Made by a program: the position numbers and the translations under genes | Notes under the pieces: generated by a model | Database searches by the model: none | Told to the model about the DNA's origin: nothing | What the model saw: only the letters and a program-made list of their open reading frames with translations | Source of the DNA: an uncultured virus (IMG/VR IMGVR_UViG_3300046007_001549) | Taxonomy: Duplodnaviria > Heunggongvirae > Uroviricota > Caudoviricetes | DNA: 64,000 nucleotides | Strand: one strand, 5' to 3' | IMG/VR virus record: IMGVR_UViG_3300046007_001549 | Shown here: piece after piece, positions 1 through 64,000 of the stretch | Layout: each line of letters opens with the position of its first letter | How positions within the stretch are numbered: the first letter of the stretch is position 1

Positions 1-843
1 ACACACGGCACAGGTAGCATTCTAGACAATGCAATTACCTATGCTAAGCTGCAGGATACTACAGCTGCCTCTGTCCTATTGGGCAGAGGTAGCACTGCAG
101 CGGGTGATCCACAAGAAATAACTTTGGGGACAGGCTTGACCATGACAGGTACTACGGTATCTGTCAATGGTCTTGCCCCCCAAAGGGTTTATGTAAGAAA
201 CACAACAGGAGCTGTCCTGCCAAAAGGAGCTGCTGTCTATATTTCTGGAGCATCTGGTCAAACCCCACTCGTAGCTTTAGCTAGAGCAAATGCATATGGA
301 ACAGTCGAAGTAATTGGTGTTCTTGATGCAGCCATATCCAACAATGGATTTGGTTATGCTATAAGCTTTGGTTTACTAGAGGGACTAGACACTTCTACAC
401 TCACTCAGGGAAGTTCTGTATATCTATCGGCAACGGTAGCTGGTGGTCTAACCACAACAGAACCCGAATCTCCTAACTTTCAAATTCAAATCGGTTGGTG
501 TGAATATCAACATCAAAACAACGGTAAGCTTCTGGTTAGAATTAATCCAGAGTTTACCAAGGCAGAGTATATTGCAGACTCAACTGCAATTGGTAGAGGC
601 GTTATTACTGCAGCTACCACGGAACAAGCAAGGATAGCCATAGGGCTAGGTACTGCTTCAACCAAAGATACACCATCTTCTGGTAATGCATCCAGTACTC
701 AGGTTGTTCTTGGCTCTGATACTCGTTTAACTGATAGTCGCACTCCATTGGCGCATACGCATGTAAGCGCAGATGTCACAAACTTTTCAACTTCGGTTGA
801 TACAATTGTAAGCTCATCAGCCCTTGATGGCGGTAGCTTCTAA
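1..843 (+). CDS. Tail fibre-associated protein, C-terminal part (5' partial; probably continues the ORF at 63728)
   Basis: Frame +1 is open from base 1 (THGTGSILDNAITYAKLQD..LLGRGSTAAGDPQEIT), the same repeat type as in the fibre at 57524; ends LDGGSF. Confidence 0.75.
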   Translation, partial: THGTGSILDNAITYAKLQDTTAASVLLGRGSTAAGDPQEITLGTGLTMTGTTVSVNGLAPQRVYVRNTTGAVLPKGAAVYISGASGQTPLVALARANAYGTVEVIGVLDAAISNNGFGYAISFGLLEGLDTSTLTQGSSVYLSATVAGGLTTTEPESPNFQIQIGWCEYQHQNNGKLLVRINPEFTKAEYIADSTAIGRGVITAATTEQARIAIGLGTASTKDTPSSGNASSTQVVLGSDTRLTDSRTPLAHTHVSADVTNFSTSVDTIVSSSALDGGSF

Positions 844-854
844 AGGAAACAATA

Positions 855-2243
855 ATGGCTAATACAATTCGTATTAAAAGACGCATTACAGGTAGCACAG
901 GTGCGCCAAGTTCACTAGCAGTAGGAGAACTTGCTTACAACGAAATGGACAACACACTATACATCGGCACACACAACAACGGTACTCCACAGGTTGTACC
1001 GCTGGCTGGTCTTGGTGAGTTTGTCCGTCTGTCAAATGTCAATCAGACAATCAATGGTCTAAAGACTTTCTCTCAGCATCCAGTAATCAGCGAGACACAG
1101 CTAGGTACTGGAGAAAACTCAACCAAGGTTGCAACAACCGCTTGGGTAAAGTCACTAGGTTATAGTACAGGTGCTGGTACTATTACTGCTGTTACTGGAA
1201 CTTCACCAGTTGTTTCATCTGGTGGTACTGCTCCAGCAATCAGCCTAGCTTCTGGCTACGGTGATACCCAGAACCCATATGCCAGCAAGAGTACTAATCT
1301 ATTCTTGGCTTCTCCAAACGGAACTTCTGGTGTTCCCACATTCAGAGCTATGGCTGAAGCAGATGTTCCATCCCTTACTGCATCAAAGATTTCAAACTTT
1401 GATACACAGGTTAGAACAAGCCGTCTGGATCAGATGGCCGCTCCAACTGCTGATGTTTCCTTTAACAGTCGTAAGATTACTGGTCTTGCAACCCCAACAG
1501 CAGATACTGATGCTGCTAACAAGCTATATGTAGATTCAGCAATTCAAGGTCTACACCCAAAGCAGGCTGTACGAGCAGCTACAACAACTAACATTGCTTC
1601 ATTGTCAGGTATTCTGACTGTTGATAATGTTACCCTTGTTGCTGGTAATCGTGTACTTGTTAAGGATCAGACTACTGCTTCTCAAAACGGTATCTATGTC
1701 GTAGCTTCTGGTGCATGGACTAGAGCAACCGACGCTGATATTTGGGATGAACTTATTTCGGCTTATGTCTTCGTACAAGAAGGCGCGCAAAATCAAGATA
1801 TCGGTTTCATTTGCACTGTCGATTCTGGTGGTACTATTGGTACAACCTCAATAACCTTTGCTCAGTTTACTGGTGCAGGCAATGTCAGTGCTGGTGACGG
1901 TCTTACACAGTCTGGTACAATTCTCAATGTAGGTGGCACAGTCAACCGCATTACTGTAAGTGCAGATGCCGTTGACATTGCTAGCACCTATGTTGGTCAG
2001 ACTTCCATTACAACCCTTGGTACAATTGGTACTGGTACTTGGAATGCTACTACCATTGGCGTTGGCAAGGGTGGTACTGGTGTAACCTCACTAACAACCA
2101 ATGGTATTCTCTATGGTGGAGCTACCGTAGGTGCAACTGCTGCCGGAACATGGGATTCCACAAACAGCATTGGACAGCTACTATCGCATAACTCAAGCGG
2201 CACTCCTGTCTGGACTGATACCATCGACGGCGGTACATTCTAA
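855..2243 (+). CDS. Tail fibre protein
   Basis: N-terminal IRIKRR..GELAYNE..LYIG module, KVATTAWV and DAANKLYVD fibre motifs, RVLVKDQT..NGIY domain, ends IDGGTF; SD AAGGA. Confidence 0.8.
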   Translation: MANTIRIKRRITGSTGAPSSLAVGELAYNEMDNTLYIGTHNNGTPQVVPLAGLGEFVRLSNVNQTINGLKTFSQHPVISETQLGTGENSTKVATTAWVKSLGYSTGAGTITAVTGTSPVVSSGGTAPAISLASGYGDTQNPYASKSTNLFLASPNGTSGVPTFRAMAEADVPSLTASKISNFDTQVRTSRLDQMAAPTADVSFNSRKITGLATPTADTDAANKLYVDSAIQGLHPKQAVRAATTTNIASLSGILTVDNVTLVAGNRVLVKDQTTASQNGIYVVASGAWTRATDADIWDELISAYVFVQEGAQNQDIGFICTVDSGGTIGTTSITFAQFTGAGNVSAGDGLTQSGTILNVGGTVNRITVSADAVDIASTYVGQTSITTLGTIGTGTWNATTIGVGKGGTGVTSLTTNGILYGGATVGATAAGTWDSTNSIGQLLSHNSSGTPVWTDTIDGGTF

Positions 2244-2276
2244 TTAAAACTTAGCCAGCCTATATAGGAGATTCAA

Positions 2277-2495
2277 ATGGCACAAACAATAAGACTAAAA
2301 AGATCTGCAGTTGCGAACAAAGTTCCCACTACTGGAGATCTTAATCTCGGTGAGCTTGCCATTAATACATATGATGGCAAGCTCTATCTAAAGAAAGATA
2401 GTGGTACTGCTTCAATTGTTGAGGTTGGAGCAGGCGGTGGTGGTGGTGGAATTTCAACAGGTAAAGCCATTGCTATGGCTATCGTATTTGGATAA
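2277..2495 (+). CDS. Short fibre adaptor-like protein
   Basis: Same N-terminal module (IRLKRS..GELAINTYDGKLY), Gly linker, ends KAIAMAIVFG; SD GGAG. Confidence 0.65.
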   Translation: MAQTIRLKRSAVANKVPTTGDLNLGELAINTYDGKLYLKKDSGTASIVEVGAGGGGGGISTGKAIAMAIVFG

Positions 2496-2506
2496 AGGAA
2501 TAAACA

Positions 2507-2881
2507 ATGGCTGCACCTAATATCGTAAATGTAAGTACAATAATCGGAAAAACTTCAGTAGTTACTTTATCTAGCACAAATGCTACAGCAATTATTAGTA
2601 ATCCTAGTAACTCCAATAAAGTATTTAAGATCAATTCTTTAATGGTAGCTAATATTGATGGAACAATAAACGCTTCTGTAACTATTAACTATTATAGTTT
2701 AGCTGATATAGGAGGTACTGCAACTGCAATTGCAAATACTATTGTTGTTCCTGCAGATGCTTCGCTTGTTATATTAGATAAAAACAGTTCAATTTACTTA
2801 GAAGAAAATAAATCATTAGGAGCTATTGCTAGTGCTGCAAACGATCTAACAATCATTTGTTCATATGAGGAGATATCCTAA
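2507..2881 (+). CDS. Virion/fibre accessory protein
   Basis: MAAPNIVNV..SYEEIS type seen in fibre modules of aquatic phages; AT-rich block. Confidence 0.6.
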   Translation: MAAPNIVNVSTIIGKTSVVTLSSTNATAIISNPSNSNKVFKINSLMVANIDGTINASVTINYYSLADIGGTATAIANTIVVPADASLVILDKNSSIYLEENKSLGAIASAANDLTIICSYEEIS

Positions 2882-5526
2882 TGACTCGTTGGAATGGAAG
2901 TTATGTAGGTTTATTTAAACCAACTACATTATTTGACTCTGGTGGTGTATGGAACCTTAAAAGACAAACCGTAGCAAAACAAAGTGGTATTTGGCCTTTA
3001 GACAATAGTTCAACACCTCTACCAACTTGGTCATTAAATTTTAGCGGTACTAGTGAACCTTGGTCAGATGGTGTACAGTATTCTTATACTTCATCTAGAC
3101 CAGAAAACTCAGGTACTATTACAGACTCAAATGGATATATTGTAGTAAACGGATACAATTTAGCCCCGTCTTCAAACAATTTTGGAGCTAATAATACTAA
3201 CGCTGCTAATGTAACAGGCACTGTTAATTATGCGGTATCGCCATCAGGCGAACAAAATGCAGGTAGATTTGAAATTCAAAGTAATGGTTTTATTTATAAA
3301 GGTTCAAACGGAGCTGTTACTAGTGGAACTTTTACTTTATCGTTTTATATGAAAGCAACCAGCACACCACAACAAGTTCGTATTCGTGTTATAGGTGATT
3401 CTTCTACTTTAGTATCTGAAACGGTAACAACACCAACATCTTGGCAAAGATATTCTTATACAATAACAACAACTACAACAAGTGGTTTAGAAATTGGAAT
3501 AGATCAAAGAACTACTGTTCCTCCTGCTGGACCCGGAACAGCTTGTGATATTTTATTATGGGGCGTACAAGTTGTTAGAGGAAGTAATGCGTTACCTTAT
3601 ACTCATAATCCATCTACAGGAACTACAGCTATTCCTCGTTTAACCCACGACAGAAATGGAAATAGACTTGGGCTTTTAATTGAAGAATCTATTACAAATG
3701 GTCTTTTGCAAAGTGAGCTTTATACAGCTACAGCTACATGGCAAGCTAGCGCAGTATCTATTACAGCAAACGCAACTACTTCACCTTCTGGATTAAATAA
3801 CGCAAGTAAATTAATCGAAACATCTACAACAGCCCATGTAATTTATCAAGATGTCACAAGAACAAATGTTGTGTTTTCAGCTTATATGAAAAAAGCTGAA
3901 AGAATTGCCGCAAGTTTAAAGTTTTGGATTACAGGTACTAACTGGTTATTATGCACTTTTAATTTAGATGCTGGAACATCTACAGAAGTCTTTACAGGTA
4001 CTGGTAGTACCTTTACAAGCACTGGTTCTGGTATGGAAAATGTTGGAAATGGTTGGTATCGTTGTTGGATTCGTGCAACAGTTCCTTCTAATACTTCAAT
4101 TCAGCACAGTGTTTCCATAAATAGTACACCAACCCCAACCCGTAGAGCAGATAACGGTTCAGAAGATTATACTGCTGTTACAGGAAATGGATTATTTATT
4201 TGGGGTCTTCAAAGCGAAGGTTTTAATAGAAACCCAAATTCATATATTCCAACCACCACAGCTGCAGTTATACGCAACGAAGACAAAGTTCATATCCCTA
4301 AAAACAAAATAACAAATTGGGCATCAACTGGTGCTATTTGTGTTCATTTCTATACACCACCAAAAGCAGGAACTTTGTTTTCAACTGACAACCAAACAAA
4401 CCAACAGCTTGGTTTAGAAGCAAGTTCGACAACGGCTGCAAGAGCTTTTTGGTCAAGTGGAAACACAGCAACAGGTATTATTGGCGATGCTGGTATTGTA
4501 CATAAAGCCATACATTATTGGGATGGAACAACATCTAAATTTTGTATTAACGGTAGTGAAGTACAAACAGGAACAAACAATGCTTCATCGTTTACTTCTA
4601 TAGATTTTATTACATTAGGTGCTAAAGCTACAGAATCATCAGGAGTACCCGGAACATTTAGTGATTTTGCTAACTGCATAATTTCTAAAGTAGAGTTCTA
4701 TGCTGGTGCTTTAACAGATTCAAACCTTCAACAAATTTCAGATAATAATACTATGTATGGTATTCAATATTTAATACTTGCTGGTGGTGGTGGTGGAGGA
4801 ACATTTGTAAGCGGTACTAATTATGGTGGAGGTGGCGGTGGTGCTGGCGGTTACTTAGAATCAACAGCTACTTATGTTATTCGTGGTCGTTCTTACGATA
4901 TTGTTGTTGGCGCTGGAGGCGCTAAAAACACAAGTGGAAGTAATTCTTCATTTAATGGCTTAACAGCAATTGGAGGAGGTGGCGGTGGTTACAATAGTGT
5001 TGGTAGTGCTGGTGGTTCTGGTGGTGGCGGTGGCGGTGGTAACGGTACTTTTATAGGTGGTGCTGCTACTAGTGGTCAAGGAAACGCTGGAGGAACCGGA
5101 GTGGCTGGTTGGCCGTATGCTGGTGGCGGTGGTGGTGGCGCTAACGCTGCAGGAACAAATGGAACATCCAGTGCGCCCGGAATAGGAGGCAACGGAAAAA
5201 CATCTTCTATTACAGGAACAGCCATTACAAGAGGCGGTGGCGGTGGAGCAGGGGCGCATAATGGCGCGAGTGCTGGTGGATCAGGTGGTGGTGGTAATGG
5301 AGCTGGCTGGACAGGTACATCTCAAAATGGAACCGCTACTTTAGGTGGTGGAGGCGGTGGAGCAACCCATGAAAGCACTACTGGAGGTAATGGCGGGGCT
5401 GGTACAGTTATTTTAAGAATTCTTTCAGGAAACTATACTGGCACTGTAACAAATGCTTCTAGTGTTACAACTGTAGATGCTGATACAGTTGTTATCTTTA
5501 ATTCTTCTGGTTCTTATACGGCATAA
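2881..5526 (+). CDS. Receptor-binding/fibre protein with beta-sandwich-like domains and Gly-rich C-terminal domain
   Basis: LGLLIEES.TN and NGWYRC motifs; C-terminal AGGGGGG..GGGAGG..GAGTVILR domain. Confidence 0.7.
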   Translation: MTRWNGSYVGLFKPTTLFDSGGVWNLKRQTVAKQSGIWPLDNSSTPLPTWSLNFSGTSEPWSDGVQYSYTSSRPENSGTITDSNGYIVVNGYNLAPSSNNFGANNTNAANVTGTVNYAVSPSGEQNAGRFEIQSNGFIYKGSNGAVTSGTFTLSFYMKATSTPQQVRIRVIGDSSTLVSETVTTPTSWQRYSYTITTTTTSGLEIGIDQRTTVPPAGPGTACDILLWGVQVVRGSNALPYTHNPSTGTTAIPRLTHDRNGNRLGLLIEESITNGLLQSELYTATATWQASAVSITANATTSPSGLNNASKLIETSTTAHVIYQDVTRTNVVFSAYMKKAERIAASLKFWITGTNWLLCTFNLDAGTSTEVFTGTGSTFTSTGSGMENVGNGWYRCWIRATVPSNTSIQHSVSINSTPTPTRRADNGSEDYTAVTGNGLFIWGLQSEGFNRNPNSYIPTTTAAVIRNEDKVHIPKNKITNWASTGAICVHFYTPPKAGTLFSTDNQTNQQLGLEASSTTAARAFWSSGNTATGIIGDAGIVHKAIHYWDGTTSKFCINGSEVQTGTNNASSFTSIDFITLGAKATESSGVPGTFSDFANCIISKVEFYAGALTDSNLQQISDNNTMYGIQYLILAGGGGGGTFVSGTNYGGGGGGAGGYLESTATYVIRGRSYDIVVGAGGAKNTSGSNSSFNGLTAIGGGGGGYNSVGSAGGSGGGGGGGNGTFIGGAATSGQGNAGGTGVAGWPYAGGGGGGANAAGTNGTSSAPGIGGNGKTSSITGTAITRGGGGGAGAHNGASAGGSGGGGNGAGWTGTSQNGTATLGGGGGGATHESTTGGNGGAGTVILRILSGNYTGTVTNASSVTTVDADTVVIFNSSGSYTA

Positions 5527-5530
5527 TACT

Positions 5531-5866
5531 ATGGCACATTTTGCAGAAATAGATGAAAACAATATTGTATTAAGAGTTATTGTTGTTGATAATAATTTAG
5601 AATCTATTGGTTCTGAGTGGTGTTCACAAACCTTTGGAGGAAATTGGATTCAAACTTCTTACAATAATAAAATACGAAAAAACTTTGCTGGTATTGGATA
5701 TACTTATAATCCAGTATTAGATGCGTTTATTCCTCCTAAACCAGAAAACAGCTCTTCGTGGGTTTTAGATGAAACAACATGTCAATGGATTCCTCCTATT
5801 CCTAAACCTACAGTTCCACTGTATGAATGGAATGAAGAACAGCAACAATGGGTTTTAGTAAATTAA
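5531..5866 (+). CDS. Conserved fibre-associated protein
   Basis: MAHFAEID..WIQTSYN..RKNFAGIGYTY..DAFIPPKP motif; start moved to ATG 5531. Confidence 0.65.
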   Translation: MAHFAEIDENNIVLRVIVVDNNLESIGSEWCSQTFGGNWIQTSYNNKIRKNFAGIGYTYNPVLDAFIPPKPENSSSWVLDETTCQWIPPIPKPTVPLYEWNEEQQQWVLVN

Positions 5867-5876
5867 AGGAAAAACT

Positions 5877-6131
5877 ATGGCTGAGAATAACTTAGCATTA
5901 TATGTATCTGCTATGCAGTTAGCGATTCTCACCATTGGCGTAGTAACTGTAATAATTAGATTGGGAAAACGAGAAGCCCTGATTGAATCTAACGCAGAAG
6001 AATTGCGTCAGTTAAAAGACATTACCAAAGATTTAGTCAAGGCTGACATCGAACACAGCAAGAATTTAATTGGTGTTGTTGGTGACTTAAAGGCTTTGCG
6101 CTATCGCGTAGAGATGCTGGAGCAAAAGTAA
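5877..6131 (+). CDS. Single-TM membrane protein, holin-like candidate
   Basis: N-terminal hydrophobic helix then coiled coil; lies between fibre genes and terminase. Confidence 0.5.
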   Translation: MAENNLALYVSAMQLAILTIGVVTVIIRLGKREALIESNAEELRQLKDITKDLVKADIEHSKNLIGVVGDLKALRYRVEMLEQK

Positions 6132-6601
6132 TGCGTTATCTATTCTTGCTGTTGTTGGCTGGATGCTCTTCAGTTGAAGCTGTGTCTACCAGCAACCACG
6201 CAATTCAGCGTGAAGCAATGTCTATACTGCAAACCCAAGATATTAAAGTCGCTCATAAGCATGCCCACCGTATTATTGGTGAGTCTGCAGATATTGCAAA
6301 AGCCGCTGGCAACATTACAGATATTACCCCTTGGTGGGCAGACATGATTAGCTATGGCTTTATTGCCTTAGCAATCATTGGTGTATGCGTACTATTATGG
6401 TACACCGGAATAGGCAGTCTTATTAAAAAGGTTGTCTATTCATTGGGACTCTTTATTCCAGATAAAAAGATTCAGCAGGCTAAGTTGCTAGCTGAAGTTA
6501 AGGATGAAGAAGATCCTACAACTATACGAGAAGCCATTGCTGCATTTAGAGCGCAAGATCCTGCGTTCGATGCAGCATACAAAAAAGTGAAAGGACACTA
6601 A
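6131..6601 (+). CDS. Lipoprotein with internal TM helix (unimolecular spanin-like)
   Basis: Signal peptide with lipobox LLAG|C; TM segment ISYGFIALAIIGVCVLLWY. Confidence 0.55.
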   Translation: MRYLFLLLLAGCSSVEAVSTSNHAIQREAMSILQTQDIKVAHKHAHRIIGESADIAKAAGNITDITPWWADMISYGFIALAIIGVCVLLWYTGIGSLIKKVVYSLGLFIPDKKIQQAKLLAEVKDEEDPTTIREAIAAFRAQDPAFDAAYKKVKGH

Positions 6602-6602
6602 T

Positions 6603-6716
6603 ATGGCATCATTTCTAGGTTCAGTTTGGTTTGGAGTTATGCTCTTTTTTGTTGGGTACATTGCTGGTTCTGTCGTTCCAGTAACCAAGCTACCTGAGTT
6701 GTTCAAGAAAAAGTGA
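6603..6716 (+). CDS. 37-aa membrane peptide (not in ORF track)
   Basis: MASFLGSVWFGVMLFFVGYIAGSVVPVTKLPELFKKK; SD AAGGA; stop overlaps the next start. Confidence 0.65.
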   Translation: MASFLGSVWFGVMLFFVGYIAGSVVPVTKLPELFKKK

Positions 6717-6937
6717 ACAAAGAACTAATCAATCTCCTCAACAGTCGCCTTATTGAGCGTCTACTGGACGATCTTAAGGATGACACCAAATGCACTCCCG
6801 GTCTATACACGGTTGTCCGTGGTATCGTAAACGACAACCGGGAGGCATTGGATGGTATTAGCCATAGTACTCTAGATACCCTAGAGGCCACTATGAAGTC
6901 TAAGATGCCGTTCAAGTTTAAGTCAGAGACAATCTGA
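6713..6937 (+). CDS. Terminase small subunit (gp18-like), putative
   Basis: Size, position before TerL, helical LL.DL..TPG..V..DN pattern. Confidence 0.6.
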   Translation: MNKELINLLNSRLIERLLDDLKDDTKCTPGLYTVVRGIVNDNREALDGISHSTLDTLEATMKSKMPFKFKSETI

Positions 6938-6943
6938 CCTTTC

Positions 6944-6980
6944 CGCCCTATGGCCCTTAATTGGGTTATAGGGCGTTTCT
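6944..6980 (+). terminator. Hairpin, probable intrinsic terminator
   Basis: CGCCCTATGGCCC-TTAATT-GGGTTATAGGGCG then TTTCT. Confidence 0.6.
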
Positions 6981-7059
6981 ATTGTTATAATGGGCCACGG
7001 TAGCCCCCGGAATCAGGAATCGTTTATAGGGCATTCTAGCCGCCCTAGGAGGCAACCAT

Positions 7060-8751
7060 ATGCAGGCTCCCAAGGAAGTCGTAGAGGACTTCAGAAATCA
7101 CCTCTACTTTAGTTTTAAGTATCTGGGCCTAGGGGAACCCACCCCCAAGCAGTACGCTATGGCTAATAGGCTGCAGGAAGGTCCGAATAACTTTATATTG
7201 CAGGCAGGCCGAGGGGATGGCAAGTCCGTTATCATGGCATGCTACGCATCGTGGCTCCTTCTGAAGGATCACAATACTACAATACTTGTACTTTCAGCGG
7301 CAGCAGATAAGGCTATTAAGTTTATCAGCCAGACCCGTGCCATTCTAACTCAGGTTCCTTACATGAAATATCTGGAACCCCAAGAGTTTGATAAAGACTC
7401 TGCATTTGGTTTTAATGTACATGCTAGGACTAAGTTTGGACAGGACTTGTCCATGACTGCCCGAGGCATCACTAGCCAGATCACAGGTCTACACGCAGAC
7501 AAGATTATTTGTGATGATATTGAGATTCCAGAAAACTCAGACAGTCCACAGGCTAGAGAAAAACTATGGGAAAGATGTCTGGAGTTGGAGAATGTAATTA
7601 ACAAGCACGACGATACCCAAGTTAGATTCCTAGGTACACCACAGTCCAAAGACTCCGTGTATAATAAGCTTGGTGGTATCTACAAAATTATCAAGTTCCC
7701 TGCAGTCATGCCAGACTTAGGTAGCATAGAAGAAACAGAAGATGTTGATTCTTATATTCTTAATCTTGGTATTGAGGCAGGAGAATCTACACAACCAGAA
7801 AGATTTCCCACAGAAAAGCTGGCTGAGATTGAAGCCAAGATTGGTCCTACCAACTTTGACTTGCACTATCGGTTGATGACTTCTTCTGCGGATCAAAAGA
7901 AATATCCACTACGATTGGAAGATCTAATTGTGTTGGATGTAGATCCAGAAGTTTTTCCAGTAAAGGTTGTTCATGCTAAAAGCGAAGTAAACAAGCGAGT
8001 ATCCTCGTTTGGAATGAAGGGAGATTTGGTTTATGAACCAATGCATATCGAACCTAAGTTTGTCCCGTATACACAGACGGCCATGTTTATCGACCCTTCA
8101 GGTCGCGGTGCGGACGAGACTGCAATCTGTATTGCGTCTTTTGCCCACGGCTACATTGTCACACATGAACTCACAGGAATTCAGGGAGGCTATGATACAC
8201 CCACCCTTAAGCAAATCTGCAAGCTCGTAAACCAATACGACATTAATTTAATCCGCTTTGAGTCTAACTATGGTGACGGCATGTTTGGAAAAGTGCTATC
8301 GCCAGTTATCGCTCAGAACTGCGGTCAGGTTGCTATAGAAGAATACAAGGTATCCGGTCAAAAGGAAGCCCGAATCCTTTCCATCCTAGAACCAGTAATG
8401 GCTCAGCATCGGCTGGTCATTGATACTCAGGCTATTCAGGATAAGGAAAACCAGATTCAAATCACACGCCTGCAAGAAAAGCGTGGGGCACTAAAGCACG
8501 ATGACCGAGTGGATGTTCTTGCTGCTGCTGTTTCTTATTGGACTGATGCTCTAGCAATAGATCCAGACCGTGAGATGGAACAGAAGCAACAAGAAGAATA
8601 CAAAGCTCAGATCAAGGAATGGATGAGTAACCGTCGAGGTATTGCCCTATTGGGTGATCGCATCTCCGGTGCTATCCTATTGAATGGAAAGACCCCAAAG
8701 ACAAATGGCTTTGGAAGTTCAATTTTAAAAAGGCAAAACAAATGGCGATAG
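7060..8751 (+). CDS. Terminase large subunit (gp19-like)
   Basis: ILQAGRGDGKS Walker A, ITGLHADKIICDDIE, LGTPQ, FIDPSGRGADET, HDDRVD. Confidence 0.95.
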   Translation: MQAPKEVVEDFRNHLYFSFKYLGLGEPTPKQYAMANRLQEGPNNFILQAGRGDGKSVIMACYASWLLLKDHNTTILVLSAAADKAIKFISQTRAILTQVPYMKYLEPQEFDKDSAFGFNVHARTKFGQDLSMTARGITSQITGLHADKIICDDIEIPENSDSPQAREKLWERCLELENVINKHDDTQVRFLGTPQSKDSVYNKLGGIYKIIKFPAVMPDLGSIEETEDVDSYILNLGIEAGESTQPERFPTEKLAEIEAKIGPTNFDLHYRLMTSSADQKKYPLRLEDLIVLDVDPEVFPVKVVHAKSEVNKRVSSFGMKGDLVYEPMHIEPKFVPYTQTAMFIDPSGRGADETAICIASFAHGYIVTHELTGIQGGYDTPTLKQICKLVNQYDINLIRFESNYGDGMFGKVLSPVIAQNCGQVAIEEYKVSGQKEARILSILEPVMAQHRLVIDTQAIQDKENQIQITRLQEKRGALKHDDRVDVLAAAVSYWTDALAIDPDREMEQKQQEEYKAQIKEWMSNRRGIALLGDRISGAILLNGKTPKTNGFGSSILKRQNKWR

Positions 8752-9407
8752 ATCCTGTCTCTCTGACGATGGGTGGCTTGTCTTTAGTTCAGGGTGTATT
8801 TAGTGCCCTTGGTGCATCAAAGCAAGCTGAAGCTCAATATCAGGCCCAACTAATTCAGCAGCGTAATGAAAACTTTAGAAACAAATGGCAAACAGAAGCA
8901 CAGAACCGAAACCAACTTAGGCAGTACCAAGCCGCACTTGAGCGTAATGTTCAGGTTCAGCAAGCTGCAAACAAGGAACGAGCCATTGCGGAAGTCTACC
9001 TAGACCGCAACTTCCAAAACCAAAAGGGAACCCTTAGCAAGCAAACCAATCTAGCCAATGCTGCATTCCTTACCGCTATGCAAGGTAAGGGTATTGGTGG
9101 CGATAGTGGCACAGCCAGAGCCTTATTCCGACAGAACATGGAAGCTCTAGGCAAGAACATGCTAGCCATGAAGACTACCTATCGTAATGCCTATCGGGAT
9201 ATTGAAACACAGCAGGCTGGTCGCTTGGCTCAGAGAGCCGACACCATGTTCCCCAATCAGGTAACTTACCTACCATCAACTGGTGGTATTGTAAATTCTG
9301 CTAGCTCCGCTCTAACAACTGGACTCATTAGTGCAGGCATCCAAGGCTTTGCTGCTGGTTATGACGCACAACTAAAGTATGGTGGCGGCGATGGAGGTAA
9401 CAAATGA
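8742..9407 (+). CDS. Internal virion protein (gp14-like)
   Basis: MAIDPVS hydrophobic N-terminus, Q/A-rich coil, GIGGDS motif. Confidence 0.7.
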   Translation: MAIDPVSLTMGGLSLVQGVFSALGASKQAEAQYQAQLIQQRNENFRNKWQTEAQNRNQLRQYQAALERNVQVQQAANKERAIAEVYLDRNFQNQKGTLSKQTNLANAAFLTAMQGKGIGGDSGTARALFRQNMEALGKNMLAMKTTYRNAYRDIETQQAGRLAQRADTMFPNQVTYLPSTGGIVNSASSALTTGLISAGIQGFAAGYDAQLKYGGGDGGNK

Positions 9408-10447
9408 CTACAAAAGATCTCTATCAATCCTTAGCCCAAATCGCTAAGCAAGCTGTATCAATTACCCCAATCGAAGAAGACCCAAATAAACAGATCATTA
9501 ACAAAGAGATCGACCAAATTAAAAAAGTTACTGACTTGGCTTCCAAGATGTATCCTAATAACAAGGATAACCAGTTTGGTTACTTTAAGAAGACTGTCGA
9601 TATCGCTGGTATGACTCCAGAAGCTAAGAACTTTTATTGGAATCAGTACCAGAAGATTAATCCTAGGGGTCTAGAGGGCACTAAGCAAGACTACATTAAC
9701 ATAACCTCCAGAGAACTAAACCAGATTTCTGGTGTGTCTCGTAAAGAGTTCTATCTACGCAACCAACTAGCTAATGCCCCAGAATGGGTTAAGCCTGTGC
9801 TGGAACCAGAGCTAGCCAAGCTATCTACCGTTGTTGCCAATGCCAACTATAGCAAGGCAACCAAGGTATACGAAGAAGATGTCAAGGTTAGATCCAATGT
9901 ATTCCTAGCCAACGCTCAACTTGATCCCGATGTTTCTATTGAGGATCATACTGCCGACATGGTTCGGCTTGAGCAAATGAATCTTCTTGATATTGGTGCT
10001 GTTATAAACGGTAGAGTTGGGGTCTATAAGAATGGCAAAGAGTTTGTACCAAGCTTTGCAATCAAAGGTAGGAATGAAATCCTATCGGATGATCCTTATG
10101 GAGCGCCCTCTGCTGAAGAACAACTACGAATTAAAGAAACAACAACACCTTACTTTAAGCAGGCTGTTGAACGAAAGATCTATACCAACCAAAGCACAAT
10201 CAACCGGGAAGAGCAGATGTCCGCTAAGATGGCGAGTCGTATGCTTGAGGACGGTAAGTTTACGCTTGATCGTTGGGGCGAAGCTTTCTCAATGAATCCT
10301 GAATCAAACCCACAAGAAGAAATTCTCCGTGGCTTAAAGGGGGAAATCTCTGCAAAGAGAGTTAAGACTTATCAAGACCTTGCTCAGACTATCTACACAG
10401 CAATGAGCAAATACGGCAATATGCTTGGAGAAAATAACAATGGCTGA
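9404..10447 (+). CDS. Hypothetical protein, probable internal virion protein
   Basis: 347-aa ORF translationally coupled within the ejection-protein block. Confidence 0.55.
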   Translation: MTTKDLYQSLAQIAKQAVSITPIEEDPNKQIINKEIDQIKKVTDLASKMYPNNKDNQFGYFKKTVDIAGMTPEAKNFYWNQYQKINPRGLEGTKQDYINITSRELNQISGVSRKEFYLRNQLANAPEWVKPVLEPELAKLSTVVANANYSKATKVYEEDVKVRSNVFLANAQLDPDVSIEDHTADMVRLEQMNLLDIGAVINGRVGVYKNGKEFVPSFAIKGRNEILSDDPYGAPSAEEQLRIKETTTPYFKQAVERKIYTNQSTINREEQMSAKMASRMLEDGKFTLDRWGEAFSMNPESNPQEEILRGLKGEISAKRVKTYQDLAQTIYTAMSKYGNMLGENNNG

Positions 10448-13400
10448 AATAGTACCGCTACAGCAGACAGTATTTGAGCAGGGTCCACAGGCTACCTTTG
10501 TACCTCCAGCTCAGCAAGCACAGGTATATCAAGAGGGTCAGGTTGTATTTGGTCAGCCCATCTACACCGTTGATCCCGGCATTGCATGGGAGGCGTTAGG
10601 AGCTGAAGCTGCAAAGACAGCAAGTACTTTGTTTGAAAACACTTTGAATTATCTGATTGAATCTAAAGGCAATGCTGTTAAAGAATTAAAAGATAAGTAT
10701 GAAAGTGAACTAAACACTTTTTATAATGAGCAAAGCACAGCACTATATTCTAAAGATCCAGCTAAGCGGATTACTCCACAGCAAAGCATTGATAATGTAA
10801 ACGCTAAAATTATTGAACTTCGTGATAAGTTTTTATCTGAATCAGGCACAGCACTAGAAACAAATGAATACTTTGCAGACGAGTTTGATATTAAAAAATA
10901 TGGTATGGCTTATCAACGACTAGCTCTAACTGCACGAAACTCTCTGAGAGATTTCGATACACGATCTAGTCGTTTGCTTTATGATACACAGCGAGTAGTA
11001 AACGGACTTGAAAAAGAAAAGTCTGAGTTTGGTTCATGGAAGAATTCTGATATTGGAAAGCGACCAGATAAACTAGAGCCTCTTGCTCTTACTGGTAACG
11101 CTCCACTCCCAACCAAAGATGGGTATCCAATTATTGGTTTCCAAGAAACTGAAGATGGAACTCCAACTGTTCCTTACACAGCAATGATTAACGGGGTGGA
11201 AACTCCTGTTGTTCAGAAAGATGAAAACAACAATTGGGTTTTAATTCCCGAAGCTCTTGAAGCCCTTCCTGAAAAACAATTAGAACTTGCTTTCAGGATT
11301 GATCAAGAAGCTTATGGTGACAGCTCTGCCGTACTTAGTGCTGGTGGTCAACCAACAACATTCTTTGAAGGGGCACTTAAGCAAGCAGCAAAGAATCCAC
11401 AGCTTAATGCAGGATTAACTGCTTATACAGCTATTGCATTAGCTCAGTTACCAGATCATACAGCAACACAAACTATCAGTGGATTGAGCGGTCTAGAAGA
11501 AGATGATAGGTTAATGCTTTCAATGCTACGGCAACACTTTATTAATGGTGGTCGTAAAGACAGCATGCCAAGCATTACTGGATTAAACAGAGATGTGCTA
11601 AGAACAAACGCAACAGCAATTCAAAAGCTTCGTTTAAGTCCTACAATTGCTGGTGTAGCTACAAGGCCAACTGAAGTTGCTAAGTATAAAGAGCTAACAA
11701 CAACCCTAACAGAAATTGCTCAGCAATACGAACTTCCTGTTGAAGACAATGCACTTAGTCTTACTAAAGGTCCATATGATTTAACTGATACAGACGGATT
11801 AACTGCATCTGCTTTACTACAAGACAACCCTGTATTGGTTTATGCTTTAGCTCGGGTTTCTACAATGATGGATTCAAATCCATCTTTATACGCAAACGAC
11901 CCAGAGTTAAAAGAAGAAACAATGAAGCGTATCTTTAAAGAAGTAATCACTACCGAAGGATACTTTGTAACTCAAAACCCAAACACAGGAAGTCCTCTTA
12001 TTGTTTACTCTCGCGGATTGGGTCATGTTAATAAAGCAAGACAACTTATTAAAGAAGATCCAATGATGCTAAAGGATCTTCCAGAACTACAAGAGGCTGC
12101 TAAAGAAGATCCAAATATTGTTGATGGTGTTATTGCTAATTCATATCTATATGAAACTCAGTGGGCAACTAACAGAAACGCAGCAGATGAAAAACAAATT
12201 GCTTTTGATACTGCCAGAAGAATCAACCCACAAGTTGATTTAGAAGTGTTTGAAGCAATCTACGATGCTGCAGTAACTGTAAGCCAAGATCCAAAAACAA
12301 AAGCTAGAGTGGCAGCTAGAACACAAGCTCCTTTAACCTTTGGTCAAATCTTAAGAATGGCTGTTGCTTCTTCTCCTGCTGCAATGGAACAAACAGGTAA
12401 AGTTGTAATCGAAGGTAGAGAGAACACGGTTGCCGAATTTAAAGACAGATTAGCAGCTGCTAAACAAGTATGGGATGATACTGATTTTAATGATGGCTCT
12501 GATAACGCTGTCTTAGAGTTTGATACTAATCCAGCTATGTTTAGTTTTATGGGCGCACCTACTGGTGGTATTCCATTAAAGATTAGACAGCTAAAAGGAA
12601 AGTCTGGTAAAGACTACTTTCCGTTTATTGTTGGTGACTCACAAAGAAACTTCGGAGCATTCTCTCCAAAGCTAGATGACAACACTCCAATAATGTTTAT
12701 CAAAGCTGAAACAGATACCCAAGGAATGGATCAGTATAGACTCAATCTTAGTATTAGTAAATACTTAGATGCTAAACGAGGTAAGCCAGCAATTAGATAT
12801 GTAGATTATTCTACAGAACGACCTCCAAATGTTGGTCCCTTGTCAGCCCAAGATGTAATCAATGTGACAAATGAACGATATCTACCACTTGACTTTAATC
12901 CTGTAGGTAATGCTGATGCTCCATTAACTACCTTTGAAGCAGCTGATAATTTTAGAATCATCAATAGTCAAGCTATTCAGGAAGCTGTTAAAGCAGATCC
13001 TTCATTAAAAGATGTTGTTCCGTTGCTATACGAAGTTGCTAGAGATAAAGACGGAACAGTAATGTATGAAGAAAACAAAACAGTTTTCTCACGAACAAAT
13101 CTACGAAAGCTATTTGATAAGGCTGTAAAGCAAGGCGCTAAAACCAATAGAGATTATGTTGGTTATATCTTTAGAGCTATGCGAAATTATCAGCAAAACG
13201 ATCAGCAAGATGCCGGAAGAAAAGTATCTTTAGCTGAAGCTACTAACTCCCCCTTTACTGCTTTCTTAGGACAAGAAGGAAAAGAAAAAGGAGTTGTGCT
13301 GTATGAGCCTAGCACTGTAAGATTCTTTGATGGTGTCGATGCTTATGTCAGTACTGGTTACAATTTATTTGCTAAAGGTAATCAGTACTATATGTTTAAG

Positions 13401-13655
13401 CCTGATGAATTGAGTATTGAGCAAGCTAGAAGCAGTGGTTATAAGTTAATCATAGATCATGCCAATAAAGATCAACAAGCTCCTACAGATTTTACTGTAT
13501 TAAAAACTAAAAAAGATAGGATTGAGCAAGCTAAATCTATGCTGTTTAGTTCTAGAACTAGTCCACTAACTGAACGAGAAAAGTTTAGACAGCAGCTCTT
13601 CTTACAGATTACTCAACCAAGAGAACAAGTACCCGCTATAATGTTACAACAATAA
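10440..13655 (+). CDS. Large internal virion protein (gp15-like by position)
   Basis: ~1071 aa; start at ATG 10440 after GGAG; lies between gp14-like and giant protein genes. Confidence 0.6.
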   Translation: MAEIVPLQQTVFEQGPQATFVPPAQQAQVYQEGQVVFGQPIYTVDPGIAWEALGAEAAKTASTLFENTLNYLIESKGNAVKELKDKYESELNTFYNEQSTALYSKDPAKRITPQQSIDNVNAKIIELRDKFLSESGTALETNEYFADEFDIKKYGMAYQRLALTARNSLRDFDTRSSRLLYDTQRVVNGLEKEKSEFGSWKNSDIGKRPDKLEPLALTGNAPLPTKDGYPIIGFQETEDGTPTVPYTAMINGVETPVVQKDENNNWVLIPEALEALPEKQLELAFRIDQEAYGDSSAVLSAGGQPTTFFEGALKQAAKNPQLNAGLTAYTAIALAQLPDHTATQTISGLSGLEEDDRLMLSMLRQHFINGGRKDSMPSITGLNRDVLRTNATAIQKLRLSPTIAGVATRPTEVAKYKELTTTLTEIAQQYELPVEDNALSLTKGPYDLTDTDGLTASALLQDNPVLVYALARVSTMMDSNPSLYANDPELKEETMKRIFKEVITTEGYFVTQNPNTGSPLIVYSRGLGHVNKARQLIKEDPMMLKDLPELQEAAKEDPNIVDGVIANSYLYETQWATNRNAADEKQIAFDTARRINPQVDLEVFEAIYDAAVTVSQDPKTKARVAARTQAPLTFGQILRMAVASSPAAMEQTGKVVIEGRENTVAEFKDRLAAAKQVWDDTDFNDGSDNAVLEFDTNPAMFSFMGAPTGGIPLKIRQLKGKSGKDYFPFIVGDSQRNFGAFSPKLDDNTPIMFIKAETDTQGMDQYRLNLSISKYLDAKRGKPAIRYVDYSTERPPNVGPLSAQDVINVTNERYLPLDFNPVGNADAPLTTFEAADNFRIINSQAIQEAVKADPSLKDVVPLLYEVARDKDGTVMYEENKTVFSRTNLRKLFDKAVKQGAKTNRDYVGYIFRAMRNYQQNDQQDAGRKVSLAEATNSPFTAFLGQEGKEKGVVLYEPSTVRFFDGVDAYVSTGYNLFAKGNQYYMFKPDELSIEQARSSGYKLIIDHANKDQQAPTDFTVLKTKKDRIEQAKSMLFSSRTSPLTEREKFRQQLFLQITQPREQVPAIMLQQ

Positions 13656-13693
13656 TCCTGTTTATGGCGTGAGAACCCCCAGAAAGGATATGA

Positions 13694-16600
13694 ATGTTTA
13701 ATTACACACAAGGTTTTCCTTTAGTTGAAGACCGACCTAGTGCTGGCCTGTTAAGTCTTAAGGCTTACACACCAGCACAGGTGTTATCTGCATATGATGG
13801 AGATAACTTAGAATTCTTAGATAGCTCAAAAATATCTGATCCACTATATTGGACCAGAGGTGAAACTAAGAAAACAGAAACCTATAATGAATGGTTTGCT
13901 ATTCAGCAAGCTCTTGGAACTTTAGAAGGAAACCTTACTGGTATTTCCGATCAGTACTTAGGTATTGCTAATGAACCACTAAAGGGTGCTGCATTAAGAC
14001 AGTTAGTAGGCAAAGCTCCTCTTACTCCGTGGAGATGGAGCGATAGTGAACTTACAGAAGAAGCCTTAGCACAAGACCAAAAAGAACTAAATACACTATT
14101 AGAGGCAGAGCAAGGAATAGATATTGCTTCTATTCCTGTCGATCAACTAACAGAAAACCAAAACCTAATTAGAAAACTTGCAAGTAAGTTTGCTTATGTT
14201 GAAGCAGAAAAGAAAGCAAAAGATAAGTTAGGATTTAACTGGATTGATCTTTTAGATGCTCAAGAAATTTTTGGTATCTCTTTATCCGACAGAGAACTAG
14301 CGGGTGACACTAAAGATATTGAAGAAAGACTATCAAGGTTTGATCCAAACTTTGATTCTAAGTCTTGGTTTGCTTCTAAATTTTCTGATGAGATTGTAAC
14401 TAGAGGTTTGTTGGAAAACGGAATCACAGCTGACTTAATTGCTGATGCTCCTAATGAAGACGCAGCTTTTATGCGAATTATGTCTCGTCTTTCTATTACA
14501 GATCTTCAGCGACGAGCTGCTTCATATACTCCAACAACACTAGATAAAGGTCGGCTATTCCGAGATACAATTATAACTGGTGTTATCAATAGCCCCGATA
14601 CAATTCCATCGGTTGTTGCTGAATTAGGATTAGCTGGTATAGCTTCTGTATTTGGAACGCCTGCTGCTGGTGTTGCTACCCTAGGTGCAACTAGTGCAGT
14701 AACAAGTGCATTAGGCGGAACATCCGTATTCATGCGTCTTAAAAAAGCATATGATGCTATCGGAGCAGCCAGTAAAACAATGAAGGTAGCTGGCTATGCT
14801 GCAGAAACCTTGTATAAGATGCCTATTGGTATCATGCCAAGTTATGTAAAGAACTTTGGTTTAATCCGAGGAACTGCTGCATCCTTTACTTTTGGTGCTG
14901 TTCAAGGTGGTATGGCTGAATACGCAAGACAGCAAAGAGAAATTGCTTTCGGTGCGTCTACCTTGTATGCTACACCAAACGCAATGACTGATTACAATTT
15001 TTCTCTTGTTGCTAGAAGCGCATTAGAAAGTGGTGCTGCATTTGGTGCTGTGTTTGGACTTGGCGGTGGTTTACTAAGAAGTGGCGTTGGCGCTCTTAAA
15101 AATAGAATGAGTGGTGTTCTAATTGATCCAGTAACTGGAGTTAGAAACATTGCTGATCAACGCTTTACTTTTGAAAGCACCCCATTAGGAAACACAATTG
15201 ACAACATTCGTAACTTTGTTGGTAAAGAAGAACGAGCTTTAATTGATGCTCCTGTTCCTGATCAGCTTGCAGCTGAATCAATTCTAAACAAAACAGAAGT
15301 AACAACTGATACTTTAGTTTCTAGGACAGAAGCAAGAGTAGACCGGGTTGAAACAAGAGAGGCTGCTAGATCTCCTGATGCTGCAAGAGCAACACCAGAA
15401 GATGCTGGTACACGACGATACGAAGGTGAAACCATTCCTGAGTATGTTGCCCGTGTAGCACCAAACCGTGCTATTAGAAACATTTATGAAATCATGTCTG
15501 AGGTTGCTAGACGAACCCCAACCGAAGGTAGCTTGCGTCTAATTGAATCCTCAGAACAGTTTGATAACATGTCTATTCAAGACCAGATGCGTGTGTTGTT
15601 CAATTCCAAGAAGGTATTGGAAGACGCAAAGAAAGCAGAAACAGACTCAGTAGGTCTACCTAAAGAGCGAGAGCGTCTTTATGACGAACTAGAAAAAAGC
15701 CGAAAGTCTTGGTTTGCTCGTTTAAAAAAGAAACTGCCAAAGGCTGCATTCAAAGCTTTAAAAGAAGAACTAGAAGAAAACAAAAAGGCTTCTGGCAAGC
15801 GACTGCCTGATCTACTTAAAGAAGCTCGTAACACAGGTAAGACAGCCGCAGAGCGCAAGGCTGCTTCAGATGAGCTAGCTGCCAGACTGCTTGAAACAGC
15901 GTCTGCTATGGCAGCTGCGCCTGACCGTGAGGCTGCTATTAGATCAACGGTTCCTCCTGAAGTATTAGATAGCCTTGAAGCAGCAGTTGTTGAACAGCAC
16001 CTTACTGGTACTATTAGTGATGAAACTGCCGATAGTATTATAAAGAATATTGCTGGTGAAGAAGTTGAAACTAAACTTTCACCGCTCAACCGTGTTGCTA
16101 GAGCCGCTAAGAATGCAATTACTGTTGCAAAGATTAGCCCAGACAGAGTAAAGAAAATCAAAGCTATTATCAAAGATCCAGATAGTTTCGTATCTGTTAT
16201 TGATGGCGATAAAGACAATGCTTTAAGATTCTTTGACTTTGTAAATGAACTTGTCTTAAATGACATGATTTCAGAGATAGATAGAAACTTACTTCTAGCT
16301 TCTACTGTTCATCTTAACTTTAGTTCTAAAGCTTTTAATATTCAGTTTGCTGTTGAAAGTGTATTAGAGAACGGCAAGATTCAGCCAGATATTGTTGGAA
16401 TCTTCAGAAGAAGAAACAACTCTATTGTAATGAATTCCGATTTCACAGGAACAACAGCTAGCATTAAGCGCCGAAGAGCTAAGACACTATTGCATGAATT
16501 AGGCCATGCTTACTTTGCACACGAAGCAAGCGGAGCTAATTACTTAGATGCTCTAAGACTATACAACAAAACAATTCTTACAAGTGGCGTTGAGCTAATG

Positions 16601-19600
16601 AGAGTTCGACCAGAGACTACTGATCCATTATTGGATTCAGCTTTCTTAGGTCAGTACCACATGCAAAACGCAGAAGAAATGTTTGTTCAGACATTCTCAC
16701 AAATTCTGTTTACCGAAGCAGAAGCAGCCATTAACACATTCAGTCCTCCTCAAGTATCTAGAGCAAGGAATGTTTTAGACAAACTGGCAACTAATATAAC
16801 ACTAGCTGCTGCAATGTTTAATAAGTCTGATTACTATAACGCGGCTAAAGATATTATTGATTCAATTACAGAGGTTGATAGCAAGCTAAAAGATAGGGTT
16901 TCAATGCCAACCTTGGCTAGAACTTATTCTAAGCTTTATCCAATGTTTGATACTGTAACTGATGCTGCTGAATATAATAAAAAGATTGATGCTGAATTTC
17001 CTAATCAGGATATGAAGCCATATCATCTCAATCAAGCTGAAGTAGATCTATTCGCAAAAACCAAAGGAGATCCTAGCTTCATTATTGCAATGACAATTAT
17101 GAAAGCAGATCGAAGATCCTTTATTGATGCAAACGGAAACTTTACTAAGAGCCTTGTTGATCTAGTTAAAACCTATAATGATTATAAGACAACACAGCTT
17201 ACTTCAATGCAGATCAAAATTGCATTCTTAGTTGGCTCATTAGATTATAAAAAGATTGAAGCTTTGGATAAGTTTGATAGACTAGACTTTATTAAGGATG
17301 AGCTATTCTCAGTTTATTCTCGTACAATCTTTAAAGGCAAGTCTAAGCGAACATTGGTTCCAGCAACTTATGAAGACTTAGATGCTTTAAAGAATCTAGA
17401 TACAATGGATTACTTAGACCCAACAGGCAACAGTGTTCCATATGCTGTCGGATTCTTTGGAACAAGTGGTGAGACTTTAATCAATGCTATTGCTTCTACA
17501 CAACCAAAAGGTAAAGCTTTGGTTGCCGATGCTCTATCTGCTGATGATGTTGCTAAGCTTGTTGAAGCAATGAGAACAGACGCAGCTCTTACAACCAATC
17601 TAATTGATCGTCTAAGAATTTATTTAGATAACATTGGACTGCCAGAACTAGCTAATGTTGTAACTGAAGTCAACCATCTTGCTTACATTGAAAGACTCAA
17701 GACTGAGGGTATGCTAGATGTTGAGCCATCAACTCCTATCTGGCCTAACAAAGAAGTTGCTAATACTTCACTAGCTTTAATGTTAAAAGAAAAGCTATCA
17801 GTAGAGCAAATCAAAGTTATTCTAAAAGCCAACCTTTCATCTTCAACCTATAGTTATATTACCAATAAGTACTCTACTCCTAAGAAACTTCTTGGAGCAG
17901 TAAGTAAACTAATAGACGAAGATGGTCTTGTGTTTAATCAAGACTCTCAACGATGGGGTATTAAGTTAACATCAGCTAAACCTAAAGTTACTGTTGAAGC
18001 TCAAGCTCAAGCTATAAGCTTGGAGACTACGGTTTTAACAAAAGATAACTTAATGAAGGTTATTGCTCGTATTGGAGAAAAGTATTCAAGAGGTACAGAT
18101 ACTGATGAATACTTTACTGAAGCCCTTGCTAGCATGATGATGCCAAGAGAGCAAGCTAAAGAACTTGGTGGTGTCGCTGGAAACTTAGAACTAATTCTAT
18201 CTAAGATTGAAAATGGTAGTCTAGCAACAGTTAAAGACTTTGTAAACTATATCCATGCTACTGCTAATAATCTCAGAAAGAATCAGCAAAAGAAAGCTCC
18301 AGAAGTAAAAGCAACTGCTGCTGATAGGATTGTAACTACTAAGAAAGATATACGGTTTACTATTCTGAGTGAAGCTTTAGCATTCAACACAGCAACCCAA
18401 GGTAGACTGCTTACTCCACAAGAGATTGAACTCATCAGAGTATTCAATGAATCAAGCAGCATGGCTGAAGCTGGAGCTAAGCTAAAGCGTTCAGCACGAA
18501 CTGCTGGAAACTATAGAGCAAAGCTAATTGCAAAGATTACTGATGTCTTTGAGCAAGCATCAATCAGACTTGATAGTGATCGAACTGCTATTACAGCAGC
18601 TCTAAACAAATACTTTGATACTGTAGCTAGTGTTGTTGATAAAGCAAAACCAGATACAGAAAAGAAAGTAACTAGCAAAGTAACTGAAGCTAAGTCTAAG
18701 CCTGAAAAGAGTCCTGTTGAAGCTGGAGCAAGAATGGCACAGACCGCTGCGCTTGCTGAAAAGCTGAGGAACAAGAACCCAGATCCAGTTCCTGTACCTG
18801 TGCCTGCAAACACAGAAGCTGTTCTTTACAAAGTAACTGATGAAGTTACTGGCAACGAACCAGAAAAGGTTCTACGACCATCAGAACAAGCTGATGCTAT
18901 CATTCATGGTTCACAGACAGCGGCTAAAGAAGCTGTAGCGTTTACGCCAAAGAAGCCATTAGGAATGGACTTTGGTACAAGCCAAGAACTAGCGAGTCAA
19001 CCTGAAAAACTTGCAGGCGTATTAAGGTCTGCAAGTAGATTGGGTTTTGATGCTCTTGTGTTTAAGGATGGTTCTGTAATTCCAATCAACATTGAAGAAC
19101 TTCCTGTGGTTGGAAAGACTGTTATTAAAAAAGAACCAGATGCCCCTGCTGAGGTTGAGATTACTACAGTAGATAAGACTCCTGTATTAAATGTTATCTC
19201 TAAACCAAGACAGCCAGCACAACCTAAAGCACGAAAAGAATCTTTCCCTGTTAAGGTGGTAAAGAAAAAAGTTTTACAAACAAAACCCAAATCAAAGGGT
19301 GGAAGTAAAACAAAATTAAGTGATCTTAAAAAAGAATTGCTTACTTCGTTTAAAACACGAAAAGAAAGAATAGATCACTTAGTTAAACTTGGTTATGCAA
19401 AAGTTTTTAACACTGATTCAGGTAATACTCCTTTTGTTCTACTAGAAGACCGATTGACTGTGGTGATTAATGTAAAAGGAAAAGATATTCCTTTTTATAT
19501 TAGCACTGGTCTTGGCGGTAAAAAAGATGTTGCTGCTGGACAATGGTATCCATTCTTTGGTATGACAGAAGATAATTCTTGGTTTATCAAACTTACTGGT

Positions 19601-22600
19601 AAAGAGATTAATGATGTTTATGGTTCTCCTGAATTAAAAGCAGTTAAAGAACTATTAGACGAATCCTTTGGTAATCTTGATGATGAAATGCAACAGCTAC
19701 CAATGGGTAATACCCTAGAAGAAATGAGATCTATTAGATCTGAGTTTTATAAAGAAACTGGTCTTGATGGTGTATTAGCACAAAACAAAAAAGCTGTTGA
19801 TTCTCTTTCTACTCTACTAAAAACATTAAATACTTCTGGAATTAAAAAAGGCGATCCTTATAATAAAGTAAAAGCTTTTATTGATTCTGTTGTAAAAGAA
19901 ATTAGTGAAGGTAAAGAATTAGAAGCACCTTCAGTAACACCAAGTACTCCACGAATTCCAACTCCTCCAAAAAGAGAAGTACCTGTCGAACCAATCGAAA
20001 GCGATTTGGTAAAGACTCCAGAAACTGATGTAGTAGAACGCAAGACTAACGATGATCCTGCTTTGCTACGACAGGCTGGAATGGATTCTAACTTCTTAAA
20101 GACATTCATCAAAAAGTATTGGGAATCAAAGATTGAAGCCGACTCAGGCACAACCATGACCCCAATGTTTAAGAATATGTGGGCACACTTTGTCAATGTA
20201 AATCAATACATTGCTGACGCAAACAAGCGTGTTCTTGGTGATGATATTATGGATAAGTTCTGGAAGGCGGTTGACCGTCTTCGCACTGAGTCTCTTCTTC
20301 GTAAAGTAACTGAAGGACCAGCAGGAAAGAAGCCACTAACATATCGACAGATGTTAGAAAAGGCAGCAGAAGAAATTAAAGTAGATGGTAAGTCTGACTT
20401 TGTAATTCCTCTGTTACCTGAAGAAATTAAGTTTGTAAAAGTAAATGCAGAAGGTGACTATAGGTTATCAGCCAGAAGCAAAAAAGCAAAAGACATTATT
20501 GATGCTGCTGGTGAAGACCCTAAATTACCCGGACCTCCTAGAGCTGATGTAATTATCAGAGAAGGAGAGGGACAACCAGAGTTACCAATTAAGATTGAAG
20601 AAGAACCACCAACACCTAAAGAAAAAATCATTGATAGTAAAATCAATCAATCTGAAGCTGGTGCTTCTAGGTTGCTTAGATTTAATAATATGGTGGGAGC
20701 TATCTTTGGTGGAAACCAACGAGATAGTAAATCGTGGTGGGAAGACTTAATGAATAAGTCAACCAATGCAACGCAGGGTACATCTGCATTAGGTAAAACT
20801 ATTCGTAGTACTGTAGATCGTTTGTCCTTTGCTTCTAGATTCTTTGATGACACAAGAACACAAACGGCTCACTTAGTTGGTGCTGGTAAAACTGCATTTA
20901 AAACAGCAATGCAGCTACGCTCAGAAGAAGGTCGGTTAATGACTAGAATTTTCCGAGAGTATGCTAGACTCCACAACATTGTTCCTAGAATGACAAATGA
21001 TGTGAGAGCTAAACTTGATATGTATGTATATGAGTCATTATATAAAAATAGACAGCCTAACAAAGCTGATCTTGTTGCACTAGGAGTACCAGTACACCTA
21101 GCTCAAGAAGTAGCTAAACAAGCATCTATGCTTATCAAGTCTTCGCAAATTGCCAATAGAAACATATTAGAACTAGAAACACAGACAGGACGAATGAGTA
21201 TTGTAGATGAAAATGGTAATCCTGTTTCCCATCTAACCTATGCTCCTGTGCAGCTAGACCATGAAGGTCTGGCAAGACTAGATCAAAATTCTAGAGCAGC
21301 ATTGATCAACGCAATGGTAACTGCCCGAACTAATCGGAAGTTAAATGATCCAATGCTTGATATGAATACCATGATTGTTATGGGCTGGCTTGATGTAGCC
21401 TTTGATGACGATGCTAAGACATTAAGTGTCTTTGCTCCTGATCGAACAATTAAGTATTCTGAATCTGCTAACATGTTTAGTAATGATACCCTTCTTAAGT
21501 TATTTGATTCTGAAATCAAAAAGGAAGGTATCACTGGTCGTAAGTCAGAAATTCTGAGGCTGCTCAGAAAGAGCAATCCAGAGAAATTCTTTGTGCTGGA
21601 ATTCGATGATAAGTATGTTATCTACCGTGTTCCAGAAAAAGTTACTGATCTTGCTCCAGCTGATAAAGCTAAGTATGTGGAAGCTATCAAAGGTAATACA
21701 GCAATGTATACTGATAGATGGCGTACCATTCTTAACAACAAGAATCTCATTGAACGGGAAATGAAGGAAATACTTAAGTTTAAGACTAAGCAATATCCTT
21801 ATAATAACCCAGATGATTTCCATTCAGTTGCTAAACAACCTTTCTTTAAGATTGATCCAGAGGGTAAAACTGCGTTGCCCATTCGTGGATTAACTCCAGA
21901 AGAAGTATTAAGTACGCCTGAGACTAGAGCTGTTCTACGAACAAACCTTTCTGAATCTTACTTCTATTTCTTAAAGGGACGCTATTTTGAACTAGCGTTC
22001 CAAAGAGAGCTAGATAGGATGTTTGGTCAGACAGGAATCACAATACTAGATGTATTTGATTATGTAGAAAAAGCTAGTTATGAAGACTTTGATAGGATTG
22101 CAGAACTTGCTGGATGGACTCCAGAACAACTAAGCTATGCTCAAAAGAATTTGGCTGAAGGTATTAAAAGACTAAGAGAGGAATATCAGTTCAATGCTGA
22201 TACCCTACCTTATCTTAATTCTGAAACTGGTTACTTAGCTAGAGTTGGTCTTGCTGCTATTCGGTTCAAGTTCTCTGCGGGTTACGGTATCTCAGCTTTT
22301 GCAGAAACTATGGTTGAGCTAGCAAAGCAAAGCCCAGAGTTATACAGTGTACCTGTAAATGTTATCAAAGCTATGCGTTATGTGTTTGCTGATTATCGGC
22401 TGTCAAAGCGTAAGCTATTAGAGTCAGATATTGGCGATATGACCTTTATTCTAGAAAACTTCCGTACTGACTTTGCTAACCGTTTCATGGGAGAGATTGG
22501 ATACGGAGCATTCCGTTCTGATTCTCGTCTAGGAACCAAAGTAGCAAACAGTGTGTTGAATATCCGAGATGCTCAAGGTATCATAGAAACCTCAACTAGA

Positions 22601-23965
22601 ACATTTGAAGAAGCTGGTAAGTGGATGCAAAGCATTGGTTCGTTGCAATCAATAACCAATGGAACAAGAGCATTGGCTAAACAGCGTATTCAAAGACTGA
22701 TCTGGAAGTATATGAAGAAGGGTAGTATTGAAAAGCTGTTTGATGCTCTACAAGAATCCTTAACAGCTGATGAACTAGCTGCTCTTAAAAAAGCAGCAGC
22801 TTCCGATAGTAAAGCAGAAGCAGCTCTATGGAAAAAGTTTGCTGGCATTGCCAGACACGAAGCTAAGTTTGGTGATCCCAACGAAGCAGCCTTGTTCCTA
22901 AAGTATGGTCTAAGTACCAAGGAACAGATTGCACATTTACGATGGGCAATGGAAAAGGCAGGACATAGAGATGGTAGAATTAATATCTTTAACATTTCAG
23001 ATATCTATGAAGACCTCAGAGATAATCCAGTTGATGGGTTTGATCCTGAAGTTCTAGCATCTGCTATATCAGCATATGCTCATATGGTTGAAGACCTGAT
23101 TATTAAAACTTCTACTTCTGAACTTAAGGGTTTAAATAAGGTTACTTCTTTAGACTCTCGTAGTACTTTTGGAAGAATGTTCTATGCTCTGACTTCTTGG
23201 GTACGCGCTTATCAAGACAATGTAATTCTTGATTTCGGTAGTCGTAGTACAGTCAAGTATATTGCTAGTGGTATTTTCTTATATGCCGCTATGGATACTA
23301 TCATTGGATTGTTTAAGGAATGGTTGGCTGGTAGAGAAACTGAGGATATCATGCAGGAGTTTGAAGACCAGCCCTCTCAGTTTGTATTACGCGGTGTAAG
23401 CCGTATTCCATTCCTTGGTATTGCCAACGGTCTAGTAGAAGCTGGCGCTAGTGCCATCTCTGGTATGACCGGAGGTTCTTATCAGTACTATGGTGTGCCT
23501 TTAATGCCTGCGGGTGCAGGAGCCAGCATGAGTGCTATCCAAGGAATTTATTACAATCTATCTGATATTACTTCAGATGCTATTATGAAACGCGAAGCCA
23601 ACCTTAAGGCATTGTCTGGTCTATTCGGAGCTGAGACTCTGATTAACCGAAGCCCTCTAGCTATTCCCGCAAGAATGCTAGAAACTAACAATGCTTTCCA
23701 AGAGGCCGATGCAATTCAAAAGTATCTAGAGCTTGTACATAGAAACCCATATCCTTACATGGATAAGGCAGCTTCTAGAGTCAAGCCAGTTGGTATTGAG
23801 AATGTAGTCACACCAAGAAACCTAGATCTAGAGAGACAGCAATATCTCAAAGACCTAGAAAAAAGACAGAAACAACAATCTCTTATTCGACCTCCAGCTA
23901 TAGGATTTAACGACCAGAAAGGTGTATCTGGTATCCTAGGTGATATCCTAGGTCAATCCGAATAG
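13694..23965 (+). CDS. Giant multidomain internal virion protein (gp16-like, polyvalent)
   Basis: 3423 aa; Gly/Ala hydrophobic segments at aa ~310-470, HELGH zincin motif, sigma-like region, helical C-terminus. Confidence 0.75.
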   Translation: MFNYTQGFPLVEDRPSAGLLSLKAYTPAQVLSAYDGDNLEFLDSSKISDPLYWTRGETKKTETYNEWFAIQQALGTLEGNLTGISDQYLGIANEPLKGAALRQLVGKAPLTPWRWSDSELTEEALAQDQKELNTLLEAEQGIDIASIPVDQLTENQNLIRKLASKFAYVEAEKKAKDKLGFNWIDLLDAQEIFGISLSDRELAGDTKDIEERLSRFDPNFDSKSWFASKFSDEIVTRGLLENGITADLIADAPNEDAAFMRIMSRLSITDLQRRAASYTPTTLDKGRLFRDTIITGVINSPDTIPSVVAELGLAGIASVFGTPAAGVATLGATSAVTSALGGTSVFMRLKKAYDAIGAASKTMKVAGYAAETLYKMPIGIMPSYVKNFGLIRGTAASFTFGAVQGGMAEYARQQREIAFGASTLYATPNAMTDYNFSLVARSALESGAAFGAVFGLGGGLLRSGVGALKNRMSGVLIDPVTGVRNIADQRFTFESTPLGNTIDNIRNFVGKEERALIDAPVPDQLAAESILNKTEVTTDTLVSRTEARVDRVETREAARSPDAARATPEDAGTRRYEGETIPEYVARVAPNRAIRNIYEIMSEVARRTPTEGSLRLIESSEQFDNMSIQDQMRVLFNSKKVLEDAKKAETDSVGLPKERERLYDELEKSRKSWFARLKKKLPKAAFKALKEELEENKKASGKRLPDLLKEARNTGKTAAERKAASDELAARLLETASAMAAAPDREAAIRSTVPPEVLDSLEAAVVEQHLTGTISDETADSIIKNIAGEEVETKLSPLNRVARAAKNAITVAKISPDRVKKIKAIIKDPDSFVSVIDGDKDNALRFFDFVNELVLNDMISEIDRNLLLASTVHLNFSSKAFNIQFAVESVLENGKIQPDIVGIFRRRNNSIVMNSDFTGTTASIKRRRAKTLLHELGHAYFAHEASGANYLDALRLYNKTILTSGVELMRVRPETTDPLLDSAFLGQYHMQNAEEMFVQTFSQILFTEAEAAINTFSPPQVSRARNVLDKLATNITLAAAMFNKSDYYNAAKDIIDSITEVDSKLKDRVSMPTLARTYSKLYPMFDTVTDAAEYNKKIDAEFPNQDMKPYHLNQAEVDLFAKTKGDPSFIIAMTIMKADRRSFIDANGNFTKSLVDLVKTYNDYKTTQLTSMQIKIAFLVGSLDYKKIEALDKFDRLDFIKDELFSVYSRTIFKGKSKRTLVPATYEDLDALKNLDTMDYLDPTGNSVPYAVGFFGTSGETLINAIASTQPKGKALVADALSADDVAKLVEAMRTDAALTTNLIDRLRIYLDNIGLPELANVVTEVNHLAYIERLKTEGMLDVEPSTPIWPNKEVANTSLALMLKEKLSVEQIKVILKANLSSSTYSYITNKYSTPKKLLGAVSKLIDEDGLVFNQDSQRWGIKLTSAKPKVTVEAQAQAISLETTVLTKDNLMKVIARIGEKYSRGTDTDEYFTEALASMMMPREQAKELGGVAGNLELILSKIENGSLATVKDFVNYIHATANNLRKNQQKKAPEVKATAADRIVTTKKDIRFTILSEALAFNTATQGRLLTPQEIELIRVFNESSSMAEAGAKLKRSARTAGNYRAKLIAKITDVFEQASIRLDSDRTAITAALNKYFDTVASVVDKAKPDTEKKVTSKVTEAKSKPEKSPVEAGARMAQTAALAEKLRNKNPDPVPVPVPANTEAVLYKVTDEVTGNEPEKVLRPSEQADAIIHGSQTAAKEAVAFTPKKPLGMDFGTSQELASQPEKLAGVLRSASRLGFDALVFKDGSVIPINIEELPVVGKTVIKKEPDAPAEVEITTVDKTPVLNVISKPRQPAQPKARKESFPVKVVKKKVLQTKPKSKGGSKTKLSDLKKELLTSFKTRKERIDHLVKLGYAKVFNTDSGNTPFVLLEDRLTVVINVKGKDIPFYISTGLGGKKDVAAGQWYPFFGMTEDNSWFIKLTGKEINDVYGSPELKAVKELLDESFGNLDDEMQQLPMGNTLEEMRSIRSEFYKETGLDGVLAQNKKAVDSLSTLLKTLNTSGIKKGDPYNKVKAFIDSVVKEISEGKELEAPSVTPSTPRIPTPPKREVPVEPIESDLVKTPETDVVERKTNDDPALLRQAGMDSNFLKTFIKKYWESKIEADSGTTMTPMFKNMWAHFVNVNQYIADANKRVLGDDIMDKFWKAVDRLRTESLLRKVTEGPAGKKPLTYRQMLEKAAEEIKVDGKSDFVIPLLPEEIKFVKVNAEGDYRLSARSKKAKDIIDAAGEDPKLPGPPRADVIIREGEGQPELPIKIEEEPPTPKEKIIDSKINQSEAGASRLLRFNNMVGAIFGGNQRDSKSWWEDLMNKSTNATQGTSALGKTIRSTVDRLSFASRFFDDTRTQTAHLVGAGKTAFKTAMQLRSEEGRLMTRIFREYARLHNIVPRMTNDVRAKLDMYVYESLYKNRQPNKADLVALGVPVHLAQEVAKQASMLIKSSQIANRNILELETQTGRMSIVDENGNPVSHLTYAPVQLDHEGLARLDQNSRAALINAMVTARTNRKLNDPMLDMNTMIVMGWLDVAFDDDAKTLSVFAPDRTIKYSESANMFSNDTLLKLFDSEIKKEGITGRKSEILRLLRKSNPEKFFVLEFDDKYVIYRVPEKVTDLAPADKAKYVEAIKGNTAMYTDRWRTILNNKNLIEREMKEILKFKTKQYPYNNPDDFHSVAKQPFFKIDPEGKTALPIRGLTPEEVLSTPETRAVLRTNLSESYFYFLKGRYFELAFQRELDRMFGQTGITILDVFDYVEKASYEDFDRIAELAGWTPEQLSYAQKNLAEGIKRLREEYQFNADTLPYLNSETGYLARVGLAAIRFKFSAGYGISAFAETMVELAKQSPELYSVPVNVIKAMRYVFADYRLSKRKLLESDIGDMTFILENFRTDFANRFMGEIGYGAFRSDSRLGTKVANSVLNIRDAQGIIETSTRTFEEAGKWMQSIGSLQSITNGTRALAKQRIQRLIWKYMKKGSIEKLFDALQESLTADELAALKKAAASDSKAEAALWKKFAGIARHEAKFGDPNEAALFLKYGLSTKEQIAHLRWAMEKAGHRDGRINIFNISDIYEDLRDNPVDGFDPEVLASAISAYAHMVEDLIIKTSTSELKGLNKVTSLDSRSTFGRMFYALTSWVRAYQDNVILDFGSRSTVKYIASGIFLYAAMDTIIGLFKEWLAGRETEDIMQEFEDQPSQFVLRGVSRIPFLGIANGLVEAGASAISGMTGGSYQYYGVPLMPAGAGASMSAIQGIYYNLSDITSDAIMKREANLKALSGLFGAETLINRSPLAIPARMLETNNAFQEADAIQKYLELVHRNPYPYMDKAASRVKPVGIENVVTPRNLDLERQQYLKDLEKRQKQQSLIRPPAIGFNDQKGVSGILGDILGQSE

Positions 23966-23981
23966 TTGGGGCTATGGAAGA
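23958..23981 (+). promoter_or_regulatory. Candidate phage RNAP promoter, copy 1
   Basis: CCGAATAGTTGGGGCTATGGAAGA; matches the 5-copy motif. Confidence 0.65.
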
Positions 23982-24057
23982 TATACCATAGGTTAACCCC
24001 TAGGATATCCCCTATAGTTTGAATTTAGGTTTTGTATTGTCTTTGCTAACCTATACA

Positions 24058-24094
24058 CCCCTAGGTTCCTTAAGTGGAGCCTAGGGGATTCTTT
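24058..24094 (+). terminator. Hairpin terminator after the last late gene
   Basis: CCCCTAGGTTCC-TTAAGT-GGAGCCTAGGGG then ATTCTTT. Confidence 0.6.
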
Positions 24095-24840
24095 AGTTAT
24101 TAATACAACAATAATAACAACAAAGGTGATCCCTTGTTGATCATCGCACTCCGGGGTTTCCCCCCGGTTTTAACCCTTGTTTATTTCGCCTACGATGCCC
24201 GGAGACAGCTCCGGTTAGACCGAAGGGGACCAAGGACCATCCCAACCCAAAATCCCCCTATAAGCGGTTTAAAGCTGTTGGCCTCCCCGGTAAGCCTTTT
24301 GGGATTCCCGTAAGTGAAAATCGGCTTAGGGGTCAGAAATTAGCGAAGGGTGGTCCCCCCTAGTCCCCCCGGTCCCGCCCCCCCCCTACCCCCCTACGAG
24401 TTACCGGACTCTCCCCGGCGGTTCCGATAACCCCGGCAGGGCTAGGTCCGATAACCTCGGCCTGCCCCGGAAAGGTTATGGGACGCTGGTTGCCGATGGT
24501 TGCCGTTTCCGGCGCGGGAACCCTTGAAAGTGTCGCCCCCGTGCGGCCTTCGAACCCCGCCGCGTTCCGCCCCCGGTCTGATTGGGGCGGGTTCCTCCCG
24601 CGCATCCTGCGCTGAGGGTAGCACGAACGGTAAGCCCGCCAGCGGCATCCCCCGTAACCAATCGGGGGCGGCCAACGGAGTGAGTGAGGCGAACCCTAGT
24701 AGCGGCTACCGGATTGCAGGCTCTAGTAGGAGGATCGACCCGATGCGCTGCACGGGTTTGGGTGGACGCGGGTTTGCAACAACCGTGCCACACGGGAGCC
24801 TACAATGCGAGTAGGCGGCTAATCCCCGATGATTCTAAAC
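24095..24840. other. Non-coding gap probably containing the physical genome ends
   Basis: Only long gene-free stretch, between last late and first early genes; abrupt GC rise and C-run tract at ~24353-24395. Confidence 0.55.
24775..24790 (-). promoter_or_regulatory. Sigma-54 (-24/-12) consensus site
   Basis: Reverse strand reads TGGCACGGTTGTTGCA, matching TGGCACG-N4-TTGCW. Confidence 0.55.
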
Positions 24841-24960
24841 TTTGGTCCGATATCCCCTGCATTCTTTCGCGGGGGATATCGGCTAGGGTACATTCCCGCG
24901 AATGTGCGCCTAGCCGATAGCCGCGTGGCTTTCGGATTCGCAAGTTTGCCAAAGGTAACA

Positions 24961-25359
24961 ATGAACTACGATACTTTCCGCCGCGTGGCTGTCGCCTGCA
25001 ACTTTGCCGCCGCGTTCAATGACAATCTCAAGTTGACCGATACGGGCAAGGTGGACGCCCGTAACTTTGCGTCGATCATGGAACATGACGCTAAGTATCT
25101 GTCGCCGGGATGTGTGACGGGCTATTCGATGCTGTCGATCCTGCTTGCGAAGGATGGTATCGACGCGACCACTTTCCGGTGGCGCGGCAATGCGACGAAG
25201 GGTATCGAGCCGCACCCGATGGCTGCGCAGTACATGGAATACGCCACCGCGTATCTCCGCGAGGCTTTCCCGTCGATGCGTTTCGATTCGGTGAACACTT
25301 CCACGCCGAAGCGCCGCGAGAATCTCCCGGCGGCTATCCTTGACGCTCTCGCCATCTAA
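24961..25359 (+). CDS. First early protein, hypothetical (GC-rich)
   Basis: ATG 24961 after AAGGT; consistent G/C-ending codon bias. Confidence 0.7.
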   Translation: MNYDTFRRVAVACNFAAAFNDNLKLTDTGKVDARNFASIMEHDAKYLSPGCVTGYSMLSILLAKDGIDATTFRWRGNATKGIEPHPMAAQYMEYATAYLREAFPSMRFDSVNTSTPKRRENLPAAILDALAI

Positions 25360-25451
25360 CCTATCCGTCTATCCCGCAAGGGATGGACGCTAGGGTATCC
25401 CTCACGGGGTATCCTAGCGTCTATCCGTTCGCACCTAACCCGGAGCAAACA

Positions 25452-25763
25452 ATGAAGAGTTTCCAGACTGTCGTTCTCACGGACTATGTGAAGCGCGCCC
25501 GTACCACGGGAACCCTTGCCGATGCCGCTATCGCTGCGGACTATCTGATGAAAGTTTCCGGTGCGCCCTATGCGGCCTGCATGAATGCCCTCCGCGCCAA
25601 GTACGGTATCCGCTATGCGGATCGTGCCTGCAAGGATCGTCCGTCGATCTATGTGGCGAAGAATCCCGCGAACGATCCGATCCCGGTTCGCTTTGATCGT
25701 ACCATCCTTAGCGAAACTAAGGTTCCCGACAATGTTCCGGCTACCATTGTCGCATCCATCTAA
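25452..25763 (+). CDS. Early hypothetical protein
   Basis: SD GGAG, ATG 25452. Confidence 0.7.
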   Translation: MKSFQTVVLTDYVKRARTTGTLADAAIAADYLMKVSGAPYAACMNALRAKYGIRYADRACKDRPSIYVAKNPANDPIPVRFDRTILSETKVPDNVPATIVASI

Positions 25764-25775
25764 CCCGGAGGAACC

Positions 25776-25973
25776 ATGCCGAAGGAACAATGGTTGAGGG
25801 AAGTTTCGTATGTGTTCACAATGATGCGGTGGCCCAATGTTTCCGATGGGGAACTAAACGACCGCATGGATACGCTTTCCAAGAATGCACCAAAGGGTGT
25901 AGACTTGTCGCGTACATTCCGTGAGTTTAGCCGTCGAATGGCTAATCGGATCAATGATGGGGTAGGTTTCTGA
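25776..25973 (+). CDS. Early hypothetical protein
   Basis: SD GGAGG. Confidence 0.65.
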   Translation: MPKEQWLREVSYVFTMMRWPNVSDGELNDRMDTLSKNAPKGVDLSRTFREFSRRMANRINDGVGF

Positions 25974-25979
25974 TTCTCC

Positions 25980-26013
25980 GGTATACCGTAGGGAAACCTA
26001 TGGTATACCTTTC
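25980..26013. repeat. Hairpin direct repeat, copy 1
   Basis: GGTATACCGTAGG-GAAA-CCTATGGTATACC TTTC. Confidence 0.9.
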
Positions 26014-26356
26014 GGATTGTGAGTAGACCCATATGGGTAGACTGGCTATGAGTTACCGTAGCATGTTAACAAAGCATCCTTACGGTAAGTACCGCTTTAG
26101 TTTACTCAACTATAAATGACTCACGAATCCATCATGGTTTGGTGTAATCCATAAACACCACGAACTAACTTTGCCTATGAAGTATCAAGCATAGGTATCG
26201 GATGGTAGGTTCGATTCCTACATACCCCTAAATAAGACGATGATAAGTCTACGCGGGGGGTATTCAATCAGGCAAGAATCCGCTGCGTTATCCCGGCAGT
26301 ATTACGGGATGTAAACTAATCCTAAATGGGACGGCGCGCTTGTCCTAAGATTTAGG
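26014..26356 (+). ncRNA. Structured ncRNA candidate with permuted tRNA-like domain
   Basis: T-arm GTAGG-TTCGATT-CCTAC (26205-26221); ATACCCC pairs with downstream GGGGTAT; GG-containing D-like loop; several more hairpins; no + strand ORF in the track. Confidence 0.6.
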
Positions 26357-26357
26357 C

Positions 26358-26391
26358 GGTATACCGTAGGGAAACTTACGGTATACCTTTC
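26358..26391. repeat. Hairpin direct repeat, copy 2
   Basis: GGTATACCGTAGG-GAAA-CTTACGGTATACC TTTC. Confidence 0.9.
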
Positions 26392-26437
26392 CGTCTGATT
26401 TCTTTCTCTCATCCGGCTATGCCGGGAAGGATAAGCA

Positions 26438-26719
26438 ATGTACAATAGCACCACGATTGTTAAGGCTAAGGCTATGTCCGAAACTCTTTCCAAGGTTTCG
26501 TTTGACAGCCTTACCAATGACACGGCCAAGCATAACTATGAGAATATGCTTGGGATTCTCACTAGACTTTCTGTTGTTGCGGGGAACTATGAGAAGTTGT
26601 GTCATACGGATGCTAGTCTTATCCGTGCTTACGAGGATAGGATTGGTGAGTTGGAGCGTGAGATTATTCGTCTGAAGAATGATCAGGCGAATATCAAGTG
26701 GACTAACATCAACCTCTAA
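26438..26719 (+). CDS. Early coiled-coil protein
   Basis: SD AAGGA; heptad C-terminus. Confidence 0.7.
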   Translation: MYNSTTIVKAKAMSETLSKVSFDSLTNDTAKHNYENMLGILTRLSVVAGNYEKLCHTDASLIRAYEDRIGELEREIIRLKNDQANIKWTNINL

Positions 26720-26734
26720 TCGGAGGAACTAACA

Positions 26735-26821
26735 ATGTTTGAGCTGATTTTCGGCGTGATTGCTATCGTCTTTCTGTATGTTCTTGTTGTTTCCATTGAC
26801 GAGAATAAGAGGATCAAGTAA
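26735..26821 (+). CDS. 28-aa membrane peptide (not in track)
   Basis: SD GGAGG; MFELIFGVIAIVFLYVLVVSIDENKRIK. Confidence 0.6.
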   Translation: MFELIFGVIAIVFLYVLVVSIDENKRIK

Positions 26822-26985
26822 TGCAGCCCTTTGATATCATGGTTGTGTTGGCTAACGATGAGATGTATAGCCACAAGGTGTACGCTTATAGCGATGCCGA
26901 GGCTAAGCAGGCTATCTCTATGTTCTATAGTGATAGCACTATCCTTGGTATCATCTTCGGTACTTCTGATAAGGAAGGAATCTAA
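26821..26985 (+). CDS. 54-aa early hypothetical protein (not in track)
   Basis: TAATG coupling at both ends. Confidence 0.6.
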   Translation: MQPFDIMVVLANDEMYSHKVYAYSDAEAKQAISMFYSDSTILGIIFGTSDKEGI

Positions 26986-27224
26986 TGTTTGAGTATCATG
27001 TGGTCGTGAACGGTAATAGTGTGGCATGGTTTGACACTAAGTATGAGGCCAATCGTAGTGCCGTTGAGTATGCGATGAAGAATCCCGGCTCTAATGTTTT
27101 GGTTGAGTGCTTGGAGTTTACACTTGATCCTGAAGATACAGACGAGGATGATATCCTTACTGAGCAGAACCTCAACTATTACAACGATGTAATGGGTGAT
27201 GCTGCTCGTCGGTGGTATTCCTAA
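26985..27224 (+). CDS. Acidic early hypothetical protein
   Basis: SD AAGGA, TAATG coupling. Confidence 0.65.
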   Translation: MFEYHVVVNGNSVAWFDTKYEANRSAVEYAMKNPGSNVLVECLEFTLDPEDTDEDDILTEQNLNYYNDVMGDAARRWYS

Positions 27225-27238
27225 GAAAGGAAATCGAC

Positions 27239-27472
27239 ATGAAGGATACTGATTACTGGTCGAAACTTTCGTACTATAACTGGACATTCCGACAGAACAA
27301 TAGCTTTGGGTATTTCATTGGGCCTGTTGAGTTTACTGTTACTGCCCGTAATGAAGACGATGCTTGGGATGCACTCACTAAGCAGCCTTGGTTTACTACA
27401 AACTATGATTGCGATTGTTGTGGAGAGCGTTGGTCTAGGTCTAGTGTTGAACAATCTTCGGAGGTATACTAA
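27239..27472 (+). CDS. Conserved phage protein with QNNS.G and DCxCCGERW motifs
   Basis: FRQNNSFGYF..YDCDCCGERWS; SD AAGGA. Confidence 0.7.
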   Translation: MKDTDYWSKLSYYNWTFRQNNSFGYFIGPVEFTVTARNEDDAWDALTKQPWFTTNYDCDCCGERWSRSSVEQSSEVY

Positions 27473-27798
27473 TGAAGTACAAGCACACTATCTATTTGCC
27501 TAAGCATGACAACGATGATACGCCCGGATCGTATCACATTGCAGATAACATTCGCAAGGAAATCATTGGTGCTATGACCCGTAACTTTAATGGTTGTAGT
27601 ATCGTTGATGTGAATGGATACTGGATGAATGACCGTGGTATTGTCATGCGTGATAAGGTGTGGGCTATCTATACCATCACCGATGCTAAGACTATTGAAG
27701 GAATGATTGCATTTTACATTAGTCTTATCAAAGATTCGTTGCACCAAGAGACTGTCATGTATACCATTGAGGAGGTTAACGATGTCATCTTCATGTGA
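27472..27798 (+). CDS. Putative SAM lyase-like (DUF3574-type) protein
   Basis: FNGCS..NGYW..G....D....LHQETV pattern; 108 aa; early position. Confidence 0.5.
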   Translation: MKYKHTIYLPKHDNDDTPGSYHIADNIRKEIIGAMTRNFNGCSIVDVNGYWMNDRGIVMRDKVWAIYTITDAKTIEGMIAFYISLIKDSLHQETVMYTIEEVNDVIFM

Positions 27799-27973
27799 GC
27801 GTGAGTATTACCCTGATCCTGATGAGATCTATGAGCAGAGGTTTGAGTATGATTCCTATGAGGGTGAGCATGATCCCCGTCTTTATGATTCATGTCCTGA
27901 TGCATACCATGTAGAGGATTATGAGGATGATGAGGATGATGAGATTCCCTTTATTGAGGATGGAGATATCTAA
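27782..27973 (+). CDS. Very acidic small protein
   Basis: SD GAGGAGG; D/E/Y-rich. Confidence 0.65.
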   Translation: MSSSCEREYYPDPDEIYEQRFEYDSYEGEHDPRLYDSCPDAYHVEDYEDDEDDEIPFIEDGDI

Positions 27974-28113
27974 TGAAAGTTGTCGTTGTCTTTGATTATC
28001 CCGAGGTAGGTAACTCTAGTTCAGCTTTTGCTGATGATGTTATTGATGAACTTATGCTTAACCTAAAGCGTATCGGTGACAACTGGACTATTGAGGAAGC
28101 ATTCGATGACTAA
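27973..28113 (+). CDS. 46-aa hypothetical protein (not in track)
   Basis: SD GGAG, TAATG coupling. Confidence 0.55.
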   Translation: MKVVVVFDYPEVGNSSSAFADDVIDELMLNLKRIGDNWTIEEAFDD

Positions 28114-28300
28114 GTTTATCGTTAAGAAGGAGCATGACTATGACGGCATCTGGTTTATGGTCTATGTCAACGGCCAATCTATCACCGGATTTAGAGACAA
28201 CATGGATGCCCATGTATATGGAGCGTGGTATACAAATCCAAATTATGCCAACCTTTCTGAACGACAGTCTGATCTACATGGTTCAAGTAATAACTCCTGA
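28106..28300 (+). CDS. Early hypothetical protein
   Basis: SD GAGGA, ATG 28106. Confidence 0.6.
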   Translation: MTKFIVKKEHDYDGIWFMVYVNGQSITGFRDNMDAHVYGAWYTNPNYANLSERQSDLHGSSNNS

Positions 28301-28363
28301 TGCACCATATTGGCTGACTATCGGAGCGTTTGAAACTCCCGCACTTGCACTAACTACCCTCTG

Positions 28364-28387
28364 CCGAATGGTTGGGGCTACTGATAC
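28364..28387 (+). promoter_or_regulatory. Candidate phage RNAP promoter, copy 2
   Basis: CCGAATGGTTGGGGCTACTGATAC. Confidence 0.65.
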
Positions 28388-28407
28388 AGATCAGTAAGGT
28401 GAACCTT

Positions 28408-28668
28408 ATGAAGCGAACAAACAAACACTATCTAGAGTTTAACCATGAAGACTATGGTTTGATTAAGGTTGAGTATAGTATTGTATGGGTTATTGAAGAT
28501 GATGAATGGATCTTTGATAACCTATTTATCGAATGTGTTGAGCCTGATGGTTTCATTCCCATTGGTACACTCAAGTCTTATCTAGAGAATCATTGTCTTG
28601 ACAACGGCTACAATGCCACAACCCCCTATGAAGGAGAGCCTAATGAAGAGATTGATTATGCTGATTGA
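28408..28668 (+). CDS. Acidic hypothetical protein
   Basis: SD AAGGTGA, ATG 28408. Confidence 0.65.
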   Translation: MKRTNKHYLEFNHEDYGLIKVEYSIVWVIEDDEWIFDNLFIECVEPDGFIPIGTLKSYLENHCLDNGYNATTPYEGEPNEEIDYAD

Positions 28669-28873
28669 GGTTGAGGATGATAGTCAACAGCAGTTACTAT
28701 ATGATGTGCTGCAAGAAATGATTGAAGATCGTAGTCTCATGGGCTACTTTACTTTGGTTGATCATGGTAATCCCATTGAGGATCTTCCTGATTACATGGA
28801 GTACGAACGGAATAAGCTGTCGCCTATCATTGCAACCGAAGAGAAACTCTTTATCAAGAGAGAATCCAAGTGA
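28658..28873 (+). CDS. Acidic hypothetical protein
   Basis: Coupled ORF; start uncertain (28643 or 28658). Confidence 0.6.
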   Translation: MLIEVEDDSQQQLLYDVLQEMIEDRSLMGYFTLVDHGNPIEDLPDYMEYERNKLSPIIATEEKLFIKRESK

Positions 28874-29085
28874 AGCCTAGTACCTTCTTTGTTAGTGATG
28901 ATGTCTCCTTTATTAGTGAGGTGCATGATAAGTTCTTTCTTTGGATTGATGATTCAGAGAAGCGTGACAAGGCTATTGAAATGTTGAATGAGTTTGACCA
29001 GCGTACCTTTAATCGGTATTGGATTACTGATGAAGAGGAACTTATGATTGATTCCCTTGAACATCTTGTTGAGGCTTACTGCTAA
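28870..29085 (+). CDS. Acidic hypothetical protein
   Basis: GTGA coupling. Confidence 0.6.
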   Translation: MKPSTFFVSDDVSFISEVHDKFFLWIDDSEKRDKAIEMLNEFDQRTFNRYWITDEEELMIDSLEHLVEAYC

Positions 29086-29459
29086 TGTCTACCGATACTA
29101 CTGCTATCCTTGTTGACCTGTTGTATGAGAAGATCGAACAGCGGATGAAGTTTGCTAACTATGCTACTAAGCAGGAGATGGCTGAGCTGATTACCAATCT
29201 TATTACCGATCAGATTGCTACTAAGGTTGAGTCTACTGTTGGAGATACCATTACTAAGATGGTGCTTGATGTCATTAACACAGATGATTTCCGTAAGGAG
29301 ATTAACACTATGGTTAAGGATGCATGTGAGCAGGTTGTCCGTGACTATGTTGACTCTGATACCTTCAACTATATCGTTGAGGATAATGTCAACGACAATG
29401 TTCGTGAGCTGATTGAGAATGCTGTGTCCGATTGTAATGTGGAAGTTCGGGTAGTCTAA
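29085..29459 (+). CDS. Helical hypothetical protein
   Basis: TAATG coupling, SD GAGG. Confidence 0.7.
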   Translation: MSTDTTAILVDLLYEKIEQRMKFANYATKQEMAELITNLITDQIATKVESTVGDTITKMVLDVINTDDFRKEINTMVKDACEQVVRDYVDSDTFNYIVEDNVNDNVRELIENAVSDCNVEVRVV

Positions 29460-29689
29460 TGAAGGATACCGCAGTCTTTACTTACTGGAAGGATTGGCTT
29501 AATGGATTTGAGATTGATGCGAGTAGGATTCCACAGTCCGACTTCATTGAATGGGTTGAAGATATGGAAGAGATTATTGGAGATGCACTCATCGACTGTA
29601 TTCCCGATGAATGGGAACAGTATGAGTACGAACAGACTCCCGTTGAGGAATGGGAAGATCTGCCAAACGAAAACGACGAAGACGATTAA
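29459..29689 (+). CDS. Highly acidic protein (DNA-mimic candidate)
   Basis: 26 D/E versus 3 K/R in 76 aa (hand count). Confidence 0.65.
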   Translation: MKDTAVFTYWKDWLNGFEIDASRIPQSDFIEWVEDMEEIIGDALIDCIPDEWEQYEYEQTPVEEWEDLPNENDEDD

Positions 29690-29699
29690 GGAGATTTAA

Positions 29700-29900
29700 A
29701 TGTCTGACACTACCTTTGCTTTTGTTCTGTTTGTTATTCTTGGTGCTACCATGTGGTTCATGGTGTGGATGATTACCAAGGAGATGGATATCATTAAGGA
29801 TCGGATTACTGGTCTGTCTAACTATTGTACGCTGCTTGAGAAGCAGGTTAAGATGCAGCGGGAGAAGGTTATCCCCGGTATCAAGAGTAAGAAGAAGTAA
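29700..29900 (+). CDS. Membrane-anchored small protein
   Basis: SD AAGGAG; N-terminal TM then coiled coil. Confidence 0.7.
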   Translation: MSDTTFAFVLFVILGATMWFMVWMITKEMDIIKDRITGLSNYCTLLEKQVKMQREKVIPGIKSKKK

Positions 29901-29906
29901 TCTATT

Positions 29907-29982
29907 GGAAGGGTGGCTGAAAAGTAGATAGAGCGCATGCCTTATAAGCGTGAATATGTGGGTGCAACTCCCGCCCCTTCCA
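29907..29982 (+). tRNA. tRNA-Ile(UAU), atypical
   Basis: Acceptor GGAAGGG/CCCTTCC-A; anticodon arm CATGC-CTTATAA-GCGTG; T-loop TGCAACT. Confidence 0.8.
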
Positions 29983-29987
29983 TGTTT

Positions 29988-30061
29988 GTCCCTGTAGCTC
30001 AATTGGATAGAGCAATGACCTTCTAAGTCATAGGCTATAGGTTCGATCCCTATCAGGGATG
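29988..30061 (+). tRNA. tRNA-Arg(UCU)
   Basis: GTCCCTG/CAGGGAT; D-arm GCTC-AATTGGATA-GAGC; ATGAC-CTTCTAA-GTCAT; TTCGATC loop. Confidence 0.95.
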
Positions 30062-30189
30062 CTCCTTGTAGACCAACAAATCCCTCATGCGTTATGATAT
30101 ACAGCGCGACTTTCAACCCGCCAAGGTATCATAAAATAAAGGACATGATTAAACTAGGAGTATAAGTTCTGATGGGTCTTATACTTTAC

Positions 30190-30262
30190 GGCATCGTAGT
30201 CCAATGGCAGAGACACTCGACTTAAAATCGACCAAGTGTGGGTTCGAATCCCACCGATGCTA
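30190..30262 (+). tRNA. tRNA-Leu(UAA) with short variable loop
   Basis: GGCATCG/CGATGCT-A; TCGA-CTTAAAA-TCGA; 5-nt variable loop; GTGGG-TTCGAAT-CCCAC. Confidence 0.9.
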
Positions 30263-30264
30263 TT

Positions 30265-30337
30265 GGGCTGGTAGCTCAACAGGTAGAGCAGTTGACTTTT
30301 AATCAATTGGTTGAGAGTTCAAGTCTCTCCCGGCCCA
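30265..30337 (+). tRNA. tRNA-Lys(UUU)
   Basis: GGGCTGG/CCGGCCC-A; GTTGA-CTTTTAA-TCAAT; GAGAG-TTCAAGT-CTCTC. Confidence 0.95.
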
Positions 30338-30356
30338 CTCTTTAGAAAGGATTGTA

Positions 30357-30731
30357 ATGGGTCTTGATACTTATGCGTATGTAGATAGAGAACCGATGGC
30401 TGAGACTTTGTTTCCCGAGAGTTGTATTCATCTTTGCGGTGGTATGTTTAGTGGTGGTGGCTCCTCCTTCAGAGGTAAGGTATACAATAGTTTCATTGAG
30501 TCAATCTCAGGCGTGACTTTGTATACCGAGAAGATGTCTAACGAGGATCTCAATATGATTGTTGACTCCCTCAAGAACATCATTGATTCCTATGACAAGG
30601 ATAGTCACAAGGATTACAATGATATGAATTACTTCTACGAGTACTGTGTTACTGTTGCTGAGGTGAAGGCTTTGTACGCATGGTTTAATACTGTCAAGGA
30701 ACATAACGGTTTTGTTGTGGGTTGGTGGTAA
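30357..30731 (+). CDS. Conserved phage protein (MGLDxY type)
   Basis: MGLDTYAY..SFRGKVY..GWW; SD AAGGA. Confidence 0.7.
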   Translation: MGLDTYAYVDREPMAETLFPESCIHLCGGMFSGGGSSFRGKVYNSFIESISGVTLYTEKMSNEDLNMIVDSLKNIIDSYDKDSHKDYNDMNYFYEYCVTVAEVKALYAWFNTVKEHNGFVVGWW

Positions 30732-30745
30732 ACAAAAGGAACTAC

Positions 30746-31033
30746 ATGATTATCTCTACGAGAACGCAGACTGTTGGTGATGTGAATGACTACTGCATTA
30801 TGCAGGGTATCTTGAGTAAGAACATTACTACGGGTGAGATTGAGGTTGCCTTGTCTCTCATCAAGATGGATGGGGAGATGGGCTTTACTTGCATTAAGCA
30901 GCAGAAGCTTACCAAGAATGACATCAATAACCTTAGCATGGTTCTTTACTACTTACAGAGTGACTATGAGCGAGCAGAAAAAGAAAACCGAAAAGAGTGT
31001 GGACAAGGACAAGCCCAAGAAACCACGGCTTGA
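30746..31033 (+). CDS. Hypothetical protein
   Basis: SD AAGGA, ATG 30746. Confidence 0.6.
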   Translation: MIISTRTQTVGDVNDYCIMQGILSKNITTGEIEVALSLIKMDGEMGFTCIKQQKLTKNDINNLSMVLYYLQSDYERAEKENRKECGQGQAQETTA

Positions 31034-31103
31034 TCCTTATAAGCGGAGTAAGGTACGCGACAATGATCGTCATGGTCGCTACGATGAAGATGATACCTAT
31101 TAA
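30966..31103 (+). CDS. Small charged protein
   Basis: MSEQKKK..KPRLDPYKR; fills the gap before the DUF932 gene. Confidence 0.45.
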   Translation: MSEQKKKTEKSVDKDKPKKPRLDPYKRSKVRDNDRHGRYDEDDTY

Positions 31104-31112
31104 AGGAAACTA

Positions 31113-32093
31113 ATGGCTCACAATATTACGGATACTGATGGCGCAGTCTTTCATAAGGAGGCTGCATGGCACGGGCTTGGCGTTGTGATTAATGAGGAGA
31201 TGTCTCCGACCGAGGCTATGAATATTGCTGGTCTTAATTGGGATGTCTTTAAGGTTGGCCCTGTTAGTGCGGGTGATGCTGAGTCTGATGAGTACAATGC
31301 TATCGTTCGTGGTGATACCAATACTATCCTGTCGATCCAGTCTCCTGACTACAAGATCATCCAGAATAGTGAAGTGTTTGACATGGCCTATCATCTTGGT
31401 GACAAGATTCAGGTTGAGTCTGCGCTGTCTATGAATGGTGGTCGCCGTCTGGTTGTCCTTTGCCGTACTGGTACTATGCATGGGGCTGGTGGGCGCGATC
31501 CAATTGAGAAGTATATGGCCCTCATCAATAGCCATGATGGTACGCTTGCCATGTCTGCTCTTCCTACTAGTGTGCGTATCGTGTGTCAGAATACTCTGAG
31601 CATGGCTATGGCTGCTGGTATGAAGAAGTCTTTCCGCATCGTGCATACTGGTGATATGAAGAAGAAGCAGGATGCTATGGCTGATGCCCTTAAGTTCTAC
31701 GCCAAAACTGGTGAGCTGTTTGAGGAGAAGGTTACTACCCTTGTCCGCAAGGAACTTACCAAGTCTGACATTCAGAAGTTCTGGATGGATGTGTGGGGTA
31801 TGATTGAGGAGCCTATCGTTACCAATCCTCAGTCTGAGTCTGAGTATGCCAACTACCTGAAGGCTACTACTACGATTGCTAAGTGGGCTGAGGTGTTTGA
31901 TACTGAGCGGCAGCAGCTTAGCACGACTGCTAATCTCTGGCTTGCTGCTAACGCTGTTACCAATGAGGTTCAGCATCGTATCCCTGCCCGTGGTAAGAAG
32001 CCTACCTTTGAGTCATCCGCTTACAGCAATCTCATGGGTAAGAATCAGGACACCACGATTGATGTTATGAAGTACGCTCTAACCCTTGCTTAA
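31113..32093 (+). CDS. DUF932-family phage/plasmid protein
   Basis: AWHGLG, AGLNWDV, YKIIQN, NSHDGT, VRIVCQNTL, ANLWLAANAVT motifs. Confidence 0.9.
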   Translation: MAHNITDTDGAVFHKEAAWHGLGVVINEEMSPTEAMNIAGLNWDVFKVGPVSAGDAESDEYNAIVRGDTNTILSIQSPDYKIIQNSEVFDMAYHLGDKIQVESALSMNGGRRLVVLCRTGTMHGAGGRDPIEKYMALINSHDGTLAMSALPTSVRIVCQNTLSMAMAAGMKKSFRIVHTGDMKKKQDAMADALKFYAKTGELFEEKVTTLVRKELTKSDIQKFWMDVWGMIEEPIVTNPQSESEYANYLKATTTIAKWAEVFDTERQQLSTTANLWLAANAVTNEVQHRIPARGKKPTFESSAYSNLMGKNQDTTIDVMKYALTLA

Positions 32094-32103
32094 GGAGAAC
32101 ACT

Positions 32104-32322
32104 ATGGCTAATAAGAAGAAGACTAAGGTTGTTAATTATCAGAAGCTTTATTACGACTTACTTAATAGTACTGATGCTTGTCTTGCAGATCTCTTGGATA
32201 TTAAGGGTCGTATATTTGCTGGCGATATTACCCATGCTGATCTTCAGGAAGAGTTAAATGCCGTGTACTATAAGTTATCTGGCAAGATGGATGTTCTTGA
32301 CCAACTTGAGGATGGTGACTAA
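32104..32322 (+). CDS. Hypothetical protein
   Basis: SD AAGGAG, ATG 32104. Confidence 0.65.
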   Translation: MANKKKTKVVNYQKLYYDLLNSTDACLADLLDIKGRIFAGDITHADLQEELNAVYYKLSGKMDVLDQLEDGD

Positions 32323-32798
32323 TGAATATCTTTGTGCTTGATAATAGTCCAGAGTTTGCAGCCAAGTACCAATGCGATAAGCATGTGGTTAAGATGGTTC
32401 TTGAAACGGCTCAGCTTCTATGCTCTGCCCATGAGACTGCCCCTTATAAGCGTACTCATTACAACCATCCTTGTGCTGTCTGGACTAGATCAAGCATGGG
32501 TAATTACAACTGGCTTGTGCAGCATGGGCTGGCACTTGCACGGGAGTACACCTTCAGGTATAATAAGATTCACAAGAGTACTGAAGTCATCGAATGGGCG
32601 TGGCAAAACAAGCCTAACATACTAGACCTTGGCTTGCTTCCCTTTGCTCAGGCTATGCCTGATCAGTACAAGAATCCTGATGATGCTGTGTCTGCCTACC
32701 GTAATTACTACATGAATGAGAAGGCTCGTATTGCTACATGGACTAAGACCGAAACCCCGTACTGGTATGTAGTGGAGGTGCTTAACAATGTACATTGA
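32322..32798 (+). CDS. Pyrimidine-dimer DNA glycosylase/endonuclease V-like family protein
   Basis: MNIFVLD..CDKHVVKMVLETAQLL..THYNHPCAVW..AQAMPD..AYRNYY. Confidence 0.8.
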   Translation: MNIFVLDNSPEFAAKYQCDKHVVKMVLETAQLLCSAHETAPYKRTHYNHPCAVWTRSSMGNYNWLVQHGLALAREYTFRYNKIHKSTEVIEWAWQNKPNILDLGLLPFAQAMPDQYKNPDDAVSAYRNYYMNEKARIATWTKTETPYWYVVEVLNNVH

Positions 32799-33138
32799 CA
32801 GAAACCATCCTGAGCCAAGCAGCTATGAGTGTAGTTGCTTTACCTATCAAGACCCTGTTGATACTCTCTGTTCTCATTGTCGTAAGATTAGACTTGATTG
32901 GGAGCAGGGACAGAAGGCGTTAGATGAATTGGCTAAGTTAGATGAAGAGCTTGATCTTATGCATGAACAATTTAGATATCACGAATACCTTCGGTTTGAT
33001 ATCTGGACTAAGGAATTGCATGATGATCAGTATTACGCATCAGTGTTGGATTATGTAAAGAAGAAACTTGAACCTTACAGGAGGAAGCCTAATGCCAAGA
33101 ATGTGGGAACAACTGACTCCGCAGGAACAGGAACATAG
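32788..33138 (+). CDS. Hypothetical protein with CxC..CxxC
   Basis: SD GGAGGTG; putative zinc site. Confidence 0.6.
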   Translation: MYIDRNHPEPSSYECSCFTYQDPVDTLCSHCRKIRLDWEQGQKALDELAKLDEELDLMHEQFRYHEYLRFDIWTKELHDDQYYASVLDYVKKKLEPYRRKPNAKNVGTTDSAGTGT

Positions 33139-35563
33139 AACTAAACTACAAGTAATTGGTGAGGAAGATATGCTTGTGCTTTCTGAACGCAAGTATTGGG
33201 AAACCTATGAAGCCAATCCAGATGAGGGTTTGCCTGAGCAGACTCTAATGGATGCGTGTGTCATTCACCTGACCCCTTACTATCAGCAATGGATTGATAC
33301 CGTATCTCAGAATAGAAAGACTCCTGATTGGGCCTTCCCTTTGTTTGCCGTTGGTGCAGCAAAGATGGCAGACATTACTGTTCGTGCTCTGATTCTTGAG
33401 TGGTTCAATGCCTCGCTCTGGGACAGGAAGTATGAGAATGATTTGTTTCCCCTACCTACAGCGCAGCACATTGCCCATGTTATTTCTGAGATGGTGATTG
33501 AGATCGTTGCATATCAGCAGGCTAAGAAACAATTCAAGCAGGATTGGTTGAAGCAGTCGCACTACCAAAAGAAGTGGACACCTAAGCGTTGTCGCGCCTT
33601 TGCATATAAGGTAGGCACTCTCAATAAGAAGCAGTTTACTAGAAAGCAGCGAGAAGATTTCGGACACCATATGCTACGCATTGCTGAGATGTCTGAGATC
33701 ATCGTGCTTAAGAACATTAGAAAGCATACTGGCAAGCGTTGGTCTGAGCGTGTGGTTGTTTCCTTTACTGATGACATTCTTAAGGAGCTGCATAAGCGAC
33801 ACCGTGATGTGATTGCCAAGGCTGCATTACTGTATCGGCCTATGCTTGTGCCTCCTGTACCACACACCATCGACAATAGTGGTGGTAATCTACTGCCCTA
33901 TGTTCGTAAGCCTGTGGTTCAGAAGTTCAAAGACTTGATGTGGGATGAGAAGATTGTGCAGCGTGGTAGTACGCCATCTCAAATGGTGATTGATGGTCTT
34001 AATGCATTGATGCATACTGAGTGGGCCATCAATACCAAGGTACTTGAAGTGATGGAGAATCTATTCAAGAACAACACAAGAGATGCTAACCTACCAGCGT
34101 ATGAGTTCTCAGCGTTTGATTTTGCCGATCCTTATCCAACTGATGGAACAAAGGAAGAGCAAGCCAAGTGGTGTCAGAAGAAAGAGGAAGCATACTCTTC
34201 ATGGTACAAGGAAGAAAGATCCCGTGGTCGTATGCTTGTCAGGCTTCAGCTTGCCAAGCAACTGGCCGAGTACAAGTTCTTCTACCAGATTTATACATGT
34301 GACTTTCGTGGTCGTGCTAATGCTGCCTGTGATCTGTTGTCTCCACAATCAGGAGACTTTGATCGTGGTCTGATTATGTTTGCGGAGCCACGAAAGCAGA
34401 CACCAACTGGTATGTATTGGTTGAAAGTACATGTTGCCAACCTATTTGACCAAGACAAAGTTCCCTTTGATCAGCGTGTCAAGTGGGTCGAAGACAACAT
34501 GGATATGTTCAAGCGTATCAATGAAGATCCATATGAACACCGCAAGTTATGGGTGTCAGACAAGAAGAAAAAGAATCCTAGTTTCCAGCGTATCGCTGCC
34601 ATCTTTGATCTATGCAGAACCGATGGGCTTACCCAGATTCCTGTACAGATGGATGGATCATGCAATGGTGTGCAGCATTGGGCTGCTCTCATGCGTGACG
34701 AGGTACTGGCAAAGAAGGTTAACCTTGTTAGTGTGACCAAGCCAGAAGATCTGTATCAGTATACTGCTGATATGATGAGCGAGGCTATGGCTTCTATTAA
34801 AGAAGAAGATTCAAACAAAGGGCGGTGGGCTACCCGGTTCATTGAACATTGGGGAGACAAGATTGATCGGTCTGTTTGTAAACGGGCTGTGATGACTGAT
34901 CCCTATGGCGTAACCTTCTACGGTATTCGCAGATACTGTAAGACGGAAGGCCACCTTGATTGGGTAGGTAAGGAAGAGATTGCTGGCGCTGTGGCTGAGC
35001 TTGCTACCTTTATCTTTGATGCCCTGAAGGGTACATTGGTTGAGGCTAACAAAGGTAAGGCATGGCTTAAGCATGTTGCTGACATGGCTAGCGAGACAGG
35101 TAAGAATGTTGAGTGGACTACGCCTTGTGGATTCAAGGTTGTCCACCAGTACTATGAGATTATGACTCGTCGTTCGGTAGCCAAGCTGTTCGATATGAAA
35201 GAGTTACACTTTGGCTCACCCGATAAGGAATCTATTGATGGAACTTCAGTTAATCTGGCTATCTCTCCAAACTACATACACTCGTTGGATGCGAGTCATA
35301 TGTGGTCTACCATCAGACGAATGATTGATTCAGGTATTACACAGTTTAGTATGATCCACGATTCGTATGGTTGTCCTGCTCCCGATGTTAATCTAATGAG
35401 AGCATACACCAACGAAGAGTTTCACAAGATGCATCAATCGAATCTACTTGATGCCATGCGAGATGAAGTCTCAACAAAGTTAGGTATTGATGTACCAGAG
35501 ACACCGCCTACTGGATCGTACAATATCAATCAAGTGCTGGACGCGGAGTACTTCTTCCAATGA
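33092..35563 (+). CDS. T7-type single-subunit RNA polymerase
   Basis: DFRGR, DGSCNGVQH, RSVCKRAVMTDPYG, PNYIHSLDA, IHDSY; SD AGGAGG before ATG 33092. Confidence 0.98.
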   Translation: MPRMWEQLTPQEQEHRTKLQVIGEEDMLVLSERKYWETYEANPDEGLPEQTLMDACVIHLTPYYQQWIDTVSQNRKTPDWAFPLFAVGAAKMADITVRALILEWFNASLWDRKYENDLFPLPTAQHIAHVISEMVIEIVAYQQAKKQFKQDWLKQSHYQKKWTPKRCRAFAYKVGTLNKKQFTRKQREDFGHHMLRIAEMSEIIVLKNIRKHTGKRWSERVVVSFTDDILKELHKRHRDVIAKAALLYRPMLVPPVPHTIDNSGGNLLPYVRKPVVQKFKDLMWDEKIVQRGSTPSQMVIDGLNALMHTEWAINTKVLEVMENLFKNNTRDANLPAYEFSAFDFADPYPTDGTKEEQAKWCQKKEEAYSSWYKEERSRGRMLVRLQLAKQLAEYKFFYQIYTCDFRGRANAACDLLSPQSGDFDRGLIMFAEPRKQTPTGMYWLKVHVANLFDQDKVPFDQRVKWVEDNMDMFKRINEDPYEHRKLWVSDKKKKNPSFQRIAAIFDLCRTDGLTQIPVQMDGSCNGVQHWAALMRDEVLAKKVNLVSVTKPEDLYQYTADMMSEAMASIKEEDSNKGRWATRFIEHWGDKIDRSVCKRAVMTDPYGVTFYGIRRYCKTEGHLDWVGKEEIAGAVAELATFIFDALKGTLVEANKGKAWLKHVADMASETGKNVEWTTPCGFKVVHQYYEIMTRRSVAKLFDMKELHFGSPDKESIDGTSVNLAISPNYIHSLDASHMWSTIRRMIDSGITQFSMIHDSYGCPAPDVNLMRAYTNEEFHKMHQSNLLDAMRDEVSTKLGIDVPETPPTGSYNINQVLDAEYFFQ

Positions 35564-35823
35564 AAGGAAAGATCTACCGTGTCAATAGCGAAGGTGCTAT
35601 GGAGGAAGCTGTTAAGATGTTCATTCAATTAGCCGCATCCAAAAAGAAACGAAAGAACATTTCCTTTTGGTTTCCTAATGAACAATTTAGCGACATGTTC
35701 TTACGAGCTGCTTATACAGACTTCTCGTTCAAGAATATTCCTCCTCAGCCTGACATGAACATTAACATTTACATTGAAGGAAGCGACAAAGATGACGATC
35801 TGGAAACCGAACAAGATGCTTAA
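35560..35823 (+). CDS. Hypothetical protein
   Basis: ATGA coupling to the RNAP gene. Confidence 0.65.
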   Translation: MKGKIYRVNSEGAMEEAVKMFIQLAASKKKRKNISFWFPNEQFSDMFLRAAYTDFSFKNIPPQPDMNINIYIEGSDKDDDLETEQDA

Positions 35824-35983
35824 CGGTAAGAGCTGGCGTTGGGGTGATCTGTATGATTCGTGGAATCAGACACAGAAGGATCACTTTGATGGAATCATTG
35901 ATGTCTATGCACCGCAGCCAAATGGCATGCCATCCATAGCACAGCAATGGAAAGAAGATTACAAACGGAGACACCGTAAATGA
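35792..35983 (+). CDS. Hypothetical protein
   Basis: SD AAGGA; coupled to the next gene. Confidence 0.55.
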   Translation: MTIWKPNKMLNGKSWRWGDLYDSWNQTQKDHFDGIIDVYAPQPNGMPSIAQQWKEDYKRRHRK

Positions 35984-36636
35984 GTAGGGTATTAGTTGTT
36001 GGAGATACTCACTTTCCTGCCGTGCTTGACGGCTACCTTTCTTTTGTCAAGGAAGTAAAGAAAGAATACAAGTGTGATCGTGTTGTGCATATCGGTGATG
36101 TCATTGACCACCATTGCATTTCATTCCACACTAAACACCCGGATCATCCCGGTGCTGTAAGTGAATACAAGCAGGCAGTAGAGTGCATCAAAGAGTGGAA
36201 GAGTTCATTCAAGAACTTAGTTGTCACGATTGGCAACCACGATGATAGAGTGCGAAGGATCGCTGGTGATGCTGGTATCCCTGACTTTTATCTAAGAGGT
36301 TTCAATGAAATTTATAACACAACTTGGCAATGGATTAAGAACATCACTATTGATGGTGTGTTTTATTATCATGGTCTTGGGGGTGGCGGCTTGTATCCTG
36401 CTTTTAACACTGCTAAAGCTATGGGTATTTCTGTGGTTGCTGGTCATCATCACTCTTGCGCCGGAATCAACTGGCAAGTTAGTCCGCTTCATGCAATCTT
36501 TGGAATGAATGTCGGCTGTGGTGTAGACCGCAAGCATCTTGCCATGAAGTATGGCGAAGACCACATCAAGAAGCCCGTGATTAGTTGCGGTGTTGTCGTT
36601 GATGGCAAGCCGTACATGGAAATGATGGAACTTTGA
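35980..36636 (+). CDS. Calcineurin-like metallophosphoesterase
   Basis: GDTH, GDVID, GNHD, HG and GHHH motifs. Confidence 0.9.
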   Translation: MSRVLVVGDTHFPAVLDGYLSFVKEVKKEYKCDRVVHIGDVIDHHCISFHTKHPDHPGAVSEYKQAVECIKEWKSSFKNLVVTIGNHDDRVRRIAGDAGIPDFYLRGFNEIYNTTWQWIKNITIDGVFYYHGLGGGGLYPAFNTAKAMGISVVAGHHHSCAGINWQVSPLHAIFGMNVGCGVDRKHLAMKYGEDHIKKPVISCGVVVDGKPYMEMMEL

Positions 36637-36644
36637 ATAACCAA

Positions 36645-36668
36645 CCCGATGGTTGGGGCTATAGATAA
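36645..36668 (+). promoter_or_regulatory. Candidate phage RNAP promoter, copy 3 (intergenic)
   Basis: CCCGATGGTTGGGGCTATAGATAA upstream of the SSB operon. Confidence 0.7.
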
Positions 36669-36698
36669 GATCTATTTATCAGAAAGGAGATCATAAAA

Positions 36699-36881
36699 AT
36701 GTCCGATACTACTACAGAAACTCAGACTGCAACACAGGAACAGGTTCCTGCAATCCGTAGCGATAGCGTAGTTGCTTACCTGAGTGGAATGGCTAGCGCA
36801 CTAAGCGCAATCGTTAACGACCTGAATACTCAGGTTGCTCAGATTACCGAGTCAATGAATAAGGAACCCAAGAATGGTTAA
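36699..36881 (+). CDS. Hypothetical protein
   Basis: SD AAGGAG. Confidence 0.65.
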   Translation: MSDTTTETQTATQEQVPAIRSDSVVAYLSGMASALSAIVNDLNTQVAQITESMNKEPKNG

Positions 36882-37410
36882 TAATAAGATGAAGAAGATG
36901 CCGCCGTTTGTTACCGAGGTTGTCGATGTTAAGTGGAGTAATCTACTTAAGCCCGACACAGCTTTCGGTGAGGCATCTGCCAATCATAACATTACTGTTG
37001 TGATTACCAAGACACTTGAGAAAACCCTTGCTGACATGCTCAAGAAGTCTGGTGCTAAGAAGATCAACGGTATCATGGAGAAGGATGGTATCAAAACTCT
37101 GAAGGCTAAGAGCCGTGTGTTTGTCGAGCAGGGCAAGTTTCCCTGCGTAGACTCTCAGGCTACTGAGACTGATGCTGTTCCATTCGGTGGCGATAAGGTC
37201 AGGCTTAAGCTTGCACCCGCTGTCTTGTCCCGTGATAACAGTCTTAGCCTGTATCTGAATGGTATTCAGATCGTTGAGAAGAATGCCAACAATATGACAG
37301 GCACTGGTAGCAGCGGGTTTGACGCTGTTGATGGTGGGTTTGTTGGCGCAGTCGCTTCTAAGCCTGCGCCCGAAGTCGAAGAGACTGAGGACGAAGACCT
37401 TCCCTTCTAA
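36874..37410 (+). CDS. ssDNA-binding protein (gp2.5-like)
   Basis: L.KPDT.F, GGDKVRL, SLYLNGIQIVE, acidic tail ending DEDLPF. Confidence 0.9.
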   Translation: MVNNKMKKMPPFVTEVVDVKWSNLLKPDTAFGEASANHNITVVITKTLEKTLADMLKKSGAKKINGIMEKDGIKTLKAKSRVFVEQGKFPCVDSQATETDAVPFGGDKVRLKLAPAVLSRDNSLSLYLNGIQIVEKNANNMTGTGSSGFDAVDGGFVGAVASKPAPEVEETEDEDLPF

Positions 37411-37784
37411 TGGAATGGAAGTTTAATATCAATCCGGTTGCCGCATCCCGGCCACGGGTTGGTAAATGGGGCGCATACTACACAGGAACCTATAAGGATT
37501 TCCGAGAGGAAGCCACGGGTATTGTGTATGATGTTCTTGGTAGTAACTTTACCCCTCTCTCTGGAGAGCTAGCTGTAAGCATAGAGCTATATGTGAAGCG
37601 ACCCAAGACCACTGAAAGAGGATGGCCGAAGGCAGATATCGACAACTTTGCCAAGGCAGTCTTAGATGTAATGAATGGAAAGATCTGGGACGATGACTCT
37701 CAGATAACTACACTACATGTTTCTAAGCAGTGGGCCTCTAAAGGAGAAGACGGATACTTTGTGTTATCCGTTAATGACAATTGA
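37410..37784 (+). CDS. rusA: RusA-like Holliday junction resolvase
   Basis: SRPR, PKADIDNFAKAVLD, WDDDSQI. Confidence 0.9.
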   Translation: MEWKFNINPVAASRPRVGKWGAYYTGTYKDFREEATGIVYDVLGSNFTPLSGELAVSIELYVKRPKTTERGWPKADIDNFAKAVLDVMNGKIWDDDSQITTLHVSKQWASKGEDGYFVLSVNDN

Positions 37785-37816
37785 AAGTGGAGGGGTTAAT
37801 TCCCCTCCGCTTTTTT
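37784..37816 (+). terminator. Intrinsic terminator
   Basis: GTGGAGGGG-TTAATT-CCCCTCCGC then TTTTTT. Confidence 0.8.
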
Positions 37817-37829
37817 CTAAAGGAGAACA

Positions 37830-38486
37830 ATGTACGAACATATTTCAGTTGAATTAATCGACAAGATGGGATCAGACAATACGGTTGTCGATGCTGCTAG
37901 AGTGTCGTTCAGCAAAGAAGCTGCCAACTACACAGAAGAGCAGAACACCAAGCTTATTAAATACTTGGCAAAGCATAATCACTGGAGTCCTTTCGCTCAT
38001 TGTACTCTTCAATTCAGAATTAAGGCTCCCATCTTTGTTGCCCGACAATTGCAGAAGCATCAGGTCGGGTTTGCTTGGAATGAGGTAAGCCGACGATATG
38101 TTGATTATGATCCCACCTTTTGGAATCCTAAAGGTAATTGGAGAAAGAAAGCTGACAACAAGAAGCAAGGATCTATGGATGATCTTGTCGATGATCCTTT
38201 GGAATCACAAGATGTTTTTGAGGATGCCATGCGATATTGTCTGCTTACTTATAATCTTATGCTTGCCAATGGTGTGTGCCCGGAGCAAGCTCGTTCTGTA
38301 TTGCCGCAGTCAATGATGACTGAGTGGTACTGGACGGGATCTCTGTACGGCTTTGCCCGTGTGTGCCAGCTGCGGCTTGATTCCCATGCCCAGAACGAAT
38401 GCCGACAGGTTGCCATGTGTCTCAATGAGGCATGCGCCGAAGCATTCCCGATATCTTGGAAGGCTCTCAATGGAACGCTGGCATGA
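37830..38486 (+). CDS. thyX: Flavin-dependent thymidylate synthase
   Basis: AARVS, HWSPF, ARQLQKH..NEVSRRY, EQARSVLP, HAQ.E. Confidence 0.95.
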   Translation: MYEHISVELIDKMGSDNTVVDAARVSFSKEAANYTEEQNTKLIKYLAKHNHWSPFAHCTLQFRIKAPIFVARQLQKHQVGFAWNEVSRRYVDYDPTFWNPKGNWRKKADNKKQGSMDDLVDDPLESQDVFEDAMRYCLLTYNLMLANGVCPEQARSVLPQSMMTEWYWTGSLYGFARVCQLRLDSHAQNECRQVAMCLNEACAEAFPISWKALNGTLA

Positions 38487-38817
38487 CTTGGCAAGACATA
38501 TCGCAACGACTGTCAACAGGGACAGAGCGCATGTGTCTCTCATTGTTAGAAAGAATCAGCTCATCGCGGTTGGTACAAACAACTGGAAGACACACCCTAA
38601 GACTGTTGAGTTTGGGTATATGTACCCTTACCTTCACTCCGAGCTTGATGCGTTTAGGAAGATTAAAGTACCACAAGATAAGCTCGTCCTTTACAACTAC
38701 CGCTTCAGCAAGACGGGAAAGCTAGGGATGTCTAAGCCATGTAAGTTCTGCATGCCTTGGTGTTCTCATGTGTTTGATAGAATTGTTTATTCTAACGAAG
38801 AAGGTAAGATTGTATGA
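38470..38817 (+). CDS. Cytidine/dCMP deaminase-like zinc protein
   Basis: HSE..SKPCKFC motif; start at ATG 38470. Confidence 0.8.
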   Translation: MERWHDLARHIATTVNRDRAHVSLIVRKNQLIAVGTNNWKTHPKTVEFGYMYPYLHSELDAFRKIKVPQDKLVLYNYRFSKTGKLGMSKPCKFCMPWCSHVFDRIVYSNEEGKIV

Positions 38818-38987
38818 GTGACGATCCTTTATCTCAGGTTGTTCAAGAATTAGAGTGGGTGGTTAAGGAAAGAGATGATGCTCGTCGTGAACTGGTGGCC
38901 TATGACGCTATTCATGGTAGACTTTCTATCCCCGATGCAGCAAGAGCAAGAGGATGGGGTTACTTACTTAAGGACAACACCATATGA
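38814..38987 (+). CDS. 57-aa hypothetical protein (not in track)
   Basis: ATGA coupling at both ends; ERDDARRE motif. Confidence 0.55.
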   Translation: MSDDPLSQVVQELEWVVKERDDARRELVAYDAIHGRLSIPDAARARGWGYLLKDNTI

Positions 38988-39208
38988 AAACTAAAACACT
39001 AATTGAACTTGAAGAAATGGTTTACGATCTTGCTGCGATGAGTCATAAGATCGGTCGCATCGAAACTGATGGCACATCGACGCAAGCAAAGTATGACAAA
39101 CTTGTTAATGACCGCGACTCATTAAGGAATGAGATCGCTGGTGTGTTCAGAAACCTAAAGAATCCCTACTCAACCGAACTTGGTTGGGGTAAAGGAAAGG
39201 ATGAATAA
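38984..39208 (+). CDS. Hypothetical coiled-coil protein
   Basis: SD AAGGA. Confidence 0.65.
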   Translation: MKTKTLIELEEMVYDLAAMSHKIGRIETDGTSTQAKYDKLVNDRDSLRNEIAGVFRNLKNPYSTELGWGKGKDE

Positions 39209-39507
39209 TGGAAACTAGAGAAACGAATGAGTGGTTGAAGATGAACTTTCCTGTTGGTGCTGGTCCCGAGATTACTGTTGGGCATGACTTACTTCCATCA
39301 GATAGATACTACATGGAAGTAGACTTCTCCTCAGAGAACGATTATGCATACTGTATGATCTACGAGTCGATGAATTCTGACGGCTTACGCACTAGCCAAG
39401 ATGAGCCTGTGGTTGCATTCACTTTATCTCAGGATCTTCTCCTGACTATGGTGCGTACAATCAATGCGATCAAGCCACGACATCTACACCGCTTTGAGGA
39501 AATTTAA
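39208..39507 (+). CDS. Hypothetical protein
   Basis: TAATG coupling. Confidence 0.65.
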   Translation: METRETNEWLKMNFPVGAGPEITVGHDLLPSDRYYMEVDFSSENDYAYCMIYESMNSDGLRTSQDEPVVAFTLSQDLLLTMVRTINAIKPRHLHRFEEI

Positions 39508-39510
39508 TGA

Positions 39511-41229
39511 ATGAGTTTATTTCAAAAGAAAACGGAATGTCCGCGCTGCGTAGGTAAAGGTGAGGATCGTAGCGGTGATAATCTTGCCGTATACGACGAT
39601 CATGTTTACTGTTTCAAGTGTGGATACCACCGTAATACAAAAGGAAAAGAGATGACTGATGTTATGGAAACGACACCTAAAGAATTTAAGGTTATCACTG
39701 GCTCTTACATTGATCTTGAGGATCGTGGTATTACGGAGAAGACTTGCCGACTGTATGGCTATCAGGTAGCCAAGGTCAACGGCAAGGAAGTACATGTCGC
39801 TAACTACTACCAGAATGGTGAGATGATCGGCCAGCATCTGCGTGGACCTAACAAGCAATTTGCTTGGCGTGGTTCTGCTAAGGGTGCTGAACTGTATGGT
39901 CAGAACCTATGGAAGACAGGGGGCAAGCGACTTGTAATTACTGAGGGTGAGATTGACTGCATGACTGTCAATCAGGTACTTGGTGGTACATGGCCCGTAG
40001 TTTCCATTCCCAATGGAGCGCAGTCTGCTGCTAAATCTATTCGTGATAACCTTGAGTTCATCACTTCATATGCAGAGGTTGTCCTTTGCTTTGATATGGA
40101 TGAGCCGGGTATCAAGGCGGCTAATGAGGTGGCTGAACTGTTGCCTCCGGGTAAGTGCAAGATTGCCAAGCTTCCCTATAAGGATGCTAATGAGTGTCTT
40201 GTCAATGCCCAGACTAAGCAGCTTGTGTCTGCTATCTGGGAAGCCCATCAGTATTCCCCCGATGAGATCCTGCATATCTCTAAGATCGTGGATACTTCTG
40301 AGACAATCACAGCATCTAAAGTTTACCCCTTCCCATATGATGGACTATCCGAGTTCCTCATTGGGCAGCGTGGTGGTGAGATTACCCTATGGGCATCAGG
40401 TACAGGCTCAGGCAAGTCTACTATCTTGCGTGAGCTGATGATGCACCATCTATCAGAGGGTCGCAGCGTAGGCTGCATCATGCTTGAGGAGTCTCCGCAA
40501 GAGACTATGGATGACATGATTAGTCTTATGCTTAACAAGCCAGTCCGTGCTATTCGTGCCTGCCGCATGATGAATGAACTGCGAGTACAGATGGGTAAGA
40601 ACCCAATCAATATGCAGATGATTGATGATCTTACTGATGACGAGTACTACACTGCTAAGCGTAAGCTGAGTGAGACTAGCTTCTATATCTACGACCACCT
40701 TGGCAACAACGCAATGCAGAATCTACTTGCTCGTATGGAGTTCATGGCTGTATCGCTTGGTGTTCAGGTCATTGTACTAGATCATATCACGGCAGCTGCT
40801 GCTGGTCTGATGGGTATGCATGACAAGGATGTAGAGGGTGGCGGTTCAGAGCGTATCATTATTGATACACTTATGAAGGAACTACGCGCCTTGGCTGTCC
40901 GAACTGGTGTGCATATTGACATTGTATCTCAGCTCAAGAAGTCTGAGAAAGCCTATGAGGAAGGTGATCGTATCACGCTGCAAGATCTTCGTGGATCAGG
41001 TGCGCTTGCTAGTGTACCTAACACAGTGGTTGCACTAGAGCGTGACAGACAGAATGCTGATGACAAAATTGCTAATACTACTATTGTGCGTGTACTTAAG
41101 AATCGACTGACAGGTAGAGCAGGCATTGCTGCTACCTTATTCTATGACCATACTACAGGTCGCCTCAAAGAGATCGGCTTTGCCGTTGCTGAGGATGGCT
41201 CGTTAGTATTTGAACCAGAGGAGAACTAA
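39511..41229 (+). CDS. Primase-helicase (gp4-like)
   Basis: CPRC..YCFKC zinc finger, ITEGEID TOPRIM, FDMDEPG, KDANE, GTGSGKST, LDH, DLRGSG. Confidence 0.97.
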   Translation: MSLFQKKTECPRCVGKGEDRSGDNLAVYDDHVYCFKCGYHRNTKGKEMTDVMETTPKEFKVITGSYIDLEDRGITEKTCRLYGYQVAKVNGKEVHVANYYQNGEMIGQHLRGPNKQFAWRGSAKGAELYGQNLWKTGGKRLVITEGEIDCMTVNQVLGGTWPVVSIPNGAQSAAKSIRDNLEFITSYAEVVLCFDMDEPGIKAANEVAELLPPGKCKIAKLPYKDANECLVNAQTKQLVSAIWEAHQYSPDEILHISKIVDTSETITASKVYPFPYDGLSEFLIGQRGGEITLWASGTGSGKSTILRELMMHHLSEGRSVGCIMLEESPQETMDDMISLMLNKPVRAIRACRMMNELRVQMGKNPINMQMIDDLTDDEYYTAKRKLSETSFYIYDHLGNNAMQNLLARMEFMAVSLGVQVIVLDHITAAAAGLMGMHDKDVEGGGSERIIIDTLMKELRALAVRTGVHIDIVSQLKKSEKAYEEGDRITLQDLRGSGALASVPNTVVALERDRQNADDKIANTTIVRVLKNRLTGRAGIAATLFYDHTTGRLKEIGFAVAEDGSLVFEPEEN

Positions 41230-42921
41230 ATGAAAGTATGCGTCCTTGACATCGAAGGTAACGGATTAGGTGAGCTTGTTCTTGATAGCAAGGGCAAGCC
41301 ATATACAGAAGCTACAAGAGTTTTATGTGCCGCAACGAAGGTCAATGACGAGGAACCCATCCTTTGGTTAGAACACCAGATGAAAGATCTGGTCAAGTAC
41401 CTTAGTGAGATGCCCGTAATTATCGGGCACAATATCTGGGGCTACGATTTTCCCGTAATGCGTAGACTGTACGGGATGGCGCGACCGAAATGCATTGTTG
41501 ATACTTTAGTTATCAGCAAGTTAATGTATCCAGATATCAACAATCATCCTATTGGTGATAACTCGCTGGAGTCTTGGGGCAAACACTTAAAGTTTCCCAA
41601 GATGGATTACACTGGAGGCTGGCAGCAATACTCAGATGAGATGGGTACTTACTGTTTGCAAGATGCCCGCTTAGGCATGGCTATCTATCAAGCACAGAAG
41701 TCATTCATCACTAAGAACAAGGAGCTTGTTCGGTTTGAGAGTAGTGTGTCTGAGGTTTTAATGGAGCAAGTCGAACATGGATTTAATTATGACCGCGATG
41801 CTGGAGATCGGTTGTATCAAACACTTATGCTTGAGAAGCTTGGTATCGAAGATGAAATGCGTCAGATCTTTCCTGACCGTATCATCATCCGACACTCAGA
41901 GAAGACAGGCAAGAGGCTGAAGGACAAGATCGAAACCTTCAATCCCGGTAGCCGACAGCAGATTGCTGCTCGTCTAACTGATAAGTATGGGTGGAAGCCA
42001 CCGCTAACTGACAAGGGTAATCCAAAGGTAGACGAAGCAGTGCTTGCTACTCTTGAATACCCCGAAGCAAAGAAGCTGACTGAGTACTTTAACACGGTCA
42101 AGCTTATGGGTATGGTTGAGGATTGGAACACCAGAGCAAACAGCAGTAGAGATACCCGTATCCACGGTAACATCAATGCACAAGGTGCTGCTACTGGTCG
42201 TTGCACACACAGCCAACCTAACATTGCACAGGTTAGTGGTGATCATCGTGCAAGAGAACTGTGGGTTGCAGACCCCGGTGATGTAGTTGTAGGTGCAGAC
42301 TTGTCTGGCCTTGAACTGCGTATGCTTGCTCACTTCATGGCGAAGTACGACAATGGTGAATATGCAAAGGTTCTACTAACTGGAGACATTCACACCCACA
42401 ATCAGCATGCTGCTGGTTTGTCTAGTCGTTCCTTAGCCAAGTCATTTATCTATGCTTATCTCTACGGTGCTGGTGATAAGAAGATTGCTTTGGTTTGTGA
42501 CTGCTCTGTACCTGATGCGCGTAAGTTACGCGAACGGTTTCAGAAAGAAATTCCTGCACTTGCTAAGGTTCAGGATGTGGTTCGGTTTGAAACTATCAAG
42601 ACAGGTAAGGTACGACTGCCTGATGGTAGGCAGGTTCCGGTACGCAGCGAACACGCGGCCCTTAACACCCTGCTGCAAGGCTCAGGAGCCATCGTAAGTA
42701 AGTACTGGATGGTAGAGGCCAGCAAGGAAGCGATGCGCCACAGGGCACACCAGCTGGCCTATATCCACGACGAACTACAATACTCTTGTCCTAAGTCTTG
42801 TGCCGACGATTTCGGCAAGGCTGTTACTGCTGCTGCAACCAAGGCAGGAGAGTTACTTAATCTAAACATTCGTATTGATGCCGAGTATCGTGTCGGCAAT
42901 ACTTGGGCAGAAACCCATTAA
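41230..42921 (+). CDS. Family A DNA polymerase (gp5-like)
   Basis: LDIE, GHNIWGYD, TGR..H..PN, DLSGLELR, DIH, AKSFIYAYLYG, LNTLLQ, IHDE. Confidence 0.97.
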   Translation: MKVCVLDIEGNGLGELVLDSKGKPYTEATRVLCAATKVNDEEPILWLEHQMKDLVKYLSEMPVIIGHNIWGYDFPVMRRLYGMARPKCIVDTLVISKLMYPDINNHPIGDNSLESWGKHLKFPKMDYTGGWQQYSDEMGTYCLQDARLGMAIYQAQKSFITKNKELVRFESSVSEVLMEQVEHGFNYDRDAGDRLYQTLMLEKLGIEDEMRQIFPDRIIIRHSEKTGKRLKDKIETFNPGSRQQIAARLTDKYGWKPPLTDKGNPKVDEAVLATLEYPEAKKLTEYFNTVKLMGMVEDWNTRANSSRDTRIHGNINAQGAATGRCTHSQPNIAQVSGDHRARELWVADPGDVVVGADLSGLELRMLAHFMAKYDNGEYAKVLLTGDIHTHNQHAAGLSSRSLAKSFIYAYLYGAGDKKIALVCDCSVPDARKLRERFQKEIPALAKVQDVVRFETIKTGKVRLPDGRQVPVRSEHAALNTLLQGSGAIVSKYWMVEASKEAMRHRAHQLAYIHDELQYSCPKSCADDFGKAVTAAATKAGELLNLNIRIDAEYRVGNTWAETH

Positions 42922-42930
42922 GGAGTTACA

Positions 42931-43263
42931 ATGGAAGGACTAACGATTTATATTGCAGGCCCGATGCGAGGATATCCAAGCCACAACTTTCCTGCATTCT
43001 ATAATGCGGAACAGAAGTGGCTAAAGAATCCAATGGTCAAGCGTATCTTTAATCCAGCAAGGATGGATGAGGATGAGGGCTTTGATCCTAGCACGGCTGA
43101 AGATTCAAAGGATCATCTCCGCTCATGCATGGAAAGAGACATCAACGCAATACTGGCATCGGACGCTTTAGTTATGCTTCATGGATGGGAACATTCAGAA
43201 GGTGCAAGAGTTGAACATTCACTCGCAACCTATCTAAAGATGCCTATCTATTATGAAAGTTAA
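42931..43263 (+). CDS. DUF4406/nucleoside deoxyribosyltransferase-like protein
   Basis: IYIAGPMRG, FNPA, GWEHSEGARVE. Confidence 0.85.
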   Translation: MEGLTIYIAGPMRGYPSHNFPAFYNAEQKWLKNPMVKRIFNPARMDEDEGFDPSTAEDSKDHLRSCMERDINAILASDALVMLHGWEHSEGARVEHSLATYLKMPIYYES

Positions 43264-43756
43264 GGCTGAGATTGCGTTCTACGATTTCAAGCCGCTCCAG
43301 AAAAAATGGTATTACATCGTTCGTTTACTTTCTTGGAGCCGTCATACTCATGCTCATATTGAGTTCAATATAAATAAACCATTTGCTTTTATTGTTACTC
43401 ACAACAATCCCATACGCGCCCTAAAGTTGGAGCTACTACTACAGATGGGAGTGAAGAAGTATTACTCTTATGATTTAGGCGAACTGGATATGAATGAACT
43501 TGATATTTCCTACGCCAGTAATTATGAGAAGCCTAATATTTGGAAGATGATTGCTTATCAAATTGGTGGTAAGTTTCTTGGAATGAAACAACCAGCCAGC
43601 TGTATCACTTTCATCTGTGATTACTTACGATTCAAAGGTTGGGAAACTCCTTACCTTTTTACACCTAAAGAACTATGGGAGATTCTACATGATAGTAATA
43701 ATGTTAGGTGGTCCCGCCCGTGTGGGAAAGACAACACTAGCAAAGTGGTTAAGTGA
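43253..43756 (+). CDS. Permuted papain-like (NlpC/P60) peptidase/amidase, putative
   Basis: N-terminal HTHAHIEF, later SCITFI and TPKEL, i.e. His-before-Cys order. Confidence 0.55.
   Translation: MKVKAEIAFYDFKPLQKKWYYIVRLLSWSRHTHAHIEFNINKPFAFIVTHNNPIRALKLELLLQMGVKKYYSYDLGELDMNELDISYASNYEKPNIWKMIAYQIGGKFLGMKQPASCITFICDYLRFKGWETPYLFTPKELWEILHDSNNVRWSRPCGKDNTSKVVK
43419..43442 (+). promoter_or_regulatory. Candidate phage RNAP promoter, copy 4 (intragenic)
   Basis: CCCTAAAGTTGGAGCTACTACTAC. Confidence 0.45.
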
Positions 43757-44441
43757 GTATGCCTATAACAACGGCTACACCCCAATCCTATTGCCGTTTG
43801 CTCAGGCTTTAAAGGATGAGGCAAAAGAAAAAGGATACACTAAAGAAAAGAATGCGGAAGAGTATCGCTTGTTTTGCCAAACCCTAGGCTCATCCATGCG
43901 AGAGCAGGATGAAGACTATTGGGTAAAGAAGTTTAGAGATAAGGTCAAGTTCATCTACGAGCAGGAACAGAAAGCACTAAAGACTGATCCAACTACATGG
44001 CACGAAAAGGTTATCATTGTTGATGACTGTCGTTACATGAATGAGATCGCCTGCGCCCGTGACTTACGGGCATTGACTGTGTTCATTAGTGCATCAGGTC
44101 GTGAACTAGAAGACCACGATGCTGAGTGGAGGCAGCATGAATCCGAAGAGCTAGCCAACAAGATTGAGGCTGGCGATAAGGATTATAATGAAGTGTTCCA
44201 CTATGTGATTAAGAATGAAGGTACTCTTGAGGAATACAAAACAAAGTGTACTAATAGATTTGAAGAGTGGTTCCATATAACTGCTGAATCCCTTCTTGAT
44301 ACTCTATGTACATGTGAGCTTTGTACTTCATCTAGAGATGACCGAGAGCCAGACCCAGAGACTATCATCAAACAGATTATTGACATGATTATTAACCAAG
44401 GAGATGATAATGACAACACTAAGCAGCACAAAAAGACCTGA
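43689..44441 (+). CDS. Deoxynucleoside monophosphate kinase-like protein
   Basis: GGPARVGKTT, FAQALK, R..CQTLG..R, DDCRYMNE, HESE. Confidence 0.85.
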   Translation: MIVIMLGGPARVGKTTLAKWLSEYAYNNGYTPILLPFAQALKDEAKEKGYTKEKNAEEYRLFCQTLGSSMREQDEDYWVKKFRDKVKFIYEQEQKALKTDPTTWHEKVIIVDDCRYMNEIACARDLRALTVFISASGRELEDHDAEWRQHESEELANKIEAGDKDYNEVFHYVIKNEGTLEEYKTKCTNRFEEWFHITAESLLDTLCTCELCTSSRDDREPDPETIIKQIIDMIINQGDDNDNTKQHKKT

Positions 44442-45198
44442 GACTGCAATCCTAGACGGAGATATTATTTGTTATCGTGCTGCTTTCTGGGCCGATCAAG
44501 AGGGAGTGGATGAGTTACCCATGCGTATTGAGCATGACATTCAGGCATGGACACCAGTAGGTGTTAAGAAAGTGTTCATTGCTATGTCTTGTTCCCGTAA
44601 GGATAACTTCCGCAGGACATTCTGGGAATCTTATAAGGCCCACCGGGATGTTAAGAAGCAGACTCCAGACTGCATGGACTACGCCCTAGAGCTTATTAGG
44701 AAGCATGATATCGTGGAGATCCCTACCCTAGAGGCGGATGATATCATGGGTATGGGGGCTTCCTCCGGTAAGTCTTTGGCTGTAACCATCGACAAGGATC
44801 TACGGTCTGTCCCCGGATGGCATTGGAACCCCGATAAGGAAGCCGACCCTACCTTTGTGGATGACTATACGGCGGATCTAAACTTCCATAAGCAATGGAT
44901 TACCGGGGATACGACCGATAATATCCCCGGTATCTGGAAGTGGGGGCCAGCCAAGGCGGATAAATGGCTAAAGCATATACCCCAATACAACTGGACGGCT
45001 GCTGTTTTGGCAGCTTATGACCAAGCTAAGCCCCAAGATGGTAGTAAGTACGACTACGAGTACTGCTTAGCTATGGCTAGATGTGTGCGTATTCTACGCC
45101 ACAATGAGTTCGATAAGAAAACTAAAACAGTTCGACTATTCAGCCCAATAGTTGGAGCTACTAAGACTGATAACCAAGGAGATACTAATGGAGACTAA
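44410..45198 (+). CDS. 5'-3' exonuclease (gp6-like)
   Basis: LDGDI, YKAHR, LEADD, IDKDL, GDTTDNIPG. Confidence 0.95.
   Translation: MTTLSSTKRPETAILDGDIICYRAAFWADQEGVDELPMRIEHDIQAWTPVGVKKVFIAMSCSRKDNFRRTFWESYKAHRDVKKQTPDCMDYALELIRKHDIVEIPTLEADDIMGMGASSGKSLAVTIDKDLRSVPGWHWNPDKEADPTFVDDYTADLNFHKQWITGDTTDNIPGIWKWGPAKADKWLKHIPQYNWTAAVLAAYDQAKPQDGSKYDYEYCLAMARCVRILRHNEFDKKTKTVRLFSPIVGATKTDNQGDTNGD
45144..45167 (+). promoter_or_regulatory. Candidate phage RNAP promoter, copy 5
   Basis: CCCAATAGTTGGAGCTACTAAGAC just upstream of the dUTPase SD. Confidence 0.65.
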
Positions 45199-45700
45199 TG
45201 TTACTTGCTATGATGCTGAGTCAGGAACCTATACTGATCCTAATCAATACAATATTCAATCCTATAACCACAGCCCACAGGGTATACCTATGGTATCCCA
45301 TGATCCCCGCTGTAAACCAGAGTACAAGACTACTGGTGCTGCGGGTGCTGATCTAAAGGTGGCTTGTGATGTACTGCTAAGTGCCAAAAGTGTCCACTTA
45401 GTTTCGACAGGAATTAGTATTGCCATTCCTTCTGGTTATGTTGGTCTTGTCTTTCCACGATCCGGCTTGGCAAACAAGGGTGTTACCTTAAGTAACTCCG
45501 TTGGTGTCATTGACTCTGATTACCGTGGTGAGATTCTTGTATCACTTGTCAACAATAGTGCTATGACTGTCGCTCTAAATAAGGGTGATCGTGTTGCACA
45601 GATTGTGTTTATTCCAGTAACTCAGTTCCCTTTCATCTCTGTCGATAAACTCCCAGAGACTACAAGAGGAACTGGTGGTTTTGGAAGTACAGGTTTATAA
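45188..45700 (+). CDS. dut: dUTPase
   Basis: AGADL, PRSGL, GVIDSDYRGE, RVAQ, RGTGGFGSTG. Confidence 0.97.
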   Translation: METNVTCYDAESGTYTDPNQYNIQSYNHSPQGIPMVSHDPRCKPEYKTTGAAGADLKVACDVLLSAKSVHLVSTGISIAIPSGYVGLVFPRSGLANKGVTLSNSVGVIDSDYRGEILVSLVNNSAMTVALNKGDRVAQIVFIPVTQFPFISVDKLPETTRGTGGFGSTGL

Positions 45701-45727
45701 GAATCTAGCCGTTTAAGAAGGACAGAT

Positions 45728-47608
45728 ATGGATACATTCCAACAATTCATTGCAGTCAGCCGATATAGTCGCTGGCTACCAGAATCAAATAGACGAGAGA
45801 CTTGGGACGAGACAGTAGATCGGTGGTGGAACTACTTCACTACGAAGGTTCCCTTCCTATCAGAGCGCCCAGACATTCGGGATGCAATTCTAAATCTAGA
45901 AGTGCTGCCTAGTATGCGTGGTCTTATGACCGCAGGGCCAGCTCTTGATAGAGATCATACTGCTCTGTACAATTGCTCTTATCTGGAGATTGATTCAATC
46001 CAATCATTCTCCAACCTAATGTATATTCTAATGTGCGGTACAGGTGTAGGCTATAGTGTCGAACGCCGCTGCACAGATAAGTTATCTACTATCCCAACAA
46101 TCAACAAGCAGTTTGATACTGTGATGTATGTTGAGGATAGCCGTGAGGGATGGTGCGATGCGCTTTATCAGCTCATCGACAACCTCTACAAGGGTAATCA
46201 TTATAAGTGGGACACAAGTAAGGTGCGTAAGTCTGGCGAAAGACTTAAGACATTCGGTGGTCGTGCAAGCGGCCCCGCTCCACTTGAAGAAGTGTTCCGC
46301 TTTGTTACTCAGACATTTTACAAGGCACAAGGCAGGAGACTATCTCCGCTAGAGTGCCACGATATCTGCTGCAAGATTGCACAGTCAGTCATTGTGGGTG
46401 GTGTACGCCGCTCTGCCATGATTAGCCTAAGTGATCTAGCCGACAGAGAGATGGCTACTTGCAAGAGTGGTGCGTGGTGGGAACAATCAAACCACCGCGC
46501 TTTAGCGAACAACTCAGCTGTCTACAATGGTAGACCATGCATGGGTCAGTTCCTAGAAGAATGGACAGACTTGTTCAACTCACACAGTGGAGAGCGTGGT
46601 ATCTGCAATAGAGATGCCATGAAGGAGATTGCAAAGAAGGCAGAGCGAGATCCTGATATCATGTATGGCACAAACCCATGCAGTGAAATCATCCTACGCC
46701 CCAATCAATTCTGTAATCTATCTACTGTTGTTGTCCGCGCAAGCGATACACCAGAGACTCTTGCTAAAAAGATTGAGATGGCAACAATCATTGGTACAGT
46801 ACAAAGCATGTTCACTCACTACCCCTATCTGTCGAAGATGGATAGTTCGTGGGAGAAGAACTGCACAGAGGAACGACTCCTTGGTGTATCAATGACAGGT
46901 ATCTTTGACAACAAGCTTATGTCTGGTCTACTAGGCCACGGCAAACTAAAGCATGTTCTCAGTAACCTGAAAGAAACAGCCATCAAGACAAACCTTGATT
47001 GGGCTAAGAAGCTTGGCATTAATCCAAGTAAGTCAATCACTTGTATCAAGCCAGAAGGAACTACTTCATGCTTGGCTAACTCAGCTAGTGGGCTTCATCC
47101 ACGATACTCTGACTATTACTATCGTCGGGTTCGTATTGACAAAAAAGATCCACTATATACAATGATGCGAGATGCTCAGGTTCCAGTAGAAGATTGCGTA
47201 ATGAATTCCGCATCGACTGCTGTGTTCACCTTTGTTCAACGATCCCCTGCAGGATCGCTAACCCAAGACGAGCTGCTTGCTATTGACCATCTTGATTTAT
47301 GGCTTGCTTATCAAGAATACTACTGTCAGCATAAGCCAAGCATTACTGTCAATTACTCAGATAATGAGTTCCTTCCAATCGGTCAATGGGTTTGGGATAA
47401 CTTTGATAAGATCTCAGGCATCTCATTCCTACCTAAGTCTGATCATGTATATGCTCAGGCTCCGTTTGAAAGAATTGACGAAACTACTTTTAAAGCATAC
47501 ACCCATGTTGATGTTGACTTTAATCTTTTATCTCTATACGAGAAAGAAGATATGACAACCAGCTCACATGAGATGGCTTGCACTGCTGGAGGATGTGAAA
47601 TCAAATGA
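45728..47608 (+). CDS. nrdJ: Class II (B12-dependent) ribonucleotide reductase
   Basis: LPSMR, YNC, GTGVG, GGVRRSA, TNPCSEI, FCNL, KPEGT, C-terminal CTAGGC. Confidence 0.95.
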   Translation: MDTFQQFIAVSRYSRWLPESNRRETWDETVDRWWNYFTTKVPFLSERPDIRDAILNLEVLPSMRGLMTAGPALDRDHTALYNCSYLEIDSIQSFSNLMYILMCGTGVGYSVERRCTDKLSTIPTINKQFDTVMYVEDSREGWCDALYQLIDNLYKGNHYKWDTSKVRKSGERLKTFGGRASGPAPLEEVFRFVTQTFYKAQGRRLSPLECHDICCKIAQSVIVGGVRRSAMISLSDLADREMATCKSGAWWEQSNHRALANNSAVYNGRPCMGQFLEEWTDLFNSHSGERGICNRDAMKEIAKKAERDPDIMYGTNPCSEIILRPNQFCNLSTVVVRASDTPETLAKKIEMATIIGTVQSMFTHYPYLSKMDSSWEKNCTEERLLGVSMTGIFDNKLMSGLLGHGKLKHVLSNLKETAIKTNLDWAKKLGINPSKSITCIKPEGTTSCLANSASGLHPRYSDYYYRRVRIDKKDPLYTMMRDAQVPVEDCVMNSASTAVFTFVQRSPAGSLTQDELLAIDHLDLWLAYQEYYCQHKPSITVNYSDNEFLPIGQWVWDNFDKISGISFLPKSDHVYAQAPFERIDETTFKAYTHVDVDFNLLSLYEKEDMTTSSHEMACTAGGCEIK

Positions 47609-47799
47609 CAAAAGATACTGCTAAAGCAAAGCTTGAATATCCAACGGGGTTATCCCCCTTGGATATCAAGCTGCTGCTGAAAGATTTATACAATGAAATC
47701 GAACAACTCAAGATTGAAATCCGAAAACTTTCCTCGGATAGACCCAAAGTTGGTAGACCTTCTAGAGAGAATATACCCCCCTCTGGACTACAACCCTGA
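47605..47799 (+). CDS. Hypothetical coiled-coil protein
   Basis: ATGA coupling to nrdJ; overlaps the next ORF. Confidence 0.5.
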   Translation: MTKDTAKAKLEYPTGLSPLDIKLLLKDLYNEIEQLKIEIRKLSSDRPKVGRPSRENIPPSGLQP

Positions 47800-47911
47800 T
47801 ATTTCTTCTGAAGCTTTTGCACGACAAGCTGCCTTCAGAGCAGGCCAACTAGAGGTCGTTAGAAAACTAAAGGCTGTCGTACAAAGACAGAAGGAGGAAC
47901 TATATGGGTAG
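47693..47911 (+). CDS. Conserved small protein preceding the structural module
   Basis: P.ID..L...L...YP..AGQ..VV..L pattern typical of T7-like phages. Confidence 0.65.
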   Translation: MKSNNSRLKSENFPRIDPKLVDLLERIYPPLDYNPDISSEAFARQAAFRAGQLEVVRKLKAVVQRQKEELYG

Positions 47912-48227
47912 TCCAAAGATCGCTGGTGGTATGACATATGCCGAACAGCAAAAACTGATGGAAGAAGAGCGCGAGTTTCAGGCAACACAAGAGCGTGAGC
48001 GTAGAGCATCGTCTGAAGCTGCTGAGGCTCGTCGTATTAGCCGTGAAAAGGAAGAGCGCGCACAGATGAAACTCATGGAAGAGCAGGCCATTGTCGAATC
48101 AACCAAGGCGGAAGAGGAAGCAATGAAGGAAGCCGAAGCTCAGGCTCAGTCTGCATCGGATATGAGAACAACAGATCGCAAAGCTATTGATTTCTATTCA
48201 TCACTATACTCAGGCATAAGCCTTTAA
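47904..48227 (+). CDS. Small virion protein upstream of portal
   Basis: SD AAGGAGG; MGSPK start; charged helix. Confidence 0.65.
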   Translation: MGSPKIAGGMTYAEQQKLMEEEREFQATQERERRASSEAAEARRISREKEERAQMKLMEEQAIVESTKAEEEAMKEAEAQAQSASDMRTTDRKAIDFYSSLYSGISL

Positions 48228-48237
48228 GGAGTAACCT

Positions 48238-49812
48238 ATGGAATCACTAGCAGATCGTTTTAATCTGCTGCATGGACAGAGGCAATCTAAACTGACAATC
48301 GGACGGGCTTGTGCTTCATTGACAATCCCATCTCTTCTTCCCCCAGAAGGATGGACCGAAGACCAGCAACTGCCTCAGCCTCATTCATCAGTCGGTTCGC
48401 GTGGAACTACAGCATTGGCAAGTCGAATGCTGTCTGCTATGATTCCACTAAATGATACTCCCTTCTTTAAGTTTACCTTACGGAATGGTGCAGAACCCAC
48501 TACTGAAATTCAGCAGTATCTAGAAACAATGAGCTATCAGGTCTTTAGAAAACTGATGGCTACTAATTTAAGAGAAACAACTTATCAAGTTCTCCAATCA
48601 CTAATCGTTGTTGGAGATGCTTTGGTTCATGTTGAAGATGATTTTAAACTACGCACTTCTCGTCTGGATCATTATGTTATTCAGCGTACAGTAGAAGGTG
48701 ATGTACAAGAAATTATTACTGTAGAGTATGAGCTTAAAGATCCCACGGTTGCGAGTTATCCAGCTTCAGTTCCTGTTTCTGAAAAGGCAGGATATGAAAA
48801 GGTCTACTGTCAGTACATGTACGACAAAGACAACAAGCTATGGATGTACCGCAAGGAAGATTCTGATGGCGAAGTAATTGCAGAGGGACAGTACGAAGTA
48901 CTTCCTGTTGCGGTTGTTCGTTGGTATGGAATCCCCGGTGAGAACTATGGACGCTCTCACTGTGAAGATAACTTTGGTGATCTTCAGAGTTTAGATGCTT
49001 ATACTAAGTGCCTTATTGATGGCATGGCAGCTAGCACAGCTTTCTGGATGGGACTAGATCCAAGTGGTATTACTGAGATAGATGATATCTCAGATCAGCC
49101 AAATGGTTCTTGGGTTCCTGCCCGATCACAAGACATTGCTGTAATATCACCCAGTCAAACCATGAACCCACAGGTATCGTCAGCACAGGTAGCTGTGCAG
49201 ACAATGCGACAGGAGTTAGGTAATTCATTCCTAATGACAGGCGCATCTCTACCTACTGGAGATCGTGTTACAGCCACAGCAGTACGAATGATCGGATCAG
49301 AACTAGAAACAATTCTAGGTGGCGCATTCAGCGCCATTGCCAGAGATCTTATGTCTCCAATCCTACGAAGATTCGTCTTCCTTATGATTGAGAATGAAGA
49401 CTTAGACAAGAGAATGTATGAGCAGTTCTTTGACAAGGATGGCACTCTTAGTGTTGAGATTGTCACAGGATTGCAGGCATTGTCCCGTGATACTGATCTT
49501 CAGCGACTACTCCAGATGGGTGAAATGGTTCGCAACCTACCACCAGAAGCACAGGCTGCATTTAAATGGAGCGAATACGCTAAGGCTTTAGTAACTGCAT
49601 TAGGATTTGACTCACGCAATTGGGTTATCTCTGAGCAAGAAGCTATGGCTATGCAGCAACAGCAGCAGATGGCACAACAACAGCAAATGATGCAGCAGCA
49701 AATGATGCAACAGGCTGGCAATGTTGCTGGTCAAGCCGCTATGCAGGATGTGCAGCAAACAGGTGGGCAAGGTATTGCAGAAGTACTTGGCAACCTAGGA
49801 GTACAAGCATGA
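48238..49812 (+). CDS. Portal (head-tail connector, gp8-like)
   Basis: LTIPSL, LASRM, GENYGRS, RVTAT.VR..ELE..LGG.FS, VTGLQALSR, poly-Q tail. Confidence 0.97.
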   Translation: MESLADRFNLLHGQRQSKLTIGRACASLTIPSLLPPEGWTEDQQLPQPHSSVGSRGTTALASRMLSAMIPLNDTPFFKFTLRNGAEPTTEIQQYLETMSYQVFRKLMATNLRETTYQVLQSLIVVGDALVHVEDDFKLRTSRLDHYVIQRTVEGDVQEIITVEYELKDPTVASYPASVPVSEKAGYEKVYCQYMYDKDNKLWMYRKEDSDGEVIAEGQYEVLPVAVVRWYGIPGENYGRSHCEDNFGDLQSLDAYTKCLIDGMAASTAFWMGLDPSGITEIDDISDQPNGSWVPARSQDIAVISPSQTMNPQVSSAQVAVQTMRQELGNSFLMTGASLPTGDRVTATAVRMIGSELETILGGAFSAIARDLMSPILRRFVFLMIENEDLDKRMYEQFFDKDGTLSVEIVTGLQALSRDTDLQRLLQMGEMVRNLPPEAQAAFKWSEYAKALVTALGFDSRNWVISEQEAMAMQQQQQMAQQQQMMQQQMMQQAGNVAGQAAMQDVQQTGGQGIAEVLGNLGVQA

Positions 49813-50114
49813 AGAAGCGATTAGATAAAAGCAAGATGGCTTGTAATCGACCACAAAAGTCTCCCAAGGCTGGCAAAAAGAAAGTCGTTAAGGCTTGTGC
49901 CAATGGTCAGGAAAAGATTATTCATTACGGAGCAACTGGCTACGGTCACAACTATAGTGCTGCTGCTCGTAAGTCTTTCCGTGCAAGACATGGATGCGAT
50001 AAAGCCAAGAACAAACTAACCGCTAAGTATTGGGCTTGCAAGAATCTTTGGGCTGGTCCCGGTGGTTCAACTGCAAGCTGTCCCAAGGGACGCAAGTGCA
50101 AGAAAGGTAAGTAA
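49809..50114 (+). CDS. Basic conserved phage protein
   Basis: RKSFRARHGC..TAKYWAC..W motif; Lys-rich. Confidence 0.75.
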   Translation: MKKRLDKSKMACNRPQKSPKAGKKKVVKACANGQEKIIHYGATGYGHNYSAAARKSFRARHGCDKAKNKLTAKYWACKNLWAGPGGSTASCPKGRKCKKGK

Positions 50115-50245
50115 TGCCTTTTAAATCACAACAGCAACGCAAATATATGTTTGCTACCCATCCGAAGATGGCGAAGAAGTGGGCAGCTGAAACCCCAAAG
50201 GGTAAGAAGCTTCCCAAGTATGCCAAGAAAAAGAAAAAGAAGTAA
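50114..50245 (+). CDS. 43-aa basic peptide (not in track)
   Basis: MPFKSQQQRKYMFATHPKMAKKW..KKKKKK; TAATG coupling. Confidence 0.7.
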   Translation: MPFKSQQQRKYMFATHPKMAKKWAAETPKGKKLPKYAKKKKKK

Positions 50246-50340
50246 TGGCAAAGCAAACATTCAAATGTAACTGTGGCAAGACCACACGACTAACAGGTAA
50301 GGACGCTACTAAAGTAGTGAAACCCAAGAAAGGTAAATAA
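50245..50340 (+). CDS. 31-aa basic peptide (not in track)
   Basis: MAKQTFKCNCGKTTRL..KKGK; TAATG coupling. Confidence 0.55.
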   Translation: MAKQTFKCNCGKTTRLTGKDATKVVKPKKGK

Positions 50341-50343
50341 CAA

Positions 50344-51285
50344 ATGACAGATGAGACTCCAGAATTGGACATGCAGGAACAAGTCGAACAGACTGAGGCT
50401 GCGGTCAATGCGGAACAATCTCCAACTGCTAGTGAGCAGGATATTGTAACTGCGAGAGAACGAGCAGCCTTTGAGACTTATGTAAAATCTCAAGGTGTTG
50501 CTATTCCAGAAAACTTCAAGGATGTTGGATCATGGTTCGACTCACTTAAAAATGCACAGAAAGCATATACACAGTCGCGTCAAGAAATCGCGGATCTTAA
50601 AAAGAAGTATGAGAAGTCAGGCGACAATCCAAACTTCAAAGCTCCGACAGAAGATCCAAAGCCAGCAGCCAAAGAAGAAGAAGTAATCGCAGTCGATAAG
50701 CTGCAGATTCCTAAGCAACCAGAAAAGACAGAGCAAGCTCCCGTTGAGTACGCTGTTACTCAGGATGATTGGAAGTCTTGGACTGTTGAGTTTGCTACCA
50801 AGGGAGAACTGTCTGCTGAAACCAAGGAACAGATCAAGCAAAAGACAAAGCTTCCTGATTATGTAATTGATGATTATATGACAGGTCAGAAAGCAAAGCT
50901 TGAGGTTGCCTATAAAAAGGCAGCAGATCTAATTGGTGGTAATGACAAACTCAATAAGGTCTTTACTTGGGCTAGCAAGAATCTTTCTCAGACTGAGCAA
51001 GATGGAATTAACTCTGCACTAGCAACACCCAATTGGGAAATTGCTTTGTTAGGACTAACGACTAAATACGAAAAGGCTAATGGAACTACAACTAAGACTA
51101 ATGAGCCACCAGCAACAGGTAAGAAAGTTCCTGTATCTGCAACTCAGGTTCCAGCAACTGCTTATAAAACTAAGCGGGAATTCCAAGTCGAACGAAACAA
51201 CCCACGCTTTATGACAGATGCCAAATATAGGGCAGCTGTTGAGAAGCGTATGTTAATGACGGACTTCACAAAACTAACTCCTTGA
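50344..51285 (+). CDS. Capsid scaffolding protein (gp9-like)
   Basis: PENFK, GELS, IGG..WA..NLS, C-terminal NPRF..D..YRA.VE.R. Confidence 0.9.
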   Translation: MTDETPELDMQEQVEQTEAAVNAEQSPTASEQDIVTARERAAFETYVKSQGVAIPENFKDVGSWFDSLKNAQKAYTQSRQEIADLKKKYEKSGDNPNFKAPTEDPKPAAKEEEVIAVDKLQIPKQPEKTEQAPVEYAVTQDDWKSWTVEFATKGELSAETKEQIKQKTKLPDYVIDDYMTGQKAKLEVAYKKAADLIGGNDKLNKVFTWASKNLSQTEQDGINSALATPNWEIALLGLTTKYEKANGTTTKTNEPPATGKKVPVSATQVPATAYKTKREFQVERNNPRFMTDAKYRAAVEKRMLMTDFTKLTP

Positions 51286-51421
51286 GACAGGATTAGTTCT
51301 AATCTATTTTGTTATATGGATTAGCAAAACCCCCGGAAGGCAATGGTTGGCTTTCCATATAACAACTTAACTTAAAGACTCCAGAGGAATAATCTAATGG
51401 TTAAGCAATTTAATTGTCTCA
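51283..51421 (+). promoter_or_regulatory. Structured 5' leader of the capsid gene
   Basis: Closing helix TGAGACA/TGTCTCA enclosing stems, including 12-bp TTGTTATATGGA/TCCATATAACAA. Confidence 0.55.
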
Positions 51422-51454
51422 TTTTTAACTCATTCCTTTTTAGGAGAAAACACA

Positions 51455-52621
51455 ATGCCCGATAATTTAACAGCAGCTGATCTTGTAATGCGTACAGATG
51501 TAGCTGCAGCCACCACAGGTGGCGCTGCTGGAGCTAACAAGCTTTGGCTCCCACTTTGGTCTGGTGAAGTAATCAATGCTTACGATCACTACAATGTATT
51601 TGAGAATGTCATCACTGCCAAGACCCTCACCGGAGGTTTTTCTTGGGAATTCCCCGTCACCGGAACCATCGCTCTAAAGGCTGCATGGAACGCTGGTGAG
51701 GAACTCGTTGGTGGCGACTCCTCAAGCACCACCTTCAAGGTAAACCTTGACCCACGCCCAATGGCTGCTCACTTTGAGACTGACAATGTAGACCTACTCA
51801 TTACTCAGTGGGACTACCGCTCAGAGCTAGCTCGTCAGGCTGGTATGACTCTTGCTAACACCCGTGATACACAGGTTGCAGTATCCCTACTCGCTGCTTG
51901 CGCCGTAGGTCCACTCGCTTCTGATCCACGCGGTCTAACCAATGCTGAATTCCCACAGCCAGTTGAAGTTTCAACAGGCGCTCCAAGCGCGGCTGATGAT
52001 TCAGTTGGTCTAAAGATTCTCAAGGCCATTGAAGATTACTTTGTATTCATGCAGGAGAACAACTATCCAGCAGCTAGTGTCTACTGCGTAGTAACTCCAA
52101 AGGTATTCCAAGTTATCCGCGCTCTCGGTATTACCCGCGCTGGTGACACCAATGCCTTTGAGAAGGTTCCTCTGTTTGGTGGCGGTCAGGAGTACGGTGG
52201 TATCGGTGCTGCTCTCAGCATGGGCATGAACAGCCTCACTGATTCACTGGAGTACATGGGTTGCCGCATCATCAAGAGCAACCACCTACCAAAGACCAAC
52301 CTTGGCTCCGCTTCAATCGGTGCTTCCAAGTATAACCTCAACTGCTCTGCTATCAACCTACACGGTATGATCTTCCAGCCAGAAGCCGTTGCTGGTCTAT
52401 CACTTATGGGCATGAAGGTTGACACCGTACAGGATGTACGACGCAACACTCAGTTCACCGTTGCTAGCATGCAGAAGGGTACAGGCGTTCTCCGTCCAGA
52501 ACTATGTCAGGCACTAGTCGGCGCTGCCGCTGGTACTCTTGACGCTCGTTCTGAGCTACGCACTGCCCTCGGTGCTAACCTCACAAGCGGCTTCGCTGCA
52601 GAGTATGCAGTAACCGCGTAA
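51455..52621 (+). CDS. Major capsid protein (gp10-like)
   Basis: LWLPLWSGEV..AY, FPVTG, DYRSEL..QAG..LA...D, IIKSNHLP, GTGVLRPE. Confidence 0.97.
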   Translation: MPDNLTAADLVMRTDVAAATTGGAAGANKLWLPLWSGEVINAYDHYNVFENVITAKTLTGGFSWEFPVTGTIALKAAWNAGEELVGGDSSSTTFKVNLDPRPMAAHFETDNVDLLITQWDYRSELARQAGMTLANTRDTQVAVSLLAACAVGPLASDPRGLTNAEFPQPVEVSTGAPSAADDSVGLKILKAIEDYFVFMQENNYPAASVYCVVTPKVFQVIRALGITRAGDTNAFEKVPLFGGGQEYGGIGAALSMGMNSLTDSLEYMGCRIIKSNHLPKTNLGSASIGASKYNLNCSAINLHGMIFQPEAVAGLSLMGMKVDTVQDVRRNTQFTVASMQKGTGVLRPELCQALVGAAAGTLDARSELRTALGANLTSGFAAEYAVTA

Positions 52622-52696
52622 TAGAAACTACATCACCTTTGCAAGAAAGGAGGATAACATTGTTTATTCTTTCTTAAGGAGGTGATCCAATATCTA

Positions 52697-52733
52697 GCCC
52701 TCCGTCCCTTAAGTGGGACGGAGGGTTTTCTTT
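52697..52733 (+). terminator. T-phi-like terminator after the capsid gene
   Basis: GCCCTCCGTCCC-TTAAGT-GGGACGGAGGGT then TTTCTTT. Confidence 0.85.
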
Positions 52734-52749
52734 CTAAAAGGAGGCTACT

Positions 52750-53433
52750 ATGGGATTCATTACAAAACTACAAGCAGTTAATCAGATGCTGTTGGCCGCT
52801 GGTGAAAACCTAGTAGCTGACCTTGTTAATGACAGCGGTGTCGATACAGGCATTGCTGAAACACTGCTAGATCAAATCTCTCTTGACTTTCAAATGAGAG
52901 GGATGGCAAACAACAAGTACATTAGAGAAGTAATTCCTGATCCAATCTCACGCAAGATTTACCTACCTTATGGTAATGATGATGATGAGCAAGGAGTTAT
53001 TTCTGCTGAGTTGGTTTCACTACATTATAATGAGAAGGGGCAAATCATTGTTGCCCGTATCAATTATGAGGGTAATAAACCTATTCTTTGGAATATCACG
53101 GATGATACTGGTATTTGGTCAACCACACCAAAGTATTATCTTGAAATGATTATGAAACTTCCTTGGGAACTTCTGGATACACCAGCACAAAGAGCTATTC
53201 TTGCCACAGCAATGCGGCATTATCAGGCTATTACCCAAGGCGATCCTGCAACCGACCAGTTCCTAGCCCATCAAGAGGCTTTGTTTGGAGCTAAGGGTCG
53301 CGCTGCAGACATCAACGATAAGAAACGAAACATCTTTGAATCAGGAGACTCTGCCGTTAAAGCAGCAGTCAGAAGAAATCCATATATCAACGACCCTAAT
53401 AGGTTTAGATTCTGGAGAACAAGAGGTATCTAA
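52750..53433 (+). CDS. Tail tubular protein A (gp11-like)
   Basis: TKLQAVNQML.A.GE motif; position after capsid. Confidence 0.9.
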   Translation: MGFITKLQAVNQMLLAAGENLVADLVNDSGVDTGIAETLLDQISLDFQMRGMANNKYIREVIPDPISRKIYLPYGNDDDEQGVISAELVSLHYNEKGQIIVARINYEGNKPILWNITDDTGIWSTTPKYYLEMIMKLPWELLDTPAQRAILATAMRHYQAITQGDPATDQFLAHQEALFGAKGRAADINDKKRNIFESGDSAVKAAVRRNPYINDPNRFRFWRTRGI

Positions 53434-56400
53434 TGGCAATAAGAAGAACAAGCCCACGCGCTGGTCTGATAAACACCCGTTTACCAGTACCAACCATTAA
53501 TAGTGTTGGTCGTAACGCACCAAACAAGAGAGCTGCTTATGAAGCACAGAACCTTGACAATTGTTTTGTATCATTAGAGCGAAACTTTGAAAAGCGTCCC
53601 GGTTTTGAAGTTGTACCACAGTACACAATTCCCGACATTACCGATTGGGATTTTAACCAGCCTCAAACAAGAGTGGATTTGTTCCCATTAGATGGATTAG
53701 TTGCTCTTAACCACGATCTATGGTACTACTGGCACAACATTAACGAAGAGACTAGGTTCTTGATCGTCGTAGATTACTCTGCACGAACCAATGAACACAA
53801 TCTTTATTATGTATTTCAGTTACTTCCTAATGGAACATGGAAAGACCGAAGCCCCCAAGGTCAATCAGCTGATGCAATCAATGGAAGCTTTCCAGAAACC
53901 ACAGTTCCTGCTAAGACCAGAGCTTATCTAACCTTTGGATCTGATACTAGTGATCTAGGTACAGCAAAGACTGCTAAAGAATCCTTGCAAGCGGTATCAT
54001 TAGGAACAAACATTATCATTCTAAACAAGAATGTATATGCTGGTTTTTCTTCAGATGATGATGGCTTGTTATTTAATCTAGATGGCACTAAGGGAACCGA
54101 AGAAGATGTAGCTGGTAAGAAGGTTACTTATTATTCATCAGCTCAGGTTATTCCAATCTATGCTAGTGGTTCGGATTACAAGACTAAAGAAGACGATGTG
54201 TTCCTTGGTTATAAGCCAGCGACTACTGCTGTTGGTGGTAGTATTAAATCTACTACAGTTTTCTCTGAGTCACCTCTTGTTGTTGACTTTGAACTGCAGC
54301 CAAGCCCTTCTGAAGTTTCTGGAACCAATCCAATCTCTGCTATCTCTTCTACCTATAACGGATATAAGCTAGAGATTCCAGAGATTAATGCATCAGGAAC
54401 TGTTCAGCAATACTTTGGAGATACAAAGATTGCAAGAGTTTTATGGACAGGCCAACTTCCACAGGATAACGCAACTATTGTTACTGCTCCAACTAGAGTT
54501 GATGCTGTTACTTATGAACTAGTTCCAACAGTTCATACTTCTTATGAGTTTGAATTAGGAACTAATGCTTCTACTACAGCTAACTTTTACCGTAACCAAA
54601 CCATTGAAATAATGAATGGTTCTACTGTCGTTGGAACAGCTACAATCTATTCCTACAATAGTGTTACCAAAAAGATCAGAATTAAAAACTGGAGTGGTCC
54701 TAGTAATATTGTATCTGGAACTGCTTATCGTATTAAAATTGTTACTACAATAACTTTTATGGGCCGGACTTCTGTACAAACTACTTATTATCATGGTAAT
54801 ATTCCTGCTACTCTTACTTACATTAACCCAACAAACGATAAACCTTATAACCTAACTCCAGTTACTTACTCTGTAACTCTAGATTCAAGTGCTTCAAGCA
54901 CCAATGATTTCTATAAGAACTATCAGCTTGATGTGTTATTTGTAGCAACTCCCGGTTCTGGTTCTGTAATTAAATACACTGGTTCAACTAAGCAAGCTAT
55001 CGTTACTGATTGGACAGGAAGCGCCCCATTAAACGGTAATGCTGTTAACATATCAATTAAAAGCTATGCCTTCTCATTAAGTTCGACTGTCACAGCAAAG
55101 CATATTCCTGTTGAAGATTATAAATACTTCCAGAATTCTCTCGCTTATCTTGGACAAAGACTTAATGATGCAAGTGAAATCCGTCTTCCACCTGAAGTAG
55201 ATGATTGGTACAACACCAATAGTAACGGCAGTAACAGCGTGGCTGATGTTTCAGCACAGCGCATGCTTGAATTGCTATATGATCCTTTCCATCCCTATGG
55301 AAACTACAATGGAAAGAATCTCGTTGGTGGTCGTGGTAAAGTTTATTACTGTCAGAACCCCTTCCTAAACCTAACAAGTGGATACTATCGTGTGATTTCA
55401 TGGAGAGAAGACACACCAGCACAGTACTACAACTTTACTCTACCTCCCAAGATCACTGCTACTGGTGTAGAAGCTAATAAGATTATTCCATTTGGCAGAC
55501 CATATCTTCAAAAGATTCGTACTCCAGATAAGTGGTCATACATAGACCCCAATAGAATGCCTCAGAAGATTTCTCTACTGCTTGGCGCTAACTCTTTAGA
55601 GTGGTCTATCGGTCCTGTTCGCTGGACTCCACGGCAGTCTGGTACTAATGATACCAATCCCGGTCCTTCTGTATTCAGAACGACAGATCGAAAGCAAATC
55701 AAGCAGACTCCTCTTACTAGCATCTGTGTATTTAAAGACAGACTATGGTTTGCGGCTGATGATGTTGCATTCTCTTCTCAAATTGGTAAGTACGAGAGCT
55801 TCTTTATTGAAGACCCTGCCAACATTATTGCTACAGATCCTATTGATATCCGTGCTTCTTCAAATGCATTTGCTCAGATTACTCACATGACACCATTTGA
55901 AGACTATATCTTTATCAATACAAAAGCAAACATTCAGTTCCAGCTCACAGCTGGCTCTAAGGATGCCAACGATCTTGTGCTTACACCCTTCAATGTCATG
56001 TTGTCTCCAACAACTTACTATGCTGCGGTGTCCTTTGTTGATCCTCAGACCATTGGATCACAGCTTTACTTCTTTGACCGCCGAAAACTATATCTATTTA
56101 CAGGTAAGAACAACCTTGGATATAGTTCAGCAGTTGAGGTTTCAAGCCAAGCCCAAGACTATCTGCCTGAAAACTTTGGATTTGCCTGCACAGGGCCAGC
56201 TCAGAACACAATCTTTGTGACTGATGCTGATAATGAAAACATGATTTATATGTACACGGTTCGCTTTAGTGGTGAGCGTGTAATCCAAAGTTCATTCTAT
56301 CGCTATGTTCTGGATTCAGAGTCTCTAGTAAACAGCATGCAAGTTTACAGTAACTACTTGTATGTCATTATTGCTAGAAACAATAAGGTTGTTATTGAGC

Positions 56401-57509
56401 GCACTCTACTTCAGAATGAAAAGAATGATGTACCACGAATGGATCATATGTTTAAGATCAAACTTAACTCTGACATTGGTGGTGAAGAACTAAATGTAAC
56501 TTATTCAGATAGTTCTAACATTAGTTATGTTGCTTTGAATCCAACCACAAGCAAGGTTCACAGCGCACAGGTCGAAGTGGAGCGTATCTTTACCGCAGAT
56601 AGAGATGGCGATTCAACTATCATTACAGATTTCTTAAACGATCCTAATGTAAGCATTGCCGATAAAGCAGCTTTGTTTATCATTCCTAATGATCGTCTAT
56701 TCTTTAATGAACTAGCAAAAGAAATAACCAGCATTAATCTACCAGCTACTGGTGATGTGTATGACTTTGTTTACACTCCAATTGGTGGGCCAAATACTGG
56801 AATACAACAAACAATTAAAGTTCCCGGTCTAAGTAATGGTCAGTCCCTTACTTTACGCCGCTTGAATGAACCTAATGTAACTTACAATCCCGGTCTACAT
56901 GAAACAACCTTTAGACTACCAGCAGCAAACTATGGTGTTAACGACACCTTTAGGGTTGTTGTTGCTAAGCCTTGGGTAAACGACCCCAACTATCTTGCTC
57001 AAGAAGGACTACAGCCTGAAGATCTGGTCGGAACAGCGTTCCCTCCTCTTGTATCTATCAGTTCAGATGGTAACTATCTGAATGTAGTCGTGCTAGGCAA
57101 GTATGATTTTGATGACAACTATGTTTATATCGGCAATCCATTCACAATGACTGTCGAATTAAGCCCCTTGTTTGTCCGAGATCAAAATGGCGGTATTGTA
57201 GATGGTGTACTTAAGTTACGAACAGGTGTCTTCCGGCATTTCAACACAGGTAATTATGATATTGTAGTTACTCATAGAGGTCGAAACCCATTAGTTTCTT
57301 CCTTTACTGCCATTAGACCAGATTTCACCCTTGCTGAAGATAGCCTTCCACTAGAACCCTATGAAGGCCAAGGAGAATTTGTTGCCAAGGTTTTTGGTAA
57401 CTCAGATTCAACCAATATAAAGATTGTATCTGACTACATTACTCCTGTAAACATCTCAACAATGGAATTCAAAGGTACATTCAAACAGAAATACTCTACA
57501 ATTAATTAA
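53433..57509 (+). CDS. Tail tubular protein B/nozzle (gp12-like) with large insertions
   Basis: N-terminal N.....FEKRPG, FKDRLWF, DPID, W..R..G...TNP.PS, C-terminal EFKG.F; 1358 aa. Confidence 0.9.
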   Translation: MAIRRTSPRAGLINTRLPVPTINSVGRNAPNKRAAYEAQNLDNCFVSLERNFEKRPGFEVVPQYTIPDITDWDFNQPQTRVDLFPLDGLVALNHDLWYYWHNINEETRFLIVVDYSARTNEHNLYYVFQLLPNGTWKDRSPQGQSADAINGSFPETTVPAKTRAYLTFGSDTSDLGTAKTAKESLQAVSLGTNIIILNKNVYAGFSSDDDGLLFNLDGTKGTEEDVAGKKVTYYSSAQVIPIYASGSDYKTKEDDVFLGYKPATTAVGGSIKSTTVFSESPLVVDFELQPSPSEVSGTNPISAISSTYNGYKLEIPEINASGTVQQYFGDTKIARVLWTGQLPQDNATIVTAPTRVDAVTYELVPTVHTSYEFELGTNASTTANFYRNQTIEIMNGSTVVGTATIYSYNSVTKKIRIKNWSGPSNIVSGTAYRIKIVTTITFMGRTSVQTTYYHGNIPATLTYINPTNDKPYNLTPVTYSVTLDSSASSTNDFYKNYQLDVLFVATPGSGSVIKYTGSTKQAIVTDWTGSAPLNGNAVNISIKSYAFSLSSTVTAKHIPVEDYKYFQNSLAYLGQRLNDASEIRLPPEVDDWYNTNSNGSNSVADVSAQRMLELLYDPFHPYGNYNGKNLVGGRGKVYYCQNPFLNLTSGYYRVISWREDTPAQYYNFTLPPKITATGVEANKIIPFGRPYLQKIRTPDKWSYIDPNRMPQKISLLLGANSLEWSIGPVRWTPRQSGTNDTNPGPSVFRTTDRKQIKQTPLTSICVFKDRLWFAADDVAFSSQIGKYESFFIEDPANIIATDPIDIRASSNAFAQITHMTPFEDYIFINTKANIQFQLTAGSKDANDLVLTPFNVMLSPTTYYAAVSFVDPQTIGSQLYFFDRRKLYLFTGKNNLGYSSAVEVSSQAQDYLPENFGFACTGPAQNTIFVTDADNENMIYMYTVRFSGERVIQSSFYRYVLDSESLVNSMQVYSNYLYVIIARNNKVVIERTLLQNEKNDVPRMDHMFKIKLNSDIGGEELNVTYSDSSNISYVALNPTTSKVHSAQVEVERIFTADRDGDSTIITDFLNDPNVSIADKAALFIIPNDRLFFNELAKEITSINLPATGDVYDFVYTPIGGPNTGIQQTIKVPGLSNGQSLTLRRLNEPNVTYNPGLHETTFRLPAANYGVNDTFRVVVAKPWVNDPNYLAQEGLQPEDLVGTAFPPLVSISSDGNYLNVVVLGKYDFDDNYVYIGNPFTMTVELSPLFVRDQNGGIVDGVLKLRTGVFRHFNTGNYDIVVTHRGRNPLVSSFTAIRPDFTLAEDSLPLEPYEGQGEFVAKVFGNSDSTNIKIVSDYITPVNISTMEFKGTFKQKYSTIN

Positions 57510-57523
57510 TAAATGGAGACACC

Positions 57524-60500
57524 ATGAGTTATTCCAACATAACTGTTGTCACTTCGCAAGGTACTTATGGCTATTCTGTAGGAGCTACCACCTTCAATCC
57601 AATTCTTTATAACACATTGGATTTGATTCCCGGTATTCCTCACAATGCCCAATTAGAAGTTGAGCGAATCTTTTCTATTGATAGAAACGGCGTAACCGCC
57701 ACGATTCCTGACTTCCTAAACGACACCAATGTATCCGTAGTTGATAAACAGAATGTGTTTATTATTCCAAGTGATCGTATTACTTATGATACTACTGGAA
57801 ACCGAATCGTAAATGTAAACCTACCCGCCTCTGGACCTGATGTATATAACTTTAGTTATGTACCAATCAGTGGACCAAATGCTGGTACTACTCAGACAAT
57901 TGCTGTACCACAACTACGAGAAGGCGATAATATTATTGTTCGCCGTAAGACTGTCAGTAATACTTCTTTAGTTCTTTGGACTCCCGGTAGCAAGCTAACA
58001 ACTGCTCAGCTAAACCTGAACACAACACAGCTTCTATTCCTAGTTCAAGAAATTCTAAACAAGGTAACTATTGTCAGCGTCAGCACCGAACAGATTCTAG
58101 ACAATGCAATTACTAGTCCTAAGATTCTAAACAAGGCAGTAACTTTTGCCAAACTTCAGGATCTTAGTGGTCCACTAAAGCTTCTTGGTTCAGGTTCTGA
58201 TCCTATTAACTTCCGCGATGTACGCGAGATGTCCGTAGGTCCGGGCTTTGATGTAACTGGTAACACTATTGATGTAAAGCCACTACCAGCTGGACAGAGA
58301 AACGATATTGAAGTCGTATCTCCACTTACAGACTGGCGTATTAATCCCAATGCTGTTACTTATAGTAAGATGCAGGATGTCACCGCAGCCTCACGCCTTA
58401 TTGGTCGTGGCTCTGCAGCTGGCTCAGGCGACCCACAGGAACTTACTGTAGGCTCCAGCCTATCTATGGTTGGTACTCAGCTCAATGTAACTACGCCACT
58501 TACAGATGGTAACAAAGGCGACCTAACCGTTGGAAGCAATGGTACGACATTTACAATTAATACTGGTGCTGTAATTACTGCAGATCTAGCAGACCATGCT
58601 GTAACTTATGCTAAGATGCAGCTATCACTTACTGGTAATCGTGTACTAGGCACAACAACCGCAGATAGTCATATCTCAGAAGTACAAATTAATGCTGATA
58701 TGATTGCAACTGCGGCAGTAACCAATGCTAAGTTAGCAAATGGTTCTGTAAGTTCTTCAAATCTTCAGGCAGGGTCTGTCCTAACTAATGCTATTAACAA
58801 CAACGCTGTAACTTACGATAAGCTACAGACAGTCGTAACAGCAAACCGTGTTCTTGGTTCTACCGCAGCAAACGGAACAGTATCTGAAGTACAGGTAAAC
58901 ACTAATATGGTTGTGGATAATGCCGTATCTTTCCCCAAGATGCAGCAGATTCCAAGCAATACATTATTAGGAAGAGCAGCATCTGGTACAGGCAATGTAG
59001 AAACCATTGCTATTACTGCTGCTGGTAGAGAGCTAATTGACGAAAACAGCGTAGCTGATATGCGTCAGTATCTCCAGTTAGGGACCGCAGCTTTAGAAGC
59101 TGTAGCTTTCTTTGCACCAGCTGTTCACAGCCACGGCTCCATCAATAGTGCAGGACAGATTGGTACAACACCAAACCTTCCTCTCATTACTAGTTCTAAT
59201 GGATTGATTTCTACTGGTACATTCGGCACAACTGTAAGTACTTTCTGTCAGGGTAATGATGCTCGTCTAAGCGATGCTCGTACACCACTTGCCCATATCC
59301 ATCCAATCTCAGATGTAACTAACTTACAGACTGAGCTAAATGCTAAGGCTCTTGTTGGACATACCCATGTTATTGCAGATGTAGCAAACCTACAGACAAA
59401 CCTTGATAATAAGGCTGCTATTGCACATACCCATACAATCGCTGAAGTAACAAATCTTCAGTCATCATTAGATGGTAAAGCAGCAACAAGCCATACGCAT
59501 ACTATCTCTCAGGTTACTAACCTACAGACAGAGCTAGATAATAAAGCCGCTGTAAGCCACACCCATACTATTGCCAATGTAACTGGTTTACAGACTGCAC
59601 TAGATGGCAAGGCAGCTAGCAGCCATACCCACGCAATGAGTGATATCACTAATCTTGATACCACCCTTGCTGGCAAGGCAAATACCACACATACCCACGC
59701 TATTGGTGATGTCACTGGTCTTCAAACCGCTCTAGACGCTAAGATTGATGACTCTCAAATCAGTGCGTTTGGTCTAACTCTTATTGATGATACAACCGCT
59801 GCTGCAGCCAGAACAACTTTAGAGCTAGGCTCTGCCGCTACACAGGCTTCTTCAGCCTTTGCAGCAGCTAGCCATACCCACACATTAGCAGCTATTACAG
59901 ATGCCGGAACAGCAGCATCTAAATTTGCTCCTGCTATTGGAGTAAACGCAACCACTACTCAAGTTGTTATGGGTGATGATACTCGTTTAACAAATGCTAG
60001 AACTCCAACTGCTCACACACATGTTCTTGCTGATATTACAGATGCTGGAACAGCAGCAGCTAAGTTTGCTCCAGCTGTTGGTGTAAATGCCACAACAACT
60101 CAGGTTGTAATGGGTGATGATACCCGTCTAACAAATGCACGAACACCCACAGCTCATATCCATGTAATTGGTGATATCACTAATTTACAAACAACACTAG
60201 ATGGCAAGGCAGCAACAAGCCATACACACTCAACTACTGATATTACTTCAGGTACACTATCAGTTGCAAGAGGTGGTACTGGTGTTTCAACAACACCAAC
60301 GGCTGGTCAGATTCTTATTGGTAATAACACAGGATTTACTTTAGCTAATATTCTTGGTGGTTCTAATATTGCAATTAGCAATACTCCCGGTGGTATTACA
60401 ATTAGTCAGGTTGGTGAGCCAGTAGCACCTTCTGCAATTCTTGCGGATGGTACTTATGGTGATATTACAATTGCTGGCAATACTTGGACAGTTGTAAACA

Positions 60501-63475
60501 ATGCTATTAGCGGTGCTAAGATTGCAAACGATGCTGTCACATTTGGTAAAATTCAGAATATTAATACCAATACCGTACTAGGTAGAGCGACTGCAGGAAC
60601 TGGCGATGTCGAAGAAATCACAGTAACCGCTGCTGGTCGTGCCTTGCTGGATGATGCTGATGCCGCCGCACAGAGGACTACCCTTGGTGCTGCTGCGGCC
60701 TCACATACTCATGCAATCAGTGATGTCACAAATCTACAAGCATCACTAGATGCTAAGGTAGATGATTCGCAGATTTCTGCGTTTGCACTGACTTTACTTG
60801 ATGATGCATCTGCTGGAACAGCTAGAGCAACTCTTGGTTTAGGTTCTTCTGCTACTCTAAATATTTCTGCACTAGGAGATGCTGCTAGTGGTGAGGTTGT
60901 TACTGGTTCCGATAGCCGTCTAACTAACGCTAGAACTCCAGTTGCACATACCCACGCAATTAGTGATGTTACAAACCTACAGGCTTCGCTTGATGCTAAG
61001 GTTGATGATTCCCAAATCAGTAGCTTTGCTCTAACTATTTTAGATGATACAGACGCTGCTAGCATGAGAGTAACTCTTGGTCTTGGTACAGCTGCTACTC
61101 AGGCTTCTACAGCCTTTGCTGCAGCTAGCCATACTCATACCATTTCACAGGTTACAAACCTACAGACAAGTCTTGATGGCAAGGCCAACACAGTACATAG
61201 CCATGCTATCTCTGATGTTACCAACCTTCAGACAACCCTTGATGGTAAGACCAATGTTGGTCACACTCATGGTATTTCAAATGTAACTAACCTACAGACA
61301 GAACTAAACAACAAGGCCGCGCTATCCCATACTCATGCTATCTCAGATGTAACTAATCTACAGACAGCTCTGGATGGTAAAGCAGCCAGTAGTCACACAC
61401 ATGTTATTAATGATGTAACTGGTCTACAGACTGCCCTCAACGGCAAAGTCAATACAAGTTCTGTAAGCACCTTTGGTGCAAGTCTTATTGATGATGCTAC
61501 TGCAGCTGATGCCAGAACAACTCTTGGCTTAGGTACTGCAGCTACTCAGCCATCCACAGCTTTTGCTTCTGCTTCTCACACCCATAGCACTTCTGGTTAT
61601 GATAATAACTCAGTAACCTATGCAAAGATTCAGAAGGTAGCCACAGCCAATCGGTTGCTTGGTTCTACTACAGCCAATGCTGATGTTGCTGAAGTACAGG
61701 TTGCCACAGACATGGTTGCAAACTTGGCAATCACTGCTGGTAAGATTGCTGCTAGTGCTGTCGAAACCGCTAAGATTAATAACCTTGCCGTAACAAGTGA
61801 TAAACTTGCAGACGGTGCTGTAACAAGTAATAAACTTGCAAACGGTGTAGTAACCTATAACAAGTTACAAACCGTTGCTACAGCCAACCGTGTACTGGGT
61901 TCTACAGTTGCTGGTGGTATTGTTGCTGAAGTTCAGATCAATGCCAACATGCTTGCTGATGGTCTAGTCACTACAGCTAAAATTGCTGATGGCAATGTCA
62001 CAGCAGCTAAGCTAGCTTCTGGAGCAGCCGTAGCAAACATTGGTAACGGAAACATCACAACCGCATTGCTTGCGGATGCCAATGTAACCACAGCCAAGAT
62101 TGCGAACCTTGCTATTACCACAGGGCTACTAGCCAATAATGCAGTAACCTATGGTAAGATGCAGGCTGTCGCTACCGCAAACAGACTCCTTGGTTCTACC
62201 ACAGCTGGCGGTGCAGTTAGCGAAGTACAGGTTGCTACAGATATGGTTGTTGACTCTGCAATTACCGCAGATAAGTTAGCTACTAATGCCGTAACAAATG
62301 CTAAGATTGCCAGTAATGCTGTAACTACAGCTAAGATTGCTGATGGCAATGTAACACTTGCTAAGCTTCCACTAAGTACTACTGCTAACCGTGTACTTGG
62401 TACAACAACCGCTGGTTCTGCTTATACCGAAGTTCAGATTCAGACCAATATGATTGCCGATGGTGCAGTAACTGCAGCTAAGCTAGGTACACTCAGCATT
62501 GGAAACAGTCAGCTTCTTGACGATGCTGTCTCAACCAGTAAGATTGTAAACCTTGCGGTCACTGGTGCTAAGCTTGCAGACAATGCAGTAACCGATGCCA
62601 AGCTAAGAACAGGTGCAGCAACCTCCGTAATCGGTCGGTCTGCTAACACCGTAGGTAATGTTGCTGATATTGTTGCTTCTGTTGATGGACAAGTTCTCCA
62701 TCGTACAGGCGGTACACTACAATTTGGTACACTAGGTACTGGAAGTATTTCTGATGGTGCTATTACTCCTGCTAAGATTGCTAACATTGCTGCTAATCGT
62801 GTACTTGGTACAACATCAGGGACCGTAGAAGCTGTTCAGGTTTCTACAAACATGATTGCTGATGGAGCAGTAACTGCTGCTAAAACAAATTTTAAAGTTA
62901 AAAAAGTTACACAAGTTTTAACTGCTAGTTCTGGTACATGGACTGTTCCTAATAATATAACAAATATTACAGTTACGGTTTTTGGTGGAGGCGGTGGCGG
63001 TAGTCGCGGCGATCAAACTAACGGATTTCCAGTCTATCAACTTCCCGGTAAAAATGGTGGTTCTGGTGGCTTTGGTATTGTACAACTATCAGTAATACCC
63101 GGAAACAGTTATTCTTATACCATTGGTAGTGGCGGCACAGGTTCAAATTCAGGTACTGGTACTAATGGAGGAAGTACAACTTTCTTAGGTTTAACAGCAA
63201 CAGGAGGGCTTGGTGCGTACGGCAGCGGTTCTTTTTCAATCGGATCTTTACCTTCTGGTGTAACTTTAGATCTAAATTTAACTTTATTTAGTAGTGCACC
63301 TAATACAGATATAGTCATACCAAATGCTCCTTCTGGTACTGCTCCTTCTACTTTTTCTCTAAGCAGCCTTTATCCACCCGGAGTTGGTGGTGCTGCTGAA
63401 AGTGGGCGGGATGCAAATAATGCCAGAGGTGGTATGGGTGGCGCTATTTGCATTGAGTATTTTGTAATAGAATAA
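57524..63475 (+). CDS. Long tail fibre protein (gp17-like N-terminus)
   Basis: IVRRKT..GSKLT..LN....QLLF..QE anchor motif; HTH.ISDVTNLQT.LDGK repeats; VT.AKIAD repeats; Gly-rich C-terminal domain. Confidence 0.9.
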   Translation: MSYSNITVVTSQGTYGYSVGATTFNPILYNTLDLIPGIPHNAQLEVERIFSIDRNGVTATIPDFLNDTNVSVVDKQNVFIIPSDRITYDTTGNRIVNVNLPASGPDVYNFSYVPISGPNAGTTQTIAVPQLREGDNIIVRRKTVSNTSLVLWTPGSKLTTAQLNLNTTQLLFLVQEILNKVTIVSVSTEQILDNAITSPKILNKAVTFAKLQDLSGPLKLLGSGSDPINFRDVREMSVGPGFDVTGNTIDVKPLPAGQRNDIEVVSPLTDWRINPNAVTYSKMQDVTAASRLIGRGSAAGSGDPQELTVGSSLSMVGTQLNVTTPLTDGNKGDLTVGSNGTTFTINTGAVITADLADHAVTYAKMQLSLTGNRVLGTTTADSHISEVQINADMIATAAVTNAKLANGSVSSSNLQAGSVLTNAINNNAVTYDKLQTVVTANRVLGSTAANGTVSEVQVNTNMVVDNAVSFPKMQQIPSNTLLGRAASGTGNVETIAITAAGRELIDENSVADMRQYLQLGTAALEAVAFFAPAVHSHGSINSAGQIGTTPNLPLITSSNGLISTGTFGTTVSTFCQGNDARLSDARTPLAHIHPISDVTNLQTELNAKALVGHTHVIADVANLQTNLDNKAAIAHTHTIAEVTNLQSSLDGKAATSHTHTISQVTNLQTELDNKAAVSHTHTIANVTGLQTALDGKAASSHTHAMSDITNLDTTLAGKANTTHTHAIGDVTGLQTALDAKIDDSQISAFGLTLIDDTTAAAARTTLELGSAATQASSAFAAASHTHTLAAITDAGTAASKFAPAIGVNATTTQVVMGDDTRLTNARTPTAHTHVLADITDAGTAAAKFAPAVGVNATTTQVVMGDDTRLTNARTPTAHIHVIGDITNLQTTLDGKAATSHTHSTTDITSGTLSVARGGTGVSTTPTAGQILIGNNTGFTLANILGGSNIAISNTPGGITISQVGEPVAPSAILADGTYGDITIAGNTWTVVNNAISGAKIANDAVTFGKIQNINTNTVLGRATAGTGDVEEITVTAAGRALLDDADAAAQRTTLGAAAASHTHAISDVTNLQASLDAKVDDSQISAFALTLLDDASAGTARATLGLGSSATLNISALGDAASGEVVTGSDSRLTNARTPVAHTHAISDVTNLQASLDAKVDDSQISSFALTILDDTDAASMRVTLGLGTAATQASTAFAAASHTHTISQVTNLQTSLDGKANTVHSHAISDVTNLQTTLDGKTNVGHTHGISNVTNLQTELNNKAALSHTHAISDVTNLQTALDGKAASSHTHVINDVTGLQTALNGKVNTSSVSTFGASLIDDATAADARTTLGLGTAATQPSTAFASASHTHSTSGYDNNSVTYAKIQKVATANRLLGSTTANADVAEVQVATDMVANLAITAGKIAASAVETAKINNLAVTSDKLADGAVTSNKLANGVVTYNKLQTVATANRVLGSTVAGGIVAEVQINANMLADGLVTTAKIADGNVTAAKLASGAAVANIGNGNITTALLADANVTTAKIANLAITTGLLANNAVTYGKMQAVATANRLLGSTTAGGAVSEVQVATDMVVDSAITADKLATNAVTNAKIASNAVTTAKIADGNVTLAKLPLSTTANRVLGTTTAGSAYTEVQIQTNMIADGAVTAAKLGTLSIGNSQLLDDAVSTSKIVNLAVTGAKLADNAVTDAKLRTGAATSVIGRSANTVGNVADIVASVDGQVLHRTGGTLQFGTLGTGSISDGAITPAKIANIAANRVLGTTSGTVEAVQVSTNMIADGAVTAAKTNFKVKKVTQVLTASSGTWTVPNNITNITVTVFGGGGGGSRGDQTNGFPVYQLPGKNGGSGGFGIVQLSVIPGNSYSYTIGSGGTGSNSGTGTNGGSTTFLGLTATGGLGAYGSGSFSIGSLPSGVTLDLNLTLFSSAPNTDIVIPNAPSGTAPSTFSLSSLYPPGVGGAAESGRDANNARGGMGGAICIEYFVIE
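59280..61590 (+). repeat. HxH fibre repeat array with internal duplications
   Basis: Many ~22-aa HTH(T/A)IS(D/Q)VTNLQT.LDGKAA units; near-exact ~45-aa tandem duplication at ~59875-60150. Confidence 0.85.
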
Positions 63476-63479
63476 TCCC

Positions 63480-63725
63480 ATGTCATCCTTCTATACCGAC
63501 ACAAGTTTAACTAGTCTCGGATATAGAGTCAATTCTCAAAACTCAGATTTCTTCCTGAATCTTCAGGTCGATAATCCAAAGAAAAACGATCTATTAATGT
63601 TCAATGGATTGGTATGGAAACCAATCAACTTGATAGATCTTCGTCCAGTTCTGGTACTTGAGGGTGGCTCTGCCTCCTCAAGCATACCAGCGGATACATT
63701 AATATTTGATGCAGAGGGGGCATAA
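63480..63725 (+). CDS. Small fibre-associated protein
   Basis: DLLMFNGLVWKP and LEGGSA motifs. Confidence 0.6.
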   Translation: MSSFYTDTSLTSLGYRVNSQNSDFFLNLQVDNPKKNDLLMFNGLVWKPINLIDLRPVLVLEGGSASSSIPADTLIFDAEGA

Positions 63726-63727
63726 CA

Positions 63728-64000
63728 ATGTCAATACTGCTACAGATCCGCATTAGGCGGGATACATCAGCCAACTGGACTGCTCAAAACCCAATCCTTG
63801 GATCGGGTGAGCTAGGTTTAGATACGACTCTCAATATCCTGAAAGTTGGTGATGGAACTACAGCATGGTCTACTTTGCCTGCTGTAGTTGGAGGTTCCGG
63901 TGGAGCCTCAGATCACGGAACCCTTAGTGGACTGTTAGATGATGATCATCCACAATACCTTACTCAAGGTCGTGGCGATTTAAGATACTCACTATTGGGT
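63728..64000 (+). CDS. Fibre protein with Mtd-N-like domain (3' partial, not in track)
   Basis: MSILLQIRIRRDTSANWTAQNPILGSGELGLDT..KVGDGTTAWSTLP..DDDHPQYL; open to the window end. Confidence 0.85.
   Translation, partial: MSILLQIRIRRDTSANWTAQNPILGSGELGLDTTLNILKVGDGTTAWSTLPAVVGGSGGASDHGTLSGLLDDDHPQYLTQGRGDLRYSLLG

Follow-up and report, generated by a model that had tools for sequence, protein, structure and literature searches.

Phage-encoded sigma factors such as T4 gp55 and SPO1 gp28 are small proteins made after infection. In jumbo phages, free-standing phage sigma factors redirect the host core polymerase (PMC7824862, in the part available). In T7, entry begins with a phase attributed in part to gp16, after which the early region is transcribed and drawn into the cell by the host polymerase (10.1101/2024.04.11.588870, available text), and N4 meets its need for early transcription with an injected polymerase (PMC5512222, available text). 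For the phage polyvalent proteins (Iyer et al. 2017), a role in jump-starting transcription has been proposed, with processing by the peptidase that they carry; the word 'sigma' is absent from the main text of that article, as far as it is accessible (PMC5512222). No description of a sigma factor within a phage ejection protein was found in the literature covered, which takes in few of the subscription journals.

The window analysed here, a stretch of 64,000 nt, covers most of the genome of a T7-like phage. Recognisable families include a single-subunit RNA polymerase, a primase-helicase, a family A DNA polymerase and terminase, together with the structural proteins portal, scaffold, major capsid, tail tube, nozzle and fibres. 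All genes, domains and the leader that are given with coordinates below lie on the + strand. The phage RNA polymerase gene (33068..35563; PF00940, E=1e-84; phrog_414) is located approximately 8.6 kb downstream of the leader, and its product is at most 28% identical to its counterparts in cultured phages. On the 3′ side of the terminase gene are ORFs of 221, 347, 1076 and 3423 codons, none with a telling family match, and beyond the last of these come a terminal non-coding stretch and then GC-rich early genes. As no other internal virion genes were recognised, these four ORFs are likely to encode the ejection proteins. The putative internal virion genes (7060-23965) follow terminase at the right genome end, while those of T7 are found between nozzle and tail fibre. 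GC3 is 0.25 in the giant gene and 0.74 in the first early gene. Four tRNA genes at 29906-30338 (Ile-TAT, Arg-TCT, Leu-TAA and Lys-TTT) all serve A-ending codons, which together with the GC-rich first genes suggests a high-GC host; a search of GTDB genomes with a profile of the C-terminal part of the giant protein gave no prophage or host link.

The 3423-aa protein (13694..23965), encoded by the last gene of the virion block, is a putative polyvalent ejection protein in the position of gp16. It resembles the phage polyvalent proteins, in the available description of these (PMC5512222), in being a large multidomain late-gene product encoded near virion genes, with an HExxH peptidase motif and exchangeable ART-PolyVal and other inserts. 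The HExxH zinc-metallopeptidase motif is at aa 934-938 (16493..16507), upstream of the module described below, and matches phrog_87 metallo-protease with E=0.00099. Kyte-Doolittle analysis identified two hydrophobic segments, at aa 303-322 (14600..14659), possibly a membrane part of the ejection conduit, and at aa 3189-3208 (23258..23317), within the conserved C-terminal region. The insertion site for an ART-PolyVal ADP-ribosyltransferase at aa ~1343 (17720..17725), approximately 100 residues before the module, is empty in the window copy and filled in relatives: in six of 13 proteins in one set and two of four full-length proteins in another (P0003, P0005, P0007, P0008, P0010, P0012, L019 and L020). 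Apart from this insert, P0003 is ~96-99% identical to the window protein. Another insert of ~210 aa (aa 1868-2076; 19295-19921), missing from several relatives, matches phrog_32390, a family of unknown function, with E=2.8e-9, and may be a second exchangeable effector slot.

In gene position, size class and the need for early transcription to complete entry, the giant protein is comparable to T7 gp16 and the N4 virion RNA polymerase gp50. Homology with gp16 was not detected (HHalign, 0.7%), nor did searches against PDB sequences and cultured phages give any match. By tblastn, neither the module nor the C-terminal part of the protein had a match in cultured phages. The gene order, the domain content and the lack of any further recognisable gene for an internal virion protein nevertheless suggest a protein that would be carried in the virion and ejected.

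The peptides on which the original prediction was based are in frame within the giant ORF, at aa 1449-1619. The fragment that we analysed begins at aa 1441 (residue 1; base 18014). AlphaFold2 modelled it as a helical N-terminal domain, a disordered linker and a C-terminal helical domain, with pLDDT 74 and pTM 0.41 overall; modelled alone, the N-domain did better than within the whole fragment (pLDDT 81.7, pTM 0.74). The N-domain is a sigma-2-like helical domain (aa 1449-1534; 18038..18295) with an insertion of ~17 residues after the putative region 2.2 helix. It is followed by a variable, Lys-rich, low-confidence linker (18296..18343) resembling the sigma2-sigma4 linker of ECF sigma factors, in which pLDDT falls below 50 (fragment residues 93-115), length differs among orthologues and identity is 0-40%. 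The third element is a tetra-helical HTH of the sigma-4/LuxR type (18344..18556; core 18410-18544). The order and spacing of an ECF sigma factor, as had been proposed, are therefore borne out by the arrangement of helical domain, variable disordered linker and HTH.

Sixteen close homologues were found among 6472 candidates and two distant ones among 1.84 billion representatives, and searches with the C-terminal profile added seven and eight further loci, several of them from the same phage. The orthologues are ~3200-3600 aa long. A module profile matched at the same place in 15/15 giant ORFs, with E-values from 9e-113 down to 2.7e-4 for L019; the match to L020 (E=0.73) is not significant alone. 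The module segments are collinear when 14 giant proteins are aligned over their full length. In all relatives found, the module is an internal part of the giant ORF, whereas ECF sigma factors are free-standing proteins of ~150-220 aa, and two sets of candidates of 96-406 aa that share words with it, 7999 and 8000 in number, yielded no free-standing relative at E<=10. The module is under purifying selection: in six pairs of close relatives the sigma-2 part has a dN/dS of 0.05-0.33 and the HTH one of 0-0.23. Over the module, members of the near clade are 53-59% identical to the window copy and members of distant clades 15-37%, values that are not above those of the flanks. It is thus a retained, fast-evolving core part of the protein, unlike the ART insert and the insert at aa 1868-2076, which come and go. 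By eye, the terminal non-coding DNA of L027 (13379-13960) is very similar to that of L016 and L023, with giant proteins only ~35-40% identical, which suggests that alleles of the giant gene are exchanged between phages.

The HTH is the more readily recognised half of the module. HHalign gave 97.4% against a LuxR alignment (26 sequences) and 88.1% against 45 ECF sigma-4 domains, compared with maxima of 20% and 8.5%, respectively, for 72 windows of the giant-protein alignment that served as decoys. The predicted region 4 HTH is thus real and well above decoys, but it is nearer to LuxR than to sigma-4. LuxR was preferred in three of four clades, and only L019/L020 favoured sigma-4 (53% vs 38%). 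PDB sequences matched by the profile were mostly HTHs of the response-regulator type (best E=0.004), and Pfam PF00196 was matched only in relatives, below its cut-off (E=0.05-0.08). The best sequence match of the C-terminal half is accordingly the LuxR/NarL/GerE HTH (PF00196; for example DesR, DosR and RcsB); the module differs from these regulators in lacking a receiver or sensor domain, in having a sigma-2-like bundle in front and in scoring under the Pfam cut-off. An intact HTH of a type shared with sigma-4, C-terminal to a sigma-2-like part across a flexible linker, is retained in all clades, although LuxR scores higher in the clade of the window.

The candidate target region is the inferred left-end leader (24400..24960), in which four 10-bp boxes (24400-24484) are followed by GC-rich DNA up to the first gene at 24961. 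With a fixed rule of at least 10/12 matches to the sigma-70 consensus, which recovers T7 A1-A3, promoters were found in none of nine leaders of the clade and in six of eight cultured Autographiviridae. A single 9/12 match in three of the nine clade leaders is at chance level (0.2-0.7 expected). Caulobacter phage Percy likewise has no consensus promoters; a host with unusual sigma factors or other housekeeping promoters could therefore explain the missing sigma-70 promoters. A bipartite promoter motif common to eight leaders was not found, the best gapped word pair (4/8) equalling the null maximum.

The 10-bp box, just inside the inferred left end, is present in at least two copies (2-4, in either orientation) in all 11 loci checked, some of which are duplicates (L008, L013, L016, L017, L019, L020, L022-L024, L027 and L028). 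There are four direct copies in L020, and the box is invariant across clades. We considered it as an operator for the HTH or, by its resemblance, as a sigma-28-like -10 element. Both readings are unlikely, because the boxes occur in both orientations and are unchanged where the HTH is only 15-20% identical; a box that stays constant while the HTH varies is probably not the binding site of the module's HTH. It is possibly a host-factor or packaging site, like the short terminal repeats of T7. Two other features were seen in the early region. A 14-base motif ending TTCTTTC (24855-24868), which resembles a boxA antitermination site, precedes the first early gene in eight of nine genomes, often within a hairpin. 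Between early genes lie two hairpins of 35 bp, nearly identical and each with a loop of GGAAAC (25979-26013 and 26357-26391); similar ones occur in relatives, and they are possible RNase III sites or terminators.

The sigma region 2 pattern that had been read from the window sequence was not recovered by sequence comparison, and neither sequences nor profiles of the window's clade matched sigma-2 significantly. The window copy had no match to sigma families in Pfam, PHROG or NCBIfam, and thus none to PF04542 or TIGR02937 above cut-off. HHalign of the N-half against 45 gammaproteobacterial ECF sigma-2 domains scored 10.3 (0.3%), below the decoy mean of 11.1 (maximum 20.5, 64 windows), although the best local match was nonetheless in the register of regions 2.3-2.4. 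The ECF reference consisted of 45 sequences from five genomes, plus RpoE, all gammaproteobacterial, which limits this profile test. In the Atlas feature search, the best cluster for the whole fragment (0.96; 159/256 features common) had Sigma70_r4_2 on 31% of its members, which we treat as a lead only; the N-half alone gave no sigma cluster.

The orthologous segment of L019 did match TIGR02937, with E=4.7e-5 over profile positions 52-165, or ~7e-4 once the ~15 orthologues tried are allowed for. Both halves were required: the N-half alone gave E=0.046, as the sole match among 18,950 models, and the C-half alone gave no match. At 23.1 bits, this best orthologue is under the family cut-off of 42.9. 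L027 gave E=0.045; L020, a close relative of L019, gave no match to TIGR02937, and a search with this model over virus record G001 was also negative (0/1). Unaided, MAFFT aligned both motifs of L019/L020, that of region 2.2 and that of regions 2.3-2.4, with their counterparts in the 45 ECF sequences. The core-binding motif of region 2.2 (acid-x-x-Q-acid) is kept in L019/L020 and degenerate in the window and P0018/P0019 clades. Its Gln, present in 41/45 ECF sequences, is lost in the window clade, where the register is ambiguous; the originally proposed register, EYFTEAL, is plausible but shares this ambiguity. The region 2.4 Asn, present in 28/45 ECF sequences, is found in 11/13 phage rows, as read from the MAFFT output, and is absent from P0018/P0019.

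The LuxR-like character of the HTH and the degenerate core-binding motif in the window and P0018/P0019 clades would both be expected of a module that derives from a sigma factor and now only binds DNA. Its HTH would grip the entering genome, as a clamp, a ratchet or an activator for the host holoenzyme, with the sigma-2 relic as a structural spacer. A DNA-gripping role would also agree with T7, in which gp16 is credited with at least part of the first phase of entry (10.1101/2024.04.11.588870, available text). We nevertheless regard loss of the sigma function as unlikely: the sigma-2 part is kept under purifying selection, L019/L020 keep the canonical motifs, and the conserved 10-bp boxes, which do not change with the HTH, leave such a protein with no evident target.

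The fold of the N-domain bears on its ancestry. A blind VIA search of 48,161 chains was run with the N-domain, without the HTH. Sigma or sigma-like chains took 13 of its best 50 rows and six of the top nine, with Z 3.4-4.6, rmsd 3.1-4.7 and 64-78 residues aligned. The titles of ten of these name a sigma factor (RpoE, ShbA, SigH, AlgU, SigR, BldN, SigC, SigW, SigB and SigL), one is the sigma-like domain of PhyR at rank 26, and two more we take to be sigma chains. The nearest were Bartonella RpoE (5uxx_C), ShbA (9m84_F), Mycobacterium tuberculosis SigH (5zx2_F) and AlgU (8z6g_B). Z values in this range, none above 4.6, denote a common arrangement by the tool's own scale, and a designed helical protein took first place. 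Foldseek returned nothing at E<=0.001 for the N-domain. With the whole model, several sigma chains align across both domains (122-134 residues), and 13/50 rows of a BFVD Foldseek search were named sigma factors, none of them significant. Of the sigma fold that structure prediction had been expected to reveal, the enrichment among VIA rows is therefore seen, but at low Z and with no significant Foldseek match.

Low Z values, together with the negative outcome of every direct sequence and profile test on the window N-domain, are what a small, generic bundle of helices lying by chance in front of a LuxR-type HTH would give. Such a bundle without sigma ancestry is hard to reconcile with a single fold family taking up this share of the top rows for the N-domain by itself, with the dependence of the L019 match on both halves, or with the unaided alignment of both sigma-2 motifs in L019/L020, and we think it quite improbable. 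Sigma ancestry is favoured because two adjacent domains each point to the sigma family in the right order, and the module is probably a strongly diverged ECF-type sigma factor. As the N-domains of different clades can barely be aligned to one another on their own, the bridge from L019 to the window copy relies on collinearity.

The likeness to ECF (group 4) sigma-70 factors (TIGR02937) consists in a sigma-2-like bundle, a flexible linker and an HTH, in the same order within ~170 residues, with the canonical motifs present in orthologue L019. Unlike ECF sigma factors, the module is embedded in a 3423-aa late protein, scores under the family cut-offs (at best 23 against 42.9 bits) and has an insertion in sigma-2 and LuxR-like spacing in the HTH; no anti-sigma factor or promoter was found. 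By the sequence test the module is outside the ECF family, but it may still work in a sigma-like manner. In complex predictions of the sigma-2-like domain with residues 250-320 of E. coli beta′, the median score was 0.31, against a mark of 0.32 and 0.00 for each of three controls, and we give this outcome no weight in either direction.

The explanation that we prefer, though at slightly less than even chances, is that a diverged ECF-type sigma factor within an ejected polyvalent protein recruits the core polymerase of the host, which would serve both early transcription and the entry of the genome. An ECF-type (group 4) sigma-2 and sigma-4 pair, joined by a flexible linker, would have become fixed as a core domain of the giant ejection protein. 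Carried in the phage head, this protein would be ejected on infection and bring the module to the cytoplasmic side, where it would be either tethered or released by the upstream HExxH protease. Its sigma-2 part would dock on host core RNA polymerase while the HTH touches the entering left-end DNA, and the host polymerase would then start at phage early promoters that are poorly read by host sigma factors. Transcription through the initial ~8.6 kb, as far as the gene for the phage polymerase, would pull the genome in as in T7. The context fits this reading, since the phage polymerase gene is at that distance from the left end and strong sigma-70 promoters are missing; the occurrence of very divergent modules in front of similar terminal DNA argues against it. 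The original prediction of an injected sigma factor or sigma decoy thus gains from the fold enrichment, the distant orthologue L019 and the fitting context, and loses from the degenerate window copy, the LuxR-like HTH and the failure to detect either gp16 homology or a promoter motif for the module.

The decoy half of that prediction fares worse. A module that does not read promoters but binds the core polymerase of the host, or else an anti-sigma factor, in the manner of PhyR mimicry, could displace host sigma factors or park the polymerase at the ejection site. Its sigma-like fold and fast-changing surfaces, the presence of PhyR among the fold matches, the adjoining ART insertion site, which is typical of host-takeover effectors, and the failure to find a promoter motif in eight leaders would all suit such a role. 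A decoy would hardly need the HTH that is intact in every clade, the few copies per virion in T7-like phages (three gp16 in the T7 record) are poorly suited to titration, and the early region still requires host polymerase; we judge it unlikely. The idea of a virion polymerase inside the giant protein was dropped, as no polymerase family matched it.

Compared with gp16 and N4 gp50, the giant protein, having neither detectable gp16 homology nor a polymerase family match, would inject a specificity factor and not an enzyme. Compared with free-standing phage sigma factors, the module would arrive along with the virion, in time to act ahead of all phage gene expression. As a tentative proposal, to which we give somewhat less than even chances, a family of T7-like phages would bring a sigma factor of its own into the cell, built into the ejection conduit as a domain, and would capture host core polymerase at the point of DNA entry for phage-specific early promoters. 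The textbook routes to first transcription and DNA pull-in are strong host promoters, as in T7, or an injected polymerase, as in N4. If the proposal is true, these phages would have a third route, a sigma factor in an ejection protein, by which neither early transcription nor genome pull-in would depend on the host's supply of sigma factors. It would also account for the lack, in this clade, of strong sigma-70 promoters, which most cultured T7-like phages have.
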